A DNA stretch of 64,000 nt from positions 7,825-71,824 of the forward strand of contig CAYNHT010000004.1 of NCBI GenBank assembly GCA_964397485.1, read 5' to 3'. Made by a program: the position numbers and the translations under genes. Positions 1 through 64,000 of the stretch are shown piece after piece (position 1 is the stretch's first letter; the number at the start of each line of letters is the position of its first letter). The DNA comes from an uncultured Muribaculaceae bacterium (GTDB taxonomy: Bacteria; Bacillota_I; Bacilli_A; RF39; UBA660). The notes under the pieces were generated by a model. It worked only from the letters and a program-made list of their open reading frames with translations. It ran no database searches and was not told the origin of the DNA.

Positions 1-1663
1 CCTTTGTCGGTTCATTATTAATTCCAAAATCAGAGGTTAAATCTATAATTCGCCATTTTCTTGTTTGGATAGTAATTCCCGGATTAGCATTGTATAATAT
101 TACTGAATTAACTGTATTGGTCGGAATATATATATTAGCTAAAGTTTCAAATAAATCGCTTCCTGTATGGGTTGCCCAAGAACCTGTTGCGGATTCAGTC
201 GTTAAATATGTTCCAGACACTGGTGATTTAACTTCAGCTACAGTGTAATACTTGTTTCCAACTACAACAGGTTGAACATATTTTGATTTAGCATAATAAA
301 TTCCATACGATGTTGTAAAACTCTGAACATTATTAGATAAAATAGGATTGGTAGCTTGATATAAAGCAAAATTATCAGCTACCCCATTACCACTTGTATC
401 AGTAGAAAAATCACCATATGATCCTATTACATTAGTAGCAGTAACTCCTTTTATTTCTATATCAACTGATTTATAATAATTATTACTTGTATATATGTTA
501 GGTAAGATTTTATTATCTGAAATCGGATCAATCGTTACAATTACTGTTCTTGTTTTTGTTGTTGCTTCATTCCCGGCTAAATCAGAGACATTATAAGTCA
601 CCGTATATTCACCAGGATTATTTAAATCAAGATTACTTGTAACTTCTATTTCACTTGTTATATCACCTAACATATCATCAAGTGCGGTTACCCCATTATT
701 TGTATAAGCACTTCCAACTTTTACATTTACAGTTGTCGGATTAACAGTTATAACTGGCGGTGTTGTATCAATATTTGTTACTTCAAATAAAATTCCACTT
801 ATTTCATTTGTTCCATCCGTTATTCTTGCGATTACACTTCCATTATCGGTAAATGTTATTTCTTTAGTTGCTGATGGTGTTTCTACTAATAGCCACGTTA
901 TGGCTCCGTCTAAACTATACTCATATACATATCCAGCTTTTCTTTCTGGATAGTTAATTAGAACGATAGCACTTGTCGTCCACCCTGTAGGGTTTATACT
1001 ATAAGTAGGTATTTCTATATCAGTTGTTGTTATTGATAATTCCTCTGATACAGTCGATAATTCATTATTGTTATATACTCTTACTTTAAACGAATAACTT
1101 GTATCATTTGTAAGTCCTGTAAAATTATAAACATTGCTTATTTGCTTTGTTGTCCAAGTACTCCCGTTATCTTTACTAAATTGATATCCATTTATTCCGC
1201 TTTCTGAATCTTCAGCGGTAGCTACTATTGTTATTGAACTACTTGTTACTAGATTTGATGTTATTGATAATATTGGTGGGGTTGTGTCTAAAGCATCACA
1301 ACTTCCTTCTATTATTATAATTTCTTTATATGTTCCACCGGCACAATATTTTCCATTACTGACTTTATCTAATTCTAAAATTCCGTCTTCATTTTTTAGA
1401 ATTTTCCCACTCGTAAAATTCTTATTTTTAATTTGAATTCGATCATCTATTATATTTATTCCTTCTTCAGGAAATACATCAAATTCATTTGATGCTATAA
1501 ATAAATCTGCTGCACCAAAAACACTTCTTAAACTAGCTTCATATGAAGATTTTTGAAATTTACCTATTATCCCTAATACAAGAGGGATTGTTATTAATGC
1601 AACAATAGAAAGAATTACTATTACTGCAAGTAATTCAATTAATGTAAAACCTCTTTTTTTCAT
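1..1663 (-). CDS. Giant prepilin-signal protein, array A paralog 3; N-terminus and ~550 aa present, C-terminus lies beyond the window start. My own translation of the minus strand gives MKKRGFTLIELLAVIVILSIVALITIPLVLGIIGKFQKSSYEASLRSVF..., then FN3-like segments that align almost identically with the two upstream paralogs.
   Basis: Start is ATG at 1661-1663 (minus) preceded by AGGAGG. Class III signal peptide motif KRG|FTLIE. Absent from the ORF track because no stop occurs inside the window. Only a 29-nt gap to the upstream gene, so probably co-transcribed. Confidence 0.75.
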   Translation of the reverse strand, partial: MKKRGFTLIELLAVIVILSIVALITIPLVLGIIGKFQKSSYEASLRSVFGAADLFIASNEFDVFPEEGINIIDDRIQIKNKNFTSGKILKNEDGILELDKVSNGKYCAGGTYKEIIIIEGSCDALDTTPPILSITSNLVTSSSITIVATAEDSESGINGYQFSKDNGSTWTTKQISNVYNFTGLTNDTSYSFKVRVYNNNELSTVSEELSITTTDIEIPTYSINPTGWTTSAIVLINYPERKAGYVYEYSLDGAITWLLVETPSATKEITFTDNGSVIARITDGTNEISGILFEVTNIDTTPPVITVNPTTVNVKVGSAYTNNGVTALDDMLGDITSEIEVTSNLDLNNPGEYTVTYNVSDLAGNEATTKTRTVIVTIDPISDNKILPNIYTSNNYYKSVDIEIKGVTATNVIGSYGDFSTDTSGNGVADNFALYQATNPILSNNVQSFTTSYGIYYAKSKYVQPVVVGNKYYTVAEVKSPVSGTYLTTESATGSWATHTGSDLFETLANIYIPTNTVNSVILYNANPGITIQTRKWRIIDLTSDFGINNEPTK

Positions 1664-1692
1664 GATTTCCTCCTACACTTGTGTAATAGTGA

Positions 1693-4080
1693 TTATTTTT
1701 GTGTCTCATATATAGCTTTAATTTCTCCGTCACTTAAGTTTCTATTAAACACTAAAGCTTCATCAATTATTCCATCATATACATAGTTATTCAAATATGA
1801 TGTAGACCATTGACCTACAAGAATTTTATTGTTTGTAAATTTTATAGGCTTAGTTACTAAATGTTCAGAATCTAAAGCACCATTTATGTATATTTTTATT
1901 TTGTTATTAGCGGAATCATATACCATTGCTACATGACTCCAAACATTTAATGGAATACTTTGATTACTAATCTTTGTAGAATATTCTCTTGTTTCATCAG
2001 TATAACCTATTGACAAGGATAATTTATTCCCAGTTAAGTTCAAACCCAAGTTAGAATTAATCGAATGATTATGAACAGAAATAATTCCTTTTAATCCGGA
2101 TAGAGTTGTAGGTTTTATCCATGCAGCAAAGGTTTGGCTACCGTTTAAAGTAATATTGTTGTTAGATAAAATATAATCATTTACTCCATCAAACGAATAT
2201 GCACCTGCTCCAACTTTACTATCTGTAATCCATCTAGGAGTATTTGAAAGTGACAAAGAAGCAATATAGTTATTGTTAGAATAATCTTGTACTGTTCCAG
2301 TTCTAGTGTTAGCTGTAAATGGTGTATCATATGGTTTTAATTCAATTTGTGGTTGTGTCATATAAATATATGACCCAGCTGGATTAGCTCCATTTGCATA
2401 GCAAAATATTCTTAAATTATATCCGCTAGTTACATTATCATCATTATGAGTTTTTAGCACTACTTCTCTTTTTACCCATGTTCCTTTTGGGGTAGTATTA
2501 TTCCAATCTTTATTAGTATAGTTAACTTCAGAATAATGATGGCAACTTCCACCAAGACAAGCTCCATCAGGTAAAGCATGACGGTGTATTTCCCAATTTG
2601 ATGTCAAAGTAACATCATTAGGAATATAAATCCACATACTCATTGTAGCAACCGTATTGGCAGGAACTCTTATTGATGTTGTAGCTGCTATACCACCTGT
2701 TCCATCTGGATTAGCCATCAACTTAATTACCGGTTTATTATTAAATTTAATTTCATCAGTTATTTCATACGTTACTGTACTATATGGAGACCACCCTGAT
2801 AATGAAAAACTTTCAAAAGTAGTATCAATTACGTTTGATAATAAATTTTCAGTTGGTTCTTGAAAATCATCAAATTTATAATATGCTGATGAGGTTGCTA
2901 AATTCAAATTATTCATTTTTATTACGTCACTTGTTTTTACTGATTCATTACCAATATCATCTATTGCTTTGATATGTAAATAATATTCTCCAGTGACACC
3001 ACTTTGTGTAATAGTATTACCAGTATAAGCCGTCCATCCACTACTTGGGGTTTCGTTTGAGGTATTAAAAACATAGTATTTTTTAGCTTGAGAAAAATTC
3101 GGTTCTACTATATTAATAGTCATTGTATGACTTGTATTATAATTGTTATTATCTAATGTTATTGTTATAACTGGTGCAGTTGTATCTACATTCATTACTG
3201 AATATGTAGCACCACTAACTATATTGGTACCATCCTTTATTCTGGCGATTACATTTCCATTTTCTTCAAATAAGAGGTCTTTTGATGTCAGAGGTTGTTC
3301 AACTTCCTCCCAAGTTAAAGCGTTATCTAAACTATATTCATATACATATCCTGTTTGTCTTTCAGGATAATTAATAGTTACAACAGCACTAAGAGTTGGA
3401 GTTGATGGATTTATACTGTAAGTTGGAATTGGTATATCATTTGTTGTTACGACTAACTCTTCTGATATTGTTGACAATTCATTATTGTTATAAACTCTAA
3501 CTTTAAATGTATAACTTGTATCATTTGTAAGCCCAGTAAAATTATAAACATTACTTATTTGTTTTACTGTCCAAGTACTCCCGTTATCTTTACTAAACTG
3601 ATATCCATTTATTCCGCTTTCCAAATCTTCGGCATTAGCTACTATTGTTATTGAACTACTTGTTACTAAATTAGATGTAATAGATATTGTGGGAGGCGTT
3701 GTATCTAAAAGATCACAACTTCCTTCTATTACTATAATGTCCTCCATTGTACCACCAGCACAATATTTTCCATTACTCACTTTATCTAATTCTAATATTC
3801 CATCTTCATTTTTTATTATTTTTCCGCTTGTAAAGTTTTTATTTTTTATTTGGATTTTATCATCCATTACATTTATTCCCTCATCCGGAAATATTATAAA
3901 CTCATTACTAGCAATATATAAATCAGCAGCTGCAAAAACACTTCTCATGCTTGCTTCATAAGATGACTTTTGAACTTTACCTATTATTCCTAGTACTAAG
4001 GGTACTGATATTAGTGCAACTAACGCTAGTATAACGATTACCGCTAATAATTCGATTAATGTGAAACCACTTTTCTTCAT
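1693..4080 (-). CDS. Giant prepilin-signal protein, array A paralog 2 (795 aa): class III signal peptide + FN3-like domains + C-terminal LamG/concanavalin-A-like domain.
   Basis: N-terminus MKKSGFTLIELLAVIVILALVAL. Segments TTPPTISITSNLVTSSSITIVANAEDLESGINGYQFSKDNGSTWT are FN3-like. C-terminal YSFDGVNDYI...FAAWIKP...WSHVAMVYDSANNKIKIYINGAL is a LamG-type signature. GGAG-type RBS upstream. Confidence 0.8.
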   Translation of the reverse strand: MKKSGFTLIELLAVIVILALVALISVPLVLGIIGKVQKSSYEASMRSVFAAADLYIASNEFIIFPDEGINVMDDKIQIKNKNFTSGKIIKNEDGILELDKVSNGKYCAGGTMEDIIVIEGSCDLLDTTPPTISITSNLVTSSSITIVANAEDLESGINGYQFSKDNGSTWTVKQISNVYNFTGLTNDTSYTFKVRVYNNNELSTISEELVVTTNDIPIPTYSINPSTPTLSAVVTINYPERQTGYVYEYSLDNALTWEEVEQPLTSKDLLFEENGNVIARIKDGTNIVSGATYSVMNVDTTAPVITITLDNNNYNTSHTMTINIVEPNFSQAKKYYVFNTSNETPSSGWTAYTGNTITQSGVTGEYYLHIKAIDDIGNESVKTSDVIKMNNLNLATSSAYYKFDDFQEPTENLLSNVIDTTFESFSLSGWSPYSTVTYEITDEIKFNNKPVIKLMANPDGTGGIAATTSIRVPANTVATMSMWIYIPNDVTLTSNWEIHRHALPDGACLGGSCHHYSEVNYTNKDWNNTTPKGTWVKREVVLKTHNDDNVTSGYNLRIFCYANGANPAGSYIYMTQPQIELKPYDTPFTANTRTGTVQDYSNNNYIASLSLSNTPRWITDSKVGAGAYSFDGVNDYILSNNNITLNGSQTFAAWIKPTTLSGLKGIISVHNHSINSNLGLNLTGNKLSLSIGYTDETREYSTKISNQSIPLNVWSHVAMVYDSANNKIKIYINGALDSEHLVTKPIKFTNNKILVGQWSTSYLNNYVYDGIIDEALVFNRNLSDGEIKAIYETQK

Positions 4081-4118
4081 AGTCTTACTCCTTTAATATA
4101 GTCTCTATCTTCATGTAC

Positions 4119-4147
4119 ATTATAATATATTTCTACCTTTTTAGCAA
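4119..4147 (-). promoter_or_regulatory. Sigma-A-like promoter for array A paralog 2 (TTGCTA-17 nt-TATAAT), ~35 nt upstream of the ATG.
   Basis: On the minus strand, -35 TTGCTA (plus 4142-4147), 17-nt spacer, -10 TATAAT (plus 4119-4124). The same architecture recurs upstream of paralog 1. Confidence 0.45.
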
Positions 4148-4178
4148 GAAAAAAGAAAACTATTTATTTATAGTTTTC
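4148..4178 (-). terminator. Rho-independent terminator after array A paralog 1.
   Basis: Hairpin GAAAAC-TATTTATTTA-TAGTTTTC (4155-4178) followed on the minus strand by TTTTTTC. Confidence 0.5.
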
Positions 4179-4190
4179 TAAATGTTTCAC

Positions 4191-6479
4191 TTATTTTTTA
4201 TAGTTATATGTTGTCGTCCAAGAGTTAATACTATTAACTACTTTTCTTATTCTGCCATCTAAATAAAGTGGTAAATTTATTGTTGTAGTTTGATTGTGAT
4301 TTAAATTAACAGTATTTGTAGTACTTATATAAGGCTCATACGTTGTAGCCTCAGCTCCCTTTTCTAACTGAATCTGTGAAAAATATTTTATTGCAGAATC
4401 AGGAACTGATAAAGGTTGTGCCTGTATTGCTATTTGATTAAAATCTGCAGGGGTCGTAAACGTTAGTTTAGATATCCCAGATGAACCAGCTTCAATATGA
4501 TTTCCAAAGTAGTATTGTGTCCCATTATCAATATTTATTCTTATACGGTTTTGACCAGCTGATGAGGCTGTTGCATCTATAAAAGCCGATAAAGTATAAG
4601 TTGTATTTGGTTCTAATTCAACTAATGTTACAGTCGAAGGTGAATTAGTAACCGTTTTATTATTTATAACAGATAAATTTTTACCCTCACTTACGAATGT
4701 AACATTTGTATTTGCAGTATTATCAAAATATTTTGGAAAAATTGTATTGTAATCAAATAAATTTATATCATTGTCAACTCCAAAAATTTCCGTTGTATTG
4801 ATAAAAGTCATTCCATCAAAATACATTACATCATCTTCAACATTAGTGGTGCTATACTGTCTTCTTGGGTAAAATGAAACTGATGTTGGATTATTCACTG
4901 TAAAAGTTACAGATTGTTTTTGCCATATATTAGTCGTATTATTCATATTACTATCTATTGTATTTATAGAACCTGAATAAAAACTATTTGACGTACTATG
5001 AATGTTGGTATTTGGAAACAATGTGTAATAACTAATGTAATACTTATCAGTAGAATTAGGAATATTATATGCAAATCTCAAACCATGTCCGTTTAATGTT
5101 GTGTTAAATGTTACTTTTTGTGAATAATTACCACTTACCTTATAAAGGGAATTTAATTCACCATGTTTTCCATTATAAATATAAAAGTTATCAGCAATAC
5201 CATCTAAATCACTATCAATTTCAAAATCACCATAAGTTCCAAATAAATTAGTTGCAGTAACACCTTTAACTTCTATATCAACTGATTTATAATAATTATT
5301 ATTTGTATATACATTAGGAAAAATCGAATTAGATGCCAATAAGTTTAGAGTAACAATTACTGTTCTTGTTTTTGCCTCAGCAACATTTCCTGCTTGATCG
5401 CTCACATTATAAGTAATTGTATATTCACCAGGATTATTAATATCTAGATTACTTGTAATCACTATATCATCAGTGATATCACCTAACATATCATCAATAG
5501 CAATAACACCTATATCATTATAAACACTTCCTGCTGTTATATTAACAATAGTTGGAGTTACTGTTATTACTGGCGAAATTGTATCTATATTGGTAACTTC
5601 GTACGATGTTCCACTTACCTCGTTTGTACCATCTAATATTCTAGCTATAATATTACCATTTTCATTAAAAGTTACTTCTGTTGTTATTGAAGGTTCTTCT
5701 AATTCTTGCCAACTAATTGCACCATCTAAACTATATTCATATATATATCCTGTTTGTCTTTGTGGATAATTAATAGTAACAACAGCACTTTGTGTCCATC
5801 CTGATGGATCTATACTATAAGTTGGAATTGGTATGTCACTTGTTGTTACAACCAATTGTTCTGATACCGTTTTTAAATCATTATTGTTATAAACTCTAAC
5901 CTTGAATGTATAATCGGTATTATTGGTTAAGCCCGTAAAATTATAAACATTACTTATTTGTTTAGAAGTCCAAGTAATCCCGTTATCTTTACTGAATTGA
6001 TACCCATTTATTCCGCTTTCCAAATCTTCAGCTGTTGCTACAATAGTTATTGAACTACTTGTTACTAAATTAGAGGTAATAGATATTGTTGGTGGAGTTG
6101 TATCTAATTGATCACAGCTTCCTTCAACAATTAAAAGATTGTCAATTGTTCCACCAGCACAGTATTTTCCATTACTTACTTTATCTAATACTAATTGACC
6201 TTCTAAATCTTCAAATATTTTACCGCTAGTGAAATTCTTGTTTTTAATTTCTATCTCAGCATCCATTACATTTATTCCTTCTTCTGGAAAATCAATGAAA
6301 TTTTTACCAGCTATATATATATCTGTAGCTGTAAAAAGACTTCTCAAACTTTCCTTGTAAGCAGATTTTTCAACACTACTTATTATTCCTAATACAAGGG
6401 GAAATGTGATTAAAGCAACAATCGATAAAATTACAATTACAGCTAATAATTCTATTAATGTAAATCCCTTTTTTTTCAT
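4191..6479 (-). CDS. Giant prepilin-signal protein, array A paralog 1 (762 aa): same signal peptide and FN3-like N-terminal half as paralog 2, but an unrelated C-terminal half.
   Basis: N-terminus MKKKGFTLIELLAVIVILSIVAL. Roughly the first 300 aa are near-identical to paralog 2; the C-terminal ~400 aa are Asn/Thr/Tyr-rich and unrelated to the LamG paralog. RBS AAGGAGG upstream. Confidence 0.8.
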   Translation of the reverse strand: MKKKGFTLIELLAVIVILSIVALITFPLVLGIISSVEKSAYKESLRSLFTATDIYIAGKNFIDFPEEGINVMDAEIEIKNKNFTSGKIFEDLEGQLVLDKVSNGKYCAGGTIDNLLIVEGSCDQLDTTPPTISITSNLVTSSSITIVATAEDLESGINGYQFSKDNGITWTSKQISNVYNFTGLTNNTDYTFKVRVYNNNDLKTVSEQLVVTTSDIPIPTYSIDPSGWTQSAVVTINYPQRQTGYIYEYSLDGAISWQELEEPSITTEVTFNENGNIIARILDGTNEVSGTSYEVTNIDTISPVITVTPTIVNITAGSVYNDIGVIAIDDMLGDITDDIVITSNLDINNPGEYTITYNVSDQAGNVAEAKTRTVIVTLNLLASNSIFPNVYTNNNYYKSVDIEVKGVTATNLFGTYGDFEIDSDLDGIADNFYIYNGKHGELNSLYKVSGNYSQKVTFNTTLNGHGLRFAYNIPNSTDKYYISYYTLFPNTNIHSTSNSFYSGSINTIDSNMNNTTNIWQKQSVTFTVNNPTSVSFYPRRQYSTTNVEDDVMYFDGMTFINTTEIFGVDNDINLFDYNTIFPKYFDNTANTNVTFVSEGKNLSVINNKTVTNSPSTVTLVELEPNTTYTLSAFIDATASSAGQNRIRINIDNGTQYYFGNHIEAGSSGISKLTFTTPADFNQIAIQAQPLSVPDSAIKYFSQIQLEKGAEATTYEPYISTTNTVNLNHNQTTTINLPLYLDGRIRKVVNSINSWTTTYNYKK

Positions 6480-6513
6480 ACATCCTCCTTTATATATCCT
6501 TTGTCATATGTTA

Positions 6514-6542
6514 ATTATAATATATTTATAGTTAATTAGCAA
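6514..6542 (-). promoter_or_regulatory. Sigma-A-like promoter for array A paralog 1 (TTGCTA-17-TATAAT).
   Basis: -35 TTGCTA (plus 6537-6542), 17-nt spacer, -10 TATAAT (plus 6514-6519), then AAGGAGG RBS and ATG at 6479. Confidence 0.45.
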
Positions 6543-6550
6543 GAAATCCA

Positions 6551-6581
6551 ATAAAAAAAGAGGTAATTAATAAATCCTCTT
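6551..6581 (-). terminator. Rho-independent terminator downstream of pnp (hairpin also present on the plus strand).
   Basis: Stem AAGAGG (6558-6563) / CCTCTT (6576-6581) with a 12-nt loop, flanked by a T-run on the minus strand. Confidence 0.5.
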
Positions 6582-6588
6582 TTTGTTT

Positions 6589-8709
6589 TTATTTAATTGC
6601 TTCTTTTCGTGATAAATTAAGTCTTCCTCTTTTATCATATCCTAAAGATTTAACAATTATTTCATCTCCGACTTTAACAACATCACTAGGTTTTTCAACT
6701 CTTTCCTCAGCTAAGTGTGACACATGGACTAAACCATCACATCCCGGCCATAATTCAACAAAGCATCCAAAGTCTTCTACTTTAACAACTTTACCAGTAT
6801 ATATTTGTCCAGTTTCAACTTCACGGATTGTATCTTTAATTAACTCCATTGCTTTATCTATAATACTATAATCTGAATGGTATATAATTACTCTACCATC
6901 ATCTTCTATATCTATTTTGACAGCATCTTTATCATTTACATTAACAACGTTACTAGCTTCTTGAATAATTTTTGTAATCGTTTCTCCACCTCGACCAATA
7001 ACATCTTTAATTTTTTCAGGATTAATTTTAAATTGTCTTATTTTTGGAGCATATTTACTTAATTCTTTTCTAGGTTCACTAATAACTGATTCCATTAAAT
7101 CTAAAATTTGCATTCTTGCTTTTTTAGCTTGAGTTAACGCTTCTTCTAATATTTCTTTAGTTACACCTTTAATTTTGATATCCATTTGTAAAGCACAAAT
7201 ACCATTACGAGTACCAGCTACTTTAAAGTCCATATCACCCATATGATCTTCTAGTCCTTGAATATCTGTTAAAATTGTATACTTATCATCTTTAGTTATT
7301 AATCCCATTGCAATTCCAGCAACAGGAGCCTTTATTGGTACACCAGCAGCCATTAATGATAAACATCCTGAACATATACTTGCTTGACTACTTGATCCAT
7401 TACTTTCTAAAATTTCCGAAACAACACGAATTGTATATGGAAATTCTTCTTCACTAGGTATTACTTGCAATAAAGCTCTCTCACCTAGCGCGCCATGACC
7501 AACTTCACGACGTCCTGGTGAACCATACCTACCAGTTTCTCCAACACTAAATTGAGGAAAATTATAATGAAGCATAAATCTTTTTTCTTCTTCAATTCCT
7601 AAACCATCTAGTATTTGATGTTCACCAAGTGCTCCTAATGTAGTTACTGCTAAAGCTTGTGTTTGTCCTCTTGTAAACAATGCAGAACCGTGTGTTCTAG
7701 CAAGTAAATCGATAGAAGCAGATAACGGCCTAATCTCATCCATTGCTCTTCCATCAGGACGTATATGTTCTTCAGTAATTAATCTTCTAACTTCATAAGA
7801 TTCAATCTCATCAACTACCTTAGAAACTTGTTTTAATATATTAGTCAATTTTTCGTTGCCTTCATAAACGCTAGTAAAATGTTCAATCGCATCTTCCTTA
7901 ACTTTATCAATAGCCGCATATTTTTCTAATTTTTCTTTAATTTGAATTGCATGTATCATTTTATCGGTTGCAAATTCTTTTACAGCAGCTTCAACTTCAG
8001 GATCAATTGTGTCTAAGCTAACAACAATTTTTTCCTTTCCTATTTCTTTCATAATCTCTGTTTGGAATTCAACTAATTCTTTAATAGCATCGTGTCCAAA
8101 CATTATAGCATTAATCATATCTTCTTCAGATACTTCCTCACTTCCAGCCTCAACCATGTTAACAGCATCTTTAGTACCTGCAACAGTTAAGTTAATATCA
8201 CTTTCTTCTAATTGGTCAGCTGTTGGATTTATAACAAATTGTCCATTAACCCTTCCGACAATAACTCCAGCAACAGGGCCAGAAAATGGAATATCACTTA
8301 TTGATAAAGCTAATGAAGACCCAAATAAAGCAGTCATTTCAGGAGTGTTATCTTGATCAACACTCAAAACAGTATTAATAACTTGTACTTCGTTTCTAAA
8401 ACCTTCTTCAAATAAAGGTCTAATTGGTCTATCTATCAATCTTGATGTTAAAGTTGCATTTTCAGTAGGTCGTCCCTCCCTTTTAATAAATCCACCAGGA
8501 ATTTTACCAACTGAGTACAGTTTTTCTTGATATAAAACCATTAATGGAAAGAAATCAGCAGTAATCGCATTCTTACTCATTACAGCCGCAGTTAAAACAG
8601 CAGTATCACCATACCTAACTAATACCGATCCATTTGTTTGTTTTGCTAATTCACCAGTCTCAACTATAATTGTTCTTCCTCTAAAATCTAATTCGTAAAC
8701 TTTCTTCAT
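6589..8709 (-). CDS. pnp: Polyribonucleotide nucleotidyltransferase (PNPase), 706 aa.
   Basis: Full-length similarity to PNPase: two RNase PH-like cores, KH domain, and an S1 domain at the C-terminus ([15 protein letters not shown]). Confidence 0.95.
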
Positions 8710-8775
8710 ATTTACCTCCCTTATTTTTGCAAAATAAAGACACTCGAAAAAGAGTGCCTACTATTTTATATTTAA

Positions 8776-9045
8776 TTATTTTCTTAAACCTAAACTTTTA
8801 ATAATTTCACGGTATCTAGTAACGTCTTTCTTTAATAAGTAATTAAGTAAACTACGTCTTTGACCTACTTTTTTAAGTAAACCTCTTCTAGAGTGGAAAT
8901 CATGTTTATGTTCTTTCAAATGTTCTGTTAAAGTACTGATTTCTTCTGTAAGAATAGCGATTTGAACTTCAGCAGATCCTGTGTCCTTTTCGTTTCTTGC
9001 ATACTTTTTAACAATACTCTCTTTAATTTCTTTTGATAAAGCCAT
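8776..9045 (-). CDS. rpsO: 30S ribosomal protein S15.
   Basis: 89 aa, MALSKE...[10 protein letters not shown]...LGLRK, a canonical S15 sequence. Confidence 0.95.
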
Positions 9046-9197
9046 AAATATTCTCCTTTCAAATCATATTCACTTAGACCGAGACTAAATCGGAGACGTT
9101 TAATCCAAGAATAAGTACAATAATAATATACACCATATTGGTAAATTATGCAAGTATTTGGATACATATTTATCTTTTTATTTAACTATAATAGACT

Positions 9198-10067
9198 TTA
9201 TATAAACATTTTCCAAGGTTTTATCTTATTAGTATCTTTTTCGTATTCATGATAAAGAGCTAAAATGTTACCACTTTTATCAATAAATAACATTTCTTTA
9301 ACACCATAAACATTATTGAATATTTTGCCGTTTCTTATGTCGCTCTCTAACTTTTCATCAACTACTATTTGTTTAATATTAGGTATACAGGCACGTATAT
9401 CAATTAAGTGATAATTGTTATTAATAATATCATCTATTTTAAAACAATCATCTAAATTTATTATACCCTGCTTTGTTCTAATCAATTCAGACATTACACC
9501 AATTGTATTTAATTTTTGGGCAATGTCATTTATCAAACTTCTAATATATGTACCTTTACTTACTAAACATTTTATTTTAAAAATAGTCTTATCGTCTTTG
9601 TACTCAACATCATCAATTAGTTCTAACTTTTTTATATTAACTATTCTTTTAGGTAGTTCTACTTTTTCGTTATTACGTACATATTCATAAAGCTTTTTCC
9701 CATTTATTTTAACAGCTGAATATATGGGAACTTCTTGTTCATATTCTCCATTAAAAGAATCTATTACTTTTAATATATTCTCTTTTTTAATATTAGCTAC
9801 CTCTTCTTTTATAACTTTACCAGTTATATCTAAAGTATCAGTTAATAACCCCAAAGTAACTTCTGCAATGTATTCTTTATCTTTATTAGTTATGATATCA
9901 ACTAATTTAGTTGCTTTCCCAACACAGATTACTAAAACACCTGTAGCCATTGGATCAAGAGTTCCTGTATGTCCAACTTTTCTAGTTTTTAAATGTTTAC
10001 CAACAATGTTAACTACATCTCTACTAGTATATCCTTTTTCTTTATGTACCAATAATATTCCATCCAT
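9198..10067 (-). CDS. truB: tRNA pseudouridine(55) synthase TruB.
   Basis: GxLxVxKxxGxTSxDVV N-terminus and the catalytic HTGTLDPMATGVL motif. Confidence 0.92.
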   Translation of the reverse strand: MDGILLVHKEKGYTSRDVVNIVGKHLKTRKVGHTGTLDPMATGVLVICVGKATKLVDIITNKDKEYIAEVTLGLLTDTLDITGKVIKEEVANIKKENILKVIDSFNGEYEQEVPIYSAVKINGKKLYEYVRNNEKVELPKRIVNIKKLELIDDVEYKDDKTIFKIKCLVSKGTYIRSLINDIAQKLNTIGVMSELIRTKQGIINLDDCFKIDDIINNNYHLIDIRACIPNIKQIVVDEKLESDIRNGKIFNNVYGVKEMLFIDKSGNILALYHEYEKDTNKIKPWKMFI

Positions 10068-10132
10068 TTTATCACCTTACTTATTTTATTATAACCACTA
10101 TCTAATTAAAACGCAACAAAAAAGACACAAAA

Positions 10133-10831
10133 TTAATCGCGTCCTCTTGCCATTATTATAAGTCTTAATAAGTTTATAATAGTTGCGACTACACTTGCTA
10201 CATATGTCATTGCTGCAGCATCTAACATTCTTTTTGTTTGTGTAGATTCACTACTACTAATAATTCCTAACCCTATTAATTCTTTATTTGCTCTTTTTGA
10301 TGCATCAAATTCTACAGGTAGCGTTACTAGTTGAAAAACAAGTGCTGCTAAAATTATTAATATACCAAACATTAAATAGGTTGTTATTCCTGCAAATAAA
10401 GAGATAAACATAACAAAATAACCTATGTGAGTTACTATGTTAACAACGGGTGCTAACATACTACGAATGCTCATATAAATATATTTTTGTTTATGTTGAA
10501 TAGCATGCCCAACTTCATGAGCTGCTACTGCAACAGATGCAATAGAATCACCATGAAAAATTTCTTTTGATAGCCTAATTACCTTTCGGCTTGGATCATA
10601 ATGGTCTGTTAAATTACCTTTAGTTTCTACTACATGAATATTTTCAAGACCATTTTTATCTAATATAAGTCGAGCTACTTCAAAACCACTCATTCCTTTT
10701 GTTGTCTTTACTCTTTTGTATTTGTTGAAAGCACCATTAACCTTAGATTGTGCTACTAAAACAATAGCTAAACCAATTATAAATAAAGATATTGTAAACA
10801 CATTTTCATAACCTAATAACATTAAATCCAT
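10133..10831 (-). CDS. Membrane zinc metallopeptidase (YugP/Zn_peptidase_2-like).
   Basis: HEVGHAIQH HExxH motif plus several hydrophobic transmembrane segments; 232 aa. Confidence 0.7.
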   Translation of the reverse strand: MDLMLLGYENVFTISLFIIGLAIVLVAQSKVNGAFNKYKRVKTTKGMSGFEVARLILDKNGLENIHVVETKGNLTDHYDPSRKVIRLSKEIFHGDSIASVAVAAHEVGHAIQHKQKYIYMSIRSMLAPVVNIVTHIGYFVMFISLFAGITTYLMFGILIILAALVFQLVTLPVEFDASKRANKELIGLGIISSSESTQTKRMLDAAAMTYVASVVATIINLLRLIIMARGRD

Positions 10832-10844
10832 TATACCACCTCAA

Positions 10845-12251
10845 TTATTTTATTATCTCGAATGTCGTTCCCTCACGAGTATCGTTAATAATAATTCCTT
10901 CTTCTTTTAATTTATTACGAATAGCATCAGCTTCTTCAAATTTTTTTTCTGACTTTGCCTGATTCCTTTTTTCAATCATATCATTAATATATTTTACCAA
11001 TTCATCATCAATTTCTAATTCATTTTCTTTTAAAAGACTTAGTGACAATACACCATCAAAATCAGTAATCAAATATAATTTTGTAGCATTGTTTATATTA
11101 TCATCCTTTATAACATCATATAAAGTTGTTAACGCACTAGATGTATTTAAATCATTTTCTAAAGCTTCTTTAAATTGTTTTTGATATTTTAAAACAACTT
11201 CTTCATCAATGTCGCCATGTACATTTTCCTTAATAGTATTAACTTTATTCAATAATTTATTATACGCATTTGTTGAACCATCTAAGCCTTCATAACTGAA
11301 TACTAGTTGATTTCTATAATGTGATTGCAAACAAAATAAACGATATACTAAAGGATTATATCCTTTTTCTTCTAATAAAGATAAAGTTAAAAATTCTCCT
11401 TTAGATTTACTCATCTTACCAGTATTATCATTCAAGTGTTCACCGTGACACCAATAATTACACCACTTATGACCTAAATAACTCTCACTTTGTGCGATTT
11501 CATTAGTATGGTGAGGAAAAATATTGTCAACACCACCACAATGTATATCTAATTTATCGCCTAAATAATTAAGAGCGATTCCCGAACATTCAATGTGCCA
11601 ACCAGGATATCCTTCACCCCATGGACTATCCCACTTCATTGCTTGATTTTCAAATTTTGAAGTTGTAAACCATAAACCAAAATCATATGGGTTTCGCTTA
11701 TGTTCATCTTCTTGAACATCCTCACGAGCACCAATTATTAATTCTTCACTCTTTTTACCAGATAATTCATAATATTCATTTGTCTTAGTAATATCAAAAT
11801 AAACATTACCGTTTGAGATATATGCATAACCATCGGCTAATAATTTAGTAATAATTTCAATATACTTATCAATATGATCAGATGCTTTCTCAACTATTAG
11901 TGGCTTTCTAATATTAAGTTTTTCAGTATCTGTAAAAAATGCTTGAGTATAAAAATCCGCAATCTCCCAAACCGTTTTACGTTCACGAATTGCACCTTTA
12001 AGCATTTTATCTTCACCAGTATCACCATCGCTAGTCATATGACCAACATCAGTTATATTCATTACTCTTTTTACTTCATAACCTAAATATTCAAAAGTCT
12101 TTTCCATTATATCTTCAAAAATATAAGTTCGAAGATTCCCAATATGAGCATAATGATAAACCGTTGGACCACAAGTGTATATTGACACTTCATTGTCAAC
12201 GTTTGGAACAAATTGCTCGACTTTCTTTGTTAAAGTATTATACAGTTTCAT
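10845..12251 (-). CDS. cysS: Cysteine--tRNA ligase.
   Basis: CGPTVYHYAHIGN (HIGH motif), KMSKSKG (KMSKS motif), Cys-rich zinc site; 468 aa. Confidence 0.95.
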   Translation of the reverse strand: MKLYNTLTKKVEQFVPNVDNEVSIYTCGPTVYHYAHIGNLRTYIFEDIMEKTFEYLGYEVKRVMNITDVGHMTSDGDTGEDKMLKGAIRERKTVWEIADFYTQAFFTDTEKLNIRKPLIVEKASDHIDKYIEIITKLLADGYAYISNGNVYFDITKTNEYYELSGKKSEELIIGAREDVQEDEHKRNPYDFGLWFTTSKFENQAMKWDSPWGEGYPGWHIECSGIALNYLGDKLDIHCGGVDNIFPHHTNEIAQSESYLGHKWCNYWCHGEHLNDNTGKMSKSKGEFLTLSLLEEKGYNPLVYRLFCLQSHYRNQLVFSYEGLDGSTNAYNKLLNKVNTIKENVHGDIDEEVVLKYQKQFKEALENDLNTSSALTTLYDVIKDDNINNATKLYLITDFDGVLSLSLLKENELEIDDELVKYINDMIEKRNQAKSEKKFEEADAIRNKLKEEGIIINDTREGTTFEIIK

Positions 12252-12341
12252 AAATCACCTTTTCTTTCATTATTATAGCATATTCATTATTTAACTTCAA
12301 TAAACTAAAGTTAAAAAACATAATATCTCATAATCGTATTT

Positions 12342-13310
12342 TTAAACATTAATAACACTATAATTTAATAGCTTTATTTGATTTGAAATAAAATTAGAAT
12401 TTAAGTCTATCTCTTTTAATAAATCAGTTGATAAATATTTTTTATTATCATCAGGAAAAATAGTTACAACATTTTTATTTATTTCTTCCTGCAATATTAC
12501 AGCACCTAACATATTAGCTCCACTGGATATTCCAACACCTATTCCAAGATATTTGGATATGCATCTTGCCATATTGACTGCATCATCGTCATTTATTAGA
12601 ATTATTTTATCAATAAAATTTCGGTCAACTAGATCGGGAATGAAATCATCTCCAATTCCCTCTATTTTATGATTTTGATATTTTGTACCTTGTGATAATA
12701 TTGGAAGTTTATCTGGTTCAAGTGCCGCAATTATAATACTATTGTCAACCTCTTTTAATCTTTTACCAACACCCATTAATGTCCCACCTGTTCCAATTCC
12801 CGAAATAAAACCACCAACAGATATATCTTTTAATTGATCAATTATTTCTTTTGAAGTTTTTTCATAATGGACATTTATATTATCAATATTAGAAAACTGA
12901 TTAGGTCTAAACCCATTTAATTTTTCAGAAAGTAAATCAGCCTTATTAATACATTCTATAAATCCTCCTTCTTCTTGCGAAACAAGAAATACCTTAGCTC
13001 CATAAGATTCCATTATTTTTATTCTCTCCTGACTAGCCCAAATCGGCATATATATATACACAGGATGTTTATAATATGAGCCCAAAGCAGCAAATGATAT
13101 ACCAGTGTTGCCACTAGTAGCCTCAATAATAGGCATATTTTCTTTTAATAATCCACCTTGTTTTGATTTATCTAATATGTAATAAGCCATTCTATCTTTT
13201 ATACTTCCAGTCAGATTATAATATTCCAATTTGACATAAATACTCTTTAATTTTTCTTTATACATATAATCAATTTTTATCAAAGGGGTATTCCCAATTA
13301 AACCATTCAT
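12342..13310 (-). CDS. cysK: Cysteine synthase / O-acetylserine sulfhydrylase family PLP enzyme (CysK/CysM-like).
   Basis: GNTPL, SIKDRMA (PLP-lysine), SGNTGIS and GTGGT motifs. Adjacent to cysS. Confidence 0.8.
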   Translation of the reverse strand: MNGLIGNTPLIKIDYMYKEKLKSIYVKLEYYNLTGSIKDRMAYYILDKSKQGGLLKENMPIIEATSGNTGISFAALGSYYKHPVYIYMPIWASQERIKIMESYGAKVFLVSQEEGGFIECINKADLLSEKLNGFRPNQFSNIDNINVHYEKTSKEIIDQLKDISVGGFISGIGTGGTLMGVGKRLKEVDNSIIIAALEPDKLPILSQGTKYQNHKIEGIGDDFIPDLVDRNFIDKIILINDDDAVNMARCISKYLGIGVGISSGANMLGAVILQEEINKNVVTIFPDDNKKYLSTDLLKEIDLNSNFISNQIKLLNYSVINV

Positions 13311-13446
13311 AGCACATCTCCTTTACTAAAAATATATTTAAAATTAGGAATAATATTATCATGATGGCGATTTTTGTTATGAATTAACAAAAAAATATTG
13401 CATAAAATTAATTAATATGTTATTATATAAAAGCAATGACATAGAC

Positions 13447-13523
13447 GGACCCTTAGCTCAGCTGGTTAGAGCATCCGGCTCATAACCGGACGGTCGTAGG
13501 TTCGAGTCCTACAGGGTCCACCA
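13447..13523 (+). tRNA. tRNA with CAT anticodon, most likely tRNA-Ile2 (lysidine-CAU) rather than initiator tRNA-fMet.
   Basis: 77 nt cloverleaf GGACCCTTAGCTCAGCTGGTTAGAGC...GGCTCATAACCGG...GGTTCGAGTCCTACAGGGTCCACCA. The G1:C72 pair is fully matched, which argues against an initiator. Encoded CCA end. Confidence 0.8.
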
Positions 13524-13532
13524 TTGTAAAAA

Positions 13533-13562
13533 TAATAGATTACAGAAATGTAATCTTTTTTC
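13533..13562 (+). terminator. Rho-independent terminator after the tRNA.
   Basis: Hairpin AGATTACA-GAAA-TGTAATCT followed by TTTTTTT. Confidence 0.6.
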
Positions 13563-13590
13563 ATGTAAAAAAGAAATGTCTCATTTCTTT

Positions 13591-14544
13591 TTATTTACGA
13601 ATAGCTCCATTTTCGCATTTATTCCCCCATGCATCAATTAATTCTTTATCTCTATGTATACAAATTATTTCACAGTTATTAGCACATTTCTTACACTCTA
13701 CTCCCCTTGTTTCGAAATGCATATCAGTTAGAGCAAAATCAAAATCATTTTCTTTTTTTGAATTTTTAGCTAATATTGCAACGCCTAATGCTCCCATTAA
13801 ATGTGCATATTTATCAACATGGATTTTTTCATTAGTTGCTTCTTCAAAAGCTTTAATGACTCCAATGTTTTTACTAACGCCCCCTTGAAATACAATAGGT
13901 GGTTTTATATTTTTTCCTTTTCCTACGTTATTTAAATAATTAGTAACAACCGCTTTACATAAACCAGCAATTATATCTTCTTTTTTATGCCCAATTTGAG
14001 CCTTATGAACTAAATCACTTTCAGCGAAAACGGTACACCTTGCAGCTATTTTGGTGGGATTTTTTGATTTTAATGCCCAATGTCCAAAATCTTCTACCTG
14101 TAATCCCAAACGTTTTGCTTGAGATGATAAAAATGAACCTGTACCAGCTGCACATAATGTATTCATCGCATAATCTACTACTATTCCATCATCAATTAAA
14201 ATTATTTTAGAATCTTGACCACCTATTTCAAAAATAGTTTTAACATCAGGATAAACAGATATCGTTCCAATGGCGTGAGCCGTAATTTCATTTTTAACAA
14301 TACAGGCATTTAGCATAGTTCCAACTAATTTTCTAGCAGAACCCGTTGTGCCAACTGCTTTTACTATTATATTAGTATTTTTTACTTGTTGTTTTAAATC
14401 ATTGATTAAATTTTTTACTGCATTAATAGGACTTCCTTCGGTCCATATATATTTTTCAGCAATAATCTTATTATTTTCATCAATTATTACACCTTTAGTA
14501 GATATTGAACCTATATCTACACCTAAATAAGCCTTTTTCATCAT
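13591..14544 (-). CDS. BadF/BadG/BcrA/BcrD-type ATPase (CoA-substrate-specific enzyme activase, HgdC-like) with an extra C-terminal Cys cluster.
   Basis: N-terminal GVDIGSISTKGV actin-like ATPase motif, GTTGSAR, and C-terminal CKKCANNCEIICIH. Overlaps the upstream gene by 4 nt (ATGA). Confidence 0.7.
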   Translation of the reverse strand: MMKKAYLGVDIGSISTKGVIIDENNKIIAEKYIWTEGSPINAVKNLINDLKQQVKNTNIIVKAVGTTGSARKLVGTMLNACIVKNEITAHAIGTISVYPDVKTIFEIGGQDSKIILIDDGIVVDYAMNTLCAAGTGSFLSSQAKRLGLQVEDFGHWALKSKNPTKIAARCTVFAESDLVHKAQIGHKKEDIIAGLCKAVVTNYLNNVGKGKNIKPPIVFQGGVSKNIGVIKAFEEATNEKIHVDKYAHLMGALGVAILAKNSKKENDFDFALTDMHFETRGVECKKCANNCEIICIHRDKELIDAWGNKCENGAIRK

Positions 14545-15617
14545 CTTTTTTCCTTTCTCATGCTAAGCATATCATGGAATGCTTCTAATCTTGTTTTAAT
14601 ACCTGTCTCACTTGTTTGTGAATCAAAACTAAAATATAATACAGGTATTTTATAGTCATTACTTATTTTTTGTAGTGCCGGCATAGCATTTATTTCAGGT
14701 ATGCAACCGAAGGGTTTTACATGAACAACACCATCATAACCTTGTTCAGCCAATAACTTTGTTCTTACTACACTATCAGTTCCATCAGCACCAATTTCAT
14801 ATTTCAAATATTTACCTGCATTTTTCATCAAATATTTTTTTATTTTACTATGATTAAATAATAGATATGTAACCGTTATAAACCGACTTACTACCATTCC
14901 TTTTTTTGCTAATTCTTTTTCAATATAGTAATTACTAAAAGGCTCCATCACTACATATAATTCTCCTACTACTCCTACTTTTAATGGATTCTCTGGTTTT
15001 TCAACTTCAATATTACGAAACATTTTATTATATTTTTTTGATATTTTAAAAAGATGTATAAAGCCTTTTACTTTTTTTAGTTCATTCAAAAACTCTTTCT
15101 TCAATTTTTCAAAACTACCTTCTTCAACTTCAAAACCAATATTTGATCTTATATATTCATCTATTTTATCCATAAGTACTATCATTCGTGCGGATAACAA
15201 AAAATAATAAGTAAATTTTATAAATGAAAGCCTATTATTTAACCTTTTAAAAGTTTTATAAAGTGAATGAGGTGTAATATCATCAGCATTAAGTAAACTA
15301 ATAAACTCAAATTCATATCCTAAATCTCTTAAAATTTGTTCTTGAATTTCTCCATAGTATCCAAATCTACAACCCCCACCCGCTTGAACCAACACATTTG
15401 CTTTCTTTTCTAACGCTTCGATATAGTTACCTAAATTATATTTAAAAGGTACACAGACAAAATCAGGACTATATTTAGAACCTAATTCTAATGTCTTTTT
15501 AGTTATTGGCGGTGGTTTTAAAATCTTCAAATCAGTCGTATGTTTTAACAGATATTCAATTACGACATGATAATCTCCCATGTGTGGGAAGCTAATTATT
15601 TTTTCTTTATTTCCCAA
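14541..15617 (-). CDS. Activase-associated, dehydratase-related protein (DUF2229 / 2-hydroxyglutaryl-CoA dehydratase D-component-like).
   Basis: 358 aa; FPHMGDY...SPDFVCVPFKY...VQAGGGCRFGYY motifs characteristic of this family; in operon with the activase ATPase. Confidence 0.6.
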   Translation of the reverse strand: MGNKEKIISFPHMGDYHVVIEYLLKHTTDLKILKPPPITKKTLELGSKYSPDFVCVPFKYNLGNYIEALEKKANVLVQAGGGCRFGYYGEIQEQILRDLGYEFEFISLLNADDITPHSLYKTFKRLNNRLSFIKFTYYFLLSARMIVLMDKIDEYIRSNIGFEVEEGSFEKLKKEFLNELKKVKGFIHLFKISKKYNKMFRNIEVEKPENPLKVGVVGELYVVMEPFSNYYIEKELAKKGMVVSRFITVTYLLFNHSKIKKYLMKNAGKYLKYEIGADGTDSVVRTKLLAEQGYDGVVHVKPFGCIPEINAMPALQKISNDYKIPVLYFSFDSQTSETGIKTRLEAFHDMLSMRKEKR

Positions 15618-16547
15618 TTATCTTTCCACCACCTTTTTCTTTTCTGTTATAATATCAATAAAACTTTCTATTCTAGTTTGCAATCCAGCTTCCGCTTGTA
15701 ATTCATCAAGTATTATATTTGCAATCGGAATTTTTTTTATCTTTCGCTGACATAATTCAGTAACAAGCGAATCAGGCCCACATGGGAAAGTTGTAATAAA
15801 AATAATACCATCTATTCTTTCTTGGTAATATTCAATAGCTCCTATTAATTCCTTATTATAAGTCCAATATAATCCTTTTGATATATTTATAGACCTTTTT
15901 ATTGTCTCATGTCTGTCAGCTATATCAGCAAATACAGGAAGAACTCCTAATTGTTCTAAATGCTTTATTATTGGATAACCAAGCAATTTATCATATGTAT
16001 TATATGGATGAGATACAATCAATATTTTAAGTTTGTCAGTACAATTTAAAATATCTTCTTGCCTTGTTGACATACGAATTTCCTCTTCTATTTCCTTTTT
16101 TTTAGCACAATCATAAGCTTCTAATGTTGTTTCTAGATCCTTATTTAATATTTTGCCCATGTTTATAAATGCATCTAATTCACTTTGATTTTTATTAACA
16201 TCAACATTATAGTCTAGGATTTTAACGTTTGAAAATGTGTTATTAACAATATCATATAAAGCATTAAATTTTGTACAAACAACTTCGTTTTTTCCAAAAC
16301 TGACAATCCTTGGGATTAAAATATAATCAACTTTATTAATTAAATAATGAACATGTCCCATATAAATTTTTGAAGATAAACAACTTTCATCAATTGAAAA
16401 ATTTATACCGTTTTTTAATATTTCTCTATTTGTTTCTGGGCTTAATATAATTTCACAACCAATTTGTTCGAAAAAAGTTTTCCATAGATATTGATACTTA
16501 TAATATAAAAAAGCTCTTGGCAAGCCTATCTTTATTTTGTTTTGCAT
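15618..16547 (-). CDS. 2-hydroxyacyl-CoA dehydratase-like (HgdB/BcrC/BadD family) protein.
   Basis: 309 aa; the IGLPRAFLYY...DESCLSSKIYMGHV...ILIPRI pattern is shared with the paralog at 36833..37747; first gene of a three-gene operon. Confidence 0.55.
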   Translation of the reverse strand: MQNKIKIGLPRAFLYYKYQYLWKTFFEQIGCEIILSPETNREILKNGINFSIDESCLSSKIYMGHVHYLINKVDYILIPRIVSFGKNEVVCTKFNALYDIVNNTFSNVKILDYNVDVNKNQSELDAFINMGKILNKDLETTLEAYDCAKKKEIEEEIRMSTRQEDILNCTDKLKILIVSHPYNTYDKLLGYPIIKHLEQLGVLPVFADIADRHETIKRSINISKGLYWTYNKELIGAIEYYQERIDGIIFITTFPCGPDSLVTELCQRKIKKIPIANIILDELQAEAGLQTRIESFIDIITEKKKVVER

Positions 16548-16674
16548 AATATTTTCCTTTCGTGTAATATTAAAATTAACTCATAATCTCAATTCCCATT
16601 TTATGCTTCTTATAATTCATTTATTACGAATCATCACTATAAAAAATATTTTTTTATTTTTGATAAATTATCTA

Positions 16675-16702
16675 TTGTCAATAAACATATAATAGTGTAT
16701 AA
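16675..16702 (+). promoter_or_regulatory. Sigma-A-like promoter for tRNA-Leu (TTGTCA-16-TATAAT).
   Basis: TTGTCA at 16675-16680, TATAAT at 16697-16702; tRNA starts ~30 nt downstream. Confidence 0.5.
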
Positions 16703-16732
16703 TTAATGTTGCAGTGGATATTTCTACTATTT

Positions 16733-16817
16733 GCGGGTGTGGCGAAATTGGCAGACGCACTAGACTTAGGATCTAGCGCCTTACGGCATGGGGGTTCAAG
16801 TCCCTTCACCCGCACCA
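16733..16817 (+). tRNA. tRNA-Leu (anticodon TAG), type II tRNA with a long variable arm.
   Basis: 85 nt; GCGGGTG acceptor stem, anticodon loop CTTAGGA, long variable arm, GGTTCAAGTCC T-loop, encoded CCA. Confidence 0.85.
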
Positions 16818-16890
16818 AATAATTGATAATTAACCATTTATTCAAAATATAGATGGTTTTTTTGTGCTATAATTAGGTTATAAAAAATGT

Positions 16891-17442
16891 TTGGAGATGG
16901 TTTTAGTGGAAAATAGTACTGTTAACATTATTGCTAATAAAATTATGACTTTAATGAATGATATTCAATATGGTTATCTTGATAAGGATAATATTAAGCA
17001 TTTATACATTGATGATTTTTTTTCTTCAATGTATAAATTGCAATCACCGTTTGAAATATTGGAAAATAAAATTGGAGTTTGTTGGGACCAAGTAGAACTG
17101 CAAAGATATTATTTCGAAAAGGAAAATATTCTATGTAAAACATATTTTATTGTCTACTATGATAATGATAAATGCCCTACCCATACTTTCTTAGTTTACA
17201 AAAATAATGATTTTTACTATTGGTTTGAACATTCTTGGGAAAAATACCGAGGTATTCATAAATATAGTTCATTAGATGAACTATTAACTAATGTGAGAAA
17301 AAGATTTATTAAAGAAGAATTACCCTCAAATTTCAATAATAAAAATTTATGTTTATATGATTATAAGAAACCAAATTATGGCATATCTTGTATGGAATTT
17401 TATAAGCATTGTGAAATGAGCACTAATATTAATGTGGAATAA
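16891..17442 (+). CDS. Hypothetical protein with a possible Cys/His (transglutaminase- or papain-like) catalytic arrangement. Start codon uncertain: the ORF track uses TTG at 16891; ATG at 16897 or GTG at 16906 are alternatives.
   Basis: 183 aa; GVCWDQ ... THTFLVY ... HSWE spacing is reminiscent of Cys-His-Asp folds. Terminator hairpin downstream. Weak inference only. Confidence 0.4.
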   Translation: MEMVLVENSTVNIIANKIMTLMNDIQYGYLDKDNIKHLYIDDFFSSMYKLQSPFEILENKIGVCWDQVELQRYYFEKENILCKTYFIVYYDNDKCPTHTFLVYKNNDFYYWFEHSWEKYRGIHKYSSLDELLTNVRKRFIKEELPSNFNNKNLCLYDYKKPNYGISCMEFYKHCEMSTNINVE

Positions 17443-17477
17443 TAAAAGAGCTTGTTATTTTTCTATACCAATTTAAA

Positions 17478-17500
17478 AAGATTAGTTAAACTAATCTTTC
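17478..17500. terminator. Bidirectional terminator hairpin between convergent genes.
   Basis: AAGATTAGT-TAA-ACTAATCTT, 9-bp stem with T-runs on both sides. Confidence 0.5.
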
Positions 17501-17502
17501 TT

Positions 17503-18195
17503 TTATCTTCTTTTTGTCTTTATTTTAGCTTTCATTTGACCAATAGTTTCAGCCTTTGTTTCCTCTTGTAAAATGGATAATACTTCATAAAGATAATTGT
17601 TTCTATTTTTTGTCTTTTTTGAGACTTGTTCAATAAATTTTGAACGATTGTGAATTAAAAAAGCTATCATTTCTGCATACCAATCTTGTGATATTAAACC
17701 ACAAATAATACTTTCATTTATTCTACCTATATTATGTTTATATATTGTTTCAGGATCCAATTTTTCACTATATATATATCCATACGTGTCAACAAAAACA
17801 TACTGTTCATTAATGTTGTCCCATATAATATTATCAATGTTTAAATCAACTGGAACTAATTTATGATTACTTAATAATTTAACATTATTACAAACAGTAT
17901 TTGAAGCCTCTATAATTGAAGTAACTTTTTTGTCATCGCAATAGTGAATATTTTTGCCATTTACAAAGTCCATTGTGTATCCGATTGGTTTTTCATCTGT
18001 ATATACTACATCATTTGGAAAAACAAAATTAGATAAATTTAATGATTGGAAGAAACTAATTTTTGACTGATTATATTTAAATTGCTTAAAATATATTTTA
18101 TATACTACATCTTCAATTAAATATAATCTTGCTTCTTTTCCTTGATTAAATTGGGTATAATTATTAAAAAAATCGTTATTTATAAAAATGCTCAT
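17503..18195 (-). CDS. Small atypical protein-kinase-like (PKL) fold protein, paralog 1.
   Basis: 230 aa. Gly-rich/Lys region GKEARLYLIEDVVYKIYF, catalytic-loop-like VPVDLNIDNIIWD (DxxxxN), DFG-like VDTYGY. A paralog sits at 27632..28390. Confidence 0.5.
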   Translation of the reverse strand: MSIFINNDFFNNYTQFNQGKEARLYLIEDVVYKIYFKQFKYNQSKISFFQSLNLSNFVFPNDVVYTDEKPIGYTMDFVNGKNIHYCDDKKVTSIIEASNTVCNNVKLLSNHKLVPVDLNIDNIIWDNINEQYVFVDTYGYIYSEKLDPETIYKHNIGRINESIICGLISQDWYAEMIAFLIHNRSKFIEQVSKKTKNRNNYLYEVLSILQEETKAETIGQMKAKIKTKRR

Positions 18196-18312
18196 ATTAT
18201 CACCAGAAAACTATTCTAACACATTTTACTGTAAATTAAAATAAATAGTCCTTCTTTTTTATAATATTTCTTTTTTTGCTATTTTAGTTTATAATATTAT
18301 TATTTAAAGGAT

Positions 18313-19242
18313 GTGATTATTATAAAGCTTATACAAAACGGTAAAATTATCATAGAAGATAATTTTGGGAAATTATTTAAGATTGAACCAAACGAAAAAT
18401 TTAACTTCGGATATATCTTGTTCATTCCAAAAAATATAAATAAAGAACCAACTTTAATAGTTGAAGGTCTTAATACAGGAACTTGTAGTGAATATGAAAA
18501 AGCAGTTATTGAAATATATGAAACGGCCGTTAAAGATTTGAAACCTGGAAGATTTCCGTTTTTTTTATCACAAGATTTAGGGTATCCAATTATGATACCA
18601 TTGTTTCCAAGAACATATGTAGATAATAAAGCTATATATACTCATGCTTTATCTAGTGATACTTTAAAAATTACTGATCACATATTACAAGGAATTGATT
18701 TACAATTAATAGAAATGATTGAAAGTGCTAAGCAATTTTTACTAAAGATAGATATAAAGGTTAAAGAAAAGATAATAATTGATGGGTTTTCAGCATCCGG
18801 AAAGTTTGCAAATAGGTTTACATTGCTGCATCCACACATCGTAAAAATTTGCATTGCTGGTGGAGTTGGTGGTGCTCCTACTTTACCAATAAGGGAATAT
18901 GATAATAAGGAAATTATATATCCAATTGGAATGTATGATATTCTAGATTTTGATTTTCATGAATTTAGTAAAGTTGCAGTATTTTATTATATGGGCCAGT
19001 TAGATGAAAACGACAGTTCTTTATATGAAACGGCTTATAAACCTAATGAAAAAAATCTTTTAGATAATATATTGGGTGAAAATATGATGCCAGACAAGTG
19101 GGAAAAAAGCAAACTAATCCATAAGGAACTAAATCTTAAAAATATAAGATTTAAAACTTATACAAATTATGGTCACACTAGAAGACCAGTGTTAGGTGAC
19201 GTAATTAAATTCATTAAAGAATCAGAGAACATAATTAAATAA
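18313..19242 (+). CDS. Alpha/beta-hydrolase-like protein (putative esterase); GTG start per the ORF track.
   Basis: 309 aa; nucleophile-elbow GxSxG motif IIDGFSASGKF; hairpin terminator AAACTA-TATACG-TAGTTT plus T-run at 19243-19268. Confidence 0.4.
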   Translation: MIIIKLIQNGKIIIEDNFGKLFKIEPNEKFNFGYILFIPKNINKEPTLIVEGLNTGTCSEYEKAVIEIYETAVKDLKPGRFPFFLSQDLGYPIMIPLFPRTYVDNKAIYTHALSSDTLKITDHILQGIDLQLIEMIESAKQFLLKIDIKVKEKIIIDGFSASGKFANRFTLLHPHIVKICIAGGVGGAPTLPIREYDNKEIIYPIGMYDILDFDFHEFSKVAVFYYMGQLDENDSSLYETAYKPNEKNLLDNILGENMMPDKWEKSKLIHKELNLKNIRFKTYTNYGHTRRPVLGDVIKFIKESENIIK

Positions 19243-19316
19243 ACTATATACGTAGTTTATTTTTATAAAAATTTCCATAAATTTAATATATTTGTTATAA
19301 TATATTTGGTGGTAAT

Positions 19317-21218
19317 ATGGGGAAACTAAATAAATATTTTTTATTGATATTAACCTTATTTTCTATATCTTTATATAAAGACGTAGAAGCGATGAATTTT
19401 AAGGCAGCAATTGATATAACTACTTTAAATGTATATGAAATACAAGATGCAATTGATAAAGGTTATTTAACTTATGAACTATTAACTAGATTATATTTAG
19501 ATAGAATAAATGAATATGATAAAAAATATAATGCTCTTATATCAATAAATGAAAAGGCTATTGAACAAGCAAAACAACTTGATCAAGAATACAAAAAAAA
19601 TGGCAGAAGAAGTTTACTTCACGGTATTCCTGTTATTGTAAAGGACAATATCGATTATAAAGATTTACCTACGACTGCCGGCACTATAGCATTAAAAGAT
19701 TCATATCCTTTTAACAATGCGGCAATTGTAGATAATTTAATAAATGCTGGTTGCATTATTCTTGGAAAGTCTAATATGAGTGAATTTGCTTTTTCGGCAT
19801 ATAGCTCATATAGTAGTTATGGGAATGTCAGAAATGCTTACAACTTAGCATACACGCCTTATGGTTCTTCTGGTGGGAGTGCTGTTAGTGTTGCTGCTAG
19901 CTTTGCAACCTTAGCAATCGGAACAGATACTAATTCATCAGTTAGACTTCCATCAGGTGCTAATAATATAGTTGGACTTAGACCAACCTATGGATTACTT
20001 AATAATGACGGTATAATTACTTACGATGCCGAAAGAGACACAGCAGGTCCAATGACAAAAACGGTTAGTGATAATGCTATTCTTTTATCTATCTTAGCTG
20101 ATAATGGAATTGATTACACTACATACCTAAAAGAAGATGGATTAAAAAACAAAAAAATCGGAATACTCACACAATTTATTAATGAGAACATTAATTCATC
20201 ACTACCTGTTTTCTATTCATATTACAACGAAATTGATAACATGATGAAAGATGCTATAGCAATAATGGAACAAAAAGGAGCGACTATAGTATATATAGAT
20301 GACTTCTACTCAAATTATTATCAGTCAATTAATAATAATACTAGTTTAATCCTATTATTGTGTTATGATTTTAATCAATATATAAAAAATACTTCTAGTA
20401 GCACTAAAAGTTTTGAACAACTATTAAAAAATGGCGGATTTATTCAGCCTTTAAATCAATACGATGTTAATTGCAATAATGATTTAAGAAAATCAAAATT
20501 AACTAGTGTTAATAAAGAAAAAAATATATATAGATCATATGTAGAAAATACAATGAAAAAACATGATGTTGATATTTTAGTATATCCGCAAACTAAAAAC
20601 AAATTAATAAAATTGAGCGACATATACAAAACTACACTCGCTAATAACACTCGAACTATTGCACCTACGACTGGCTTCCCTGCCATTTCTATACCGCTTG
20701 GTTTTGATAGTGATGATTTACCATACGGAATAGAATTTCTAGCCCTTGCCAATCAGGAGAACATTTTATATGAAATATCTTACTCATTTGAACAAGCTAC
20801 GAATTATAGAAAAAATCCTTCCATCTCACCTAGTTTATATACATACCAAGAATCAGTAGTTAAACTAAAAGATTACTATGAAAAAAATATAATAAATAGA
20901 TTCGATTATGAACAAGAAGCATATAATGATTATGTTGTTATTTTTCAAAAAGTGAAACACTTATTATTAAATTATAATAGCTATGACGATGATATAATAA
21001 ATGATTATTCAAATGAATTATTAAAAGATTATGAAGAACAACTTGATATTTTAGCAAATAATAAAATACAACCTACTGATAATGGTCAAGATGAAAATAA
21101 TAATACATTATTAATAATTATATCTTCAATATGTACATTATTAGTAATAATATCCGGTTATTATATGTTTATAAAAAGAAAAAATAATATTAAGTTAGTG
21201 TTATATAATTTTATATAA
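19317..21218 (+). CDS. Amidase-signature family enzyme, secreted and C-terminally membrane-anchored.
   Basis: Signal peptide (LLILTLFSISLYKDVEA); amidase signature GSSGGSAVSVAASFATLAIGTDTNSSVRLPS; C-terminal TM segment LLIIISSICTLLVIISGYYMFIKRKN. Confidence 0.8.
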   Translation: MGKLNKYFLLILTLFSISLYKDVEAMNFKAAIDITTLNVYEIQDAIDKGYLTYELLTRLYLDRINEYDKKYNALISINEKAIEQAKQLDQEYKKNGRRSLLHGIPVIVKDNIDYKDLPTTAGTIALKDSYPFNNAAIVDNLINAGCIILGKSNMSEFAFSAYSSYSSYGNVRNAYNLAYTPYGSSGGSAVSVAASFATLAIGTDTNSSVRLPSGANNIVGLRPTYGLLNNDGIITYDAERDTAGPMTKTVSDNAILLSILADNGIDYTTYLKEDGLKNKKIGILTQFINENINSSLPVFYSYYNEIDNMMKDAIAIMEQKGATIVYIDDFYSNYYQSINNNTSLILLLCYDFNQYIKNTSSSTKSFEQLLKNGGFIQPLNQYDVNCNNDLRKSKLTSVNKEKNIYRSYVENTMKKHDVDILVYPQTKNKLIKLSDIYKTTLANNTRTIAPTTGFPAISIPLGFDSDDLPYGIEFLALANQENILYEISYSFEQATNYRKNPSISPSLYTYQESVVKLKDYYEKNIINRFDYEQEAYNDYVVIFQKVKHLLLNYNSYDDDIINDYSNELLKDYEEQLDILANNKIQPTDNGQDENNNTLLIIISSICTLLVIISGYYMFIKRKNNIKLVLYNFI

Positions 21219-21228
21219 AAGGAGAAAT

Positions 21229-22146
21229 ATGGACAATAATGAAATAAAGCAGTTAATCACGCAGTTCTCGCATTCTAAACCAGATACAATAGGGATATTT
21301 GGATATGGATCTGGAGTAAATAAACAAGCTGGTTATACAAATAAAGATAGACCACAAATCGATTTAATTATGGTAGTAAATAATACGGAAAAATGGCATC
21401 TTGAAAATATTAAGATTAATCCTGATAATTATTCTCTTACTTCTAAATTATTCTTTTCTAAGATAGATTCAAAATGGCAACATTTTGCAACTGACATATG
21501 CTATTTACCATATATTAAGGAATTAGGGCACACTTTTAAAATTGGTATTATAAGTAAAGATGATTTATTGAATGATTTATACAACTGGGAATCTTTTTAT
21601 TTAGCAGGAAGATTTCAAAAGATTATTTTACCAATTAAGAGTACTGCAGAGTTAGATGTAGCAATTTCTAAAAATAGAGAAAAAGCTATAACTATAGCTT
21701 TACTATTAATGAGAAAAAAAGAGTTGAATTTATATAATCTATTTAAAAAAATATGTTCGTTATCATATCTTGGGGATATAAGAATGGGAATAGCAGAAAA
21801 TCCAAAGAAACTAGATAATCTAGTTAAAGGTGGTTATGAAGAATTTAAAAAAATCTATTCTAACAGTAACTTATTTCAAATAGATTCAAATGAAAAAATA
21901 ATCATTAATCACGATTCATTATATTCATCTATGGAACAATTGCCTAAGAGTTTAATAACTCATTTAGAAACTAATAACTACTCATTAGAACAATTAATAA
22001 CATTAAGAAAATTGTTAATAGATTTTTTTACAGAGAAAAATAAACATGTTAGTAGAGACCAGGCTATAAAAGGTTTTTTTACTGCTGGTCCAGTTAATTC
22101 TATATCATATTTAACAGAAAAAATATTAAAGAAAATCAAAAAATAA
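21229..22146 (+). CDS. Nucleotidyltransferase-fold protein, possibly Tam41/Mmp37-like (phosphatidate cytidylyltransferase-like).
   Basis: 305 aa; GIFGYGSGV...QIDLIMVV (NTase G[SG]...D motif) and YLAGRFQK, as recalled for the Mmp37/Tam41 family. Recalled from memory, not searched. Confidence 0.35.
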   Translation: MDNNEIKQLITQFSHSKPDTIGIFGYGSGVNKQAGYTNKDRPQIDLIMVVNNTEKWHLENIKINPDNYSLTSKLFFSKIDSKWQHFATDICYLPYIKELGHTFKIGIISKDDLLNDLYNWESFYLAGRFQKIILPIKSTAELDVAISKNREKAITIALLLMRKKELNLYNLFKKICSLSYLGDIRMGIAENPKKLDNLVKGGYEEFKKIYSNSNLFQIDSNEKIIINHDSLYSSMEQLPKSLITHLETNNYSLEQLITLRKLLIDFFTEKNKHVSRDQAIKGFFTAGPVNSISYLTEKILKKIKK

Positions 22147-22170
22147 AGACGAAATGTCTTTATTTTTGTA
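22145..22170. terminator. Bidirectional terminator between convergent genes.
   Basis: AAAGAC-GAAAT-GTCTTT followed by TTTTT. Confidence 0.5.
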
Positions 22171-22579
22171 TCATATTTAATAAATTTATTTTAAACATGT
22201 CCTTATCAGAATTTTGTTTTGAAACCATAACTCCCTTATAAGTAACAAGTTCAGATTGATGACCTTCACTTAATATATCGTGTGGCGTCAATTTATCTAA
22301 CATAACTATTGAATCATTTTCATAAACAACGTAATGTAGTTTTATATTTCCATGAACTTTAGCAAACATCACATCTGTTGGTAATTTTAATTCATAAGTT
22401 TTTGTACCATTAGTTTTATTTGTTGAAACTAATTCACCTAAGAAATTACCCTCTTTTAATGATGGATAAAATTCAAAATACAATTTTTTGTATGCCAACA
22501 TATTATACTTTTTTAATGAACGTTCTAATTTTTTAAATTCATTTTCGTTAACATAATCAAAAACGTAAGTTCCTTTCAT
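22160..22579 (-). CDS. Hypothetical protein (139 aa).
   Basis: Clean ORF in an intergenic-sized gap with coding-like composition; no recognisable motif. Confidence 0.4.
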   Translation of the reverse strand: MKGTYVFDYVNENEFKKLERSLKKYNMLAYKKLYFEFYPSLKEGNFLGELVSTNKTNGTKTYELKLPTDVMFAKVHGNIKLHYVVYENDSIVMLDKLTPHDILSEGHQSELVTYKGVMVSKQNSDKDMFKINLLNMIQK

Positions 22580-22684
22580 AGTGTACCCCCTTTTATTGTT
22601 CGACCGTTTATATATCTAAAGCCTAATAATGATAACATATTTTTTTTATTTTGTCAAATTAAGTATAAAAAAAAGAAGATTAAA

Positions 22685-24973
22685 TTAAATCTTCTTTCCA
22701 CCTTCACTGATTGTTATATCAGTGTTTTTTATACTTACCGCAACAACACGTAAATTCTTTAATTCTTCAATAGTTTTTTCTCTGCTAGAAGTTGTCTTAA
22801 CTTCTAAACCAGTACTATCATCAATAAGTCTACCTTTATCATCATAGTGATATCCAGGAGCAGCCTCATATCTTTCATTAATTCCATCATTTTGATTTTG
22901 AATTGAAGTATTTGAATTATAATTTGTATTATAATTTGTATTGTTATTTAGTTCACGATTAAGTTGTTTCTTCCCGTCATAATAACCTGTACTATAGTTT
23001 TCAGTGTAACTTTTAGTAAATGCATCCCTATAAACTTTATCACCAGAAATAGCACCAAAATTATCATTATATCTAGCACCGTTATACCCATCTGCATATC
23101 CATCTGCATATCCAGATTTTTTTCCATCTCTAATTCCATCAAGTCTTAATTGTTCATTTGTCTTGCTAGATGATTTTTCATTTTCAAGTTTCTTTTGACC
23201 TTCAGCATATCCAATTTTATATTGAGCTTTAAATCCTTCAATATATGCATCTCTATACTTTTTCTCACCAGATACTGAACCATAATTATCGTTATAAGTA
23301 TATCCCTTATAACCATCAGTTAACCCTTTATCATAACCTTTTTGTCCACCATCTTTTAAACCTTCTGCTCTTAAATCAACAACTTTATTTTCATTTTGAC
23401 GTTTCTTTTGACCTTCAGCATATCCAACTTTATATTGAGCTTTAAATCCTTCAATATATGCATCTCTATACTTCTTCTCACCAGATACTGAACCAAAACT
23501 ATCACTATAAGAATATCCTTTATAACCATCTGTAAAACCTTTATCGTATCCTTTTTGTCCACCGTCTTTTAAACCTTCTGCTCTCAAGTCAACAACTTTG
23601 GTTCCTTTTTCACGTTCAAGTTTCTTTTCCCCATCGCTATACCCTACTTTATATTGTGTTGTATAACTTTGTTTGAAAGCGTCAACAAATATCTTATCTC
23701 CAGTTACAGTTCTATATCCTTTATCATTATATGAATAACCTTTATAACCATCATTTAAACCGTTATCATAACCCATTTGACTACCCGCTAAAACACCAGC
23801 TACTCTTAATTCCTCATTTTGGTTTTCTTTTTTTAATTGCTCTTCTATTTTCTTTTGTTGTTCTTGTTTTTCTTTTTCTGTTGGATCTACAGCAATAAAT
23901 TTTTCACCAGTATTTTTATCAGTAACAATCTTATCTGTTGATTGAACTTTTTTGTCATTTGAAGTTCCTGTTTTAGGTTTATTATCAATAATTGCTTGTT
24001 CTAAACTTGGATTTGGTACATATTTAGCATTTAATAAATCAATTTTCTCTTGAATCTTCATTTCAATTTCTAATCCAGTTAATAACTCAATTGCAGAAAC
24101 CCCATCGTTATTACTTTTAATGTTTTTTGCTTCTTCAAGTTTAGCTGTTAACATTTCTTTAACATTGGTTTTTTCACCATTATATTTAGTGTTAGCAGTT
24201 GATTTACTTTCTAAATTACAATTTTCACCTGTACCAAAAATAATTTTACTCATACTAGCAGTAGGTACACGATAATTATTATTAATCGTCATTCTTTCCA
24301 TAGCTAAAAGTAATTTGAATCTAACAAGGTTAGAAGCTGCATCTGTTGATTTATAATTTTCAGTTGCAAATTCATTTTCAACAAATTTATTTAATTCTCC
24401 TGCTACAGTTGATTTACTATTAGATGTATTAAAAATAGCAATTTTTTCTTGTAACTTCTCAACAGCACTAGCTGAATCTTTATCAGCAACAAGACTTGCA
24501 ATATCAACTATTGTAGAAGGTGTTGATGTAATTGTATCATCTAGTAATGTGTTTGCTACAAAATCAAAATTACGAATAATTGATTCTTTTGTCTTAGTAG
24601 CAAATTGCAATCTTGCGTAATCACTTGGTTCAATATCATTTATATTAAGCACTGTATAAAAATCTACCCATTGCTCTATAGAAATATTATTAATCCCTTT
24701 TGTTAAAGCATCAACATAAACATCTGATATTCTATTAATCATTTCTTGATTACTATTAGGATCAAATGCCATATTTGGCGCTAAATTTTTTTGATTTTCT
24801 TTATCAATAGTAATACTGTTTGGCACAGCAGATCTAAAATTTGCTTTTTGAATTGCATATGAACCAAACACTACTGCTGCTGCAGTAGTAAGTGCAATCC
24901 AAGTAACTTGTGATTTTGTAAAAGTTTTTTCTTTTTTTAATTCTTGTTCTGTAATTTTTTTCTTATTATCCAT
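22685..24973 (-). CDS. Membrane-anchored surface protein with four tandem 71-aa repeats. Likely true start is MDNKKK at 24973; the ORF-track extension to 25000 covers the RBS GAAGGGGG.
   Basis: N-terminal TM segment (WIALTTAAAVVFGSYAI); coiled/charged middle; repeats VVDLRAEGLKDGGQKGYDKG(F/L)TDGYKGY(S/T)Y.D..GSVSGEKKYRDAYIEGFKAQYK(V/I)GYAEGQKK occur 4 times. Confidence 0.7.
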   Translation of the reverse strand: MDNKKKITEQELKKEKTFTKSQVTWIALTTAAAVVFGSYAIQKANFRSAVPNSITIDKENQKNLAPNMAFDPNSNQEMINRISDVYVDALTKGINNISIEQWVDFYTVLNINDIEPSDYARLQFATKTKESIIRNFDFVANTLLDDTITSTPSTIVDIASLVADKDSASAVEKLQEKIAIFNTSNSKSTVAGELNKFVENEFATENYKSTDAASNLVRFKLLLAMERMTINNNYRVPTASMSKIIFGTGENCNLESKSTANTKYNGEKTNVKEMLTAKLEEAKNIKSNNDGVSAIELLTGLEIEMKIQEKIDLLNAKYVPNPSLEQAIIDNKPKTGTSNDKKVQSTDKIVTDKNTGEKFIAVDPTEKEKQEQQKKIEEQLKKENQNEELRVAGVLAGSQMGYDNGLNDGYKGYSYNDKGYRTVTGDKIFVDAFKQSYTTQYKVGYSDGEKKLEREKGTKVVDLRAEGLKDGGQKGYDKGFTDGYKGYSYSDSFGSVSGEKKYRDAYIEGFKAQYKVGYAEGQKKRQNENKVVDLRAEGLKDGGQKGYDKGLTDGYKGYTYNDNYGSVSGEKKYRDAYIEGFKAQYKIGYAEGQKKLENEKSSSKTNEQLRLDGIRDGKKSGYADGYADGYNGARYNDNFGAISGDKVYRDAFTKSYTENYSTGYYDGKKQLNRELNNNTNYNTNYNSNTSIQNQNDGINERYEAAPGYHYDDKGRLIDDSTGLEVKTTSSREKTIEELKNLRVVAVSIKNTDITISEGGKKI
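22980..23810. repeat. Intragenic tandem DNA repeat, ~213-bp period x ~4 (two central copies >90% identical).
   Basis: GACCTTCAGCATATCCAA...CTTTATATTGAGCTTTAAATCCTTCAATATATGCATCTCTATAC recurs at 23197 and 23410; it encodes the 71-aa protein repeats. Confidence 0.75.
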
Positions 24974-24999
24974 AAATAAGACCCCCTTCTTTAGTACCA

Positions 25000-26268
25000 T
25001 TATTTCTTAACAATTTTATTACCTGTTAATTGATACCCTTGTTTCAATAAACTAGTATCATTATTATGACTCCATTTAACTGTTTTACTTCCGTTTACAA
25101 TATTTCTAGTTCTATAACTATAATAAGTTGTTGTTATTGGTGTTTTGACAATTCCATATACCGGATCTTTTTTAGTTTTGGTAACATAACCTGTAAATAC
25201 TTCTCTAGTCATATAAATTGGTGTCTCTTTATTTTGATAAACTGCACATTGTTGTTGACCATTTTTAACTTCATATTTAGTTCTTGTATAAACTTTATAA
25301 GTTGCATACGTTCCAGAACTACAATTTCCACAATCATAATCACCGCTTGACCCTGAAACATAAACATATTGTTTTAATTCAGTATCTTTAGGTGTTGTTG
25401 AGAAAACCTGAACACCTTGGTAAACCCAATCTGTGTATTTATATGTTCCTGTTCCTACATAAACAGTCTCATACTTTGTACAAACTTTTTCTGTTTTAGT
25501 TCCAACTTGAACTTGTTGATTTTCATATGTAGCTTCTTGATAAGATGTTGTCTTGTAAGCAACAATTTTTTCTTCTTCTTTATAGTAAGTAGAAGTTGTT
25601 GTTTTAACATCAGTTAAACTATTTGAGTATAATCTGTTTGTTGTCCAATTTGACCAACTACTCCAATCCGTATACGAACTTCCAACAATCTTTACATATT
25701 CATATAGATATTCCGTTGTTGGTTTTGTCGGTGTCGGTTTTGTTGGTGTTGGTTTTGTCGGCGTTGGTTTTGGTTTCGTTGGAGTTGGTGTTGTTACGAC
25801 TGGCTTTGTATCTTCTTCTTTTTCACATATATCAGTCTCACAATAGTTATAGCACCCCATGTGAACTATAATATAATCTTCTTTATCAGAGCATTTTAAA
25901 TTAATTTTCATCCTGTATTCATCATCCATTTTTGTTATATCAACAAATGAATTATTTGAATCACATTGTCTACCTTCGCTATCAACAAATGGTAATACTA
26001 TTTTTTTCTCTAACATTTCTGATAAAGTTATAGAAACTTTATCGCCAACATTTTTTGGCAATCTTGTTGTAGTAAAGTAATCTTTAGCAGCTTCACGCAT
26101 ACTCATAACATTTTCATTATAAATACTAACATATAATGGCTCAACTGCCTTTTTTACTGCTCCCTTAGTTGGAAAAAGCCAAATCAGTATAAAAATGAAT
26201 AATGCAACAAATAATATTTGCAAAACTACATCCCTTATAGAAAAGGTTTCTCTTCTTTCATTATACAT
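25000..26268 (-). CDS. Membrane-anchored extracellular protein with a Pro/Thr/Lys-rich linker and a Cys-rich domain.
   Basis: N-terminal TM segment (VLQILFVALFIFILIWLF); linker TPTPTKPKPTPTKPTPTKPTPTKPT; stop overlaps the downstream start (ATGA-type junction at 25000), implying co-transcription with the repeat protein. Confidence 0.65.
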   Translation of the reverse strand: MYNERRETFSIRDVVLQILFVALFIFILIWLFPTKGAVKKAVEPLYVSIYNENVMSMREAAKDYFTTTRLPKNVGDKVSITLSEMLEKKIVLPFVDSEGRQCDSNNSFVDITKMDDEYRMKINLKCSDKEDYIIVHMGCYNYCETDICEKEEDTKPVVTTPTPTKPKPTPTKPTPTKPTPTKPTTEYLYEYVKIVGSSYTDWSSWSNWTTNRLYSNSLTDVKTTTSTYYKEEEKIVAYKTTSYQEATYENQQVQVGTKTEKVCTKYETVYVGTGTYKYTDWVYQGVQVFSTTPKDTELKQYVYVSGSSGDYDCGNCSSGTYATYKVYTRTKYEVKNGQQQCAVYQNKETPIYMTREVFTGYVTKTKKDPVYGIVKTPITTTYYSYRTRNIVNGSKTVKWSHNNDTSLLKQGYQLTGNKIVKK

Positions 26269-26294
26269 ATTAATTCCCCCTTAAATTTGCCCAT

Positions 26295-26323
26295 ATATTA
26301 CCATAAAGCAATATATTTGTCAA
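26295..26323 (-). promoter_or_regulatory. Near-consensus sigma-A promoter (TTGACA-17-TAATAT) for the two-gene surface-protein operon.
   Basis: Minus strand: TTGACA (plus 26318-26323), 17-nt spacer, TAATAT (plus 26295-26300), then AAGGGGG RBS and ATG at 26268. Confidence 0.55.
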
Positions 26324-26434
26324 TCAAATTTCCTAGTATAATTGTTTATATAATTTTTTGTTACACTGTGTTTTAAAAAAACACAGAAAAAACCTAAATA
26401 TTCAGTAATATTTTACCACCAGTGTAAAGTTTTG

Positions 26435-26701
26435 TCAAATTTTCACCTTGGCAATTGTACAACCATTATTATAATAATATGTCTTGAATTCTAACACATT
26501 ACGATTATGTTTTAAACAGTCATGAGTTGCTTGCCTGAGTATTCCAGAACCAATGCCATGAACAATCACAATAAATTCATTTTTCATTTTGATATTGTCA
26601 TTAACAAAATCATTAACTGCCACTCTCGCACTATCCCGATCATATCCATGCAAATCCAATTTTGGTAGATTATCTATAAAAATGAGATTATTCAAATTCA
26701 C
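26435..26701 (-). CDS. Smr (small MutS-related) domain protein.
   Basis: 88 aa; LDLHGYDRDSA ... VHGIGSGILR Smr-domain signature. Confidence 0.7.
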   Translation of the reverse strand: MNLNNLIFIDNLPKLDLHGYDRDSARVAVNDFVNDNIKMKNEFIVIVHGIGSGILRQATHDCLKHNRNVLEFKTYYYNNGCTIAKVKI

Positions 26702-27587
26702 TGTAAAATTCTTTCATTTCTTCTTTACTAAATATAGAATAACGTCCACCAATTCTAGTAACTGATAATGCTCCTGCAATATTAGACATTTTCAATATTT
26801 TTTCGTATGCCATGTTTTTAGCAATACCATAAGTAAATGCTCCATGAAAAATATCCCCGGCTCCTGTTGAGTCAATTGGTTTAACTTTGATAGAAGGCAT
26901 TACTTTTATATTATTATCATATTCATATAAACATCCTTTTGATTCCAATGTAACTACAATATTGGTTTTAAAAATTTCTTTCATCTTATTATATAACCCA
27001 ATAATAGTATCATTATTTTCAAGATCGATATCTATACTAGTAACAGTCTCAGCAAAAACCTTAGAACAAACAACATAATCAACCATTTTTGATAATTCTA
27101 TTATTTCTTCTGTTGGTCTTCCTGCATCAATAATACTAATTGCATTAGGATATTTATTTAATATATCTTTAGACAACTCATATTCTTGTCCATCTATTAA
27201 AATAATATCAGGTTCAAAATCAAGAACAATTGGATCCATCTTCATTTCGCTAGGTCGATATGTCATAATTGTTCTACTACCACTTTCTTTGTTAGCAATA
27301 ATAAAACTAGTAGTAGTCTTACATTCATCACTAATTTGTAAATATCTAGTATCTACTTTAACATTAGCAAATTCATCTTTTATTTTTTTTCCAAATTCGT
27401 CATTGCCAACTATTCCAGCAAATGTTGTATCCATTCCCCATTTTCCAAGTAAATATGCTGCATTTGAGGCTGGCCCCCCACCACATTCAAGTCTCATATC
27501 TACTCTATTTTTTGTATTTTCTTCTGGAAATGTTTCAACTGGAAATGTCACATCATACGCGGCATGACCAATACATAATATTTTCAT
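26688..27587 (-). CDS. PfkB-family carbohydrate/nucleoside kinase (ribokinase-like).
   Basis: N-terminal GGGPASNAA and C-terminal DSTGAGDIFHGAF (PfkB signature 2). Confidence 0.8.
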   Translation of the reverse strand: MKILCIGHAAYDVTFPVETFPEENTKNRVDMRLECGGGPASNAAYLLGKWGMDTTFAGIVGNDEFGKKIKDEFANVKVDTRYLQISDECKTTTSFIIANKESGSRTIMTYRPSEMKMDPIVLDFEPDIILIDGQEYELSKDILNKYPNAISIIDAGRPTEEIIELSKMVDYVVCSKVFAETVTSIDIDLENNDTIIGLYNKMKEIFKTNIVVTLESKGCLYEYDNNIKVMPSIKVKPIDSTGAGDIFHGAFTYGIAKNMAYEKILKMSNIAGALSVTRIGGRYSIFSKEEMKEFYSEFE

Positions 27588-27631
27588 CTAATCACCTATT
27601 CTATTATCTCAAAAAAATAGGATATAAGCAA

Positions 27632-28390
27632 TTATTTTTTCATAATTTTAACAATTGTATTATGTTTATCTTTAGTTATTTCTTCTTCATTTAATAAAGC
27701 AAAAAATTGATTTATAAAACCTACTGGATTTTCTTTTTTTAGTATTGTTGCATATACAAACTTTTTTATTTCTTTGTCAATATTTAATTTTTCTATTATA
27801 GTTTTAAATTTTTCTTTACCGTATTTATAAATGAAATGTTCAAAATCTGTTCCGTATAAATATGAAAACACTAATATTATACTATTACATTTAATTAAGT
27901 GTTTGGCATGCTTATATTCTGATTTGCTTGAAATTCCCTCAATTGCACTACCATCCATATCTACTATTTGTAAGTCATCGTTATAAATCAAAAGATTGTA
28001 TAAATTAATATCATCATAACAAATTCCCATTTCTTCTAATTTTTTGACGGCTTGAATAAGCTTATTGCATATTAATAATCTAGTATTATAACTGACACTT
28101 TCATCGTGCAAAGTGGAATATAATTGTTTATAACGAGCATAAAAATCCATTCTCATACCAGCAAAAATATTATTAATATAAATTTTGCTGTTAGGCATTA
28201 CGCAATTTTCAACATAACCAATATTCATTAAAAAGTCAGTAATTTTTTCTTTTTCATCCCTATCTTCTTTGTTAAATATTTTATATAAATATTTATCGTT
28301 TTGATAAAGTTTTCCCTCACTACACATTTTCGATTTGCTGTATATTTTCAAATTTTTTAGTGATTTGTTAGATAAAAGTATTTTTTCCAT
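27632..28390 (-). CDS. Small atypical protein-kinase-like (PKL) fold protein, paralog 2.
   Basis: 252 aa; SEGKLYQNDKYLYKIF (Gly-loop/Lys), GICYDDINLYNLLI (catalytic-loop-like DxxxxN), IVDMDGS (DFG-like). Confidence 0.5.
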   Translation of the reverse strand: MEKILLSNKSLKNLKIYSKSKMCSEGKLYQNDKYLYKIFNKEDRDEKEKITDFLMNIGYVENCVMPNSKIYINNIFAGMRMDFYARYKQLYSTLHDESVSYNTRLLICNKLIQAVKKLEEMGICYDDINLYNLLIYNDDLQIVDMDGSAIEGISSKSEYKHAKHLIKCNSIILVFSYLYGTDFEHFIYKYGKEKFKTIIEKLNIDKEIKKFVYATILKKENPVGFINQFFALLNEEEITKDKHNTIVKIMKK

Positions 28391-28465
28391 AAATACCTCC
28401 TGGACCTATAGAATACCATGTTTTGCCAATTTGTCAAACAAAAAAAGAAATAATTTATATTTCTT

Positions 28466-31093
28466 TTAATTAATATTTGATTTTACTTTAGCTTGTGCAG
28501 CAGCAAGTCTAGCAAGTGGCACTCTATATGGAGAACAAGATACATAGTCTAGCCCTATATGATGGCAGAATTCTACACTTGATGGTTCTCCACCATGTTC
28601 ACCACATATACCAAGTTTAATATCAGGTCTTCCCATTCTTCCTTTTGTTACAGCCATTTCGATTAATTTTCCTACACCGGTTTGATCAAGTTTAGCAAAT
28701 GGATCAGTTTCAAATATATTTTTTTCATAATAATCATTTAAAAATTTAGAAGCATCATCTCTTGAAAATCCATACGCTAATTGTGTCAAATCATTCGTTC
28801 CAAAACTAAAGAATTCTGCTTCCGTAGCTATTTCGTCAGCTATAAAAGAAGCTCTTGGTACTTCAATCATTGTACCAATATGATACTTAACTTTAGTGTT
28901 AAATTCATTCATTACATCTTCTGCTGTATCAATCACTATTTTTTTGATATATTTTAATTCTTTAACATCACCAATAAGAGGAATCATAATTTCAGGCACA
29001 ACATTCATCCCCTCATTATTAACGTTGATAGCTGCCTCAATTACTGCTCTAGTTTGCATTAATGCAATTTCTGGATAAGTAACTGCTAAACGACATCCAC
29101 GATGCCCCATCATTGGATTAAACTCTTTTAATGAATCAATACGATTTTTTAATTGCTCAAAAGTCATTCCTAATGCAACCGCTAAAGGTTTGATATCTTC
29201 ATCACTATGTGGCAAAAATTCATGTAGTGGTGGATCTAAATAGCGAATTGTAACAGGAAATCCCTTCATTTCTCTAAATAGTTTTTCAAAATCTCCTCTT
29301 TGCATTGGCAGTAGTTGTTCTAATGCTTTTTTTCTTTGTTCAACAGTTTCTGAAGTAATCATCTCACGCATTGCGAAAATACGATCTTCTTCAAAAAACA
29401 TGTGCTCTGTTCTACATAAACCTATTCCCTCTGCTCCAAACTTCATTGCCTGAATAGCGTCTTTTGGAGTGTCTGCATTAGCCCTTACTCCTAAATCACG
29501 AACATTATCAGCCCAATTCATAAAAGTTTCAAAATCTCCGCTTATTTTAGGTTCAGAAGTTAGTATTTTTTCACCATAAACCATCCCTGTTGATCCGTCT
29601 AATGATAAGTAATCTCCTTCTTTAAACACTATCCCTTCTTTTGTAGTTAATGTTTTGTTTTCCTCATCGATAATAAGATCCCCACAACCACTAACACAAC
29701 ATCTCCCCATTCCACGGGCAACAACCGCAGCGTGTGAAGTCATTCCTCCACGGATAGTTAAAATTCCACGAGCATCATTCATTCCTTGAATATCTTCCGG
29801 TGAAGTTTCTAAACGCACTAGAATAGTATCTTCACCATCATTAGAAGCTTCAGTTACATCCTCAGCCGTAAAATAAATTTTACCAGTTGCAGCGCCAGGT
29901 GAGGCAGCAAGTCCTGTTGCTATTACCTTAGCATTTTTTAGTGCTTCAATATCAAAAGTTGGATGCAGTAATTGGTCTAGTTGTTTTGGTTCTACTTTTA
30001 ACAAGGCTTCTTCCTTTGTAAGCATTCCTTCATTTACCATATCAACAGCTATTTTTAAAGCAGCATGTGCTGTTCTTTTTCCATTTCGTGTCTGCAACAT
30101 GAATAATTTACCATTTTCAATTGTAAACTCCATATCTTGCATATCTTTATAATGATTCTCTAACGTTTTAGCAAATTTCTCAAATTGTTTATAAACATCA
30201 GGCATGACATCTGCTAGAGTACTGATTGGTTGAGGTGTACGAATTCCGGCAACAACATCTTCCCCTTGTGCATTTATCAAATATTCACCATATAATTTAT
30301 TTTCACCTGTTGCGGGATTTCTTGTAAAAGCAACTCCCGTCCCACAGTCATTACCACGATTCCCATATACCATCTCTTGAACATTAACGGCTGTTCCCCA
30401 TGAACTTGGAATATCATTCATTCTACGATATATTATCGCTCGTTCATTATTCCATGATCTAAATACTGCGGTAACCGCTTCTATTAATTGAACTTTAGGA
30501 TCCTGTGGAAATTCACTATTTGAGAGATTCTTATATACCTCTTTAAATTTCATAGCAACTTCATACATATCTTCATCATTTAAGTCAGTATCATACTCTA
30601 CTCCTTTTTCTTCTTTTATTTTATCTAATAAACGTTCAAAAGAAGATTTCGGATATCCTTTTACAACATCTGCAAACATCTGAATAAAACGACGATATGA
30701 ATCATATGCAAATCTTTTATTATTTGTTGCTTTGGCAAACCCAGATGCTACTTCATCATTTAACCCAAGATTAAGGACTGTATCCATCATTCCCGGCATA
30801 CTAGCACGAGAACCACTCCTAACAGAAACTAATAACGGATTGTCAAAATCCCCCATTTTTTTACCAGTTAGTTTTTCTAACTCTGATATTTTTTCAAATA
30901 TCTCATTTTCTACATCAGAACTTATAACTTTTTTATCTTCATAGTACTTATTACAAGCTTCAGTAGTTATTGTAAACCCACTTGGTACTGGTAAACCTAT
31001 CGAGGTCATTTCAGCTAGATTAGCACCCTTACCACCTAATAAATTTTTCATTTCTTTATTACCTTCACTAAAGGCATATACATATTTAGACAT
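28466..31093 (-). CDS. ppdK: Pyruvate, phosphate dikinase. Start corrected to ATG at 31093 (MSKYVYAF...); the ORF-track start at 31126 is an upstream extension that runs over the GGGAGGAAAG RBS.
   Basis: GGKGANLAEM, PEP-utilizing His region GGMTSHAAVVARGMG, C-terminal GLDYVSCSP TIM-barrel motifs; ~875 aa. Confidence 0.93.
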   Translation of the reverse strand: MSKYVYAFSEGNKEMKNLLGGKGANLAEMTSIGLPVPSGFTITTEACNKYYEDKKVISSDVENEIFEKISELEKLTGKKMGDFDNPLLVSVRSGSRASMPGMMDTVLNLGLNDEVASGFAKATNNKRFAYDSYRRFIQMFADVVKGYPKSSFERLLDKIKEEKGVEYDTDLNDEDMYEVAMKFKEVYKNLSNSEFPQDPKVQLIEAVTAVFRSWNNERAIIYRRMNDIPSSWGTAVNVQEMVYGNRGNDCGTGVAFTRNPATGENKLYGEYLINAQGEDVVAGIRTPQPISTLADVMPDVYKQFEKFAKTLENHYKDMQDMEFTIENGKLFMLQTRNGKRTAHAALKIAVDMVNEGMLTKEEALLKVEPKQLDQLLHPTFDIEALKNAKVIATGLAASPGAATGKIYFTAEDVTEASNDGEDTILVRLETSPEDIQGMNDARGILTIRGGMTSHAAVVARGMGRCCVSGCGDLIIDEENKTLTTKEGIVFKEGDYLSLDGSTGMVYGEKILTSEPKISGDFETFMNWADNVRDLGVRANADTPKDAIQAMKFGAEGIGLCRTEHMFFEEDRIFAMREMITSETVEQRKKALEQLLPMQRGDFEKLFREMKGFPVTIRYLDPPLHEFLPHSDEDIKPLAVALGMTFEQLKNRIDSLKEFNPMMGHRGCRLAVTYPEIALMQTRAVIEAAINVNNEGMNVVPEIMIPLIGDVKELKYIKKIVIDTAEDVMNEFNTKVKYHIGTMIEVPRASFIADEIATEAEFFSFGTNDLTQLAYGFSRDDASKFLNDYYEKNIFETDPFAKLDQTGVGKLIEMAVTKGRMGRPDIKLGICGEHGGEPSSVEFCHHIGLDYVSCSPYRVPLARLAAAQAKVKSNIN

Positions 31094-31117
31094 ATTAATC
31101 TTTCCTCCCGTATTATG

Positions 31118-31146
31118 ACATAACAATTATACCAAATATACCTATA
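31118..31146 (-). promoter_or_regulatory. Candidate promoter for ppdK (TTGTTT-17-TATAAT).
   Basis: Minus-strand reading TTGTTTtgtataggtatatttggTATAAT ~30 nt upstream of the RBS. Confidence 0.35.
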
Positions 31147-31185
31147 CAAAACAAGAAAAATGCCAATTGTTGACATTTATTTACT

Positions 31186-31767
31186 TTATTTATTAACGAC
31201 TTTTTCTAAATAACATTTGCCACATAAAGATTCATATGTAACATTATTTGTTTCATCAATAGCGACTTGATCTCCGTCACTCACAAATTCACCATTAACC
31301 TTACGGGCATTAAACTTTGCTCTTTTTCCACAACGACATATAGTAATTAATTCTTCTAGTTCATCGGCTAGTTCCATTAATCTTGCACTACCTAAAAAGG
31401 CGTTAGTCTTAAAGTCACTTCTAAGACCATAACATATAACTGGGATATCATGTATTTTAGTTATTTTCCATAGATCAACCACTTGTTCGCCTGTTAAAAA
31501 TTGTGCTTCATCAACTAAAATACAATTAATAATATCCATTTTTTCATTCAATTCATTAATAACACTTGCATTTTGTTCTAGTAACAAATCAACTTTTCTT
31601 GTTAAACCAATCCTTGAAACTAAACAATCGCCACCTTTTGTATCAATAATTGATTTAATAACAACCACTTCTTTTTCCCTTTCTTTGTAATTGTGTGCAA
31701 CTTGCATTAATGCACTTGTTTTGCCACAATTCATTGCTCCATATCTAAAATATAATTTAGCCATCAA
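31186..31767 (-). CDS. tdk: Thymidine kinase.
   Basis: P-loop GAMNCGKTS; zinc ribbon CRCG...CGKCY; 193 aa. Confidence 0.92.
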   Translation of the reverse strand: MMAKLYFRYGAMNCGKTSALMQVAHNYKEREKEVVVIKSIIDTKGGDCLVSRIGLTRKVDLLLEQNASVINELNEKMDIINCILVDEAQFLTGEQVVDLWKITKIHDIPVICYGLRSDFKTNAFLGSARLMELADELEELITICRCGKRAKFNARKVNGEFVSDGDQVAIDETNNVTYESLCGKCYLEKVVNK

Positions 31768-32669
31768 TCATTACCTCCTTTTTTTGCCCGTGGATGACTA
31801 TTCAAATAAACACTTCTTAAGCGTTCATTTGAAACATGTGTATATACTTGGGTAGTAGCCAAATTGGCGTGACCCAAAAGTTCTTGAACCGTTTTTAAAT
31901 CAGCACCTTCATTTAACATATGGGTAGCAAAAGTGTGCCTTAATACATGGGGACTGATATGTTTTTTTATCGCTCCTTTTTGAATAATCTTATCTATAAT
32001 TAATCTTATTCCTCTATCTGTTAGTGAGGTACCATTTTTATTTAACAATAAATAATCACTATTATTTTTGTTTAAAAGCTTAATACGTCCATCATTTAAA
32101 TAGATTTCTAATGCTTGTTTACATACTTCGCCATATAAAACATACCTTTCTTTATTACCTTTACCTAAAATTTTTATAGTTTCATTATATATATTTATAT
32201 CATTTATTTTAATATTTACTAATTCACTTACCCGGATTCCCGTTGAGTAAAGTAGTTCTAAAATAAGGAAATCCCTTTGACCAAAACTTGTATTTTTATC
32301 AGGTATATTTAAAAGTTGTTCTACTTCAGGATAATACAAAAAATTGGGTAATTTTTTGTCTTCTTTAGGATTAGTAATCAAACTAGTCGGATTTACTTTA
32401 ATTTTATTTTCTTTAAGAAGATACTTAAAAAAACTTCTTAAACTACTAATATGTCGACTGATTGTCTTTTTAGAATATCTTTTATTATAAAGTTCTTGAA
32501 GATACAATCGAATTACCTTATAATCAATATCTTTTACTTTTTTTATTTCTTCTCTCTTTAAAAAAAATATAAATGTATCCAAATCTTTCTCATAATTAGC
32601 TACGGTATGAAACGAATAATTTTTCTCGTTTTTTATATAATCTATAAAATCATTTATTAATACCGTCAT
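31764..32669 (-). CDS. xerC: Tyrosine recombinase XerC/XerD family. Start moved to ATG at 32669 (MTVLINDF...) with a GGTGA RBS; the ORF-track start is at 32696.
   Basis: C-terminal HVLRHTFATHMLNEGADLKTVQELLGHANLATTQVYTHV (R..H..R..Y catalytic tetrad). It sits beside topA, as xerC (codV) does in Bacillus, so it is called a chromosome-dimer resolvase rather than a mobile-element integrase. Confidence 0.75.
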   Translation of the reverse strand: MTVLINDFIDYIKNEKNYSFHTVANYEKDLDTFIFFLKREEIKKVKDIDYKVIRLYLQELYNKRYSKKTISRHISSLRSFFKYLLKENKIKVNPTSLITNPKEDKKLPNFLYYPEVEQLLNIPDKNTSFGQRDFLILELLYSTGIRVSELVNIKINDINIYNETIKILGKGNKERYVLYGEVCKQALEIYLNDGRIKLLNKNNSDYLLLNKNGTSLTDRGIRLIIDKIIQKGAIKKHISPHVLRHTFATHMLNEGADLKTVQELLGHANLATTQVYTHVSNERLRSVYLNSHPRAKKGGND

Positions 32670-32710
32670 ATTATCACCATTATTATTGTAGCACAAAAAA
32701 AGAACAAAAT

Positions 32711-33535
32711 CTATCGTTCTAATTTTTTTACCTTATCTTTATCTTCATACAACCCATCAAATATAGGTTTACCTTCTATTTCTCTATTTTGTAAATCTTC
32801 AATATCAAACATAGCTCTTACTTCTTCTATTGTAAGTCCATTTAATTCCTCATCATCAGTATTAATATATTCTGGTCTAATATTGTCTGATTCGATTTTA
32901 AAATCAATATTTTCTTTTGGAATATTATAATCTAAATTATTAAATTTATCTTTCCCTAAAATATATCCTCTTATTACCTTATAGCGAGAAAATTCTGTTA
33001 TTAAACTACTCTCCCTAAATAATAAATTATCATAAACATATTCATCTACCAATGTTTTTAATCTCTTATTGATATATCCATTTTCAACCATATAACGATA
33101 AAAACGTCCTTTTTGCATATCTGATATAAAACCACGGTAAACATTCAAAAATTCTCTATCATTTGTATTTACATATGTTGTATATTTGGAAGCAAAGTAT
33201 TTAAGTTGCGGTTGATCAGCATAAATAACATCTAGCATTTTGGTTTCTTTACTTTCTTTATAAGTAATATATATTTCACCGTGTTTAAAATTAATGTGCC
33301 CCTTACTTTCGAGATAAGCTAATAAATGATCTTCATCATCAAAATCAGTTGTTCTTGCATCAATCGTCGATAAAAAAGCTTTTTCTTTAAAAGCAATTTC
33401 ATTACTTTCTTCATCAATTTCTTTAAACTTTATTAGATATTCTTGAAATGATACAAAATCATTTACAACTAGACTATAGCGGCGACGCCCTTTTGTACTA
33501 CTCATAATATCACTCCTAATGACTAATTTCATCAC
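32711..33535 (-). CDS. Hypothetical protein (274 aa) between topA and xerC.
   Basis: ORF with coding-like composition; no recognisable motif. Confidence 0.4.
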   Translation of the reverse strand: MMKLVIRSDIMSSTKGRRRYSLVVNDFVSFQEYLIKFKEIDEESNEIAFKEKAFLSTIDARTTDFDDEDHLLAYLESKGHINFKHGEIYITYKESKETKMLDVIYADQPQLKYFASKYTTYVNTNDREFLNVYRGFISDMQKGRFYRYMVENGYINKRLKTLVDEYVYDNLLFRESSLITEFSRYKVIRGYILGKDKFNNLDYNIPKENIDFKIESDNIRPEYINTDDEELNGLTIEEVRAMFDIEDLQNREIEGKPIFDGLYEDKDKVKKLER

Positions 33536-33605
33536 TTTGGTTGATTAACTATTTAAATTATATCAGACTTTATCTTTTTTAGCAAACAAAAAAAGTAGAT
33601 AACTT

Positions 33606-35633
33606 CTACTTTTCATATTCACAACTACTACATTTTATCTTGTCTTTTTTCTCGACTAACATATTTTTACATTCAGGACATGACTCTCCAGTTGGTTTAT
33701 CCCAATATGCTGTTTTACACTTTGGAAAATTATTACATCCATAAAAAACTTTTCCTTTTTTGCTACGTCGCTCTACTATTTTACCATCACAATTAGGGCA
33801 ATCAGCTACAGCAACAACTTCTTTAGGTTCACTTTTTATATACTTGCATTCAGGATAATTGCTACAAGCGACAAATTCACCATATCGTCCTTTTCTTATA
33901 ACTAAATCGCTACTGCAATTAGGACAAGCCTCGCCCGTTTTTTCAGGTTCTTTCTTTTCCATATTATCAAAAGCTTTTTTTAAATATGGTTCAAATTCTT
34001 TATAAAAATCATCTAAAGTTTTTGTCCATACAATAGTTCCTAAAGCTATTTTGTCTAAGTCATCTTCCATGTTAGCTGTATACTTGACATTAATTAAATG
34101 ACTAAAGAATTCTTGGAGTTTATCAGTAATTTCGATTCCAATTTCAGTAGGAACAAACTTTTTATCAACGATATTAACATAACCTCTTGTTTTCAAAGTA
34201 TCCATCGTTTTAGCATATGTACTAGGTCTACCTATACCTAATTCTTCCATTTCTTTAATCAATTTAGCTTCAGTATATCTTGCTGGTGGCTTAGTAAAAT
34301 GTTGTTCTTTAGTTATATCGTTAGAAACGATTACATTTGATTTATATGTATCAAAAGGTGGTAATGTTTTTTCAGTTGTATCTTCATAATCACTGTACAC
34401 TTTCAAGTAACCATCGAAAATCAATACTTGACCAGTTGTTTTAAATTGATAATTATTATTATCTAAAATAACTGTTGTATTTTCTGTTTTAGCATCTACC
34501 ATTAATGAAGCTAATGCACGATAGTAAATCATACGATATAATTTATATTCATCATTTGATAAAAACTGTTTTACACTTAAAGGAGTACGTCTAATACTAG
34601 TTGGTCTAATTGCTTCATGAGCATCTTGTACATTATCAGTTTTCTTTTTTTGTTTTACACTACCTAAATATTCTTTACCAAAATTACCTTCAATATATTT
34701 GTAAGTTTCACTAATAAATTCAGTAGAAAGACGAGTTGAATCAGTACGCATGTAAGTAATCAACCCTACTGTTTCATCAGAAAGTTCAATTCCCTCATAT
34801 AGTTTTTGCGCAATGCTCATTGTCTTTTTGGCACCCATACCTAATTTGTTTGATGCATCCTGTTGCAAAGTACTCGTGATAAATGGCATCTTTGATTTCT
34901 TACTTTTAGTTTTCTTATCAACGCTTTCAATCTTAAAAGCATTACTTAATTTATCCAAAATCTCATTTGCTTCAACTTCATTGTTTATTTTGATATCCTT
35001 ATGGTTATAATTAAACAGTTCCGCATCAAAATCTTTAAAAACAGCACTGATAGTCCAATACTCTTCTTCGTTAAATGCCTCAATTTCTCTTTCTTTATCG
35101 ACAACCAATTTCAATGCAACACTTTGAACACGACCAGCACTACTACCATCTGTTTTGGCTTGCATTAACTTACTTAATCTAAAACCTATAATACGATCTA
35201 ATATACGTCTTGTCTCTTGAGAATTAACTAGGTGCTGATCAATTTTACGAGCATGTTTAAAAGACTCAGTAACAGCTCCTTTGGTTATTTCATTAAAAAC
35301 TATACGCTGATAGTTATCCTCAGTTAGTCCTAAAGCATCATATAAATGCCAACTAATTGCCTCACCCTCACGGTCAGGATCGGTTGCTAGATAGACTTTA
35401 TCTACTTTTTTAACCTCTTTTTTTAGTTCATCAACAACTTTCTTTTTACCTTTTATTGTTGTATAGTTAGGTTTGAAATTATCTTCTAAATCAACACCCA
35501 ATCCATATTTACCTTTTGTTGATAAATCTCTAACATGACCCTTACTAGATACTACTTTGTAATCCTTACCTAGATATTTTTCAATTGTCTTTGACTTACT
35601 AGGTGATTCCACTATAACTAAATTTTTCGGCAT
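33606..35633 (-). CDS. topA: DNA topoisomerase I with C-terminal zinc-ribbon repeats.
   Basis: Toprim N-terminus (LVIVESPSKSKTI), catalytic Tyr region, and three C4 zinc ribbons (CPNCSS...C..C, CPNCDG..., CPECKN...). Confidence 0.95.
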   Translation of the reverse strand: MPKNLVIVESPSKSKTIEKYLGKDYKVVSSKGHVRDLSTKGKYGLGVDLEDNFKPNYTTIKGKKKVVDELKKEVKKVDKVYLATDPDREGEAISWHLYDALGLTEDNYQRIVFNEITKGAVTESFKHARKIDQHLVNSQETRRILDRIIGFRLSKLMQAKTDGSSAGRVQSVALKLVVDKEREIEAFNEEEYWTISAVFKDFDAELFNYNHKDIKINNEVEANEILDKLSNAFKIESVDKKTKSKKSKMPFITSTLQQDASNKLGMGAKKTMSIAQKLYEGIELSDETVGLITYMRTDSTRLSTEFISETYKYIEGNFGKEYLGSVKQKKKTDNVQDAHEAIRPTSIRRTPLSVKQFLSNDEYKLYRMIYYRALASLMVDAKTENTTVILDNNNYQFKTTGQVLIFDGYLKVYSDYEDTTEKTLPPFDTYKSNVIVSNDITKEQHFTKPPARYTEAKLIKEMEELGIGRPSTYAKTMDTLKTRGYVNIVDKKFVPTEIGIEITDKLQEFFSHLINVKYTANMEDDLDKIALGTIVWTKTLDDFYKEFEPYLKKAFDNMEKKEPEKTGEACPNCSSDLVIRKGRYGEFVACSNYPECKYIKSEPKEVVAVADCPNCDGKIVERRSKKGKVFYGCNNFPKCKTAYWDKPTGESCPECKNMLVEKKDKIKCSSCEYEK

Positions 35634-35718
35634 AGTTCACTTCCTTTTTTTTATCAATATAATTTATACACTATTATTTTAATGTTGTCAACATCTATTA
35701 TATATATACTATAATTAT

Positions 35719-36873
35719 TTATCTGTTCCTTGTTTCATGTGCCATATGTCTAGAACTAGTTTTTGAAACATTACTATTTTTTTTCTTCATCTCTATCATA
35801 TCATAAAAAGCTTCAATTCTAGTTTTAATTCCAACTTCAGACGTATTTGAATCAAATGAAAAGAATATTATAGGCATATTATAATCACCACATATCTTAT
35901 TTAAAACAGGCATTGCGCCTATTTCAGGTGTACAAAATGAAGATTTTATATGAATAATACCATCGTACCCATTTTCACACAAATACTTAGTACGTGCTAT
36001 ATTATCAGTTGCATCAGCCCCCATTTTATACTTTACATATTCATAGGCATATTTGATTAATTTTTTTAATTCCTTTTTCTTTTCAAAGACTAAATAATGT
36101 ACATTTGTATATCTTTTAATTTCCATTCCATAACTTGCTAATTCTGTTTCTAAATAGTAATTAGCATATGGTTCCATTAATGTATATAACTCCCCTATTA
36201 GACCTATTTTTAAACAGTTATCTGGTTTGTTTATTTTTAGAGACTCAAATTTCTTTTTATATCTTTTATAACATAATCGTAGTCCTATATATGTTTTTAC
36301 TTTACTAAAATCTTTATACATTTGCCTTTGAAGTTTTATAAAACTATTCTTTTCTACCTCAAATCCTATATTTTGTCTAATATAATCATCAATTATATCC
36401 ATATATTTTATCATCTTAGATGTTATAAAAAGATAATACATTGCTTTAATTGGGTTAAATTTTTCATCTATATTCTTTATTTTTTTATAGATTTTTTTCA
36501 AATCTGTCTTTCCACAACTAACTAAATTTATAAAAGTAAAATCGTAACCAAGGTCCTTCAAAATCTGTTCTTGCAATTCACTATAATAACCATATCGACA
36601 ACCACCACCAGCTTGAATTAATATAGTAGCTCCTTTTTCTAAACTTTCTATCAATGTACCTATTGTATATTTAAAAGGAGTACAAACAAAATCCGGACTG
36701 TATTTAGTTCCTAATTCAATTGTTTTCGCACTTATTTTAGGCGAAGACATTATTTCACAACTCACTATTTTTTTCATTAAAAATTTAACAGGAATATCAT
36801 AATGACCCATGTGAGGAAAAGCAATAATTTGTTTAGTTGATGCTTTGTTTTTTTTGTCCAAGTATATCAACAA
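35719..36873 (-). CDS. Paralog of the DUF2229 / HgdB-like activase-associated protein at 14541..15617. Start uncertain; overlaps the upstream gene by 41 nt.
   Basis: FPHMGHY...SPDFVCTPFKY...IQAGGGCRYGYY aligns with the 14541..15617 product. Confidence 0.55.
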   Translation of the reverse strand: MLIYLDKKNKASTKQIIAFPHMGHYDIPVKFLMKKIVSCEIMSSPKISAKTIELGTKYSPDFVCTPFKYTIGTLIESLEKGATILIQAGGGCRYGYYSELQEQILKDLGYDFTFINLVSCGKTDLKKIYKKIKNIDEKFNPIKAMYYLFITSKMIKYMDIIDDYIRQNIGFEVEKNSFIKLQRQMYKDFSKVKTYIGLRLCYKRYKKKFESLKINKPDNCLKIGLIGELYTLMEPYANYYLETELASYGMEIKRYTNVHYLVFEKKKELKKLIKYAYEYVKYKMGADATDNIARTKYLCENGYDGIIHIKSSFCTPEIGAMPVLNKICGDYNMPIIFFSFDSNTSEVGIKTRIEAFYDMIEMKKKNSNVSKTSSRHMAHETRNR

Positions 36874-37747
36874 AACTTTCTAATCTAGTTTCTATTCCTG
36901 TTATTGAATTGATATCATCTATGATTAAATTGACATATGGCAAAGAGATTCTCCTCATTACTAATTCGTTTACTAATGAATCTGGTCCACACGGAAATGA
37001 TGAAACAAATACTATACCATCTATTTGACGTTCTACTAATTTAATTGCACCAATCAATTCTTTGTTATACTTCCAATATAATGTTTTGGACAATGATTTA
37101 GATAATTTATTGGTGACAACTGCATCAAAGCGATCTGCATATATTATTTCAACATCTAATTTTTTTAAAAAATTGGTAATTGGCATCCCCACATAATTGT
37201 CATAAATATTATATGGATGTCCAACTACTAGTACCTTAAGTTTATTACTACTTAACTTACTATAGTTAGTTAAAATTTGTTTTTTTCGTATTTTGTTTTG
37301 CTTTATTAAAGCTATTTGGTATGCTCTAATAACCTCAAATCTACTCTTTTTTAACTCTTTACCAATTTTTATCAACCCGTGTAACTCACTATTACCACCA
37401 TTAGTATCTATATTATAGTTGATAATTTTCACTTTGAAAGTATTGTTAACAATATCATAAAGACTTAAGAAATTAGTGCACGTTTGATTAGTAATACCAT
37501 AATTATCTATTCTAGGTATTAATAAAAAATCACATTTATCTTTTAAATAACTAACATGTCCCATATATATTTTTAAAGATAAACACATCTCATCATTTGT
37601 ATATTTGATTCCCTCATCTATTATATATTTAGTGGTATTGGGACTTTCTACTATTTCACAATCGAGTTCTTCAAAAAAATAGCGCCACATATCGATAAAA
37701 TAATAATAATATATACTCCTAGGAATTCCGATTCTTATCTTGTCCAT
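36833..37747 (-). CDS. Paralog of the 2-hydroxyacyl-CoA dehydratase-like protein at 15618..16547.
   Basis: IGIPRSIYYY...DEMCLSLKIYMGHV...LLIPRI aligns with the 15618..16547 product. Confidence 0.55.
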   Translation of the reverse strand: MDKIRIGIPRSIYYYYFIDMWRYFFEELDCEIVESPNTTKYIIDEGIKYTNDEMCLSLKIYMGHVSYLKDKCDFLLIPRIDNYGITNQTCTNFLSLYDIVNNTFKVKIINYNIDTNGGNSELHGLIKIGKELKKSRFEVIRAYQIALIKQNKIRKKQILTNYSKLSSNKLKVLVVGHPYNIYDNYVGMPITNFLKKLDVEIIYADRFDAVVTNKLSKSLSKTLYWKYNKELIGAIKLVERQIDGIVFVSSFPCGPDSLVNELVMRRISLPYVNLIIDDINSITGIETRLESFVDILGQKKQSIN

Positions 37748-37832
37748 TTTATCACCTATATAAATATATTAACAAACATATTATTTATGAATAATTTAAA
37801 ATAAATCGATAAAGATAATACTAGGTGATAAA

Positions 37833-38003
37833 ATGCATAAGGACTCCAAAATAGGACACCAATCAATTTTATGTTCAGTTTATGATTGCATACATTGTAA
37901 TCGTGAAGATGAATATTGCCAACTAGAGAAAATTAAGATATGTGATCATGAAGGACATGAATCAAAAGAAGCTACAATGTGTGATAGTTATGACAAAAGA
38001 TAA
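37833..38003 (+). CDS. Unannotated small Cys/His-rich protein (56 aa), DUF1540-like: MHKDSKIGHQSILCSVYDCIHCNREDEYCQLEKIKICDHEGHESKEATMCDSYDKR.
   Basis: I translated this by hand; it falls below the ORF-track length cutoff. AGGTGA RBS at 37823-37828. The pattern C.V..C.(H)C...(E)YC.A..I.I......H.....T.CD.(F/Y) matches my recollection of DUF1540. Confidence 0.45.
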   Translation: MHKDSKIGHQSILCSVYDCIHCNREDEYCQLEKIKICDHEGHESKEATMCDSYDKR

Positions 38004-38080
38004 GTCAATATGATTTATCTTTTAAATTTGGCTTTTTCCTTAAAATATGGTATAATATAATAATTTCTAGAGGTGATAAT

Positions 38081-39334
38081 ATGCAAATAAAACAATTAAC
38101 CAATGAAGAATTTAATAAGTTTTCTAGTCAGTACAACTTATATTCAATTTATCAAACAATTGAGTATGCTTTTGTTATGAATAATCAAAATTTTGATAGT
38201 TTATTTTTAGGTCTAATCGATGAAGATAGTAATATAATTGGTGCATCATTAGTATTAATTGAAAAAAGATATGGATTTAAATATGCATACGCCCCAAGAG
38301 GCTTTTTAATTGATTATAATAACTTTGCTTTACTACAAACATTTACTTATGAGATGAAAAAATATTTAGGACGCTTAGATGTAATAGCTATTAAAATTAG
38401 TCCATTAATAACTAAAGATGTATATGATCCAAATTATAAAATAAACGAGGATAATAATTATTATAATTCTATTTTTAAAAATTTAATCGATGTTGGTTAT
38501 TATCACCTAGGTTATAATAACTACTTTGAAGCGTTGAAGCCTCGTCATGAAGCCATTATTGATATAGACATGCCCTACTATTTATTGTTTAAGAATATCA
38601 AAAAAGAATTTAGAACTAAAATTAGGGGTGCTGAAAGAAATGGTATAAAAATATATAAAGGCAATGAGGATAATCTTGATTATTTATACCTACAAACTAA
38701 GAAAAAATATCCTAGGGATTTAAAATATTTCAAGGATATATATTTCTTCTTTTCTAAAAGAAACATGATTGATTTTTATTTTGCTAAACTAGATACTGAA
38801 AAGTTTTTGAAAATAACACAAAAAGAATATGAGAAAAATGAAGAAAATAGTGCCTTTATCAATAATTTAGTTATGACAAATCTAAGTAAAAATAATAATA
38901 AAATGATTAATAGGAAAATTAGTGCTGACTTTGCTTTAGAAAGATATAAAAAGCAACTTGTTAGTGCTACTAATCTATTAAGGGATTATCCAACTGGTGT
39001 TGTCATGGCTTCTGTCTTAGTAATAAAATATAGGGATACTGTTCACCTATTGATGGATGGTTATGACCCTAATTATAAGAATTTTAATGCAAAACATTTA
39101 TTGTTTTGGAAACTTATTGAAAGATACTCTAAGATGGGCTACAAAAAATTTAATTTAGGCGGTATCAGCAGTTTAAATATTGAAGATAACAAGTATCAAG
39201 GATTAAATGAGTTTAAATTAAATTTTGGTGCTAAGGCATACGAATATATTGGAGATTTAGAATTAGTTACAAATAGTCCACTTTATTTTATGTATCGTAA
39301 TGCAGCGCCAATTAGAAACATATTAAAAAAGTAG
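38081..39334 (+). CDS. FemAB-family aminoacyl-tRNA-dependent peptidoglycan branch-peptide transferase (FemX/MurM-like).
   Basis: 417 aa; coiled-coil insert in the middle; C-terminal VVMASVLVIKYRDTVHLLMDGYDP...KHLLFWKLIERYSKMGYKKFNLGGIS matches the FemAB core. Confidence 0.65.
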   Translation: MQIKQLTNEEFNKFSSQYNLYSIYQTIEYAFVMNNQNFDSLFLGLIDEDSNIIGASLVLIEKRYGFKYAYAPRGFLIDYNNFALLQTFTYEMKKYLGRLDVIAIKISPLITKDVYDPNYKINEDNNYYNSIFKNLIDVGYYHLGYNNYFEALKPRHEAIIDIDMPYYLLFKNIKKEFRTKIRGAERNGIKIYKGNEDNLDYLYLQTKKKYPRDLKYFKDIYFFFSKRNMIDFYFAKLDTEKFLKITQKEYEKNEENSAFINNLVMTNLSKNNNKMINRKISADFALERYKKQLVSATNLLRDYPTGVVMASVLVIKYRDTVHLLMDGYDPNYKNFNAKHLLFWKLIERYSKMGYKKFNLGGISSLNIEDNKYQGLNEFKLNFGAKAYEYIGDLELVTNSPLYFMYRNAAPIRNILKK

Positions 39335-39360
39335 AATATACATTCTACTTTTTTTGTTTG
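39334..39360. terminator. Bidirectional rho-independent terminator between the FemAB-like gene and tuf.
   Basis: GTAGAAT-ATA-CATTCTAC followed by TTTTTTT on the plus strand and a T-run on the minus strand. Confidence 0.6.
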
Positions 39361-40545
39361 TTATTCAACGATTTCTGAAACGTTACCAGCACCAACTGTT
39401 CTACCACCTTCACGAATTGAGAACTTAGTTCCATTTTCGATAGCGATAGGAGAAATTAATTCAACAGTCATAGTGATGTTATCTCCTGGCATAACCATTT
39501 CCACACCTTCTGGTAATTCAATAACACCAGTTACATCCGTAGTACGGAAGTAGAATTGTGGACGGTAGTTTGAGAAGAATGGAGTATGACGTCCGCCTTC
39601 TTCTTTGCTAAGTACATAAACTTGTGCCTTAAACTTTTTGTGAGGAGTAACTGAACCCGGTTTAGCTAAAACTTGACCACGTTCAACATCTTCACGAGAA
39701 ATACCACGTAATAATACACCAGCATTATCTCCTGCTTCAGCATAGTCTAATTGTTTACGGAACATTTCGATTCCTGTAACAACAGCTTTTGCTGTATCTT
39801 TAATACCAATGATTTCGATTTCATCATTTAATTTTAAATGACCACGTTCAACACGTCCTGTAACAACAGTTCCACGACCTGTGATTGTGAAAACGTCTTC
39901 AATAGGCATTAAGAATGGTTTTTCAGTATCACGAGCTGGAGTTTCGATCCAAGCATCAACTGAATCCATCAATCCAAGGATTGCTTGTTCGTATTTTTCT
40001 TCTCCCTCAAGAGCTTTTAAAGCAGATCCACGGATAACTGGAGTATTGTCTCCATCAAATCCATATTCGCTTAATAATTCACGAATTTCCATTTCTACTA
40101 AATCTAATAACTCTTCATCATCAACCATATCACATTTGTTCATGAATACAACCATACGAGGTACTCCAACTTGACGCGATAATAAGATGTGCTCACGAGT
40201 TTGAGCCATAGGCCCATCAGTAGCAGCAATAACTAAGATTGCTCCATCCATTTGTGCTGCACCAGTAATCATATTTTTTACGTAGTCAGCATGCCCAGGA
40301 CAGTCAACGTGTGCATAATGTCTAGCATCTGTTTGATATTCAACGTGTGCAGTATTAATTGTAATACCACGTTCTCTTTCTTCTGGGGCTTTATCAATTT
40401 GGTCATAAGCTTGGAATTCAGCTTTACCAGATTTTGCTAATACGTTAGTAATAGCAGCTGTTAATGTAGTTTTACCATGATCGACGTGTCCAATTGTACC
40501 AATATTAACATGTGGTTTTGAACGATCGAATTTTTGTTTTGCCAT
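39361..40545 (-). CDS. tuf: Elongation factor Tu.
   Basis: [22 protein letters not shown]; 394 aa. Confidence 0.97.
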
Positions 40546-40619
40546 ATTAATTTTCCTCCTTTTAATTATCTACATATTATATTTTATATCAACTAAGTAA
40601 AAATATCAAGTATTTTTAC

Positions 40620-42692
40620 TTAGTTTCCACCATTTTTCTTAATAATATCTTCAGCGATATTTCTAGGAACTTCTTCATAATGATCAAATACCATAGTAAA
40701 TGTTCCACGACCTTGTGTATTAGAACGTAATGAAGTTGCATATCCAAACATCTCTGAAAGTGGTACCATAGCATCTATTGCTAAAGCATTACCACGTGAT
40801 TCTTGACCTAATGGTCTACCACGACGAGATGTAACATCACCCATAACATTTCCTAAATATTCATCAGGAACTACTACTTGAACTTTCATAATTGGTTCAA
40901 GTAAAATTGGTTTACATTTACTTTTAGCTTCTTTTAAAGCCATACTAGCAGCTATTTTGAAAGCCATTTCTGATGAATCTACATCATGGTATGAACCATC
41001 AAATAAAGTTGCTTTAACATCAACCATTGGGTAACCTGATAAAACACCTGTTTTTAAAGCATCTTGTAATCCTTTATCTGTTACTGGAATATATTCACGA
41101 GGAACAACTCCACCAACAACTGCATCAACGAACTCATAACCCTTATCAGGATTTGGTTCAAATTTGATCCAAACGTGTCCGTATTGTCCACGACCACCAG
41201 ATTGTTTAATGTACTTACCTTCACATTCAGCCGCTACTGTTAATGTTTCACGATAAGAAACTTGTGGTTTACCAATGTTAGCCTCAACACCAAATTCACG
41301 ACGCATTCTATCAACAATGATATCAAGGTGAAGTTCACCCATACCAGCAATGATAGTTTGCCCTGTTTCATGATTAGTGCTTGCTCTAAATGTAGGATCT
41401 TCTTCTGATAACTTTTGTAAAGCCGTCCCCATTTTATCTTGATCAGCTTTTGATTTTGGTTCAACTGCTAATTCAATAACCGGTTCAGGGAAAACCATTG
41501 ATTCAAGAATACAAGCTTTCTTTTCATCACATAAAGTATCTCCTGTTGTAGTATTTTTAAGACCTACTGCTGCTGCAATATCTCCAGCATACACTTCACT
41601 GATTTCTGTACGAGTATTAGCATGCATTTGTAATAAACGACCAATTCTTTCTTTAGTATTCTTAGTTGCATTTAAAACATAAGAACCACTAGTCATATGA
41701 CCAGAGTAAACTCTGAAGAATGTTAATTTTCCAACAAATGGGTCAGTCATTACCTTAAACGCTAATGCACTAAACGGTTCATTATCTGAAGGATGTCTTT
41801 CGATTTCATTGTCATTTAAATCAATACCTTTAATTGATTCAATATCACTAGGTGCCGGTAAGTAATCAACAACAGCATCTAATAATAATTTAACACCTAC
41901 ATTACCTAAAGCAGTTCCACATAATACTGGGAAAAACTCAACTGCAAGCGTTCCTTTACGAATTGCTTTTTTAATTAATTCAACAGAAATTTCCTCGTCA
42001 GCCAAGTATTTTTCCATTAATTCATCATCAAATTCAGCTACTGCCTCTATTAGTTCATTTCGTTTTTCTTCAACTAAATCAACTAAATCAGCGGGAATAT
42101 CGATAATAGTTGGTTCTTCTTCTTGTTTACGATCATATTGATATGCTGTTTTTGTAACTAGGTCAATAACACCATTGAATTCATTTTCTGCCCCAATTGG
42201 CCATTCAATTGGTTTAGCATTTACGCCTAAACGGCTATCAATAGTACTTAAACTGTATTCAAAGTTCGCACCCATTTTATCCATTTTATTAGCAAAAATC
42301 ATTCTTGGAACTTTGAATTCAGTAGCTTGACGCCAAACTGTTTCTGTTTGTGGTTCAACACCAGCTTGAGCATCTAAAAGAGCAACTGCTCCATCTAATA
42401 CTCTAAGTGATCTTGATACTTCAACTGTAAAATCTACGTGGCCCGGAGTATCAATGATATTAAATCGGTGATTTTTCCAAAAAGCTGTAGTAGCTGCTGA
42501 AGTAATAGTTATACCACGTTCTTGTTCTTGTTCCATCCAGTCCATTTGAGAAGCTCCATCATGAGTTTCCCCAATTTTATGGATTTTTTTAGTATGGAAT
42601 AATATACGCTCAGTACAAGTTGTTTTACCTGCATCTATATGCGCCATAATTCCAAAGTTACGTGTTTTTTCTAAACTATATTCACGAGCCAT
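40620..42692 (-). CDS. fusA: Elongation factor G.
   Basis: [21 protein letters not shown]; 690 aa. Confidence 0.97.
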
Positions 42693-42719
42693 ACTATATT
42701 TCCTTTCTTATTTATAAAA

Positions 42720-43187
42720 TTACCAACGGTAATGAGCAAATGCCTTGTTAGCTTCTGCCATTCTATGGGTATCTTCACGTTTTTTAACTGCTGCACCTAC
42801 ACCATTAGAAGCATCAATAATTTCATTAGCTAAATTCTCAGCCATACTATGTCCACCTCTAAGTCTTGCATATTGCACTAACCAACGTAATCCTAAAGCT
42901 TGACTACGGTCAGCTCTAACTTCAATTGGTACTTGATAATTTGCACCACCAACACGACGAGATTTAACCTCTAATGCTGGTTTAATGTTAGTAATTGCTT
43001 TATTAAATACTTCCATAGGATCTTGGTCTGTTTTTTCCTTAATCATATCAAAAGCATCATATAAAATAGTTTGAGCTACACCCTTTTTACCGTCTAACAT
43101 CAAACGATTAATTAACTTAGTAACTAATTTTGAGTTATACATAGGATCTGCTAAAACATCTCTTTTAACTGCACGTCTTTTACGCAT
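42720..43187 (-). CDS. rpsG: 30S ribosomal protein S7.
   Basis: 155 aa; canonical S7 sequence with C-terminal ...AFAHYRW. Confidence 0.95.
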
Positions 43188-43226
43188 AATAATCCTCCCT
43201 TCGTTTATACATGTAAACTATATTTT

Positions 43227-43646
43227 TTATTTTTTATCTTTTGGTCTTTTCGCACCGTATTTAGAACGGCCTTGACGACGTTTTTCAACACCAGCAGTAT
43301 CTAATGTACCGCGAATTATATGATAACGAACACCAATTAAGTCCTTAACACGTCCACCACGAATTAACACAACACTATGTTCTTGTAAATTGTGACCTTC
43401 ACCACCAATATAAGCAGTAACTTCATATCCATTACTTAATCTTACACGGGCATATTTACGAAGAGCCGAGTTTGGTTTTTTCGGTGTCATTGTTCCAACA
43501 CGAGTACAAACACCACGTTTTTGAGGGGAATTTAATTCAGTTTCTTTCTTTTCTTTACTGTTAAATCCTATACTTAAAACTGGAGATTTACTTTTCTTAG
43601 TTTTTGCATTTCTTCTTTTTCTAACTAATTGATTAATTGTTGGCAT
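43227..43646 (-). CDS. rpsL: 30S ribosomal protein S12. Start corrected to ATG at 43646 ([10 protein letters not shown]) with a GGAGG RBS; the ORF-track start at 43688 is an extension.
   Basis: [11 protein letters not shown] ... [10 protein letters not shown] ... a canonical S12 sequence; 139 aa. Confidence 0.95.
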
Positions 43647-43741
43647 AAATATTGTCCTCCTTCCATTACACACATCCAGGTGTTTCAAATTTATACTTAA
43701 TTAAAGATTTACCAAAGTAAACCTTAATTAAATGCAGTAAT

Positions 43742-43771
43742 ACTATAACACTTTTAGTGTATGCTTGTCAA
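43742..43771 (-). promoter_or_regulatory. Promoter for the rpsL-rpsG-fusA-tuf (str) operon: TTGACA-18-TATAGT.
   Basis: Minus strand TTGACAagcatacactaaaagtgtTATAGT, ~95 nt upstream of the rpsL ATG. It shows the str operon is transcribed independently of the inserted block upstream. Confidence 0.5.
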
Positions 43772-43798
43772 TTATTTTTATTCATATTTTAATTTTTT

Positions 43799-44275
43799 CT
43801 AATTATTATTATCTAGTCTTTCTAAATAACCACTTGTTTGATACCTCTCCCCACATTTTAAATAGGGTTCATAATTTTCTATGCTAGAATCTCTTAGGAC
43901 GTTAACATAACCACTACAAATAATATTATTATTTATTGGATCATTGATTACACCAATAAAATTATCTTTTTGCAAAGACTTTACTGTTATGGTTAATCTT
44001 GTGCCGACAGGTACTCCTAAAGCATAATATTTATTAATATATTCTTGAGTAGCTTTGATCATCGTTCCCTCTACCTTACGATAACTGCTAATATTTTCAT
44101 TATTAATATAATTATTTCCAGGTTTATTATTATTGTTGTTACGAGCAGTAATTGGATTAGTAATTGGTAACTTATTAAAATTTTTATTAATTGTAACTGC
44201 CACAATAATTATACAAAGAGCCAAGATTCCACAAAATCCCAACATTGCTCTTAATCCCCATCCGTGGTTATTCAT
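43799..44275 (-). CDS. Membrane-anchored hypothetical protein (158 aa).
   Basis: N-terminal TM segment (LGFCGILALCIIIVAVTI) then an Asn-rich extracellular region; starts 10 nt after the NrtR-like gene, so probably co-transcribed. Confidence 0.5.
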   Translation of the reverse strand: MNNHGWGLRAMLGFCGILALCIIIVAVTINKNFNKLPITNPITARNNNNNKPGNNYINNENISSYRKVEGTMIKATQEYINKYYALGVPVGTRLTITVKSLQKDNFIGVINDPINNNIICSGYVNVLRDSSIENYEPYLKCGERYQTSGYLERLDNNN

Positions 44276-44285
44276 AAGAACCTCC

Positions 44286-44957
44286 CTAAAATAAATTTCT
44301 TTCTTTTATTTCCTCTTTGAATTGATATAATTTAGCAGGTCTACCATTAGCCCCTTCATTCTTATATCCAGTGTCTTCAATTAGACCCAAATTAATGAAT
44401 TTTTTACGGAAATTTCTTCGGTCCAATTCCTGACCAAGTATTTGCTCATATACCCTTTGCAATTCTGGTAAAGTAAAATCACTTGGGAATAGACTCTTTA
44501 ACACATTACTATTAACTATTTTCTTTCTTAAATGTTCAATTGCATTTTCAATTATAATTTCATGATCATATCCCATCTTAGGTATGGCATCAATCGTAAA
44601 CCATGAACTTTCAATGTTAGACCTTTCTTCTCTTTTTATTTCAATACTTTTACTATCAATTAATCCAATAAATGAACATGCAATAATTCGTTCATCCGGA
44701 TTACGATTGATTTCACTAAATACATGAGCTTGTTCTATAAATAAATTAGGTATTCCACATTTGTCAAATACAACATCACTAATATTATCTTCCAAAGTTT
44801 CTGTATCAGTCAAAAATCCTCCTGGTAAAGTCCAGTATCCTTTGTAAGGTTCAGTTTTTTTACGTAATAATAAAACCTTTAACTTTCCTTTATCGATCGT
44901 AAAAATACTTATTAATGTTTCTACAATATTACTATATTCCTTACTAGAATCATTCAT
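44286..44957 (-). CDS. nrtR: NrtR-family regulator: degenerate (non-catalytic) Nudix domain plus a C-terminal winged-helix DNA-binding domain.
   Basis: Nudix box skeleton G-x5-E-x7-..-G-U is present (GGFLTDTETLEDNISDVVFDKCGI), but REx2EE is replaced by DVVFDK. C-terminal LPELQRVYEQILGQELDRRNFRKKF...GRPAKLYQF matches the NrtR wHTH domain as I recall it. Confidence 0.55.
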   Translation of the reverse strand: MNDSSKEYSNIVETLISIFTIDKGKLKVLLLRKKTEPYKGYWTLPGGFLTDTETLEDNISDVVFDKCGIPNLFIEQAHVFSEINRNPDERIIACSFIGLIDSKSIEIKREERSNIESSWFTIDAIPKMGYDHEIIIENAIEHLRKKIVNSNVLKSLFPSDFTLPELQRVYEQILGQELDRRNFRKKFINLGLIEDTGYKNEGANGRPAKLYQFKEEIKERNLF

Positions 44958-44995
44958 TTTCTATCTCTCCTTTTGTGTTTTAACTACACAGCTAT

Positions 44996-45024
44996 ATTAT
45001 AATATTTTTAGAGGATAATGTCAA
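44996..45024 (-). promoter_or_regulatory. Perfect-consensus sigma-A promoter (TTGACA-17-TATAAT) upstream of the NrtR-like gene.
   Basis: Minus strand TTGACAttatcctctaaaaatatTATAAT (plus 45019-45024 and 44996-45001), followed by AAAGGAGAG RBS and ATG at 44957. Confidence 0.55.
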
Positions 45025-45087
45025 TTATGATTTTACATATACACTTATTATGAGGCAATTATCTATAAATATTATATATAATTAAGA

Positions 45088-45115
45088 AAAAAAAGTTAAA
45101 TAAATGTTTAACCTT
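45088..45115 (-). terminator. Terminator after array B paralog 1.
   Basis: Hairpin GTTAAA-CATTTA-TTTAAC followed by TTTTTTTT on the minus strand. Confidence 0.45.
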
Positions 45116-45121
45116 CATTTC

Positions 45122-47713
45122 TTAATTTGTTGGGGTTATCGACATATCAAAATTACGTAACTCATATATTGCAAAACCTGCTTGAGTTCCTGTTATATCT
45201 TTATTAGTAGTAAAAATTATACTTTGAATTTTATGCTGCTTTGGTTTTACCGTAATATAGAATACAGGATAAGTTGAATCAGCTAAAATTCCATTAGTCT
45301 TAATAATATCAATTGGATTAGAATAATGATTAGCTGGTGTATAAAGAGAGTTTGATACAATTACTAACGGTTCTAAATATCCACTATCAACGCAATCTTC
45401 AATACTAGCGACATATCCATCTTCAAATTTTATTTTAAAATTACTAACAGTTACACTTCCACTATTATATAATCTAAAAAACATTTGATTCCAATTTAAT
45501 TTGTTATCAGGCTCATTGTCAACTAAATATTCGCGTTCTCCAGCAAATACCTGTTTAACATTACCAACTTTTTCAATGTTAGTTAACATTTTACTATCAT
45601 CACTATTAAACGGTCTTAAACATTGACCATAATCATAATTATTATTACCAATTGTTTCAAATGAACTACACCAACCTTTTAAATCTTTGGTTGGATCATT
45701 GCTTGTATATATATTATCGTAGTTCATACTTATATCACTTCCATAATTAGGTTGTATATTTTTTAATTTTTCAATTAATACTACAGGTTCTTGGAAAATT
45801 TTAGATAAATTTAAATTACTATCATAACTAACCAACATAGCATCACTATGTCCTTTGTTAAAGTTTTTTAAATCCATATTAGAAGAATAAGTACTTCCTG
45901 ATACTATATATTGACCATTACCTGCTTTTATCATATTTCTAAATTTTTCACTGTTATCTCCACCAAATACTTTTTTAGAAATTACATTTCCATTAGTTAT
46001 ATTATACTTTACAATAATTGCATTACTATATCCTTCATTGGATTTAGATATTCCAGTCATATCTAAATCGGATGATTTGCTATACCCTATTACTACAACT
46101 TCGTTATTGTCGCTTTTTTCTATTGCATAAAATACGTCATCATTACTTCCTCCAAATGAATTTTTCCACAAAACCGTATCTAAATTTTTATTATATTTTA
46201 TTATTACAGCATCTACATAACCATTACTTGCCTTACTTAATCCGGACATATCCATATTATTAGCGGCACTTTGACCAACTACTATGTAACCGTCTGATAC
46301 TTCAATAACATCATAAAAATAAGTGTGTCCATCACCACAAAAAGTATTCTTTGTTAATATATCTAAACTACTATTGTATTTTACAATTATACCAATGTAA
46401 TTAAAATTGCTTGGACATGTTGTTCCAGCCATATCACCATTTACTGAAGCTGAATTACCTACAACAATATAATTAGAGTCAGCTGAAGCTAACAGACTTT
46501 GATATGCATCAGCGGACGCCCCACTAAATATATGATGATCTATTATATTTAAATTTAAATCATATGACATTATTATTGCATCCAAACTACCAGGAACAGC
46601 TGGTCTTACTAATGAAGCTACATCTCCATCAAATGTAGAAGACAGTATATGGCCAACTACTACAATCTTATTTTCTTGATTAATTACTTTTATAAATGTT
46701 TCATAATTATTGTTTGATGAACCAAAAACTTTATTAATAATTACTTCACCTTGCTTATTGTATTTAACAATAACCGCATCACTCGGACCACCTTTATAAT
46801 CAACTATGTCACCGTCACTACTTGCCGTTGTACCTACAGCAATATAACCGTCCACCGTTTCTACAACTGAATTAAACGAATCCTCATTGCTTCCACCATA
46901 GTTTTTACTCCATAGGACATTGCCTTGATTATCAAACTTTACTATAATGGCGTCAAAACCACCATTATTACCGGTCCCATATTTTGTTATTACTTCAGAA
47001 TTACTTTTACCAACTGCTATATATCCGCCATCACTTGTTTCTTTAACATCATTAAATTCATCAAGATATTTACCACCATAACTTACATAATGACTCGCAA
47101 ATGTTGAGGCATCAAGTAGACAATCTACATAAGCATTATAACCATAACTATCAGCACCAACTTTCTCAATCTCTACATAACCTACACAACGATTTGTTAA
47201 ATCAGTTGGGATTCTTATCTCAGCAACTTTTTCTTCATCAATTAATAAGTTAAGATCAAGCATTGTTGTTTCACCAATCTCAGTTGGCAAAGTAACATTC
47301 ATACTTTTGGCACTTGCAACCATTTTCTGTTGGTACCATTTAAATGAATCATTATCATAAAGTTGTAACGAATAATTAACTATCCCATTTTCCTTATAAA
47401 TTAATACTTTTGTTTCATCTGGTATTTCTTGATTATTTAAAGGGTTTAAAATTTTTCCCCTTAAATATCCCGTTTCTTTTAATCTTCCTACTTCAACATA
47501 AGTTGTATCTCCTTCCCATACTAACTCATCATTATATTTAAAATAATATAATTCGGCTGATTTGGCAACCATGTCTCTTTGTCTGTCATAGACTCCACCT
47601 TTACTTCTATCAATAATATTCATTATTATTGGGGTTGCTATTAGGGCTATGATTGCAAGAATCACTATTACTGCAAGTAACTCTATTAAAGTAAATCCTC
47701 TTTTCTTTTTCAT
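45122..47713 (-). CDS. Giant prepilin-signal SBBP beta-propeller repeat protein, array B paralog 1 (~864 aa). Start set to ATG at 47713 (MKKKRGFTLIEL...); the ORF-track start at 47773 adds 20 non-homologous residues.
   Basis: Class III signal peptide; conserved ~200-aa N-terminal domain; >=6 repeats of the form DGGY.AVG.S.S.D.D...GG.DA.IVKYD..GN..W.K.FGGS..D.F (SBBP-like); conserved ~280-aa C-terminal domain ending IYELRNFDMSITPTN. Confidence 0.8.
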   Translation of the reverse strand: MKKKRGFTLIELLAVIVILAIIALIATPIIMNIIDRSKGGVYDRQRDMVAKSAELYYFKYNDELVWEGDTTYVEVGRLKETGYLRGKILNPLNNQEIPDETKVLIYKENGIVNYSLQLYDNDSFKWYQQKMVASAKSMNVTLPTEIGETTMLDLNLLIDEEKVAEIRIPTDLTNRCVGYVEIEKVGADSYGYNAYVDCLLDASTFASHYVSYGGKYLDEFNDVKETSDGGYIAVGKSNSEVITKYGTGNNGGFDAIIVKFDNQGNVLWSKNYGGSNEDSFNSVVETVDGYIAVGTTASSDGDIVDYKGGPSDAVIVKYNKQGEVIINKVFGSSNNNYETFIKVINQENKIVVVGHILSSTFDGDVASLVRPAVPGSLDAIIMSYDLNLNIIDHHIFSGASADAYQSLLASADSNYIVVGNSASVNGDMAGTTCPSNFNYIGIIVKYNSSLDILTKNTFCGDGHTYFYDVIEVSDGYIVVGQSAANNMDMSGLSKASNGYVDAVIIKYNKNLDTVLWKNSFGGSNDDVFYAIEKSDNNEVVVIGYSKSSDLDMTGISKSNEGYSNAIIVKYNITNGNVISKKVFGGDNSEKFRNMIKAGNGQYIVSGSTYSSNMDLKNFNKGHSDAMLVSYDSNLNLSKIFQEPVVLIEKLKNIQPNYGSDISMNYDNIYTSNDPTKDLKGWCSSFETIGNNNYDYGQCLRPFNSDDSKMLTNIEKVGNVKQVFAGEREYLVDNEPDNKLNWNQMFFRLYNSGSVTVSNFKIKFEDGYVASIEDCVDSGYLEPLVIVSNSLYTPANHYSNPIDIIKTNGILADSTYPVFYITVKPKQHKIQSIIFTTNKDITGTQAGFAIYELRNFDMSITPTN

Positions 47714-47744
47714 ACACTTTACTACCTTTCTATTATACATATAA

Positions 47745-47773
47745 ATAATAACACACCTGCTGTTTTTCGTCAA
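47745..47773 (-). promoter_or_regulatory. Promoter (TTGACG-17-TATTAT) for array B paralog 1.
   Basis: Minus strand: plus CGTCAA 47768-47773, 17-nt spacer, plus ATAATA 47745-47750. The same element sits upstream of paralogs 2 and 3. Confidence 0.4.
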
Positions 47774-47798
47774 TTAAATGTATATACATATATATTGA

Positions 47799-47826
47799 TT
47801 GAAAGAAAAAAAGAGTTAAACTCTTT
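47799..47826 (-). terminator. Terminator immediately after array B paralog 2.
   Basis: AAAGAG-TTAAA-CTCTTT hairpin abutting the stop codon, then TTTTTTCTTTC on the minus strand. Confidence 0.45.
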
Positions 47827-50427
47827 TTAATTGGTCGGTGTTATTGACATATCAAAATTACGCAATTCATATATTTGTAACCCGTCAGTGTTATTAATAA
47901 TTTGACGATTAGAAGTAAAAATTACACTGCTTAATTTTGATTTTTTAGGCTTTATTTTTATATCTATATTTGGATAATTTCCGACTCCTGTAGTTCCTCC
48001 CGTATTAATAATATCCAATGAGTTAGGAAAGAAATATGTAGTTGAGTTTAATAATAAAGAGGATACAACAACCATTGGCTCAATATAATTATTAGCTAAT
48101 GCATCGCTAATACTAGCTACATAACCGTCTTCAAATTTAAGTTTCAAATTTGAAATCTCAATTGTATTTCCACCACCGCTTAAAAAATACAAATATATTC
48201 TATACCAATTATAATTGTTGTCTGGTTGTTTTTCTATTTCATATTCGTGTTCTCCTGCATATACAACTTTAAAATTAGAAGTATTTTCACCATTAGTTAA
48301 AAGTCTAATATCATCATTATTAAATGGGAATAAACAATAACCATAATTATGATTAATATTAGGAGCATAATTAGTTCCAGAACTACACCAGTTGCCAATA
48401 TCAACACTAGGATTATTAGATGTATATACATTGTCATAATATGAAGAAATTTCAGTACCGTAATTTGGAACAATCGTTTTTAATTTATCAATTATCACAA
48501 CTGGTTCTTCGAACGTTTTAATTAGGTTCAAGTTACTATCATAACTGACTAAGATTGCATCTCTATGTCCTTTATTAAAGTTTTGCAAGTTATAATTATT
48601 TGAATATGTTCCACCTGCTATAACATATCTATTATTATCATTTCTTATAATAGCATTAAAAGCATCACTATTACTTCCACCGAAAACTTTCTTTTGCAAT
48701 ACATTTCCACTTCCATTATATGTAACTAAAAATGCATTACTATATCCACTTCCTGATACAGTTATACCATTCATATCCATATCTTCTGATTTACTATATC
48801 CAACAACAGCAAATTCCTCATTACTAATTTTTAATATATCTCTGACATAATCTTCATCCGAACCACCAAAACTCTTTTTCCAAACAATATTTGATAAGTT
48901 TTTATCATATTTAACTATGATACCATCATATATTTCAGAATCTGTTTTACTCAAGTCAGTCATATCTCCATTAATAGAAGCGCTATATCCCACTGTAATA
49001 TATCCATTATCAACTTCAATTGCACCATTAAATAGTTCTGACTTACTTCCCTTGAAAGAATTTTTATATTCTAGATTACCATTACTATCATATTTTATGA
49101 TTATCGCATCGCTATCTGCATAGGTAGTATCATATGCTAATCCAAGCATATCGTGGTCAAATGAACTCGAACCACCAGTAACAAGATATCCATTATCACT
49201 TGTTTGCATTACGGTGTTAAAGTTTTCATAATATGTTCCTGAGAAAAAACTTCTCCATACGGTATTAAAATTATTATCAAATTTAATAATTATACCGGCA
49301 CTTCTCGTTCCTGGAGCAGTAACACCTGTCATATCTCCGTCTTTCACTAAGATACATGAACTTCCTACAACAATAAAACCATCATTAACTTTAATAATAT
49401 CTCTAAATGCATCAGTTCCATTTGTACCAGATGAACCATAACTTATTTTATTAACAACATTACCACTTAGATCATATTTAACTAAAATAGCATCATCAGT
49501 TCCACCTTTATATATACCTTCTAAATCTACATCATTTGAATTAGTATATCCAACTGCAACATATCCGTCAGTAGTTACAGCAACTGCACGAAAATAATCA
49601 TGACTAGTACCACCAAAATTTTTGCTCCATTCAACATTACCTTGACTATCAAATTTAACAATTATTGCATCATATTTTCCTTTAGTAGTATTTCCATATT
49701 TTGTTATGACTTCAGAATTACTCTCTCCTACTGCTATATATCCGCCATCAGCAGTTTGTTTAACATCATTAAACACATCTAAGTATTTTCCACCATAACT
49801 GACATAGTGACTTGCAAATGTTGATGCATCAATTAAACAGTCTACAAATGCATTATACTCATAATTGTTATTACCAATTTTTTCTATTTCTACATATCCT
49901 ACACAACGATTTGTTATATCGGTTGGTATTCTTATCTCGGCTGATTTTCCCTGATTAATTAACGTATTTAAATCAATAGTTGTTGTTTCTCCAACTTCGG
50001 TTGGTAGAGTGATATTCATGCTTTTCACACTTTCTACCATTTTTTGTTGATACCACTTAAATGAATCATTATCATATAACTGTAACGAGTAATTTACTAG
50101 CCCGTTTTCCTTATAGATTAATACCTTTGCATCATCTGGGATTTCTTGATTATTTAATGGGTTTAAGATTTTCCCCCTTAAATATCCTGTTTCTTTTAAT
50201 CTTCCAACTTCAACATAAGTTGTATTCCCTTCCCATACCAACTCATCATTATATTTAAAATAATATAATTCGGCTGATTTGGCAACCATGTCTCTTTGTC
50301 TATCATAAACTCCGCCCTTACTTCTATCAATAATATTCATTATTATTGGGGTTGCTATTAGAGCTATGATTGCTAGAATTACTATTACTGCGAGTAATTC
50401 TATTAATGTAAATCCTCTTTTTTTCAT
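47827..50427 (-). CDS. Giant prepilin-signal SBBP beta-propeller repeat protein, array B paralog 2 (866 aa).
   Basis: MKKRGFTLIELLAVIVILAIIALIATPIIMNIIDRSKGGVYDRQRDMVAKSAELYYFKYNDELVWEG..., almost identical over the first ~200 aa to paralogs 1, 3 and 4; divergent repeats in the middle; conserved C-terminus. Confidence 0.85.
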   Translation of the reverse strand: MKKRGFTLIELLAVIVILAIIALIATPIIMNIIDRSKGGVYDRQRDMVAKSAELYYFKYNDELVWEGNTTYVEVGRLKETGYLRGKILNPLNNQEIPDDAKVLIYKENGLVNYSLQLYDNDSFKWYQQKMVESVKSMNITLPTEVGETTTIDLNTLINQGKSAEIRIPTDITNRCVGYVEIEKIGNNNYEYNAFVDCLIDASTFASHYVSYGGKYLDVFNDVKQTADGGYIAVGESNSEVITKYGNTTKGKYDAIIVKFDSQGNVEWSKNFGGTSHDYFRAVAVTTDGYVAVGYTNSNDVDLEGIYKGGTDDAILVKYDLSGNVVNKISYGSSGTNGTDAFRDIIKVNDGFIVVGSSCILVKDGDMTGVTAPGTRSAGIIIKFDNNFNTVWRSFFSGTYYENFNTVMQTSDNGYLVTGGSSSFDHDMLGLAYDTTYADSDAIIIKYDSNGNLEYKNSFKGSKSELFNGAIEVDNGYITVGYSASINGDMTDLSKTDSEIYDGIIVKYDKNLSNIVWKKSFGGSDEDYVRDILKISNEEFAVVGYSKSEDMDMNGITVSGSGYSNAFLVTYNGSGNVLQKKVFGGSNSDAFNAIIRNDNNRYVIAGGTYSNNYNLQNFNKGHRDAILVSYDSNLNLIKTFEEPVVIIDKLKTIVPNYGTEISSYYDNVYTSNNPSVDIGNWCSSGTNYAPNINHNYGYCLFPFNNDDIRLLTNGENTSNFKVVYAGEHEYEIEKQPDNNYNWYRIYLYFLSGGGNTIEISNLKLKFEDGYVASISDALANNYIEPMVVVSSLLLNSTTYFFPNSLDIINTGGTTGVGNYPNIDIKIKPKKSKLSSVIFTSNRQIINNTDGLQIYELRNFDMSITPTN

Positions 50428-50459
50428 ATGTCAACTACCTTCCTTATCATTACATATAA

Positions 50460-50488
50460 ATAATAACATAACCATATTGTTTCGTCAA
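50460..50488 (-). promoter_or_regulatory. Promoter (TTGACG-17-TATTAT) for array B paralog 2.
   Basis: Plus CGTCAA 50483-50488 and ATAATA 50460-50465. Confidence 0.4.
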
Positions 50489-50508
50489 TTATTAGTATAC
50501 AGATAAAT

Positions 50509-50529
50509 GAAAAAAGAGTTTGAAACTCT
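50509..50529 (-). terminator. Terminator after array B paralog 3.
   Basis: AGAGTTT-G-AAACTCT hairpin with flanking T-run. Confidence 0.45.
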
Positions 50530-50531
50530 CT

Positions 50532-53084
50532 TTAATTTGTTGGTGTTATTGACATATCAAAATTACGTAATTCGTAAATTGATATTCCCCTATCAGTTCC
50601 CGTTACATCTCTATTAGATGTAAAAATAAAACTATCTATTTTCTTTTGTCTAGATTTTAAATTCATATAGAAAACAGGGTAAGAAGAGCCATCTATTTTT
50701 CCATCTGTAAATAAAATATTATTTAGATTGTTGTAAGTTCTATCACTGTATGGAGGATATGTAAGAATATTCGAAACCACAACTAGAGGTTCAATATACC
50801 CGTCACTAACACTTTGTTCTATACTACCTATATACCCATCTTCAAATTTTATCTTAAAACTACTTAATTCTGTATTGTCATTTTGCATCCTAAAATATAG
50901 TTGATACCAATTAGTTTTAACATTTGGTTCATTGATTATAGGATATTCATTTTCACCTTGATAAATTATTTTAAAATTCGGATTGTTTTCGATGTTATTT
51001 AATAACTTCATATCATCAGAGTTAAATGGTCTTAAACACTGACCATAAGGATAATTACTTTCTCCATTTGGCAAGTAATTGCTACACCAACCGCTTAGAT
51101 CAACTTCTGGATTATTGCTAGTAAAAATATTTGAATAATTTAAACTAGTATCAGTTCCATAGTTAGAAACTATTGTTTTTAATTTTTCAATTATAACAAC
51201 AGGTTCCTGAAATATTTTTGACAAATTAAAATTCATATCATAACCTACTAGAATTGCATCACTATGCCCTTTATTAAAGTTTTTTAAATATCCGTCACTA
51301 GAGAACGTTTGCCCAGCTAATATAAATCTATTACTACTAGTCTTGATAATACTTCTAAATATATCACTGTTGTTTCCGCCGAAGATTTTTTTAGAAACAA
51401 TACTTCCATCAGTAATGCTATATTTTACAATAACAGCATTACTGTAACCATCTTTCGATATAGCTAGTCCACTCATATCCATATCTTCAGACTTACTATA
51501 CCCTACCGCTACTACCTCATTCGCATTAACAGAAGTAACAGCATAAAATACATCATCATTACTCCCACCAAATGACTTTTTCCATATTATATTTTGTAAA
51601 TTTTTATCATATTTAACAATTACTGCATCATTGTAACCATTACTGGCTTTACTTAAATCTGTCATGTCTAAATCAAACCCATTTGAATGACCTACAACTA
51701 TATAGCCATCTGATACCTCAACTATATCATTAAAAGCACCACGACTATTATTACCACCATAAAATTCCATACTTGATACCATTTCCATATCGTTATCTAA
51801 TTTAAATATATATGATGTATATCCACCTTTATATGTTGCTACTCCGATATACCCATTATCTGTAGCAATAAATTCTTTAAAATCTCTATAACTGTGAGCA
51901 TTATGAAATTTAGTTGTCAATATATTAAAGTCAAAATCCATTGTCATAATAATAAATTGAAAACGCCCACCTTCATATATAGCATTTAGATAATCTCCGT
52001 CCTTGGTATATATATCAGCATTTCCTGATATTATAAACTTATTGTCTTTTATCATTATGTGGTTAAAACTTTCACCACCATCTAGGTTTGTTCCACCATA
52101 AGTTCTTTTGTATACTACATTTCCTTGTTTATTAAACTTGACAATTATAGCGTCTGTCGGACCTCCTTTGTAATCATCTATATCGATGTCTTCACTAGAT
52201 GTAGAACCTACTGCTACATAACCATCAGCTGTTTCTAAAACTGAATTAAAAATGTCATTATTGCTTCCACCAAAATTTTTGCTCCAAAGAACATTACCGT
52301 TTGAATCAAATTTTACGATTATCGCATCATACATTCCATTATTACCAATTCCATATTTTGTAATAACTTCCGAGTTACTTCTTCCAACCGCTACATAACC
52401 ACCATCAGTTGTTTCTTTTACATCATTAAATTCATCAAGATATTTACCACCATAACTAACATAGTGACTTGCAAATGTTGATGCATCTAGTAAACAATCT
52501 ACATATGCTTCATATGCATAATTATCATTACCTATCTTTTCTACTTCAACATATCCTACACAACGATTTGTTATATCGGTTGGTATTCTTATTTCTGCTG
52601 CTTTACCTTCGTTTATAAGAGTATCCAAATCAACTGTTGTTTTTTCTCCTATTTCAGTTGGTAATTCTATATTCATGCTTTTGACGCTTTCTACCATTTT
52701 TTGTTGATACCACTTAAATGAATCATTATCATATAATTGAAGTGAATACTTTACTATACCGTCTTCTTTATAAATTAGTACTTTTGTTTCATCTGGTATT
52801 TCTTGATTATTCAAAGGATTTAATATTTTTTCTCTTAAATATCCTGTTTCTTTTAATCTTCCTATTTCAACATAACTTATATCATCTTCCCATACTAACT
52901 CATCATTATATTTAAAATAATATAATTCAGCTGATTTGGCAACCATATCTCTTTGTCTATCATAGACTCCACCTTTACTTCTATCAATAATATTCATTAT
53001 TATTGGCACAGCTATTAGGGCTATGATTGCAAGAATCACTATTACTGCTAAAAGTTCTATTAACGTAAATCCTCTTTTTTTCAT
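50532..53084 (-). CDS. Giant prepilin-signal SBBP beta-propeller repeat protein, array B paralog 3 (850 aa).
   Basis: Same architecture as paralog 2; ends ...ISIYELRNFDMSITPTN. Confidence 0.85.
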   Translation of the reverse strand: MKKRGFTLIELLAVIVILAIIALIAVPIIMNIIDRSKGGVYDRQRDMVAKSAELYYFKYNDELVWEDDISYVEIGRLKETGYLREKILNPLNNQEIPDETKVLIYKEDGIVKYSLQLYDNDSFKWYQQKMVESVKSMNIELPTEIGEKTTVDLDTLINEGKAAEIRIPTDITNRCVGYVEVEKIGNDNYAYEAYVDCLLDASTFASHYVSYGGKYLDEFNDVKETTDGGYVAVGRSNSEVITKYGIGNNGMYDAIIVKFDSNGNVLWSKNFGGSNNDIFNSVLETADGYVAVGSTSSEDIDIDDYKGGPTDAIIVKFNKQGNVVYKRTYGGTNLDGGESFNHIMIKDNKFIISGNADIYTKDGDYLNAIYEGGRFQFIIMTMDFDFNILTTKFHNAHSYRDFKEFIATDNGYIGVATYKGGYTSYIFKLDNDMEMVSSMEFYGGNNSRGAFNDIVEVSDGYIVVGHSNGFDLDMTDLSKASNGYNDAVIVKYDKNLQNIIWKKSFGGSNDDVFYAVTSVNANEVVAVGYSKSEDMDMSGLAISKDGYSNAVIVKYSITDGSIVSKKIFGGNNSDIFRSIIKTSSNRFILAGQTFSSDGYLKNFNKGHSDAILVGYDMNFNLSKIFQEPVVIIEKLKTIVSNYGTDTSLNYSNIFTSNNPEVDLSGWCSNYLPNGESNYPYGQCLRPFNSDDMKLLNNIENNPNFKIIYQGENEYPIINEPNVKTNWYQLYFRMQNDNTELSSFKIKFEDGYIGSIEQSVSDGYIEPLVVVSNILTYPPYSDRTYNNLNNILFTDGKIDGSSYPVFYMNLKSRQKKIDSFIFTSNRDVTGTDRGISIYELRNFDMSITPTN

Positions 53085-53116
53085 ATGTCAACTACCTTCC
53101 TTATCATTACATATAA

Positions 53117-53145
53117 ATAATAACATACCGATATTGTTTCGTCAA
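53117..53145 (-). promoter_or_regulatory. Promoter (TTGACG-17-TATTAT) for array B paralog 3.
   Basis: Plus CGTCAA 53140-53145 and ATAATA 53117-53122. Confidence 0.4.
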
Positions 53146-53164
53146 TTATTACTATATAGATAAA

Positions 53165-53188
53165 TGAAAAAAGAGTTTGAAACTCTTT
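53165..53188 (-). terminator. Terminator after array B paralog 4 (and its out-of-frame remnant tail).
   Basis: AAAGAGTTT-G-AAACTCTTT hairpin plus T-run. Confidence 0.45.
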
Positions 53189-53191
53189 TTA

Positions 53192-53248
53192 ATTTGTTGG
53201 TGTTATTGACATATCAAAATTACGTAATTCGTAAATTGATAAACCGTC
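53192..53248 (-). pseudogene. Untranslated, in-frame remnant of the conserved C-terminal 19 codons (DGLSIYELRNFDMSITPTN*) of array B paralog 4, cut off from the CDS by a premature TGA at 53249-53251.
   Basis: Minus strand reads ...AAT TAT AAT AAT TTA TGA GAC GGT TTA TCA ATT TAC GAA TTA CGT AAT TTT GAT ATG TCA ATA ACA CCA ACA AAT TAA. The DNA is near-identical to the coding 3' ends of paralogs 1-3. Confidence 0.6.
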
Positions 53249-55783
53249 TCATAAATTATTATAATTTTTAGAACTTGTTAAATATATTGAATTCAACTTT
53301 GATAATTTAGGTTTAAAAATTAAGTAAAGTGATGGTGAAGATCCAACACCAGTTCTTCCACCTTCATTTATTAAATCTATAACATTTGGATAAAGTGCAG
53401 GTGGATAAGTTGTAGTTACATACGAATTTACAATTACAAGTGGCTCTATGTAACCTTTTTCTATTGCGTCTGTTATATGACCAATATAACCATCTTCAAA
53501 TTTTAACTTTAAATTAGATAATTCTAAATTACCAGTACCAAAGCTATTATAGGCACGTAACAAATGCCAATTATTATTATTTGTTTGTTGATTTATTACC
53601 TCATATTCATATTCACCCTGATACATTTTAGCTCCATAACCTAGTTCTGAAACTGTCAATAATTTTTGATCATCCATATTAAATGGTCTTAGACAAAACG
53701 CATGATAATAATTACTTGTATTGCCGGTAGTATAAGGGACATTGCTATTGCACCATCCTAGTAAATCTTTTGTGGGATCATTACTAGTGTATATATTATC
53801 ATACTTTAAACTAATATTAGAACCATAATTGCTTTGGATAGGCTTGATTTGATCTATTAGTACAACTGGTTCTTGGAATATTTTAGATAAATTAAAATTA
53901 TTATCATAACTAACTAAGATTGCATCCTGATGACCTTTGTTAAAATTTTTCAAATCCAAGTTGTTCGAATATGTAGATCCGGACAATACATAAGCACCAC
54001 TACTAGTTTTTACGATACTATGGAATTTATCGCTATTCGTTCCACCAAATGTTTTTTTAGAAATAACATTTCCTGTAGCTATGTCATATTTTACTAAAAT
54101 AGCATTGCCATACCCATCTGTTGATTTAGTTATTCCGCTCATATCCATATCTTCAGATTTACTATATCCAACAATTACAACCTCATTATTATTCACTTTT
54201 TCGGCTGAATAAAAATAATCGTCATTACTCCCGCCAAATGTTTTTTTCCATAATACTGCTTCTAAATTTTTATCATATTTCACGATTACAGCATCGAAAT
54301 AACCATTGTCAGTTTTACTAAGACCTAACATATCTTGATCAGATGATTTACTATATCCGACAGCTATATAACCATCTAATACTTCTACTACATCATAAAA
54401 ATAATCCTGTTTACTTCCACGCAAGGAATTTTTTCCAACTAAATTTCCTTCATCATCAACCTTTATAATAATGGCTTCCTCTTGATAAGTATCAGTTGTA
54501 TAACCAATACCATCCATATCATAATCTTTTGACGTAGAAAAACCAGTTATGACATAGTTATTATCACTAGTCTTGATTCCTTTATTGAATTCTTCATTAT
54601 AATGGCCAGTAAAAATATTCATCCATTCAACCTCTAAATTTAAATCAAACTTTATTGTTAACCCCTCTAAAGATCTAACTAGTCCTTGAACATCTGTCAT
54701 ATCTCCGTCATTATTACTGCCTATTCTAGCGAAAACAACAACCGAATTACCAGATGATACAACTCCCATAAAGTGTTCCCAACTTTGACTTGTTCCAAAA
54801 TTTCTTTTAGCCAAAACTTCACCTTGGCTACTATATTTTACTATTAAACCGTCACTTGTTCCACCCCAATAAGAATCAATATCTAAATCATTACTAGATG
54901 TTGAGCCAACTGCAATATATCCACCCGGAATTTCAACTACACTTCTGAATATATCATTATTACTTCCACCAAAATTTTTACTCCAAAGGACATTACCATT
55001 AACATCAAATTTTACTATAATAGCATCATATTTGCCATTATTTCCAATTCCATATTTAGTTATTACATTCGAATTGCTTCTTCCAACAGCTAGATATCCT
55101 CCATCACTTGTTTCAATTACATCATTAAATTCATCTAAATATTTGCCGCCATAACTAAGATAGTGGCTTGCAAATGTTGATGCATCAAGTAGACAATCTA
55201 CATATGCTTCATATGTATAATTATCATTACCTACTTTTTCTATATCTACATATCCTACACAACGATTCGCTAGATCAGTTGGTATTCTTATCTCTGCTGC
55301 TTTACCTTGATCAATTAATGTGTTTAAATCAACTGTGGTTTTAGTACCAATTTCAGTTGGAAGTTCTATATCCATACCTTGGACACTGGCTACCATTTTT
55401 TGTTGGTACCACTTAAATGAATCATTGTCATATAATTGCAAAGAATAATTTATTTTACCATCTTCTTTGTATATTAATACTTTTGCTTCATCTGGGATTT
55501 CTTGGTTATTTAAAGGGTTCAATATTTTTTCTCTTAAATATCCCGTTTCTTTTAATCTTCCTATTTCAACATAACTTATATCATCTTCCCATACTAACTC
55601 ATCATTATATTTAAAATAATATAATTCAGCTGATTTGGCAACCATATCTCTTTGTCTATCATAGACTCCACCTTTACTTCTATCAATAATATTCATTATT
55701 ATTGGGGTTGCGATAAGAGCTATGATTGCTAAAATTACTATTACTGCTAGTAATTCTATTAATGTAAATCCTCTTTTTTTCAT
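53249..55783 (-). CDS. Giant prepilin-signal SBBP beta-propeller repeat protein, array B paralog 4 (844 aa), C-terminally truncated by ~19 residues relative to its paralogs.
   Basis: MKKRGFTLIELLAVIVILAIIALIATPIIMNIIDRSKGG... with the same architecture; ends ...LTSSKNYNNL* where paralogs continue to ...IYELRNFDMSITPTN. Confidence 0.8.
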   Translation of the reverse strand: MKKRGFTLIELLAVIVILAIIALIATPIIMNIIDRSKGGVYDRQRDMVAKSAELYYFKYNDELVWEDDISYVEIGRLKETGYLREKILNPLNNQEIPDEAKVLIYKEDGKINYSLQLYDNDSFKWYQQKMVASVQGMDIELPTEIGTKTTVDLNTLIDQGKAAEIRIPTDLANRCVGYVDIEKVGNDNYTYEAYVDCLLDASTFASHYLSYGGKYLDEFNDVIETSDGGYLAVGRSNSNVITKYGIGNNGKYDAIIVKFDVNGNVLWSKNFGGSNNDIFRSVVEIPGGYIAVGSTSSNDLDIDSYWGGTSDGLIVKYSSQGEVLAKRNFGTSQSWEHFMGVVSSGNSVVVFARIGSNNDGDMTDVQGLVRSLEGLTIKFDLNLEVEWMNIFTGHYNEEFNKGIKTSDNNYVITGFSTSKDYDMDGIGYTTDTYQEEAIIIKVDDEGNLVGKNSLRGSKQDYFYDVVEVLDGYIAVGYSKSSDQDMLGLSKTDNGYFDAVIVKYDKNLEAVLWKKTFGGSNDDYFYSAEKVNNNEVVIVGYSKSEDMDMSGITKSTDGYGNAILVKYDIATGNVISKKTFGGTNSDKFHSIVKTSSGAYVLSGSTYSNNLDLKNFNKGHQDAILVSYDNNFNLSKIFQEPVVLIDQIKPIQSNYGSNISLKYDNIYTSNDPTKDLLGWCNSNVPYTTGNTSNYYHAFCLRPFNMDDQKLLTVSELGYGAKMYQGEYEYEVINQQTNNNNWHLLRAYNSFGTGNLELSNLKLKFEDGYIGHITDAIEKGYIEPLVIVNSYVTTTYPPALYPNVIDLINEGGRTGVGSSPSLYLIFKPKLSKLNSIYLTSSKNYNNL

Positions 55784-55870
55784 CTACTACACTACCTTTC
55801 TTACAATATATAAATGATATCATATTTATATAATAACCGTCAATGTTAGAACAATACTATTTCATTCAAA

Positions 55871-55902
55871 ATAAAAAGAGTTGAATCTTGAGTTCAACTC
55901 TT
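55871..55902 (-). terminator. Rho-independent terminator after rpoC.
   Basis: AAGAGTTGAA-TCTTGA-GTTCAACTCTT, 10-bp stem, followed by a T-run on the minus strand. Confidence 0.65.
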
Positions 55903-55907
55903 TTTGG

Positions 55908-58900
55908 TTAATCCATTAATTCTTGTTCTAATGCTTCTAATGGTTCTTCCTTTAGTAAATCTAGTTCTAAATCATAATCAAACTTTTGATATTTTTTAGC
56001 ACCTGTTCCTGCTGGAATTAATTTACCAATAATAACATTTTCTTTTAACCCGTTTAAGTGATCCACTTTACCATGAATTGCTGCATCTGTAAGTATTCTA
56101 GTTGTTTCTTGGAATGATGCTGCAGATAAGAATGAATCAGTTTCAAGTGAGGCTTTAGTAATACCTAACAATACTGGACGACCAGTTGCTGGATTTTTAC
56201 CTTCAAGAATTAATCCTTTATTAATATCTGTAAATTTATTTATGTTTACCATTGTTCCTGGTAATGATAATGAATCACCTGTATTAATTATCTTTATTCT
56301 AGAAATCATTCTTCTAGCTATAACTTCAACGTGTTTATCACTAATATCAACACCTTGAGAACGATAAACTTTTTGAATTTCTAATAAAATGTATTGTTGT
56401 ACAGTAATTGGATCTGTTACGATTAAAAGTTCTTTAGGACTAATTGCACCATGTGTAAGTCTTTGCCCCGCTTTAACTTCTTCGTTTAGCTCAACAGCTA
56501 ATTTAGAACCATAATTTGATGTATGCTCTTTTGTTTCAACATCGTTTGTTACTGAAATAACAAATTTACCATTTTCTTCTTCGATCTTAGATACTCTACC
56601 GTTAATATCTGAAATAGTAGCTTTACCTTTAGGATTACGAGCTTCAAACAACTCTTGAACACGAGGTAAACCTTGTGTAATATCATCCCCGGCAACTCCA
56701 CCTGTATTAAATGTACGCATCGTTAACTGTGTACCCGGCTCACCAATTGATTGGGCTGCCATAATACCAACTGCTTCTCCAATTTCAACAACTGATCCAG
56801 TTGCTAAATTACGACCATAACATTTTTGACATACACCATGGTCTGTTTTACATGTAAGAACAGTTCTGATAGGTACTTTTGTAATTCCTGCTTTAATAAT
56901 CTTGTCGGCAAGTTGTTCATTAATATAAGTATTTCTCTCAGCAATGACTTCTTTTGTTTCTGGATGAATAACTTTTTTATTAGTATATCTTCCGATAATA
57001 CGATCAGAAAGTGATTCAATTATTGTTCCATCTTTTTCATTAGTAAAAGCTGCAACTAACACACCTTGTTCAGTACCACAATCTTCTTCTTTGACAATTA
57101 TATCTTGTGATACGTCAACTAAACGACGAGTTAAGTAACCAGCATCCGCTGTTTTTAACGCTGTATCAACGGCTCCCTTACGAGCACCATGTGTTGATAA
57201 GAAGAATTCAGATATTGTTACCCCTTCACTAAATGAAGATTTAACAGGAATCTCTACATATTCTCCACCCGGCTTAAAGAATAATCCACGCATACCAACT
57301 AATTGAGTATGACTTCCAATATCCCCACGAGCTTTACTCATCATCATGATAGAAATTGGATTTTCTTTATCTTCTTTAACCATTGTTTCTAATTCCTTAG
57401 AAATTTTTGTTTTAGCGTTTGACCATATATTAATAACTTTTTCATATCTTTCTTGATCAGTAATTAAACCTCTCTTAAATTGCTTATTAATAGTGTCTAC
57501 CATATCTTGACTCTCTTTTAAGACTTCAGGTTTAATAGTACTTTCTTTGATATCTGTAATAGCAATCGATATTCCAGATAAAGTAGAATATTTAAATCCT
57601 AAATCCTTTAGTTTATCAAGCATAACTGATGTTTCAGTTGTTTGATATCTTTTATATATTTGAGCAATTATCTTACTTAAAGCCCCTTTATTTAAAGCAT
57701 CAATCAGTGGCATATTTTCAATTTCTTCTTTAATGTTTTTACCACTATCAATAAAGAATTTGCTAGGAGTAATTTTTTCAATATTCTCAGAACTTCCTTC
57801 GTTAATATATTGGAAAGTATCTGGGAAAATTTCATTAAATAATAATTTACCAGGAGTTGTTGCTAAATACTTATTCATATAAGCATCAGGGAAAATTTTG
57901 TATTTAAATGATCTTACTGGTAACGCAATACGTGTATGAAGAGTTATTTCTCTTCTTTCATATGCCATAATTGCTTCGTTAGCATTTTTAAATACTCTTC
58001 CTTCACCAGGTAATCCCGCTTTTTCAATTGTTAAGTAGTAATTACCTAAAACCATATCTTGTGACGGTGTAACAATTGGTTTACCATCTTTGGGACTTAG
58101 GATGTTATTAGCACCTAACATCAAAATACGAGCTTCTGCCTGTGCTTCTTCACCAAGTGGTACGTGAACTGCCATTTGATCTCCATCAAAGTCGGCGTTG
58201 AATGCCGCACAAACTAATGGATGCAATCTTATAGAACGACCACTAATTAATTTAGGTTCAAATGCTTGAATACCTAATCTATGTAATGTAGGAGCACGGT
58301 TTAATAACACTGGATGCTCTTTGATCTTTTCTTCAACAATATCCCAAACTCTAGGATCTTGATTTTCAATCATTCTTTTCGCAGCTTTAATATTAGAAGC
58401 TATTTCCTTAGTTACTAATCCATTAATAACATGTGGTTTAAATAACTCTAATGCCATTTCTTTAGGTATTCCACACTCATACATTTTTAAGTTTGGACCT
58501 ACTACGATAACTGAACGTCCTGAATAATCAACACGTTTACCTAATAAGTTTTGGCGGAATCGACCTTGTTTACCTTTAAGCATACTACTTAATGATTTTA
58601 ACGGACGATTTCCAGCCCCTGTGATATTTCTACCGCGACGACCATTATCAAATAAAGCATCAACAGCTTCTTGAAGCATACGTTTTTCATTTTGAATAAT
58701 GATAGACGGAGCTCCTAAATCCATTAATTTCTTTAAACGGTTATTTCTGTTAATAACACGACGATATAAATCATTTAAATCACTAGTAGCGAAACGTCCA
58801 CCATCCAATTGAATCATAGGACGTAACTCTGGTGGTATAACTGGTAGTGCATCTAAAATCATCCATTCAGGACGATTTCCTGATTCCATGAATGCACTTA

Positions 58901-59543
58901 ATACGTCTAATCTTTTTATTAAACGAATTCTTTTTTGTGAAGTAGAATCTTTAATTTCTTCAATATCTTTTTTTATTTGTTCTACTTCTGGTTCAAGTAC
59001 TACTTGTTCCAATAATTCTTTAATTGCTTCCGCACCCATTCCTACTCTAAAAGTATTACCATATTTTTCATAATAAGCACGGTATTCTTTATCAGAAATA
59101 GTTTGTTTTTTCTCTAATGGGGCTGCTCCTGGATCTAAAACAACATACGATACAAAGTATAATACTTCTTCTAAATCACGTGGAGACATATCTAGAACTA
59201 ATCCCATTCTTGATGGAATTCCTTTAAAGAACCAAATGTGAGATACAGGAGTTGCAAGTTCAATATGTCCCATACGCTCACGACGTACCTTAGAACGAGT
59301 TACTTCAACTCCACATCTATCACAAACAATATTTTTATATCTTAAACGTTTATATTTACCACAAGAACATTCAAAATCCTTTGTTGGACCAAATATTTTT
59401 TCACAAAATAGTCCGTCACGCTCTGGTTTTAAAGTTCTGTAGTTAATAGTTTCAGCTTTTTTTACTTCACCAAATGACCAAGATCTTATTTTATCAGGTG
59501 AGGCAATTGCGATTTTTAAACCTTCAAAGTTGTTAACATCCAT
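55908..59543 (-). CDS. rpoC: DNA-directed RNA polymerase subunit beta' (RpoC).
   Basis: 1211 aa; [29 protein letters not shown]..., zinc finger CSCGKYKR...[15 protein letters not shown] catalytic motif. Confidence 0.98.
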
Positions 59544-62500
59544 TAGTCCTCATCCCCTTCCACTAAGTCATCAGATAAATCTGGTTGATCATCATCAGAT
59601 TCATCTAAAACATCATCAAATTCATTTTCAGCATCATCAGCCTCTTCATTGTCAGGCTCATCAGTTTGTTTACTTTTTTCACCTGCTAACAAATTAACAT
59701 CTATGCTTTTTTCAAATTCATCAGTTGTTAGGAAACTATCTTTTTCAGCTTCTTCTAATTCTCTTAGTTCAACATAATTTCCTTCTTGATTCAATACTGT
59801 AATATCAAGACCTAATGCTTGGAATTCTTTAATTAAAACTCTAAACGATTCAGGAACACCAGATTGAGGTATTGGTTGACCTTTTACTAATGCTTCATAA
59901 ACTTTAACACGTCCAATAACATCATCAGATTTGATAGTAATCATTTCTTGTAAAACGTTAGCTGCTCCATATGCATAAAGAGCCCAAACTTCCATTTCTC
60001 CAAATCTTTGTCCACCAAATTGTGCTTTACCACCCAATGGTTGCTGTGTAACTAGTGAGTAAGGACCAGTAGAACGTGCATGTAATTTATCATCAACCAT
60101 GTGATGAAGTTTTATCATATACATAATACCTACGCTGACACGATTATCAAATGCTTCCCCTGTACGACCATCATATAATAAAGCTTTTCCATCTTCGTCT
60201 AAATTAGCTTCTTTCAAAGCATCTATAATTTCTTCACGATCAGCTCCTGAGAATACTGGTGTAGCTACATGAATATTAAGTTGTTTAGCTGCCATACCTA
60301 AATGCATTTCTAGAATTTGTCCAATATTCATACGGCTTGGAACCCCTAGTGGATTAAGTAAAATATCCACAGGTTCACCATTTTCCATATATGGCATATC
60401 CTCTTCTGGTAAGATTAAAGAAATAACACCTTTATTACCATGACGACCAGCCATCTTATCTCCAACTGTAATCTTACGTTTTTGAGCTATATATACTCGA
60501 ACTATTTTTGATACACCTGCAGGAAGTTCATCAGAATCTTCTTTAGTAAATATTTTAACATCATGGACGATACCTTCTCCACCGTGTGGTACACGAAGAG
60601 ATGTATCTCTTACTTCCCTTGTTTTTTCTCCAAAAATAGCATGTAATAATTTTTCTTCACTTGTAAGTTCTGCCATCCCTTTAGGTGTAACCTTACCTAC
60701 TAAAATATCATCATCTTTAACTTCAGTACCAATACGAATGATACCATTCTCATCTAAGTTTTTACGAGCTTCTTCACCTACGTTAGGAATATCTCTTGTA
60801 AACTCTTCAGGTCCTAGTTTAGTATCACGGCACTCAATTTGATAATCTTCAATGTGAATTGATGTATAAACATCATCTTTAACTAAACGTTCACTTAAAA
60901 TAACAGCATCCTCATAGTTATAACCATTGTAATTCATAAATGCTACAGTAATGTTTTTTCCAATAGCCATTTCACCTAAATCAGTACTTGGCCCATCAGC
61001 AATTACCATATCTTTTTTTACAATATCACCATTTTTAACTATAGGAATTTGATGATAACATGTACCATTATTACTTTTTTCAAATCCGTTTAGATAATAT
61101 GTATCTGATCCACCAACTGTTTTTACAACAATCTTACGAGAATCAACATAATCAACAACACCATCAGCATTAGCAATAATAACTGCACCAGAATCTTTAG
61201 CTGCTACAGCTTCAATTCCTGTTCCTACTAACGGAGCCTCTGTTTTTAATAATGGAATGGCTTGACGTTGCATGTTAGCACCCATCAATGCTCTTTTTCC
61301 ATCATCATGTTCCAAGAATGGAATACCACTTGTTGTTATTGAAACAACTTGTTGTGGTGAAACATCGATGTAATCTACTTGCTCTTTATCAACGATAACA
61401 TTTTCACCGCGATAACGAACAGGTACACGTTCTTCGATAATTTCGTCATTTTCATTTATTTCAACTGTTGCTTGTGAAATGTTATAATCTAACTCTTCAT
61501 CAGCAGTCATATATTCGATTTCATCTGTCAATTTACAATTATTTACACGACGATATGGCGTCATAATGAAACCATAGTCATTAACTCTTGCATAACTTGC
61601 TAAAGCTGTAATAAGTCCGATGTTTTGACCTTCTGGTGATTCGATTGGACATAATCTACCATAATGTGATGGATTAACGTCACGAACTTCCATACCAGCA
61701 CGATCACGAGATAATCCCCCTGGCCCTAATGAAGATAAACGACGTTTATTTCCAAGCTCGGCCATCGGATTTGTTTGATCCATGAATTGTGATAATTGAC
61801 TACTACCAAAGAATTCTTTAACAGCTGCAGTCAAAGGTCGAATATTAATTAATGATTTAGGAGTAACATCTGCCATTTCTTGAGTTGACATACGATCTCT
61901 AATTACTCTTTCAATACGACTAACACCAATTCTAAATTGGTTTTGTAATAATTCCCCAACTTGACGAACTCGTCTATTTGATAAATGATCTATTTCATCA
62001 AAATTACCAATACCTTCTAATAAATTTAAATAGTAAGATACTGATGCATAAATATCAGAAATAGTTAATCTCTTAATATCAATTTCACGATCATTTCCAA
62101 TAATATTAACTATTTTTTCTGGGTTTAACTTAGAATACACTTTAATAACTTGAACTTTATTATAAGTATCTAAATCAGGATTAATAGAAACTTCTTTAAC
62201 CCCATAACCATCAGCTAAAATATTTTTTAATTCTCTTAAAATATCTTTTGTAATTAATGTGCCAGCTGGATATAAAACTTCTTTATTAACTTTTATATCT
62301 TCTGCTAGAACACAGTTTAATAAACGATCCGCTACATCTAATTTTTTGTTAAATTTATAACGTCCAACTTTAGCTAAATCATAACGGAATGAATCAAAAA
62401 ATCTTGTAATTAATTGATTTTTAGCACTATCTAAAGTTGATGGTTCTCCTGGACGTAGTTTTGAATGAATATCGATTAAAGCTTCATCGGTATTCTTATT

Positions 62501-63175
62501 TGCATCTTTGTCAAGTGTTCTTCCGATATAATCATCTTCTCCGTATAAGCTAATAATATCTTCATCGTTTGATAAACCAATAGCACGAAGTAATGTAGTA
62601 ACTGGAACTTTTCTTGTTCTATCAATACGAACATAGATGACATCTCTTGCATCTGTTTCATATTCTAGCCAAGTTCCTCTAGTTGGAATAACTTGTGCTG
62701 CTACGACTAAACGACCATTTTTATCTATTTCTTTAACAAAATATACACTTGGAGAACGAACTAATTGTGAAACAATTACTCTTTCTGCCCCGTTGATAAT
62801 AAATGTGCCAGATTCAGTCATGATGGGCATGTCTCCAAGATAAATATCTTGTTCCTTAACTTCCCCTGTCTCTTGATTAAAAAGTCTAGCTGCGACCTTT
62901 AAAGGTGCTGCATAAGTTGCATATCTCTCCTTGCACCCTTTAATTGAATATCTTGGTTCTTCAAAAGAATAGTCACCAAATTCTAACGACAAATTTCCAG
63001 TGAAACTTTCCACTGGAAAAATATCATCAAATACTTCCTTGATTCCATCAGTCATAAACCAATTATATGACTTTTTTTGGATTTCTAGTAAATTACCTAG
63101 TTCAATAGCATTTTTTGTTTTTGCATAACTTCTTCTTTCACGGTGATCACCAAATTTTTTAATTGTATAAGCCAC
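59543..63175 (-). CDS. rpoB: DNA-directed RNA polymerase subunit beta (RpoB). Start re-assigned to GTG at 63175 (M)[18 protein letters not shown] with a GGGGTGA RBS; the ORF-track TTG at 63205 adds 10 residues.
   Basis: ~1210 aa; N-terminal spacing to RERRSYAK matches Bacillus RpoB (MTGQLVQYGRHRQRRSYAR); C-terminal acidic tail; stop overlaps the rpoC start. Confidence 0.95.
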
Positions 63176-63272
63176 TCTTTCACCCCTATAAACTATATTT
63201 ACCAAAGAACATAAACTCGATTATAAAGTATATGCCGCCAATTTATAATTTTATCAGTATATATACAAATTG

Positions 63273-63860
63273 TCAATTGTTTCGGGCACAAATTATGTAA
63301 AATCCCTTGATTTTATCAATAATCTGTACACTATATTCTTGTTCTAAATCTTTAACTAATGACTTGGCTCCCTGATCCTTATTGATAACAAGCCATAACT
63401 CGCCGCCACTAACCAAATGATTTTTAGCCTCAAATAGAATTTGATACAATATCTTTTTGCCAATTCTAATCGGTGGATTAGTAACAATAAAATTATATTT
63501 TTCATTAATATTACTGTAAATATCACTCGCAAAAACATTTACATCCACTTTATTTAATAAAGCATTTTTTTTTGCTAAAGCAATACTTCTTTCATTCACA
63601 TCAATCATATCAACTCTAATCTTGGTATTTTTACCCAAATAAATACCGATTGGTCCATAACCACAACCAAAATCTAAAATTTTTCCTTCTAACCTTTCTA
63701 AAGGAATACTTTCTAAAAGTGATCTAGTTCCAAAATCTAGACCCTTTTTAGAAAAAACACCATTATCAGTTAAAAATGAGTAAGATTGGTTATTAATGTC
63801 TACTTTCACTTCTTTCGGTTCACTTGGAAGATTGGAATTGTTTGTAAAATAATGTGCCAT
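63273..63860 (-). CDS. Class I SAM-dependent methyltransferase, RsmC-like small rRNA methyltransferase (Bacillus YbxB homolog, which also sits directly upstream of rpoB).
   Basis: ILDFGCGYGPIG (motif I), VDVNVFASD, TNPPIR (NPP motif); 195 aa. Confidence 0.8.
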   Translation of the reverse strand: MAHYFTNNSNLPSEPKEVKVDINNQSYSFLTDNGVFSKKGLDFGTRSLLESIPLERLEGKILDFGCGYGPIGIYLGKNTKIRVDMIDVNERSIALAKKNALLNKVDVNVFASDIYSNINEKYNFIVTNPPIRIGKKILYQILFEAKNHLVSGGELWLVINKDQGAKSLVKDLEQEYSVQIIDKIKGFYIICARNN

Positions 63861-63932
63861 TTCTACTCCCCTTTTATAGACGGTTAAAGCCCATACTAAA
63901 TTTTTAGTACAGGCTCAAACACATATTATTAA

Positions 63933-64000
63933 TTATTTTAATTCAATAGAAGCTCCAGCTTCTTCAAATTTAGCTTTTAATTCATTAGCTTCGTCAGTTG
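63933..64000 (-). CDS. rplL: 50S ribosomal protein L7/L12, C-terminal fragment (the gene continues beyond the window end).
   Basis: Minus-strand translation ...TDEANELKAKFEEAGASIELK*, the canonical L7/L12 C-terminus. Confidence 0.75.
   Translation of the reverse strand, partial: TDEANELKAKFEEAGASIELK

Follow-up and report, generated by a model that had tools for sequence, protein, structure and literature searches.

An array of four tandem paralogs beside rpoC raises the question of how the starts of genes can stay nearly identical while the centres of the same genes diverge. The array (array B) lies at 45122-55907 on the minus strand of a 64,000-nt stretch of DNA from an uncultured bacterium, referred to here as the window; it is flanked by rpoC and an NrtR-like gene. 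A first-pass annotation read the conserved gene ends and spacers as the substrate of a cassette-shuffling system with diversifying selection in the exposed domain. The data argue for a different explanation as a whole: very probably, a 5' carrier segment is converted among all copies of a genome, while the cargo segments that follow it are old orthologous lineages.

Gene content and protein architecture

Array B contains four tandem minus-strand paralogs, each encoding about 850 aa:

G1: 53249-55783, minus strand; 844 aa as read; rpoC-proximal and first gene of the array, cut by an in-frame TGA
G2: 50532-53084, minus strand; 850 aa; putative modular type IV pilin
G3: 47827-50427, minus strand; 866 aa; ortholog B_865a in a related species
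G4: 45122-47713, minus strand; 863 aa counted from the ATG at 47713; ortholog B_861 in a related species

The span first given for the array (47700-53260) does hold real paralogs, but it takes in only G3, G2 and their spacers. The G1 protein (P0007) is identical on seven contigs; its cross-species ortholog is B_863. Arrays in this family have four to at least nine tandem copies, are accompanied by dispersed copies and lie outside any pil locus. A single-protein search of genome contigs with G2 gave no match; a profile search returned mostly N-terminal-only pilins, and full-length relatives numbered only about four. The species of the window apparently has no entry among the species representatives searched. 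The neighbouring array A in the window carries a Laminin_G_3/ConA-like module type.

All four proteins consist of a prepilin signal, a pilin module, a small beta domain, a seven-bladed propeller and a beta-sandwich. PF07963 (N_methyl) matches at about residues 1-26 in G1-G4 with E values of 6.5e-9 to 1.8e-7, above the gathering score, and TIGR02532 matches the N-terminus of all four (32.3 bits; cut-off 16.3). In the AlphaFold (AF2) model of G2 (pLDDT 86.9), an alpha1 helix (residues 8-62) is followed by a small pilin beta domain to about residue 115 (strands 69-115), a helix and beta domain to about 196, a propeller of seven four-stranded blades (about 203-628) and a C-terminal beta-sandwich (658-850). 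The blade sequence type 'DGGY..VG.S.S...D' recurs in the propeller. Pfam and NCBIfam recognise neither the propeller nor the C-terminal domain, apart from a sub-threshold Beta-prop_EMC1_N match.

The top Foldseek match of the G2 model in the PDB (E 5e-21, 18-20 % identity) is the propeller of CylK, a cytoplasmic enzyme that carries out Friedel-Crafts alkylation and has a Ca-binding N-domain; the likeness to CylK-type/SBBP-like seven-bladed beta-propellers (PDB 7fh7, 7roo) is at the level of fold and has little bearing on function.

G1-G4 thus combine a class III signal, a predicted alpha1 helix and small pilin domain, and an extra C-terminal module. On the structural model, array B is a predicted tandem family of modular type IV pilins, with a 'carrier' (codons 1 to about 215) and a propeller/beta-sandwich 'cargo'. 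No pilus machinery genes were found among the ten window ORFs scanned. The propellers may be ligand-binding modules displayed on a pilus.

Spacers and promoter-like sites

The spacers, all read on the minus strand, are as follows:

rpoC/G1 spacer: 55784-55907, minus strand; rpoC terminator 55905-55873; TTGACG-18-TATCAT; GAAAGGTAGTGTAGTAG
G1/G2 spacer: 53085-53188, minus strand; 104 nt, counted from the ancestral G1 stop
Elements of the G1/G2 spacer: minus strand; hairpin 53170-53188; TTGACG-17-TATTAT 53145-53117; GGAAGG within 53092-53100
G2/G3 spacer: 50428-50531, minus strand; 104 nt; hairpin 50513-50530; TTGACG-17-TATTAT 50488-50460; GGAAGG within 50435-50443
G3/G4 spacer: 47714-47826, minus strand; 113 nt; hairpin 47810-47826; TTGACG-17-TATTAT 47773-47745; GAAAGG within 47722-47730

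The spacers had been described as nearly base-identical. This is true of G1/G2 and G2/G3, which share 99 of 104 nt (152 of 157 if the comparison takes in the final 53 nt of the gene upstream), but not of the other two. The G3/G4 spacer has 44-72 % identity to these two, and its likeness to them is confined to the part from the -35 element to the ATG; the rpoC/G1 spacer belongs to a second promoter/5'-UTR class, common to the dispersed copies P0005 and L004a. The promoter reported for the array spacers, TTGACG-17-TATTAT, is indeed found upstream of G2, G3 and G4, in each case with a TG extension. The GGAAGG ribosome binding site is present in G1/G2 and G2/G3 and is replaced by GAAAGG in G3/G4. 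An A-tract/hairpin/T-tract follows G1, G2 and G3, as had been proposed for each spacer; these hairpins are weak (-6.5 to -7.7 kcal/mol by folding) and were missed by a consensus terminator scan because they have fewer than three G-C pairs. In each of G1-G4 a TG-extended promoter-like site and an RBS precede the ATG, and the signal peptide is full-length.

Concerted evolution of the 5' module

Alignment of the four units confirms that identity is strongly mosaic, with divergent central regions, and not uniform. By gene position, identity among G1-G4 is 88-100 % at nt 1-240, 81-90 % at nt 240-690, 40-60 % in the centre and 77-88 % in the last ~90 nt. The first ~600 nt had been called nearly base-identical; this description fits the first ~240 nt only. 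Beyond codon 80, the window copies differ at 0.4-0.8 of synonymous sites, with pN of 0.05-0.13.

The segments concerned are:

G1 homogenised 5' module: 55139-55783, minus strand; codons 1-215, comprising signal peptide, pilin module and second small domain
G2 homogenised 5' module: 52440-53084, minus strand; codons 1-215, clustering by genome
G3 homogenised 5' module: 49783-50427, minus strand; codons 1-215, clustering by genome
G4 homogenised 5' module: 47066-47713, minus strand; codons 1-216, with one additional Lys codon

Trees were built from six paralogs of the window's genome (genome A), namely G1-G4 and copies at two other loci; the cross-species comparison at the DNA level covers one second species with a full array (genome B). 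For codons 1-215 the six genome-A paralogs together are monophyletic (neighbour-joining bootstrap 100 %), and third positions alone also give 100 % for this grouping. For codons 280-864 the genes pair by ortholog instead (G1 with B_863, G3 with B_865a, G4 with B_861), again at 100 %. The switch-over lies at codons ~215-280. The claim that gene starts evolve in concert is thereby upheld: the 5' ~650 nt evolve in concert within the genome, including the copies at two other loci.

Identity values follow the same division. Within genome A identity is 90-99 % for codons 1-80 and 81-90 % for codons 81-230; codons 1-80 of G1 are 99-100 % identical to those of the dispersed copy P0005. The 5' module is 80-90 % identical within genome B and only 59-68 % between A and B. 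In codons 301-840, by contrast, orthologs are 70-78 % identical and paralogs 49-66 %. N-terminal pN is 0.27-0.30 between species and 0-0.11 within the genome; in the core this pattern is reversed, with 0.12-0.23 for orthologs and ~0.4-0.45 for paralogs (codons 301-490). In almost all of 53 family members the best N-terminal partner is decoupled from the best core partner.

A permutation run test on polymorphic sites detects a G1-G2 tract at gene nt 114-225 (global P 0.005), as well as signals for G1-P0005 (P 0.006) and G2-P0005 (P 0.019). Conversion in codons 81-230 would be infrequent or old, since within-genome pS there is substantial (0.41-0.54); purifying selection accounts for much of the amino acid identity in these codons. 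Homogenisation is absent from other pilin subfamilies, i.e. array A and the 765-768-aa genes of contig L011, each of which has an N-terminus of its own. Literature searches gave no specific result, either on this pilin family or on pilin N-termini evolving in concert.

Cores, 3' tails and the premature stop in G1

Diversifying selection in the exposed domain, as first suggested, finds no support in the cores. Between species, orthologous cores have dN/dS of 0.09-0.27; between strains, comparing the window with assembly L001, the cores of G1-G4 have zero differences. Positive selection on the core was considered and gave no signal; paralog values are 0.3-0.5 with saturated dS. As judged from these comparisons, the cargo parts appear to be old, distinct lineages under purifying selection between species.

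Homogenisation of the last ~60 nt had also been claimed for the array in general. The last 51 nt are identical between G1 and G2 (51/51), while G3 and G4 have synonymous differences there. Across species the tail motif (Y/H)ELRNFDMSITPT(N/E) is kept, and the last 24 codons of G1 are closer to the ortholog (86 %) than to the paralogs (64-76 %), with no by-genome pattern. The general claim is not borne out. The tail is presumably kept by selection on a family-wide C-terminal motif, with a recent G1/G2 tract spanning tail and spacer as the exception.

The reading frame of G1 ends early and leaves the following remnant:

G1 untranslated C-terminal remnant: 53189-53248, minus strand; 19 intact codons DGLSIYELRNFDMSITPTN and TAA

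The TGA (53249-53251) precedes the intact ancestral stop (53189-53191) by 19 sense codons. B_863 has TGG (Trp) at this position, so the premature stop is a plain TGG to TGA nonsense change relative to the ortholog. Genetic code 4 (TGA as Trp) was rejected as an explanation: three other window ORFs end in TGA, and alongside 109 TGG codons no in-frame TGA other than that of G1 was found. The stop had been placed inside a homogenised segment. It is real and lies in the rpoC-proximal copy, but is ~8 nt upstream of the sharp edge of the G1/G2 identical block, and hence outside it.

Differences between closely related assemblies

The window and L001 differ at six sites over 16,752 nt, all within 58 nt near the 5' end of G2:

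Minimal conversion tract: 52884-52941, minus strand; holds all six differences between the window and L001
Maximal G1 to G2 tract: 52846-53006, minus strand; 161-nt run, base-identical to G1 55545-55705

At 6/6 sites the window G2 has the G1 base, while L001 and a further contig, L003, have G2-private bases. By our own arithmetic, six differences would cluster this tightly by chance with a probability of about (58/16752)^5 = 5e-13. The 58-nt tract looks like a conversion event from G1 to G2 caught in the act. The converted allele is found on one contig (the window) and the unconverted allele on five. L004 and L005 differ by one SNP and have no such tract.

In the related species, contig L009 (JGI 3300029822) has the structure of L008 with exactly one 2605-nt unit missing; elsewhere in ~20 kb the two differ by one SNP. 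The surviving gene is 100 % identical to B_863 up to nt 273 and to B_861 from nt 406. The L008 arrangement recurs in L007 and L010. This fits a one-unit deletion through putative recombination at the 5' repeats, and to that extent the idea that direct repeats serve expansion, contraction or swapping has support; an assembly skip could mimic it. The second gene of L003 joins a G2 5' end (to about nt 375) to a different paralog; here an assembly join through exact repeats is possible.

Competing explanations

In array B the phylogeny switches between segments, identical tracts are specific to pairs of copies, and one tract differs between near-identical assemblies. Ancient duplicates whose N-terminal module and tail are simply the most constrained parts, with purifying selection and no exchange, would account for some of this: from codon 81 on, the window copies have high pS (0.45-0.8) and pN of 0.05-0.13, the tail motif is conserved as protein across species, and selection alone is the best account for the last ~45 nt of G3 and G4. 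As the explanation of the array it is very unlikely. For codons 1-215 it is contradicted because six paralogs cannot gain the same species-specific substitutions in this way: between species no part is less conserved than the N-terminal module (pN 0.27-0.30; cores 0.12-0.23), which is nevertheless near-uniform within each genome, and by-genome support is 100 % on third positions alone. The non-coding G1/G2 and G2/G3 spacers, with 99/104 nt in common, also speak against it. The contingency or antigenic-variation locus proposed in the first-pass annotation, in which cassettes are shuffled through the homogenised ends and the propeller evolves under diversifying selection, is quite unlikely, although mosaic identity, long direct repeats, the nonsense codon in G1, the possible unit deletion in L009 and the possible foreign-core chimera in L003 would all suit it. 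The cores are orthologous and conserved between species (dN/dS 0.09-0.27), and in all four window genes they match L001 without a single difference; the 3' end has no by-genome homogenisation. All four copies are complete, and each carries a promoter-like site, RBS and signal peptide of its own. Neither silent partial cassettes nor promoter-less, 5'-truncated donors are present, and the variable domain is invariant between strains.

Collapse, polishing or path-switching by short-read assemblers in repeats must also be weighed, as every sequence is a MAG or metagenome contig. L002 and L003 end exactly in or at repeats, the exact-identity crossover zones, at 132 and 161 nt, are about as long as the largest k-mers in common use, and a single contig carries the converted G2 allele. 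The window G2 tract, the L009 deletion and the L003 chimera could each have arisen when an assembler or polisher met exact repeats of 130-160 nt. An artefact can explain only these three strain-level events, not the concerted-evolution signal, and is extremely improbable as a general explanation: the by-genome pattern spans 645 nt, far beyond any k-mer, and extends to loci on other contigs; the independent assembly L001 (JGI 3300033161) matches the four window genes base for base except at six sites; the L008 arrangement is repeated in L007 and L010; and the 5' ends of paralogs are alike yet non-identical, with reproducible differences. Because of their exact repeats, contigs of these organisms break or mis-join at array loci, and MAG copy number and gene order are therefore unreliable without long reads.

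Conversion of the carrier remains the preferred explanation. The carrier, with the promoter/5'-UTR in some copies, would be overwritten time and again through gene conversion (non-reciprocal homologous recombination over short tracts) running among all family members of a genome, tandem and dispersed. Such overwriting would keep it concerted within the genome while it diverges quickly between species. Homogenisation may be favoured because every carrier must fit a common prepilin peptidase, assembly machinery and filament core. The 130-160-nt identical stretches may in addition be the places where crossovers remove or add whole 2.6-kb units or give rise to chimeras.

Comparison with known systems

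In Neisseria pilE/pilS, silent copies that are 5'-truncated and lack a promoter donate the variable part, by conversion, to a single expression locus. Array B resembles this system in non-reciprocal recombination within a pilin family that has a conserved N-terminal and a variable C-terminal part. It differs in that conversion acts on the conserved part, every copy has its full length and a promoter-like site, and the variable parts do not change from strain to strain.

In Helicobacter pylori, babA/babB/babC undergo gene conversion and concerted evolution; their ends are near-identical and the function-determining middle is divergent, and intragenomic recombination ~60-240 bp from the start codon yields chimeras and moves 5' regulatory sequence between copies (PMC4552749, citing Pride & Blaser 2002). 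Array B shares the divergent, putatively function-determining middle and, very probably, recombination within the first few hundred bases. In bab, however, both 5' and 3' ends are homogenised, as opposed to the 5' end only; bab genes encode dispersed outer-membrane proteins and have phase-variable CT repeats, whereas array B encodes tandem Gram-positive-type pilins and no such repeats were seen in it.

Streptococcus sanguinis has modular type IV pilins, PilB with a vWA module and PilC with a ConA-like lectin module (Raynaud et al. 2021, PMC8179133). The ConA-like module type of PilC recurs in array A of the window. In array B the predicted cargo is a seven-bladed propeller and beta-sandwich that Pfam does not recognise, and the genes are tandem and dispersed and lie outside a pil locus. 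Concerted evolution of the carrier module, seen in array B, is not described in the S. sanguinis paper (PMC8179133).

Implications

Array B is a clear, though not unprecedented, case of segment-limited gene conversion, and an unusually clean natural example of conversion limited to one structural module. It belongs to an uncharacterised family of uncultured Bacilli, expanded and made up of very large modular type IV pilins, with copies beside rpoBC; the propeller and beta-sandwich cargos may serve in adhesion or in capturing substrates. Homogenisation affects the part that would have to fit shared machinery, and this part changes quickly between species; the putative ligand-facing modules are stable, ancient lineages. 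This is the opposite of the usual reading of 'conserved ends, variable middle'.

A further proposal is offered tentatively, as possible but rather doubtful: uncultured low-GC Bacilli may carry six to more than nine interchangeable pilus-displayed propeller proteins with a homogenised carrier, with the 130-160-nt repeats driving rapid gain, loss and re-pairing of cargos at the strain level. If true, this would be a recombination-based repertoire switch with a logic unlike that of silent-cassette systems, and a regime of 'carrier homogenisation, cargo conservation' in which genome-wide conversion would keep the carrier and its promoter/5'-UTR co-adapted to a single assembly machinery.

Array B and its setting

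Array B consists of four tandem minus-strand genes flanked by rpoC (55908-59543) and a gene for an NrtR-like Nudix regulator (44286-44957).

G1: 53249-55783, minus strand, array B ORF
G2: 50532-53084, minus strand, array B ORF
G3: 47827-50427, minus strand, array B ORF
G4: 45122-47713, minus strand, array B ORF (true ATG at 47713)

In the near-identical locus of a JGI assembly (L001), the ribosomal protein S12 gene is next after the array; this places the array between rpoBC and rpsL. The array, the regulator and a 158-aa ORF are wedged between these genes, an unusual site for a surface-protein array (seen from the flanks at 43799-44957 and 55908-63205). The 158-aa ORF is membrane-anchored and matches no family.

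A family of modular pilins

Residues 1-26 of all four products match the prepilin cleavage/methylation motif (PF07963, TIGR02532). An AlphaFold model of G2 (53 homologs as input, mean pLDDT 86.9) predicts the following features:

Residues 8-62: long alpha1 helix
After the alpha1 helix: small beta domain
To ~196: second helix plus beta domain
~203-628: seven four-stranded blades
658-850: C-terminal beta-sandwich

The top PDB match of the model is the CylK propeller (E 5e-21). Together, motif, model and match identify G1-G4 as predicted large modular type IV pilins, a concept described by Raynaud et al. 2021 (PMC8179133), with a pilin carrier (codons 1 to ~215) and a propeller and beta-sandwich core as cargo. 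No Pfam model yet covers the propeller or sandwich.

In protein and profile searches, family members are confined to uncultured 'Bacilli/Mollicutes-like' MAGs. For some full-length members (L012, L013, P0024/P0046) the contig label reads 'uncultured Muribaculaceae' or 'Ignavibacteriales', which conflicts with the low-GC Bacilli setting of all the rest and is probably a mistake of binning or taxonomic labelling.

A second pilin pair, array A (1693-6479, minus strand), encodes two large prepilin-motif proteins of 795 and 762 aa. Their N-termini are 74-75 % alike and unrelated to array B past the first 25 codons. Their cargo also differs, comprising fn3, Ig-like and Laminin_G_3/ConA-like lectin domains; the last is the module type of S. 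sanguinis PilC. Elsewhere in the window, two neighbouring ORFs (771 aa and 422 aa; 22685-26268, minus strand) share a one-base overlap; a Pfam search with these found nothing at E <= 0.001.

Mosaic identity along the units

A sliding comparison of the four units gives a clearly mosaic pattern of identity, as the first-pass annotation had reported: 88-100 % over the first ~240 nt of the gene (with spacer), 81-90 % over nt 240-690, 40-60 % in the centre and 77-88 % over the last ~90 nt. The same annotation described spacers and gene ends as nearly base-identical, which is true of the G1/G2 and G2/G3 spacers (99/104 nt, or 152/157 nt counting in the 3'-terminal 53 nt of the gene before each spacer). 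This tail-plus-spacer block has a sharp upstream edge, beyond which nearly all bases mismatch. The description fails for the other two spacers. The G3/G4 spacer is similar only between the -35 box and the ATG, with GAAAGG replacing GGAAGG, while the rpoC/G1 spacer represents a second class of promoter/5'-UTR, also carried by copies at other loci. TTGACG-17-TATTAT with an upstream TG precedes G2, G3 and G4; TTGACG-18-TATCAT precedes G1. Internal hairpins fold weakly (-6.5 to -7.7 kcal/mol, vs -15.4 after G4). In the array of a related species (L008, GCA_002410935.1), some genes are 13 nt apart (4658-4672, 7263-7277), with the RBS straight after the stop and neither hairpin nor promoter; thus, a terminator and promoter for each gene are not conserved in the family.

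Contrary to the earlier proposal, the 3' end shows no homogenisation by genome, except in the recent G1/G2 block: the tail motif (Y/H)ELRNFDMSITPT(N/E) is kept in both species, and the last 24 codons of G1 are 86 % identical to the ortholog vs 64-76 % to paralogs. Diversifying selection on the cores is likewise contradicted, as ortholog dN/dS is 0.09-0.27 and no core differences are found between strains.

G1 has an early TGA (53249-53251), and beyond it the original frame runs on intact for 19 codons to the ancestral TAA. This stop had been placed inside a homogenised segment; it is separated by ~8 nt from the block in which G1 and G2 are identical. Because the position is TGG (Trp) in the ortholog and TGA is an ordinary stop codon in this genome, this is a simple nonsense mutation deleting a conserved 19-residue tail. 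Every assembly of the species has it. With G1, L004a and the second L003 gene, at least three family members in this species are disabled or truncated. L004a belongs to a two-copy locus (L004/L005, 7285-12586), in which a broken copy, split into 742 + 107 aa, precedes the intact P0002.

Concerted evolution of the carrier

Within the window, codons 1-80 are the only segment with few synonymous differences (pS 0-0.36); G1 and G2 are identical there over 161 nt. From codon 81 onward, pS is 0.45-0.8 and pN 0.05-0.13, which by itself looks like purifying selection. Window data alone therefore give a mixed answer on homogenisation versus selection.

The decisive comparison is with the related species (genome B; the window species is genome A), whose MAG GCA_002410935.1 carries an array of at least nine tandem copies; in protein searches the best non-self matches of G1, G3 and G4 fall within this array. 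Two more loci of the window species were recovered, with P0002 (beside the broken copy) and P0005.

Nucleotide identity by segment
Codons 301-840, orthologs (G1~B_863, G3~B_865a, G4~B_861): 70-78 %
Codons 301-840, paralogs inside one genome: 49-66 %
Codons 1-80, genome A vs itself: 90-99 %
Codons 81-230, genome A vs itself: 81-90 %
Codons 1-230, genome B vs itself: 80-90 %
Codons 1-230, A vs B: 59-68 %

Since identity within each genome exceeds that between them, codons 1-230 group strictly by genome; the switch to grouping by ortholog falls at codons ~215-280, in the universally conserved first blade. NJ bootstrap support is 100 % for monophyly of the six genome-A copies over codons 1-215, also with third positions only, and 100 % for each ortholog pair over codons 280-864. 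Between species, the carrier is the fastest segment at the protein level (pN 0.27-0.30 vs 0.12-0.23 in cores); inside a single genome, no segment is more uniform. Constraint alone cannot give this combination; it is concerted evolution, which upholds the earlier proposal for the 5' end.

Almost all of the 53 family members have decoupled N-terminal and core partners. A protein's closest N-terminal match typically has about 70-100 % identity there and about 46-60 % in the core; its closest core match typically reaches about 55-80 %, usually with a far less similar N-terminus. Homogenisation stops at the subfamily boundary: array A has an N-terminus of its own, and so do the 765-768-aa pilins of L011. 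L011 (JGI Ga0334897_000005, 7535-17413, window species) combines two kinds of pilin gene in one array, four genes in all. Three, of 765-768 aa, form a different subfamily whose N-termini are homogenised among themselves (85-95 % alike). The propeller-family P0005 is inserted among them and, although at a different locus from G1, matches it at 99 % over the first 240 nt.

Possible exchange events between strains

L001, an independent assembly, differs from the window at six positions over 16,752 nt, all third codon positions inside 58 nt of G2 (52884-52941). At each, the window has the G1 base while L001 and L003 have G2-private bases. The region reads as a G1-to-G2 conversion tract of 58-161 nt (run test, global P 0.005); tracts shared with the dispersed P0005 are also detected. 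A read-mapping polisher could in principle have made the converted allele, which is on one contig, with the unconverted allele on five.

Two larger events fit recombination in the homogenised region. In the related species, L009 differs from L008 by one SNP and the exact lack of one 2605-nt unit, and L007 and L010 back the longer form; the L009 junction gene is 100 % B_863 through nt 273 and 100 % B_861 starting at nt 406, so the crossover lies within a 132-nt stretch identical in both. In L003 (ENA ERZ27252287 k141_204146, 2714-12549), the gene following G1 matches G2 to ~nt 375, then another paralog that contains an internal stop. Where G3, G4 and NrtR would be expected, this foreign-core chimera is followed by beta-lactamase-family, ScpA and ScpB genes. 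The L002 contig ends within the repeat where the chimera joins. Either the strain is rearranged here or the k141 contig is mis-joined. As assemblers can make such joins at k-mer-length repeats, the deletion and chimera are consistent evidence, not proof, of recombination. The repeats had rightly been counted as a recombination substrate.

Mechanism and known systems

Short-tract gene conversion among tandem and dispersed copies, limited to the carrier and in some copies reaching the promoter/UTR, is the best-supported account. The reason may be that one common machinery processes and assembles every carrier; as it must handle them all, a change fixed in one copy would be purged or passed to the others. 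A pilE/pilS-type system was rejected, as no array B copy is partial, all are apparently expressible, and the part exchanged is the constant rather than the variable one. In evolutionary terms, array B most resembles the H. pylori bab family, in which 5' recombination ~60-240 bp from the start yields chimeras (PMC4552749); unlike array B, bab is homogenised at both ends.

The first-pass observation is thus partly confirmed and its interpretation partly supported. Array B is a new, well-resolved example of a known phenomenon, in an uncharacterised pilin family.

Follow-up and report, generated by a model that had tools for sequence, protein, structure and literature searches.

The stretch of DNA analysed here (the window, 64,000 nucleotides) carries four head-to-tail paralogs on its minus strand, p4, p3, p2, and p1, which lie between rpoC and the rpsL-rpsG-fusA-tuf genes. 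Three of them are intact, i.e., p3 (53084..50532, 850 aa), p2 (50427..47827, 866 aa), and p1 (47713..45122 from its ATG, 863 aa), and all three finish in ...ELRNFDMSITPTN-TAA. The fourth, p4 (minus strand, 55783..53249), encodes 844 aa and closes with TGA at 53251..53249; the minus-strand translation of 53150..55783 reads ...IYLTSSKNYNNL*DGLSIYELRNFDMSITPTN*, with the asterisks marking stops. This premature TGA is codon 845 of the gene. It is followed in frame by 19 codons, DGLSIYELRNFDMSITPTN (53192..53248, minus strand), which correspond to the conserved C-terminal tail of the family and are untranslated unless the stop is read through, and then by the original TAA (53189..53191, minus strand), which p4 has in common with the three other paralogs. 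The first-pass annotation had described an in-frame TGA that truncates the fourth paralog and a 19-codon tail downstream of it, and both are present at 53251..53192 in the p4 translation. The range that it gave, 53192-53251, comprises exactly the TGA and the tail, and the TAA (53191..53189) falls just outside. The common end that it assigned to paralogs 1-3 was also found, and the p4 tail is followed by the same TAA and terminator.

Each paralog of the array has its own promoter-like site and its own terminator-like hairpin. Upstream of p4, the sequence TTGACG-18-TATCAT with a TG element (55814..55843, minus strand) is located 3' of the rpoC terminator (55905..55873). The site of p3 is TTGACG-17-TATTAT with an upstream TG (53117..53145, minus strand), and the same element, also on the minus strand, precedes p2 (50488..50460) and p1 (47773..47745). 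Downstream of the p4 tail, an A/U-rich hairpin, AAAAAGAGUU-UCA-AACUCUUUUU, is followed by a U-run (approximately 53167..53190, minus strand) and is conserved after p4, p3, and p2. The stem of the p4 hairpin contains just two G-C pairs, which explains why it is missing from the terminator scan list. Since every paralog possesses both elements, a polar effect of the p4 stop on its neighbors is not expected, and the early stop would leave the adjacent genes unaffected.

The similarity among the paralogs is confined to the ends of the genes. When compared in 60-nt windows, the array paralogs share 90-100% pairwise DNA identity over approximately 250-400 nt at the 5' end, whereas the central 2 kb or so is only 30-80% identical. 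At the 3' end, p4 and p3 are 98% identical in the last alignment window (the last approximately 50 nt plus the spacer), whereas the 600 nt ahead of the tail are 38-67% identical. The first-pass view that the DNA is nearly identical to that of the neighboring copies thus holds for the two ends and fails for the center. Starting at TCA ATT TAC, p4 and p3 agree in almost every base along the tail, the terminator, and the next promoter, and the match of the p4 tail to the other paralogs is therefore a matter of homology rather than of chance. The TGA itself sits in p4-specific sequence, 9 nt ahead of the repeat that is common to p3, and is not part of a homopolymer. Phase variation by slipped-strand mispairing was considered and rejected, since the site has neither a repeat nor a homopolymer.

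The coding region of p4 that remains (53252..55783, minus strand, 844 aa) covers, in addition to a prepilin-type motif and a pilin-like helix, a β-propeller and the greater part of a β-rich C-terminal domain. The N-terminus matches the prepilin-type methylation motif (PF07963, E = 1.2e-7; TIGR02532, E = 4e-8), and a G/FTLxE motif followed by a hydrophobic helix is found there, as in type IV pilin-like proteins. The AlphaFold model was that of P0002, the closest homologue of p4 (described below), and was built with an alignment of 50 sequences; its mean pLDDT is 88.1. It takes the shape of a long N-terminal helix (residues 8-62) with a pilin-like head, a β-propeller, and a β-rich C-terminal domain of approximately 220 aa; for the propeller, CylK is the top match in the PDB (Foldseek E = 5e-23). 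When the whole model was searched against the PDB with Foldseek, only the CylK-like β-propeller was reported and the C-terminal domain was not identified; a Pfam search of that domain gave no matches even at E = 5. Residues 846-852 (GLSIYEL) of the model form a seven-residue β-strand that lies within blocks of pLDDT 88-96. The truncation takes away this strand of the tail together with the near-invariant RNFDMS motif. As judged from the model and the alignment, no stretch of the C-terminal domain is more conserved than the residues lost, and in the main product of p4 this domain is probably destabilized or nonfunctional.

A search of 5.8 billion proteins yielded approximately 60 full-length members of the family (848-878 aa), mostly from metagenome-assembled genomes named "Bacilli bacterium" by their submitters. 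P0002 (locus L004, GCA_002410935.1; 863 aa) is 69% identical to p4 overall and 77% identical in the C-terminal domain, and its protein ends in ...SIYLTSSKDYTNLWDGLSIYELRNFDMSITPTE. The premature TGA of p4 is aligned with a TGG codon (Trp844) of P0002: the DNA of P0002 reads AAT TTA TGG GAT GGC TTA TCA and that of p4 reads AAT TTA TGA GAC GGT TTA TCA. The surrounding codons are collinear, and a single base separates the stop from the sense codon of the homologue. This comparison shows TGG to be the ancestral codon, and one transition, G>A in the third position of the codon, from TGG (Trp) to TGA, accounts for the stop of p4.

In the family alignment, which consists of 50 sequences including p4 and on which the invariant columns were computed, Glu851, Asn854, Phe855, Asp856, and Ser858 are present in 49/49 of the other full-length relatives; all 49 carry the tail, and natural loss of the tail was observed in none of them. 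The tails of p4 and P0002 differ by six synonymous and two nonsynonymous changes, with both nonsynonymous changes in the last codon, and the resulting pN/pS is 0.09 in the tail versus 0.25-0.49 in the remainder of the gene. Gene-wide, approximately 50-70% of the synonymous sites differ between the two. The conservation in 49/49 members and the low pN/pS show that the tail continued to be translated and constrained during nearly all of the divergence from P0002; i.e., the p4 tail was under purifying selection almost all the time since p4 separated from its closest relative. For the same reasons, the converse scenario, in which the stop is ancestral and reverted in P0002, is not credible. Relative to the divergence of p4 and P0002, the stop would thus be young. 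Further searches added little to this comparison: a further search of proteins, with 227 aa of the C-terminus as the query, returned five matches, none closer than 62% identity; a profile search of genome contigs with the family alignment, in which the generic pilin N-terminus dominated, returned approximately five true family loci, none of them close to p4; and a search of metagenome contigs with the C-terminal domain found no relatives.

The first-pass annotation had called the stop very recent, which is plausible and poorly constrained. A tighter date is impossible because the 57 nt of the tail are too short and because the tail may be refreshed by gene conversion from p3. The base identity of the tail with that of the adjacent paralog means that the stop could be older than it appears. 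In its strongest form, this argument makes p4 either a long-standing pseudogene or a truncated isoform with a function, in which the tail is kept fresh by repeated gene conversion of a block of 3' end, terminator, and promoter from the neighbor. The change from 38-67% to 98% identity with p3 at the tail speaks for such conversion, and the homogenized 5' ends within the genome are of the same kind: p4 and P0002 are only 53% identical over the N-terminal 130 aa compared with 77% in the C-terminal domain. A 58-nt patch derived from a paralog also varies between assemblies, as described below. On the other hand, a conversion tract 9 nt longer would have erased the stop, the promoter-like site of p4 is intact, and no other family member is naturally without the tail. 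The gene also has no other lesion or frameshift and has kept, upstream of the stop, every residue that is invariant in the family, a retention that follows from p4 being itself a row of the alignment that defines the invariant columns. We consider an old allele unlikely. A recent nonsense substitution is preferred, and the first-pass judgment that the locus is not in long-term decay is upheld by the TGG of the homologue, the in-frame tail, and the conserved residues upstream.

That annotation had left a sequencing error as an alternative, and this part is disfavored. An identical 844-aa p4 protein occurs on seven contigs from JGI and ENA assemblies, and the three loci that were returned as DNA (JGI 3300033161, JGI 3300033428, and ENA ERZ27252287) show 0 mismatches to the window over 2,684 nt, the TGA included. 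Over 10.5 kb, the assemblies that carry the allele differ from the window by only six SNPs, all within 58 nt of p3 (52884-52941). This patch lies in the homogenized 5' part of the gene, and its alternative version is the sequence of another paralog. The TGA allele is reproducible in several assemblies, all of which belong to one clone, and some of them may derive from related samples, which limits their independence. A strain with TGG at the p4 site was found in none of the protein, contig, and pattern searches; when metagenome and genome contigs were scanned for the DNA that flanks the stop, exact except for NNN in place of the codon, there were 0 matches and hence no alternative allele.

If the TGA were a sequencing or assembly error, the true base would be G and the codon TGG. 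The window comes from a metagenome-assembled genome, and assemblies of this family show artefacts caused by repeats: contigs break or join in the conserved 5' regions (a paralog is where locus L002 stops and where L003 and L091 start, either inside it or at its edge), L003 connects p4 to a gene that belongs to another array in L090, and the six-SNP patch in p3 swaps between paralog versions from one assembly to another. The stop codon is, however, placed in p4-specific sequence away from any homopolymer or repeat junction, where a point substitution cannot arise by a mis-join, and the same base was recovered on all seven contigs from different samples. At such a site, and with the allele shared by several assemblies, neither a random error in the reads nor a mis-join of repeats is likely, and we regard an erroneous base as very improbable. 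L003 had been a candidate for an independent strain with the same allele and was rejected as such, since its downstream gene belongs to the L090 array of the same genome and the join is probably chimeric.

The next question is how the UGA codon is read. ORFs of 100 aa or longer number 41 in the window and account for 91% of its length. Their 19,386 sense codons include 109 TGG and 0 in-frame TGA, while 1,531 TGA triplets occur off frame. These ORFs end in TAA (32), TAG (5), and TGA (4), the four with TGA being 14541..15617, 31764..32696, 63273..63860, and p4, and no other split-looking ORF was found in the window. The first-pass annotation had called recoding to Trp unlikely, which agrees with these counts, but the ground that it gave was mistaken: rpoB (59543..63205), rpoC (55908..59543), and fusA (40620..42692), cited there as genes that end in TGA, all end in TAA. 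The ratio of 109 TGG to 0 in-frame TGA excludes code 4 or code 25 as the normal code; a code-4 genome at 30% GC, which is the GC content here, would write Trp mainly as TGA, as in the codon usage of Mollicutes. These counts indicate that TGA is a true stop and that the genome uses the standard code.

Three features nevertheless invite the reading that p4 is really full length, with UGA recoded as Trp (code 4, as in Mycoplasma and Spiroplasma), Gly (code 25), or selenocysteine. The codon aligns with a Trp of the closest homologue, a hairpin begins right after the UGA, and the relatives that carry the family were labelled Bacilli, Mollicutes, or Tenericutes metagenome-assembled genomes by their submitters, a group of which part reads UGA as Trp. 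Against this stand the codon counts given above, which also lead us to reject a glycine reading, and the three other ORFs that end in TGA. In addition, two other interrupted paralogs of the same genome have TAG and TAA, so that in-frame stops in the family are not specific to TGA. The hairpin after the UGA is built from the codons for YELRNFDMS, which occur in all paralogs without the UGA, and the best Rfam match (E = 0.15, not significant) lies on the opposite strand and is to an unrelated sRNA. Cys was never seen at the position of the stop among the homologues, which have Trp or various other residues instead; with Trp in the closest homologue, a hairpin made of codons found in UGA-free paralogs, and no significant Rfam match, selenocysteine was rejected. 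A tRNA-Trp gene was found neither in the window nor in the 10 kb upstream of it. Recoding is extremely improbable, and termination at the UGA of p4 is retained.

Two further members of the family in the same genome are interrupted, and the first-pass statement that one copy only has lost the conserved motif is accordingly correct within the array and incorrect for the genome as a whole. In P0019, a TAG stands where the family has its invariant Trp738. P0019 is located on the rpoB contig, approximately 13 kb upstream of the rpoB-containing stretch L088 (83549-91777 versus 104544-122747 in record coordinates). P0057 and P0122 are one gene that is split by a TAA; the interrupted position is codon 554, a Leu codon in p3. 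Two of the three nonsense events in the family are G>A changes on TGG, and both would be the expected product of mutation pressure in a genome of 30% GC. The stop of p4 is one of several recent nonsense mutations in a large, fast-evolving, and partly redundant family.

Taken together, the locus is most likely explained by a genuine and probably recent nonsense substitution, TGG>TGA (Trp845*), in the first of four tandem, separately transcribed paralogs that encode pilin-like surface proteins of approximately 860 aa. Release factor 2 would terminate translation at the UGA, and the main product would lack the last 19 residues and end in ...NYNNL. A minor fraction of ribosomes may misread the UGA as Trp and produce the full-length ancestral protein, in which case the readthrough product would span NYNNLWDGLSIYELR and the allele would be hypomorphic and not strictly null. 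For annotation, p4 is best marked as a gene with a premature stop (Trp845*), and taken neither as a naturally shorter member of the family nor as evidence for an alternative code. More informative than the stop itself is the gene family, which evolves as a mosaic, array by array: one genome has at least three arrays of pilin-like β-propeller proteins of approximately 860 aa, with homogenized ends, divergent centers, and three copies with recent nonsense mutations. This pattern suggests a redundant repertoire of surface proteins with fast turnover in an uncultured lineage.

Natural premature-stop alleles of a surface-protein gene are known from inlA of Listeria monocytogenes. As in those alleles, a nonsense change of one base in p4 removes a C-terminal part of a large surface protein and leaves the rest of the gene and the downstream sequence intact. 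Unlike inlA, p4 loses only 19 residues, which include a β-strand of a folded domain and not a known anchoring signal, and it is one of many paralogs. Belinky et al. 2021 (PMC7918605) also described bacterial genes that stay under purifying selection despite an in-frame stop, with an intact, conserved frame downstream, but the stop of p4 is confined to one clone and its closest relative has TGG. According to that paper, with Karow et al. 1998 and Parker 1989 as its sources, no stop codon is leakier than UGA, at which Trp is inserted, and readthrough of catA86-TGA is approximately 6% in wild-type Bacillus subtilis. In the cases covered there (leaky UGA decoded by the tRNA-Trp(CCA) of Escherichia coli, Salmonella, and B. 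subtilis; PMC7918605), the situation resembles that of p4, which has a former Trp site where readthrough would bring back the ancestral protein. Variants of tRNA-Trp with a 4-bp anticodon stem, described in bacteria, read UGA as well (PMC13092985). It is very doubtful that the lineage, labelled Bacilli or Mollicutes by submitters, reads UGA as Trp to an appreciable extent, e.g., through a weak release factor 2 or an unusual tRNA-Trp, so that TGG>TGA was tolerated and the full-length protein is made; were it so, p4 would be a snapshot of the first step toward the UGA = Trp code of the Mollicutes type. Equally doubtful is the broader idea that the three in-frame stops of the family serve to turn individual copies of the surface protein down instead of off. 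The likeness to that code (table 4) and to the tRNA-Trp with the 4-bp stem (PMC13092985) consists of an AT-rich genome, the Bacilli or Mollicutes label, and a TGA at a Trp position, whereas p4 is a single case against 109 TGG, and TGA ends other ORFs here. In comparison with these systems, the event in p4 is an ordinary mutation.

Four genes encoding pilin-like β-propeller proteins of ~860 aa are inserted between rpoC and rpsL on the minus strand (window 45122-55783), and each array gene carries its own set of a promoter-like site (TTGACG-17/18-TATTAT/TATCAT) and a terminator hairpin. The paralogs are 90-100% identical over the 5' ~300 nt, as well as over the last ~50 nt and the spacer; in their centres, the identity falls to 30-80%. 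In a comparison with the closest homologue from another genome, amino acid identity is lower in the N-terminal module (53%) than in the C-terminal domain (77%). Together with the homogenised ends, this difference suggests that the gene ends of the array are under concerted evolution within a genome. The mechanical ORF call for paralog p1 begins at TTG 47773, which lies within the promoter-like site of p1 itself (47773..47745). The true start is almost certainly ATG 47713 (MKKKRGFTLIE...), in agreement with the database protein P0004 (863 aa).

In p4, the paralog with the premature stop, the first base after the UGA is the start of a minus-strand hairpin at 53206-53248 (GACG...AUCAA-UUUACG-AAUUA-CGUAA-UUUUGAU...GUC). 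The hairpin is composed of the conserved SIYELRNFDMS codons and is therefore also found in the intact paralogs; it probably arises only as a side effect of the encoded peptide sequence.

Two further interrupted members of the family are found in the same genome. The database protein P0019 (742 aa; locus L086, 3001-5607, and locus L088) belongs to a second family array, and its family-invariant Trp738 is replaced by an in-frame TAG, past which 107 codons, including the ELRDFDMSITPTN tail, are left and still in frame. This array is located on the rpoB contig (L088), about 13 kb upstream of the stretch in which rpoB lies. In a third array, which adjoins a β-lactamase-family gene and scpA/scpB, codon 554 of one member is an in-frame TAA, where the paralogs have Leu; the gene is thereby divided into ORFs of 553 aa and 301 aa (L090, 4306-6906; L003, 2714-5314).

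Over the 10.5 kb compared, the window differs from the JGI metagenome contigs only by six SNPs clustered at 52884-52941, in the 5' part of p3. The window version of this patch is that of p4, and the JGI version is that of the 553-aa paralog from another array. The patch results either from gene conversion among the paralogs or from a mosaic assembly of the repeats. The contig of L003 (ENA ERZ27252287 k141_204146) begins 14 nt upstream of the start codon of p4 and, beyond the 5' region of p3, runs into a gene that L090 places in a different array. This junction is probably a repeat-induced chimeric join, and metagenome contigs through these arrays thus need to be treated with care.

The prepilin-type N-terminus of the array is shared by two large minus-strand proteins with different bodies (1693-6479), presumably the "array A" of the first-pass annotation; these bodies contain fn3 and Laminin_G_3 domains (795 aa) and fn3 and Ig-like domains (762 aa).

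Directly downstream of the p4-p1 array, the minus-strand gene at 44286-44957 is followed by a gene for a 158-aa protein without a family match. The 44286-44957 product itself is similar to NtrR, a Nudix-type repressor that responds to ADP-ribose (NF050029), at an E value of 4e-37, a match below the curated cut-off.
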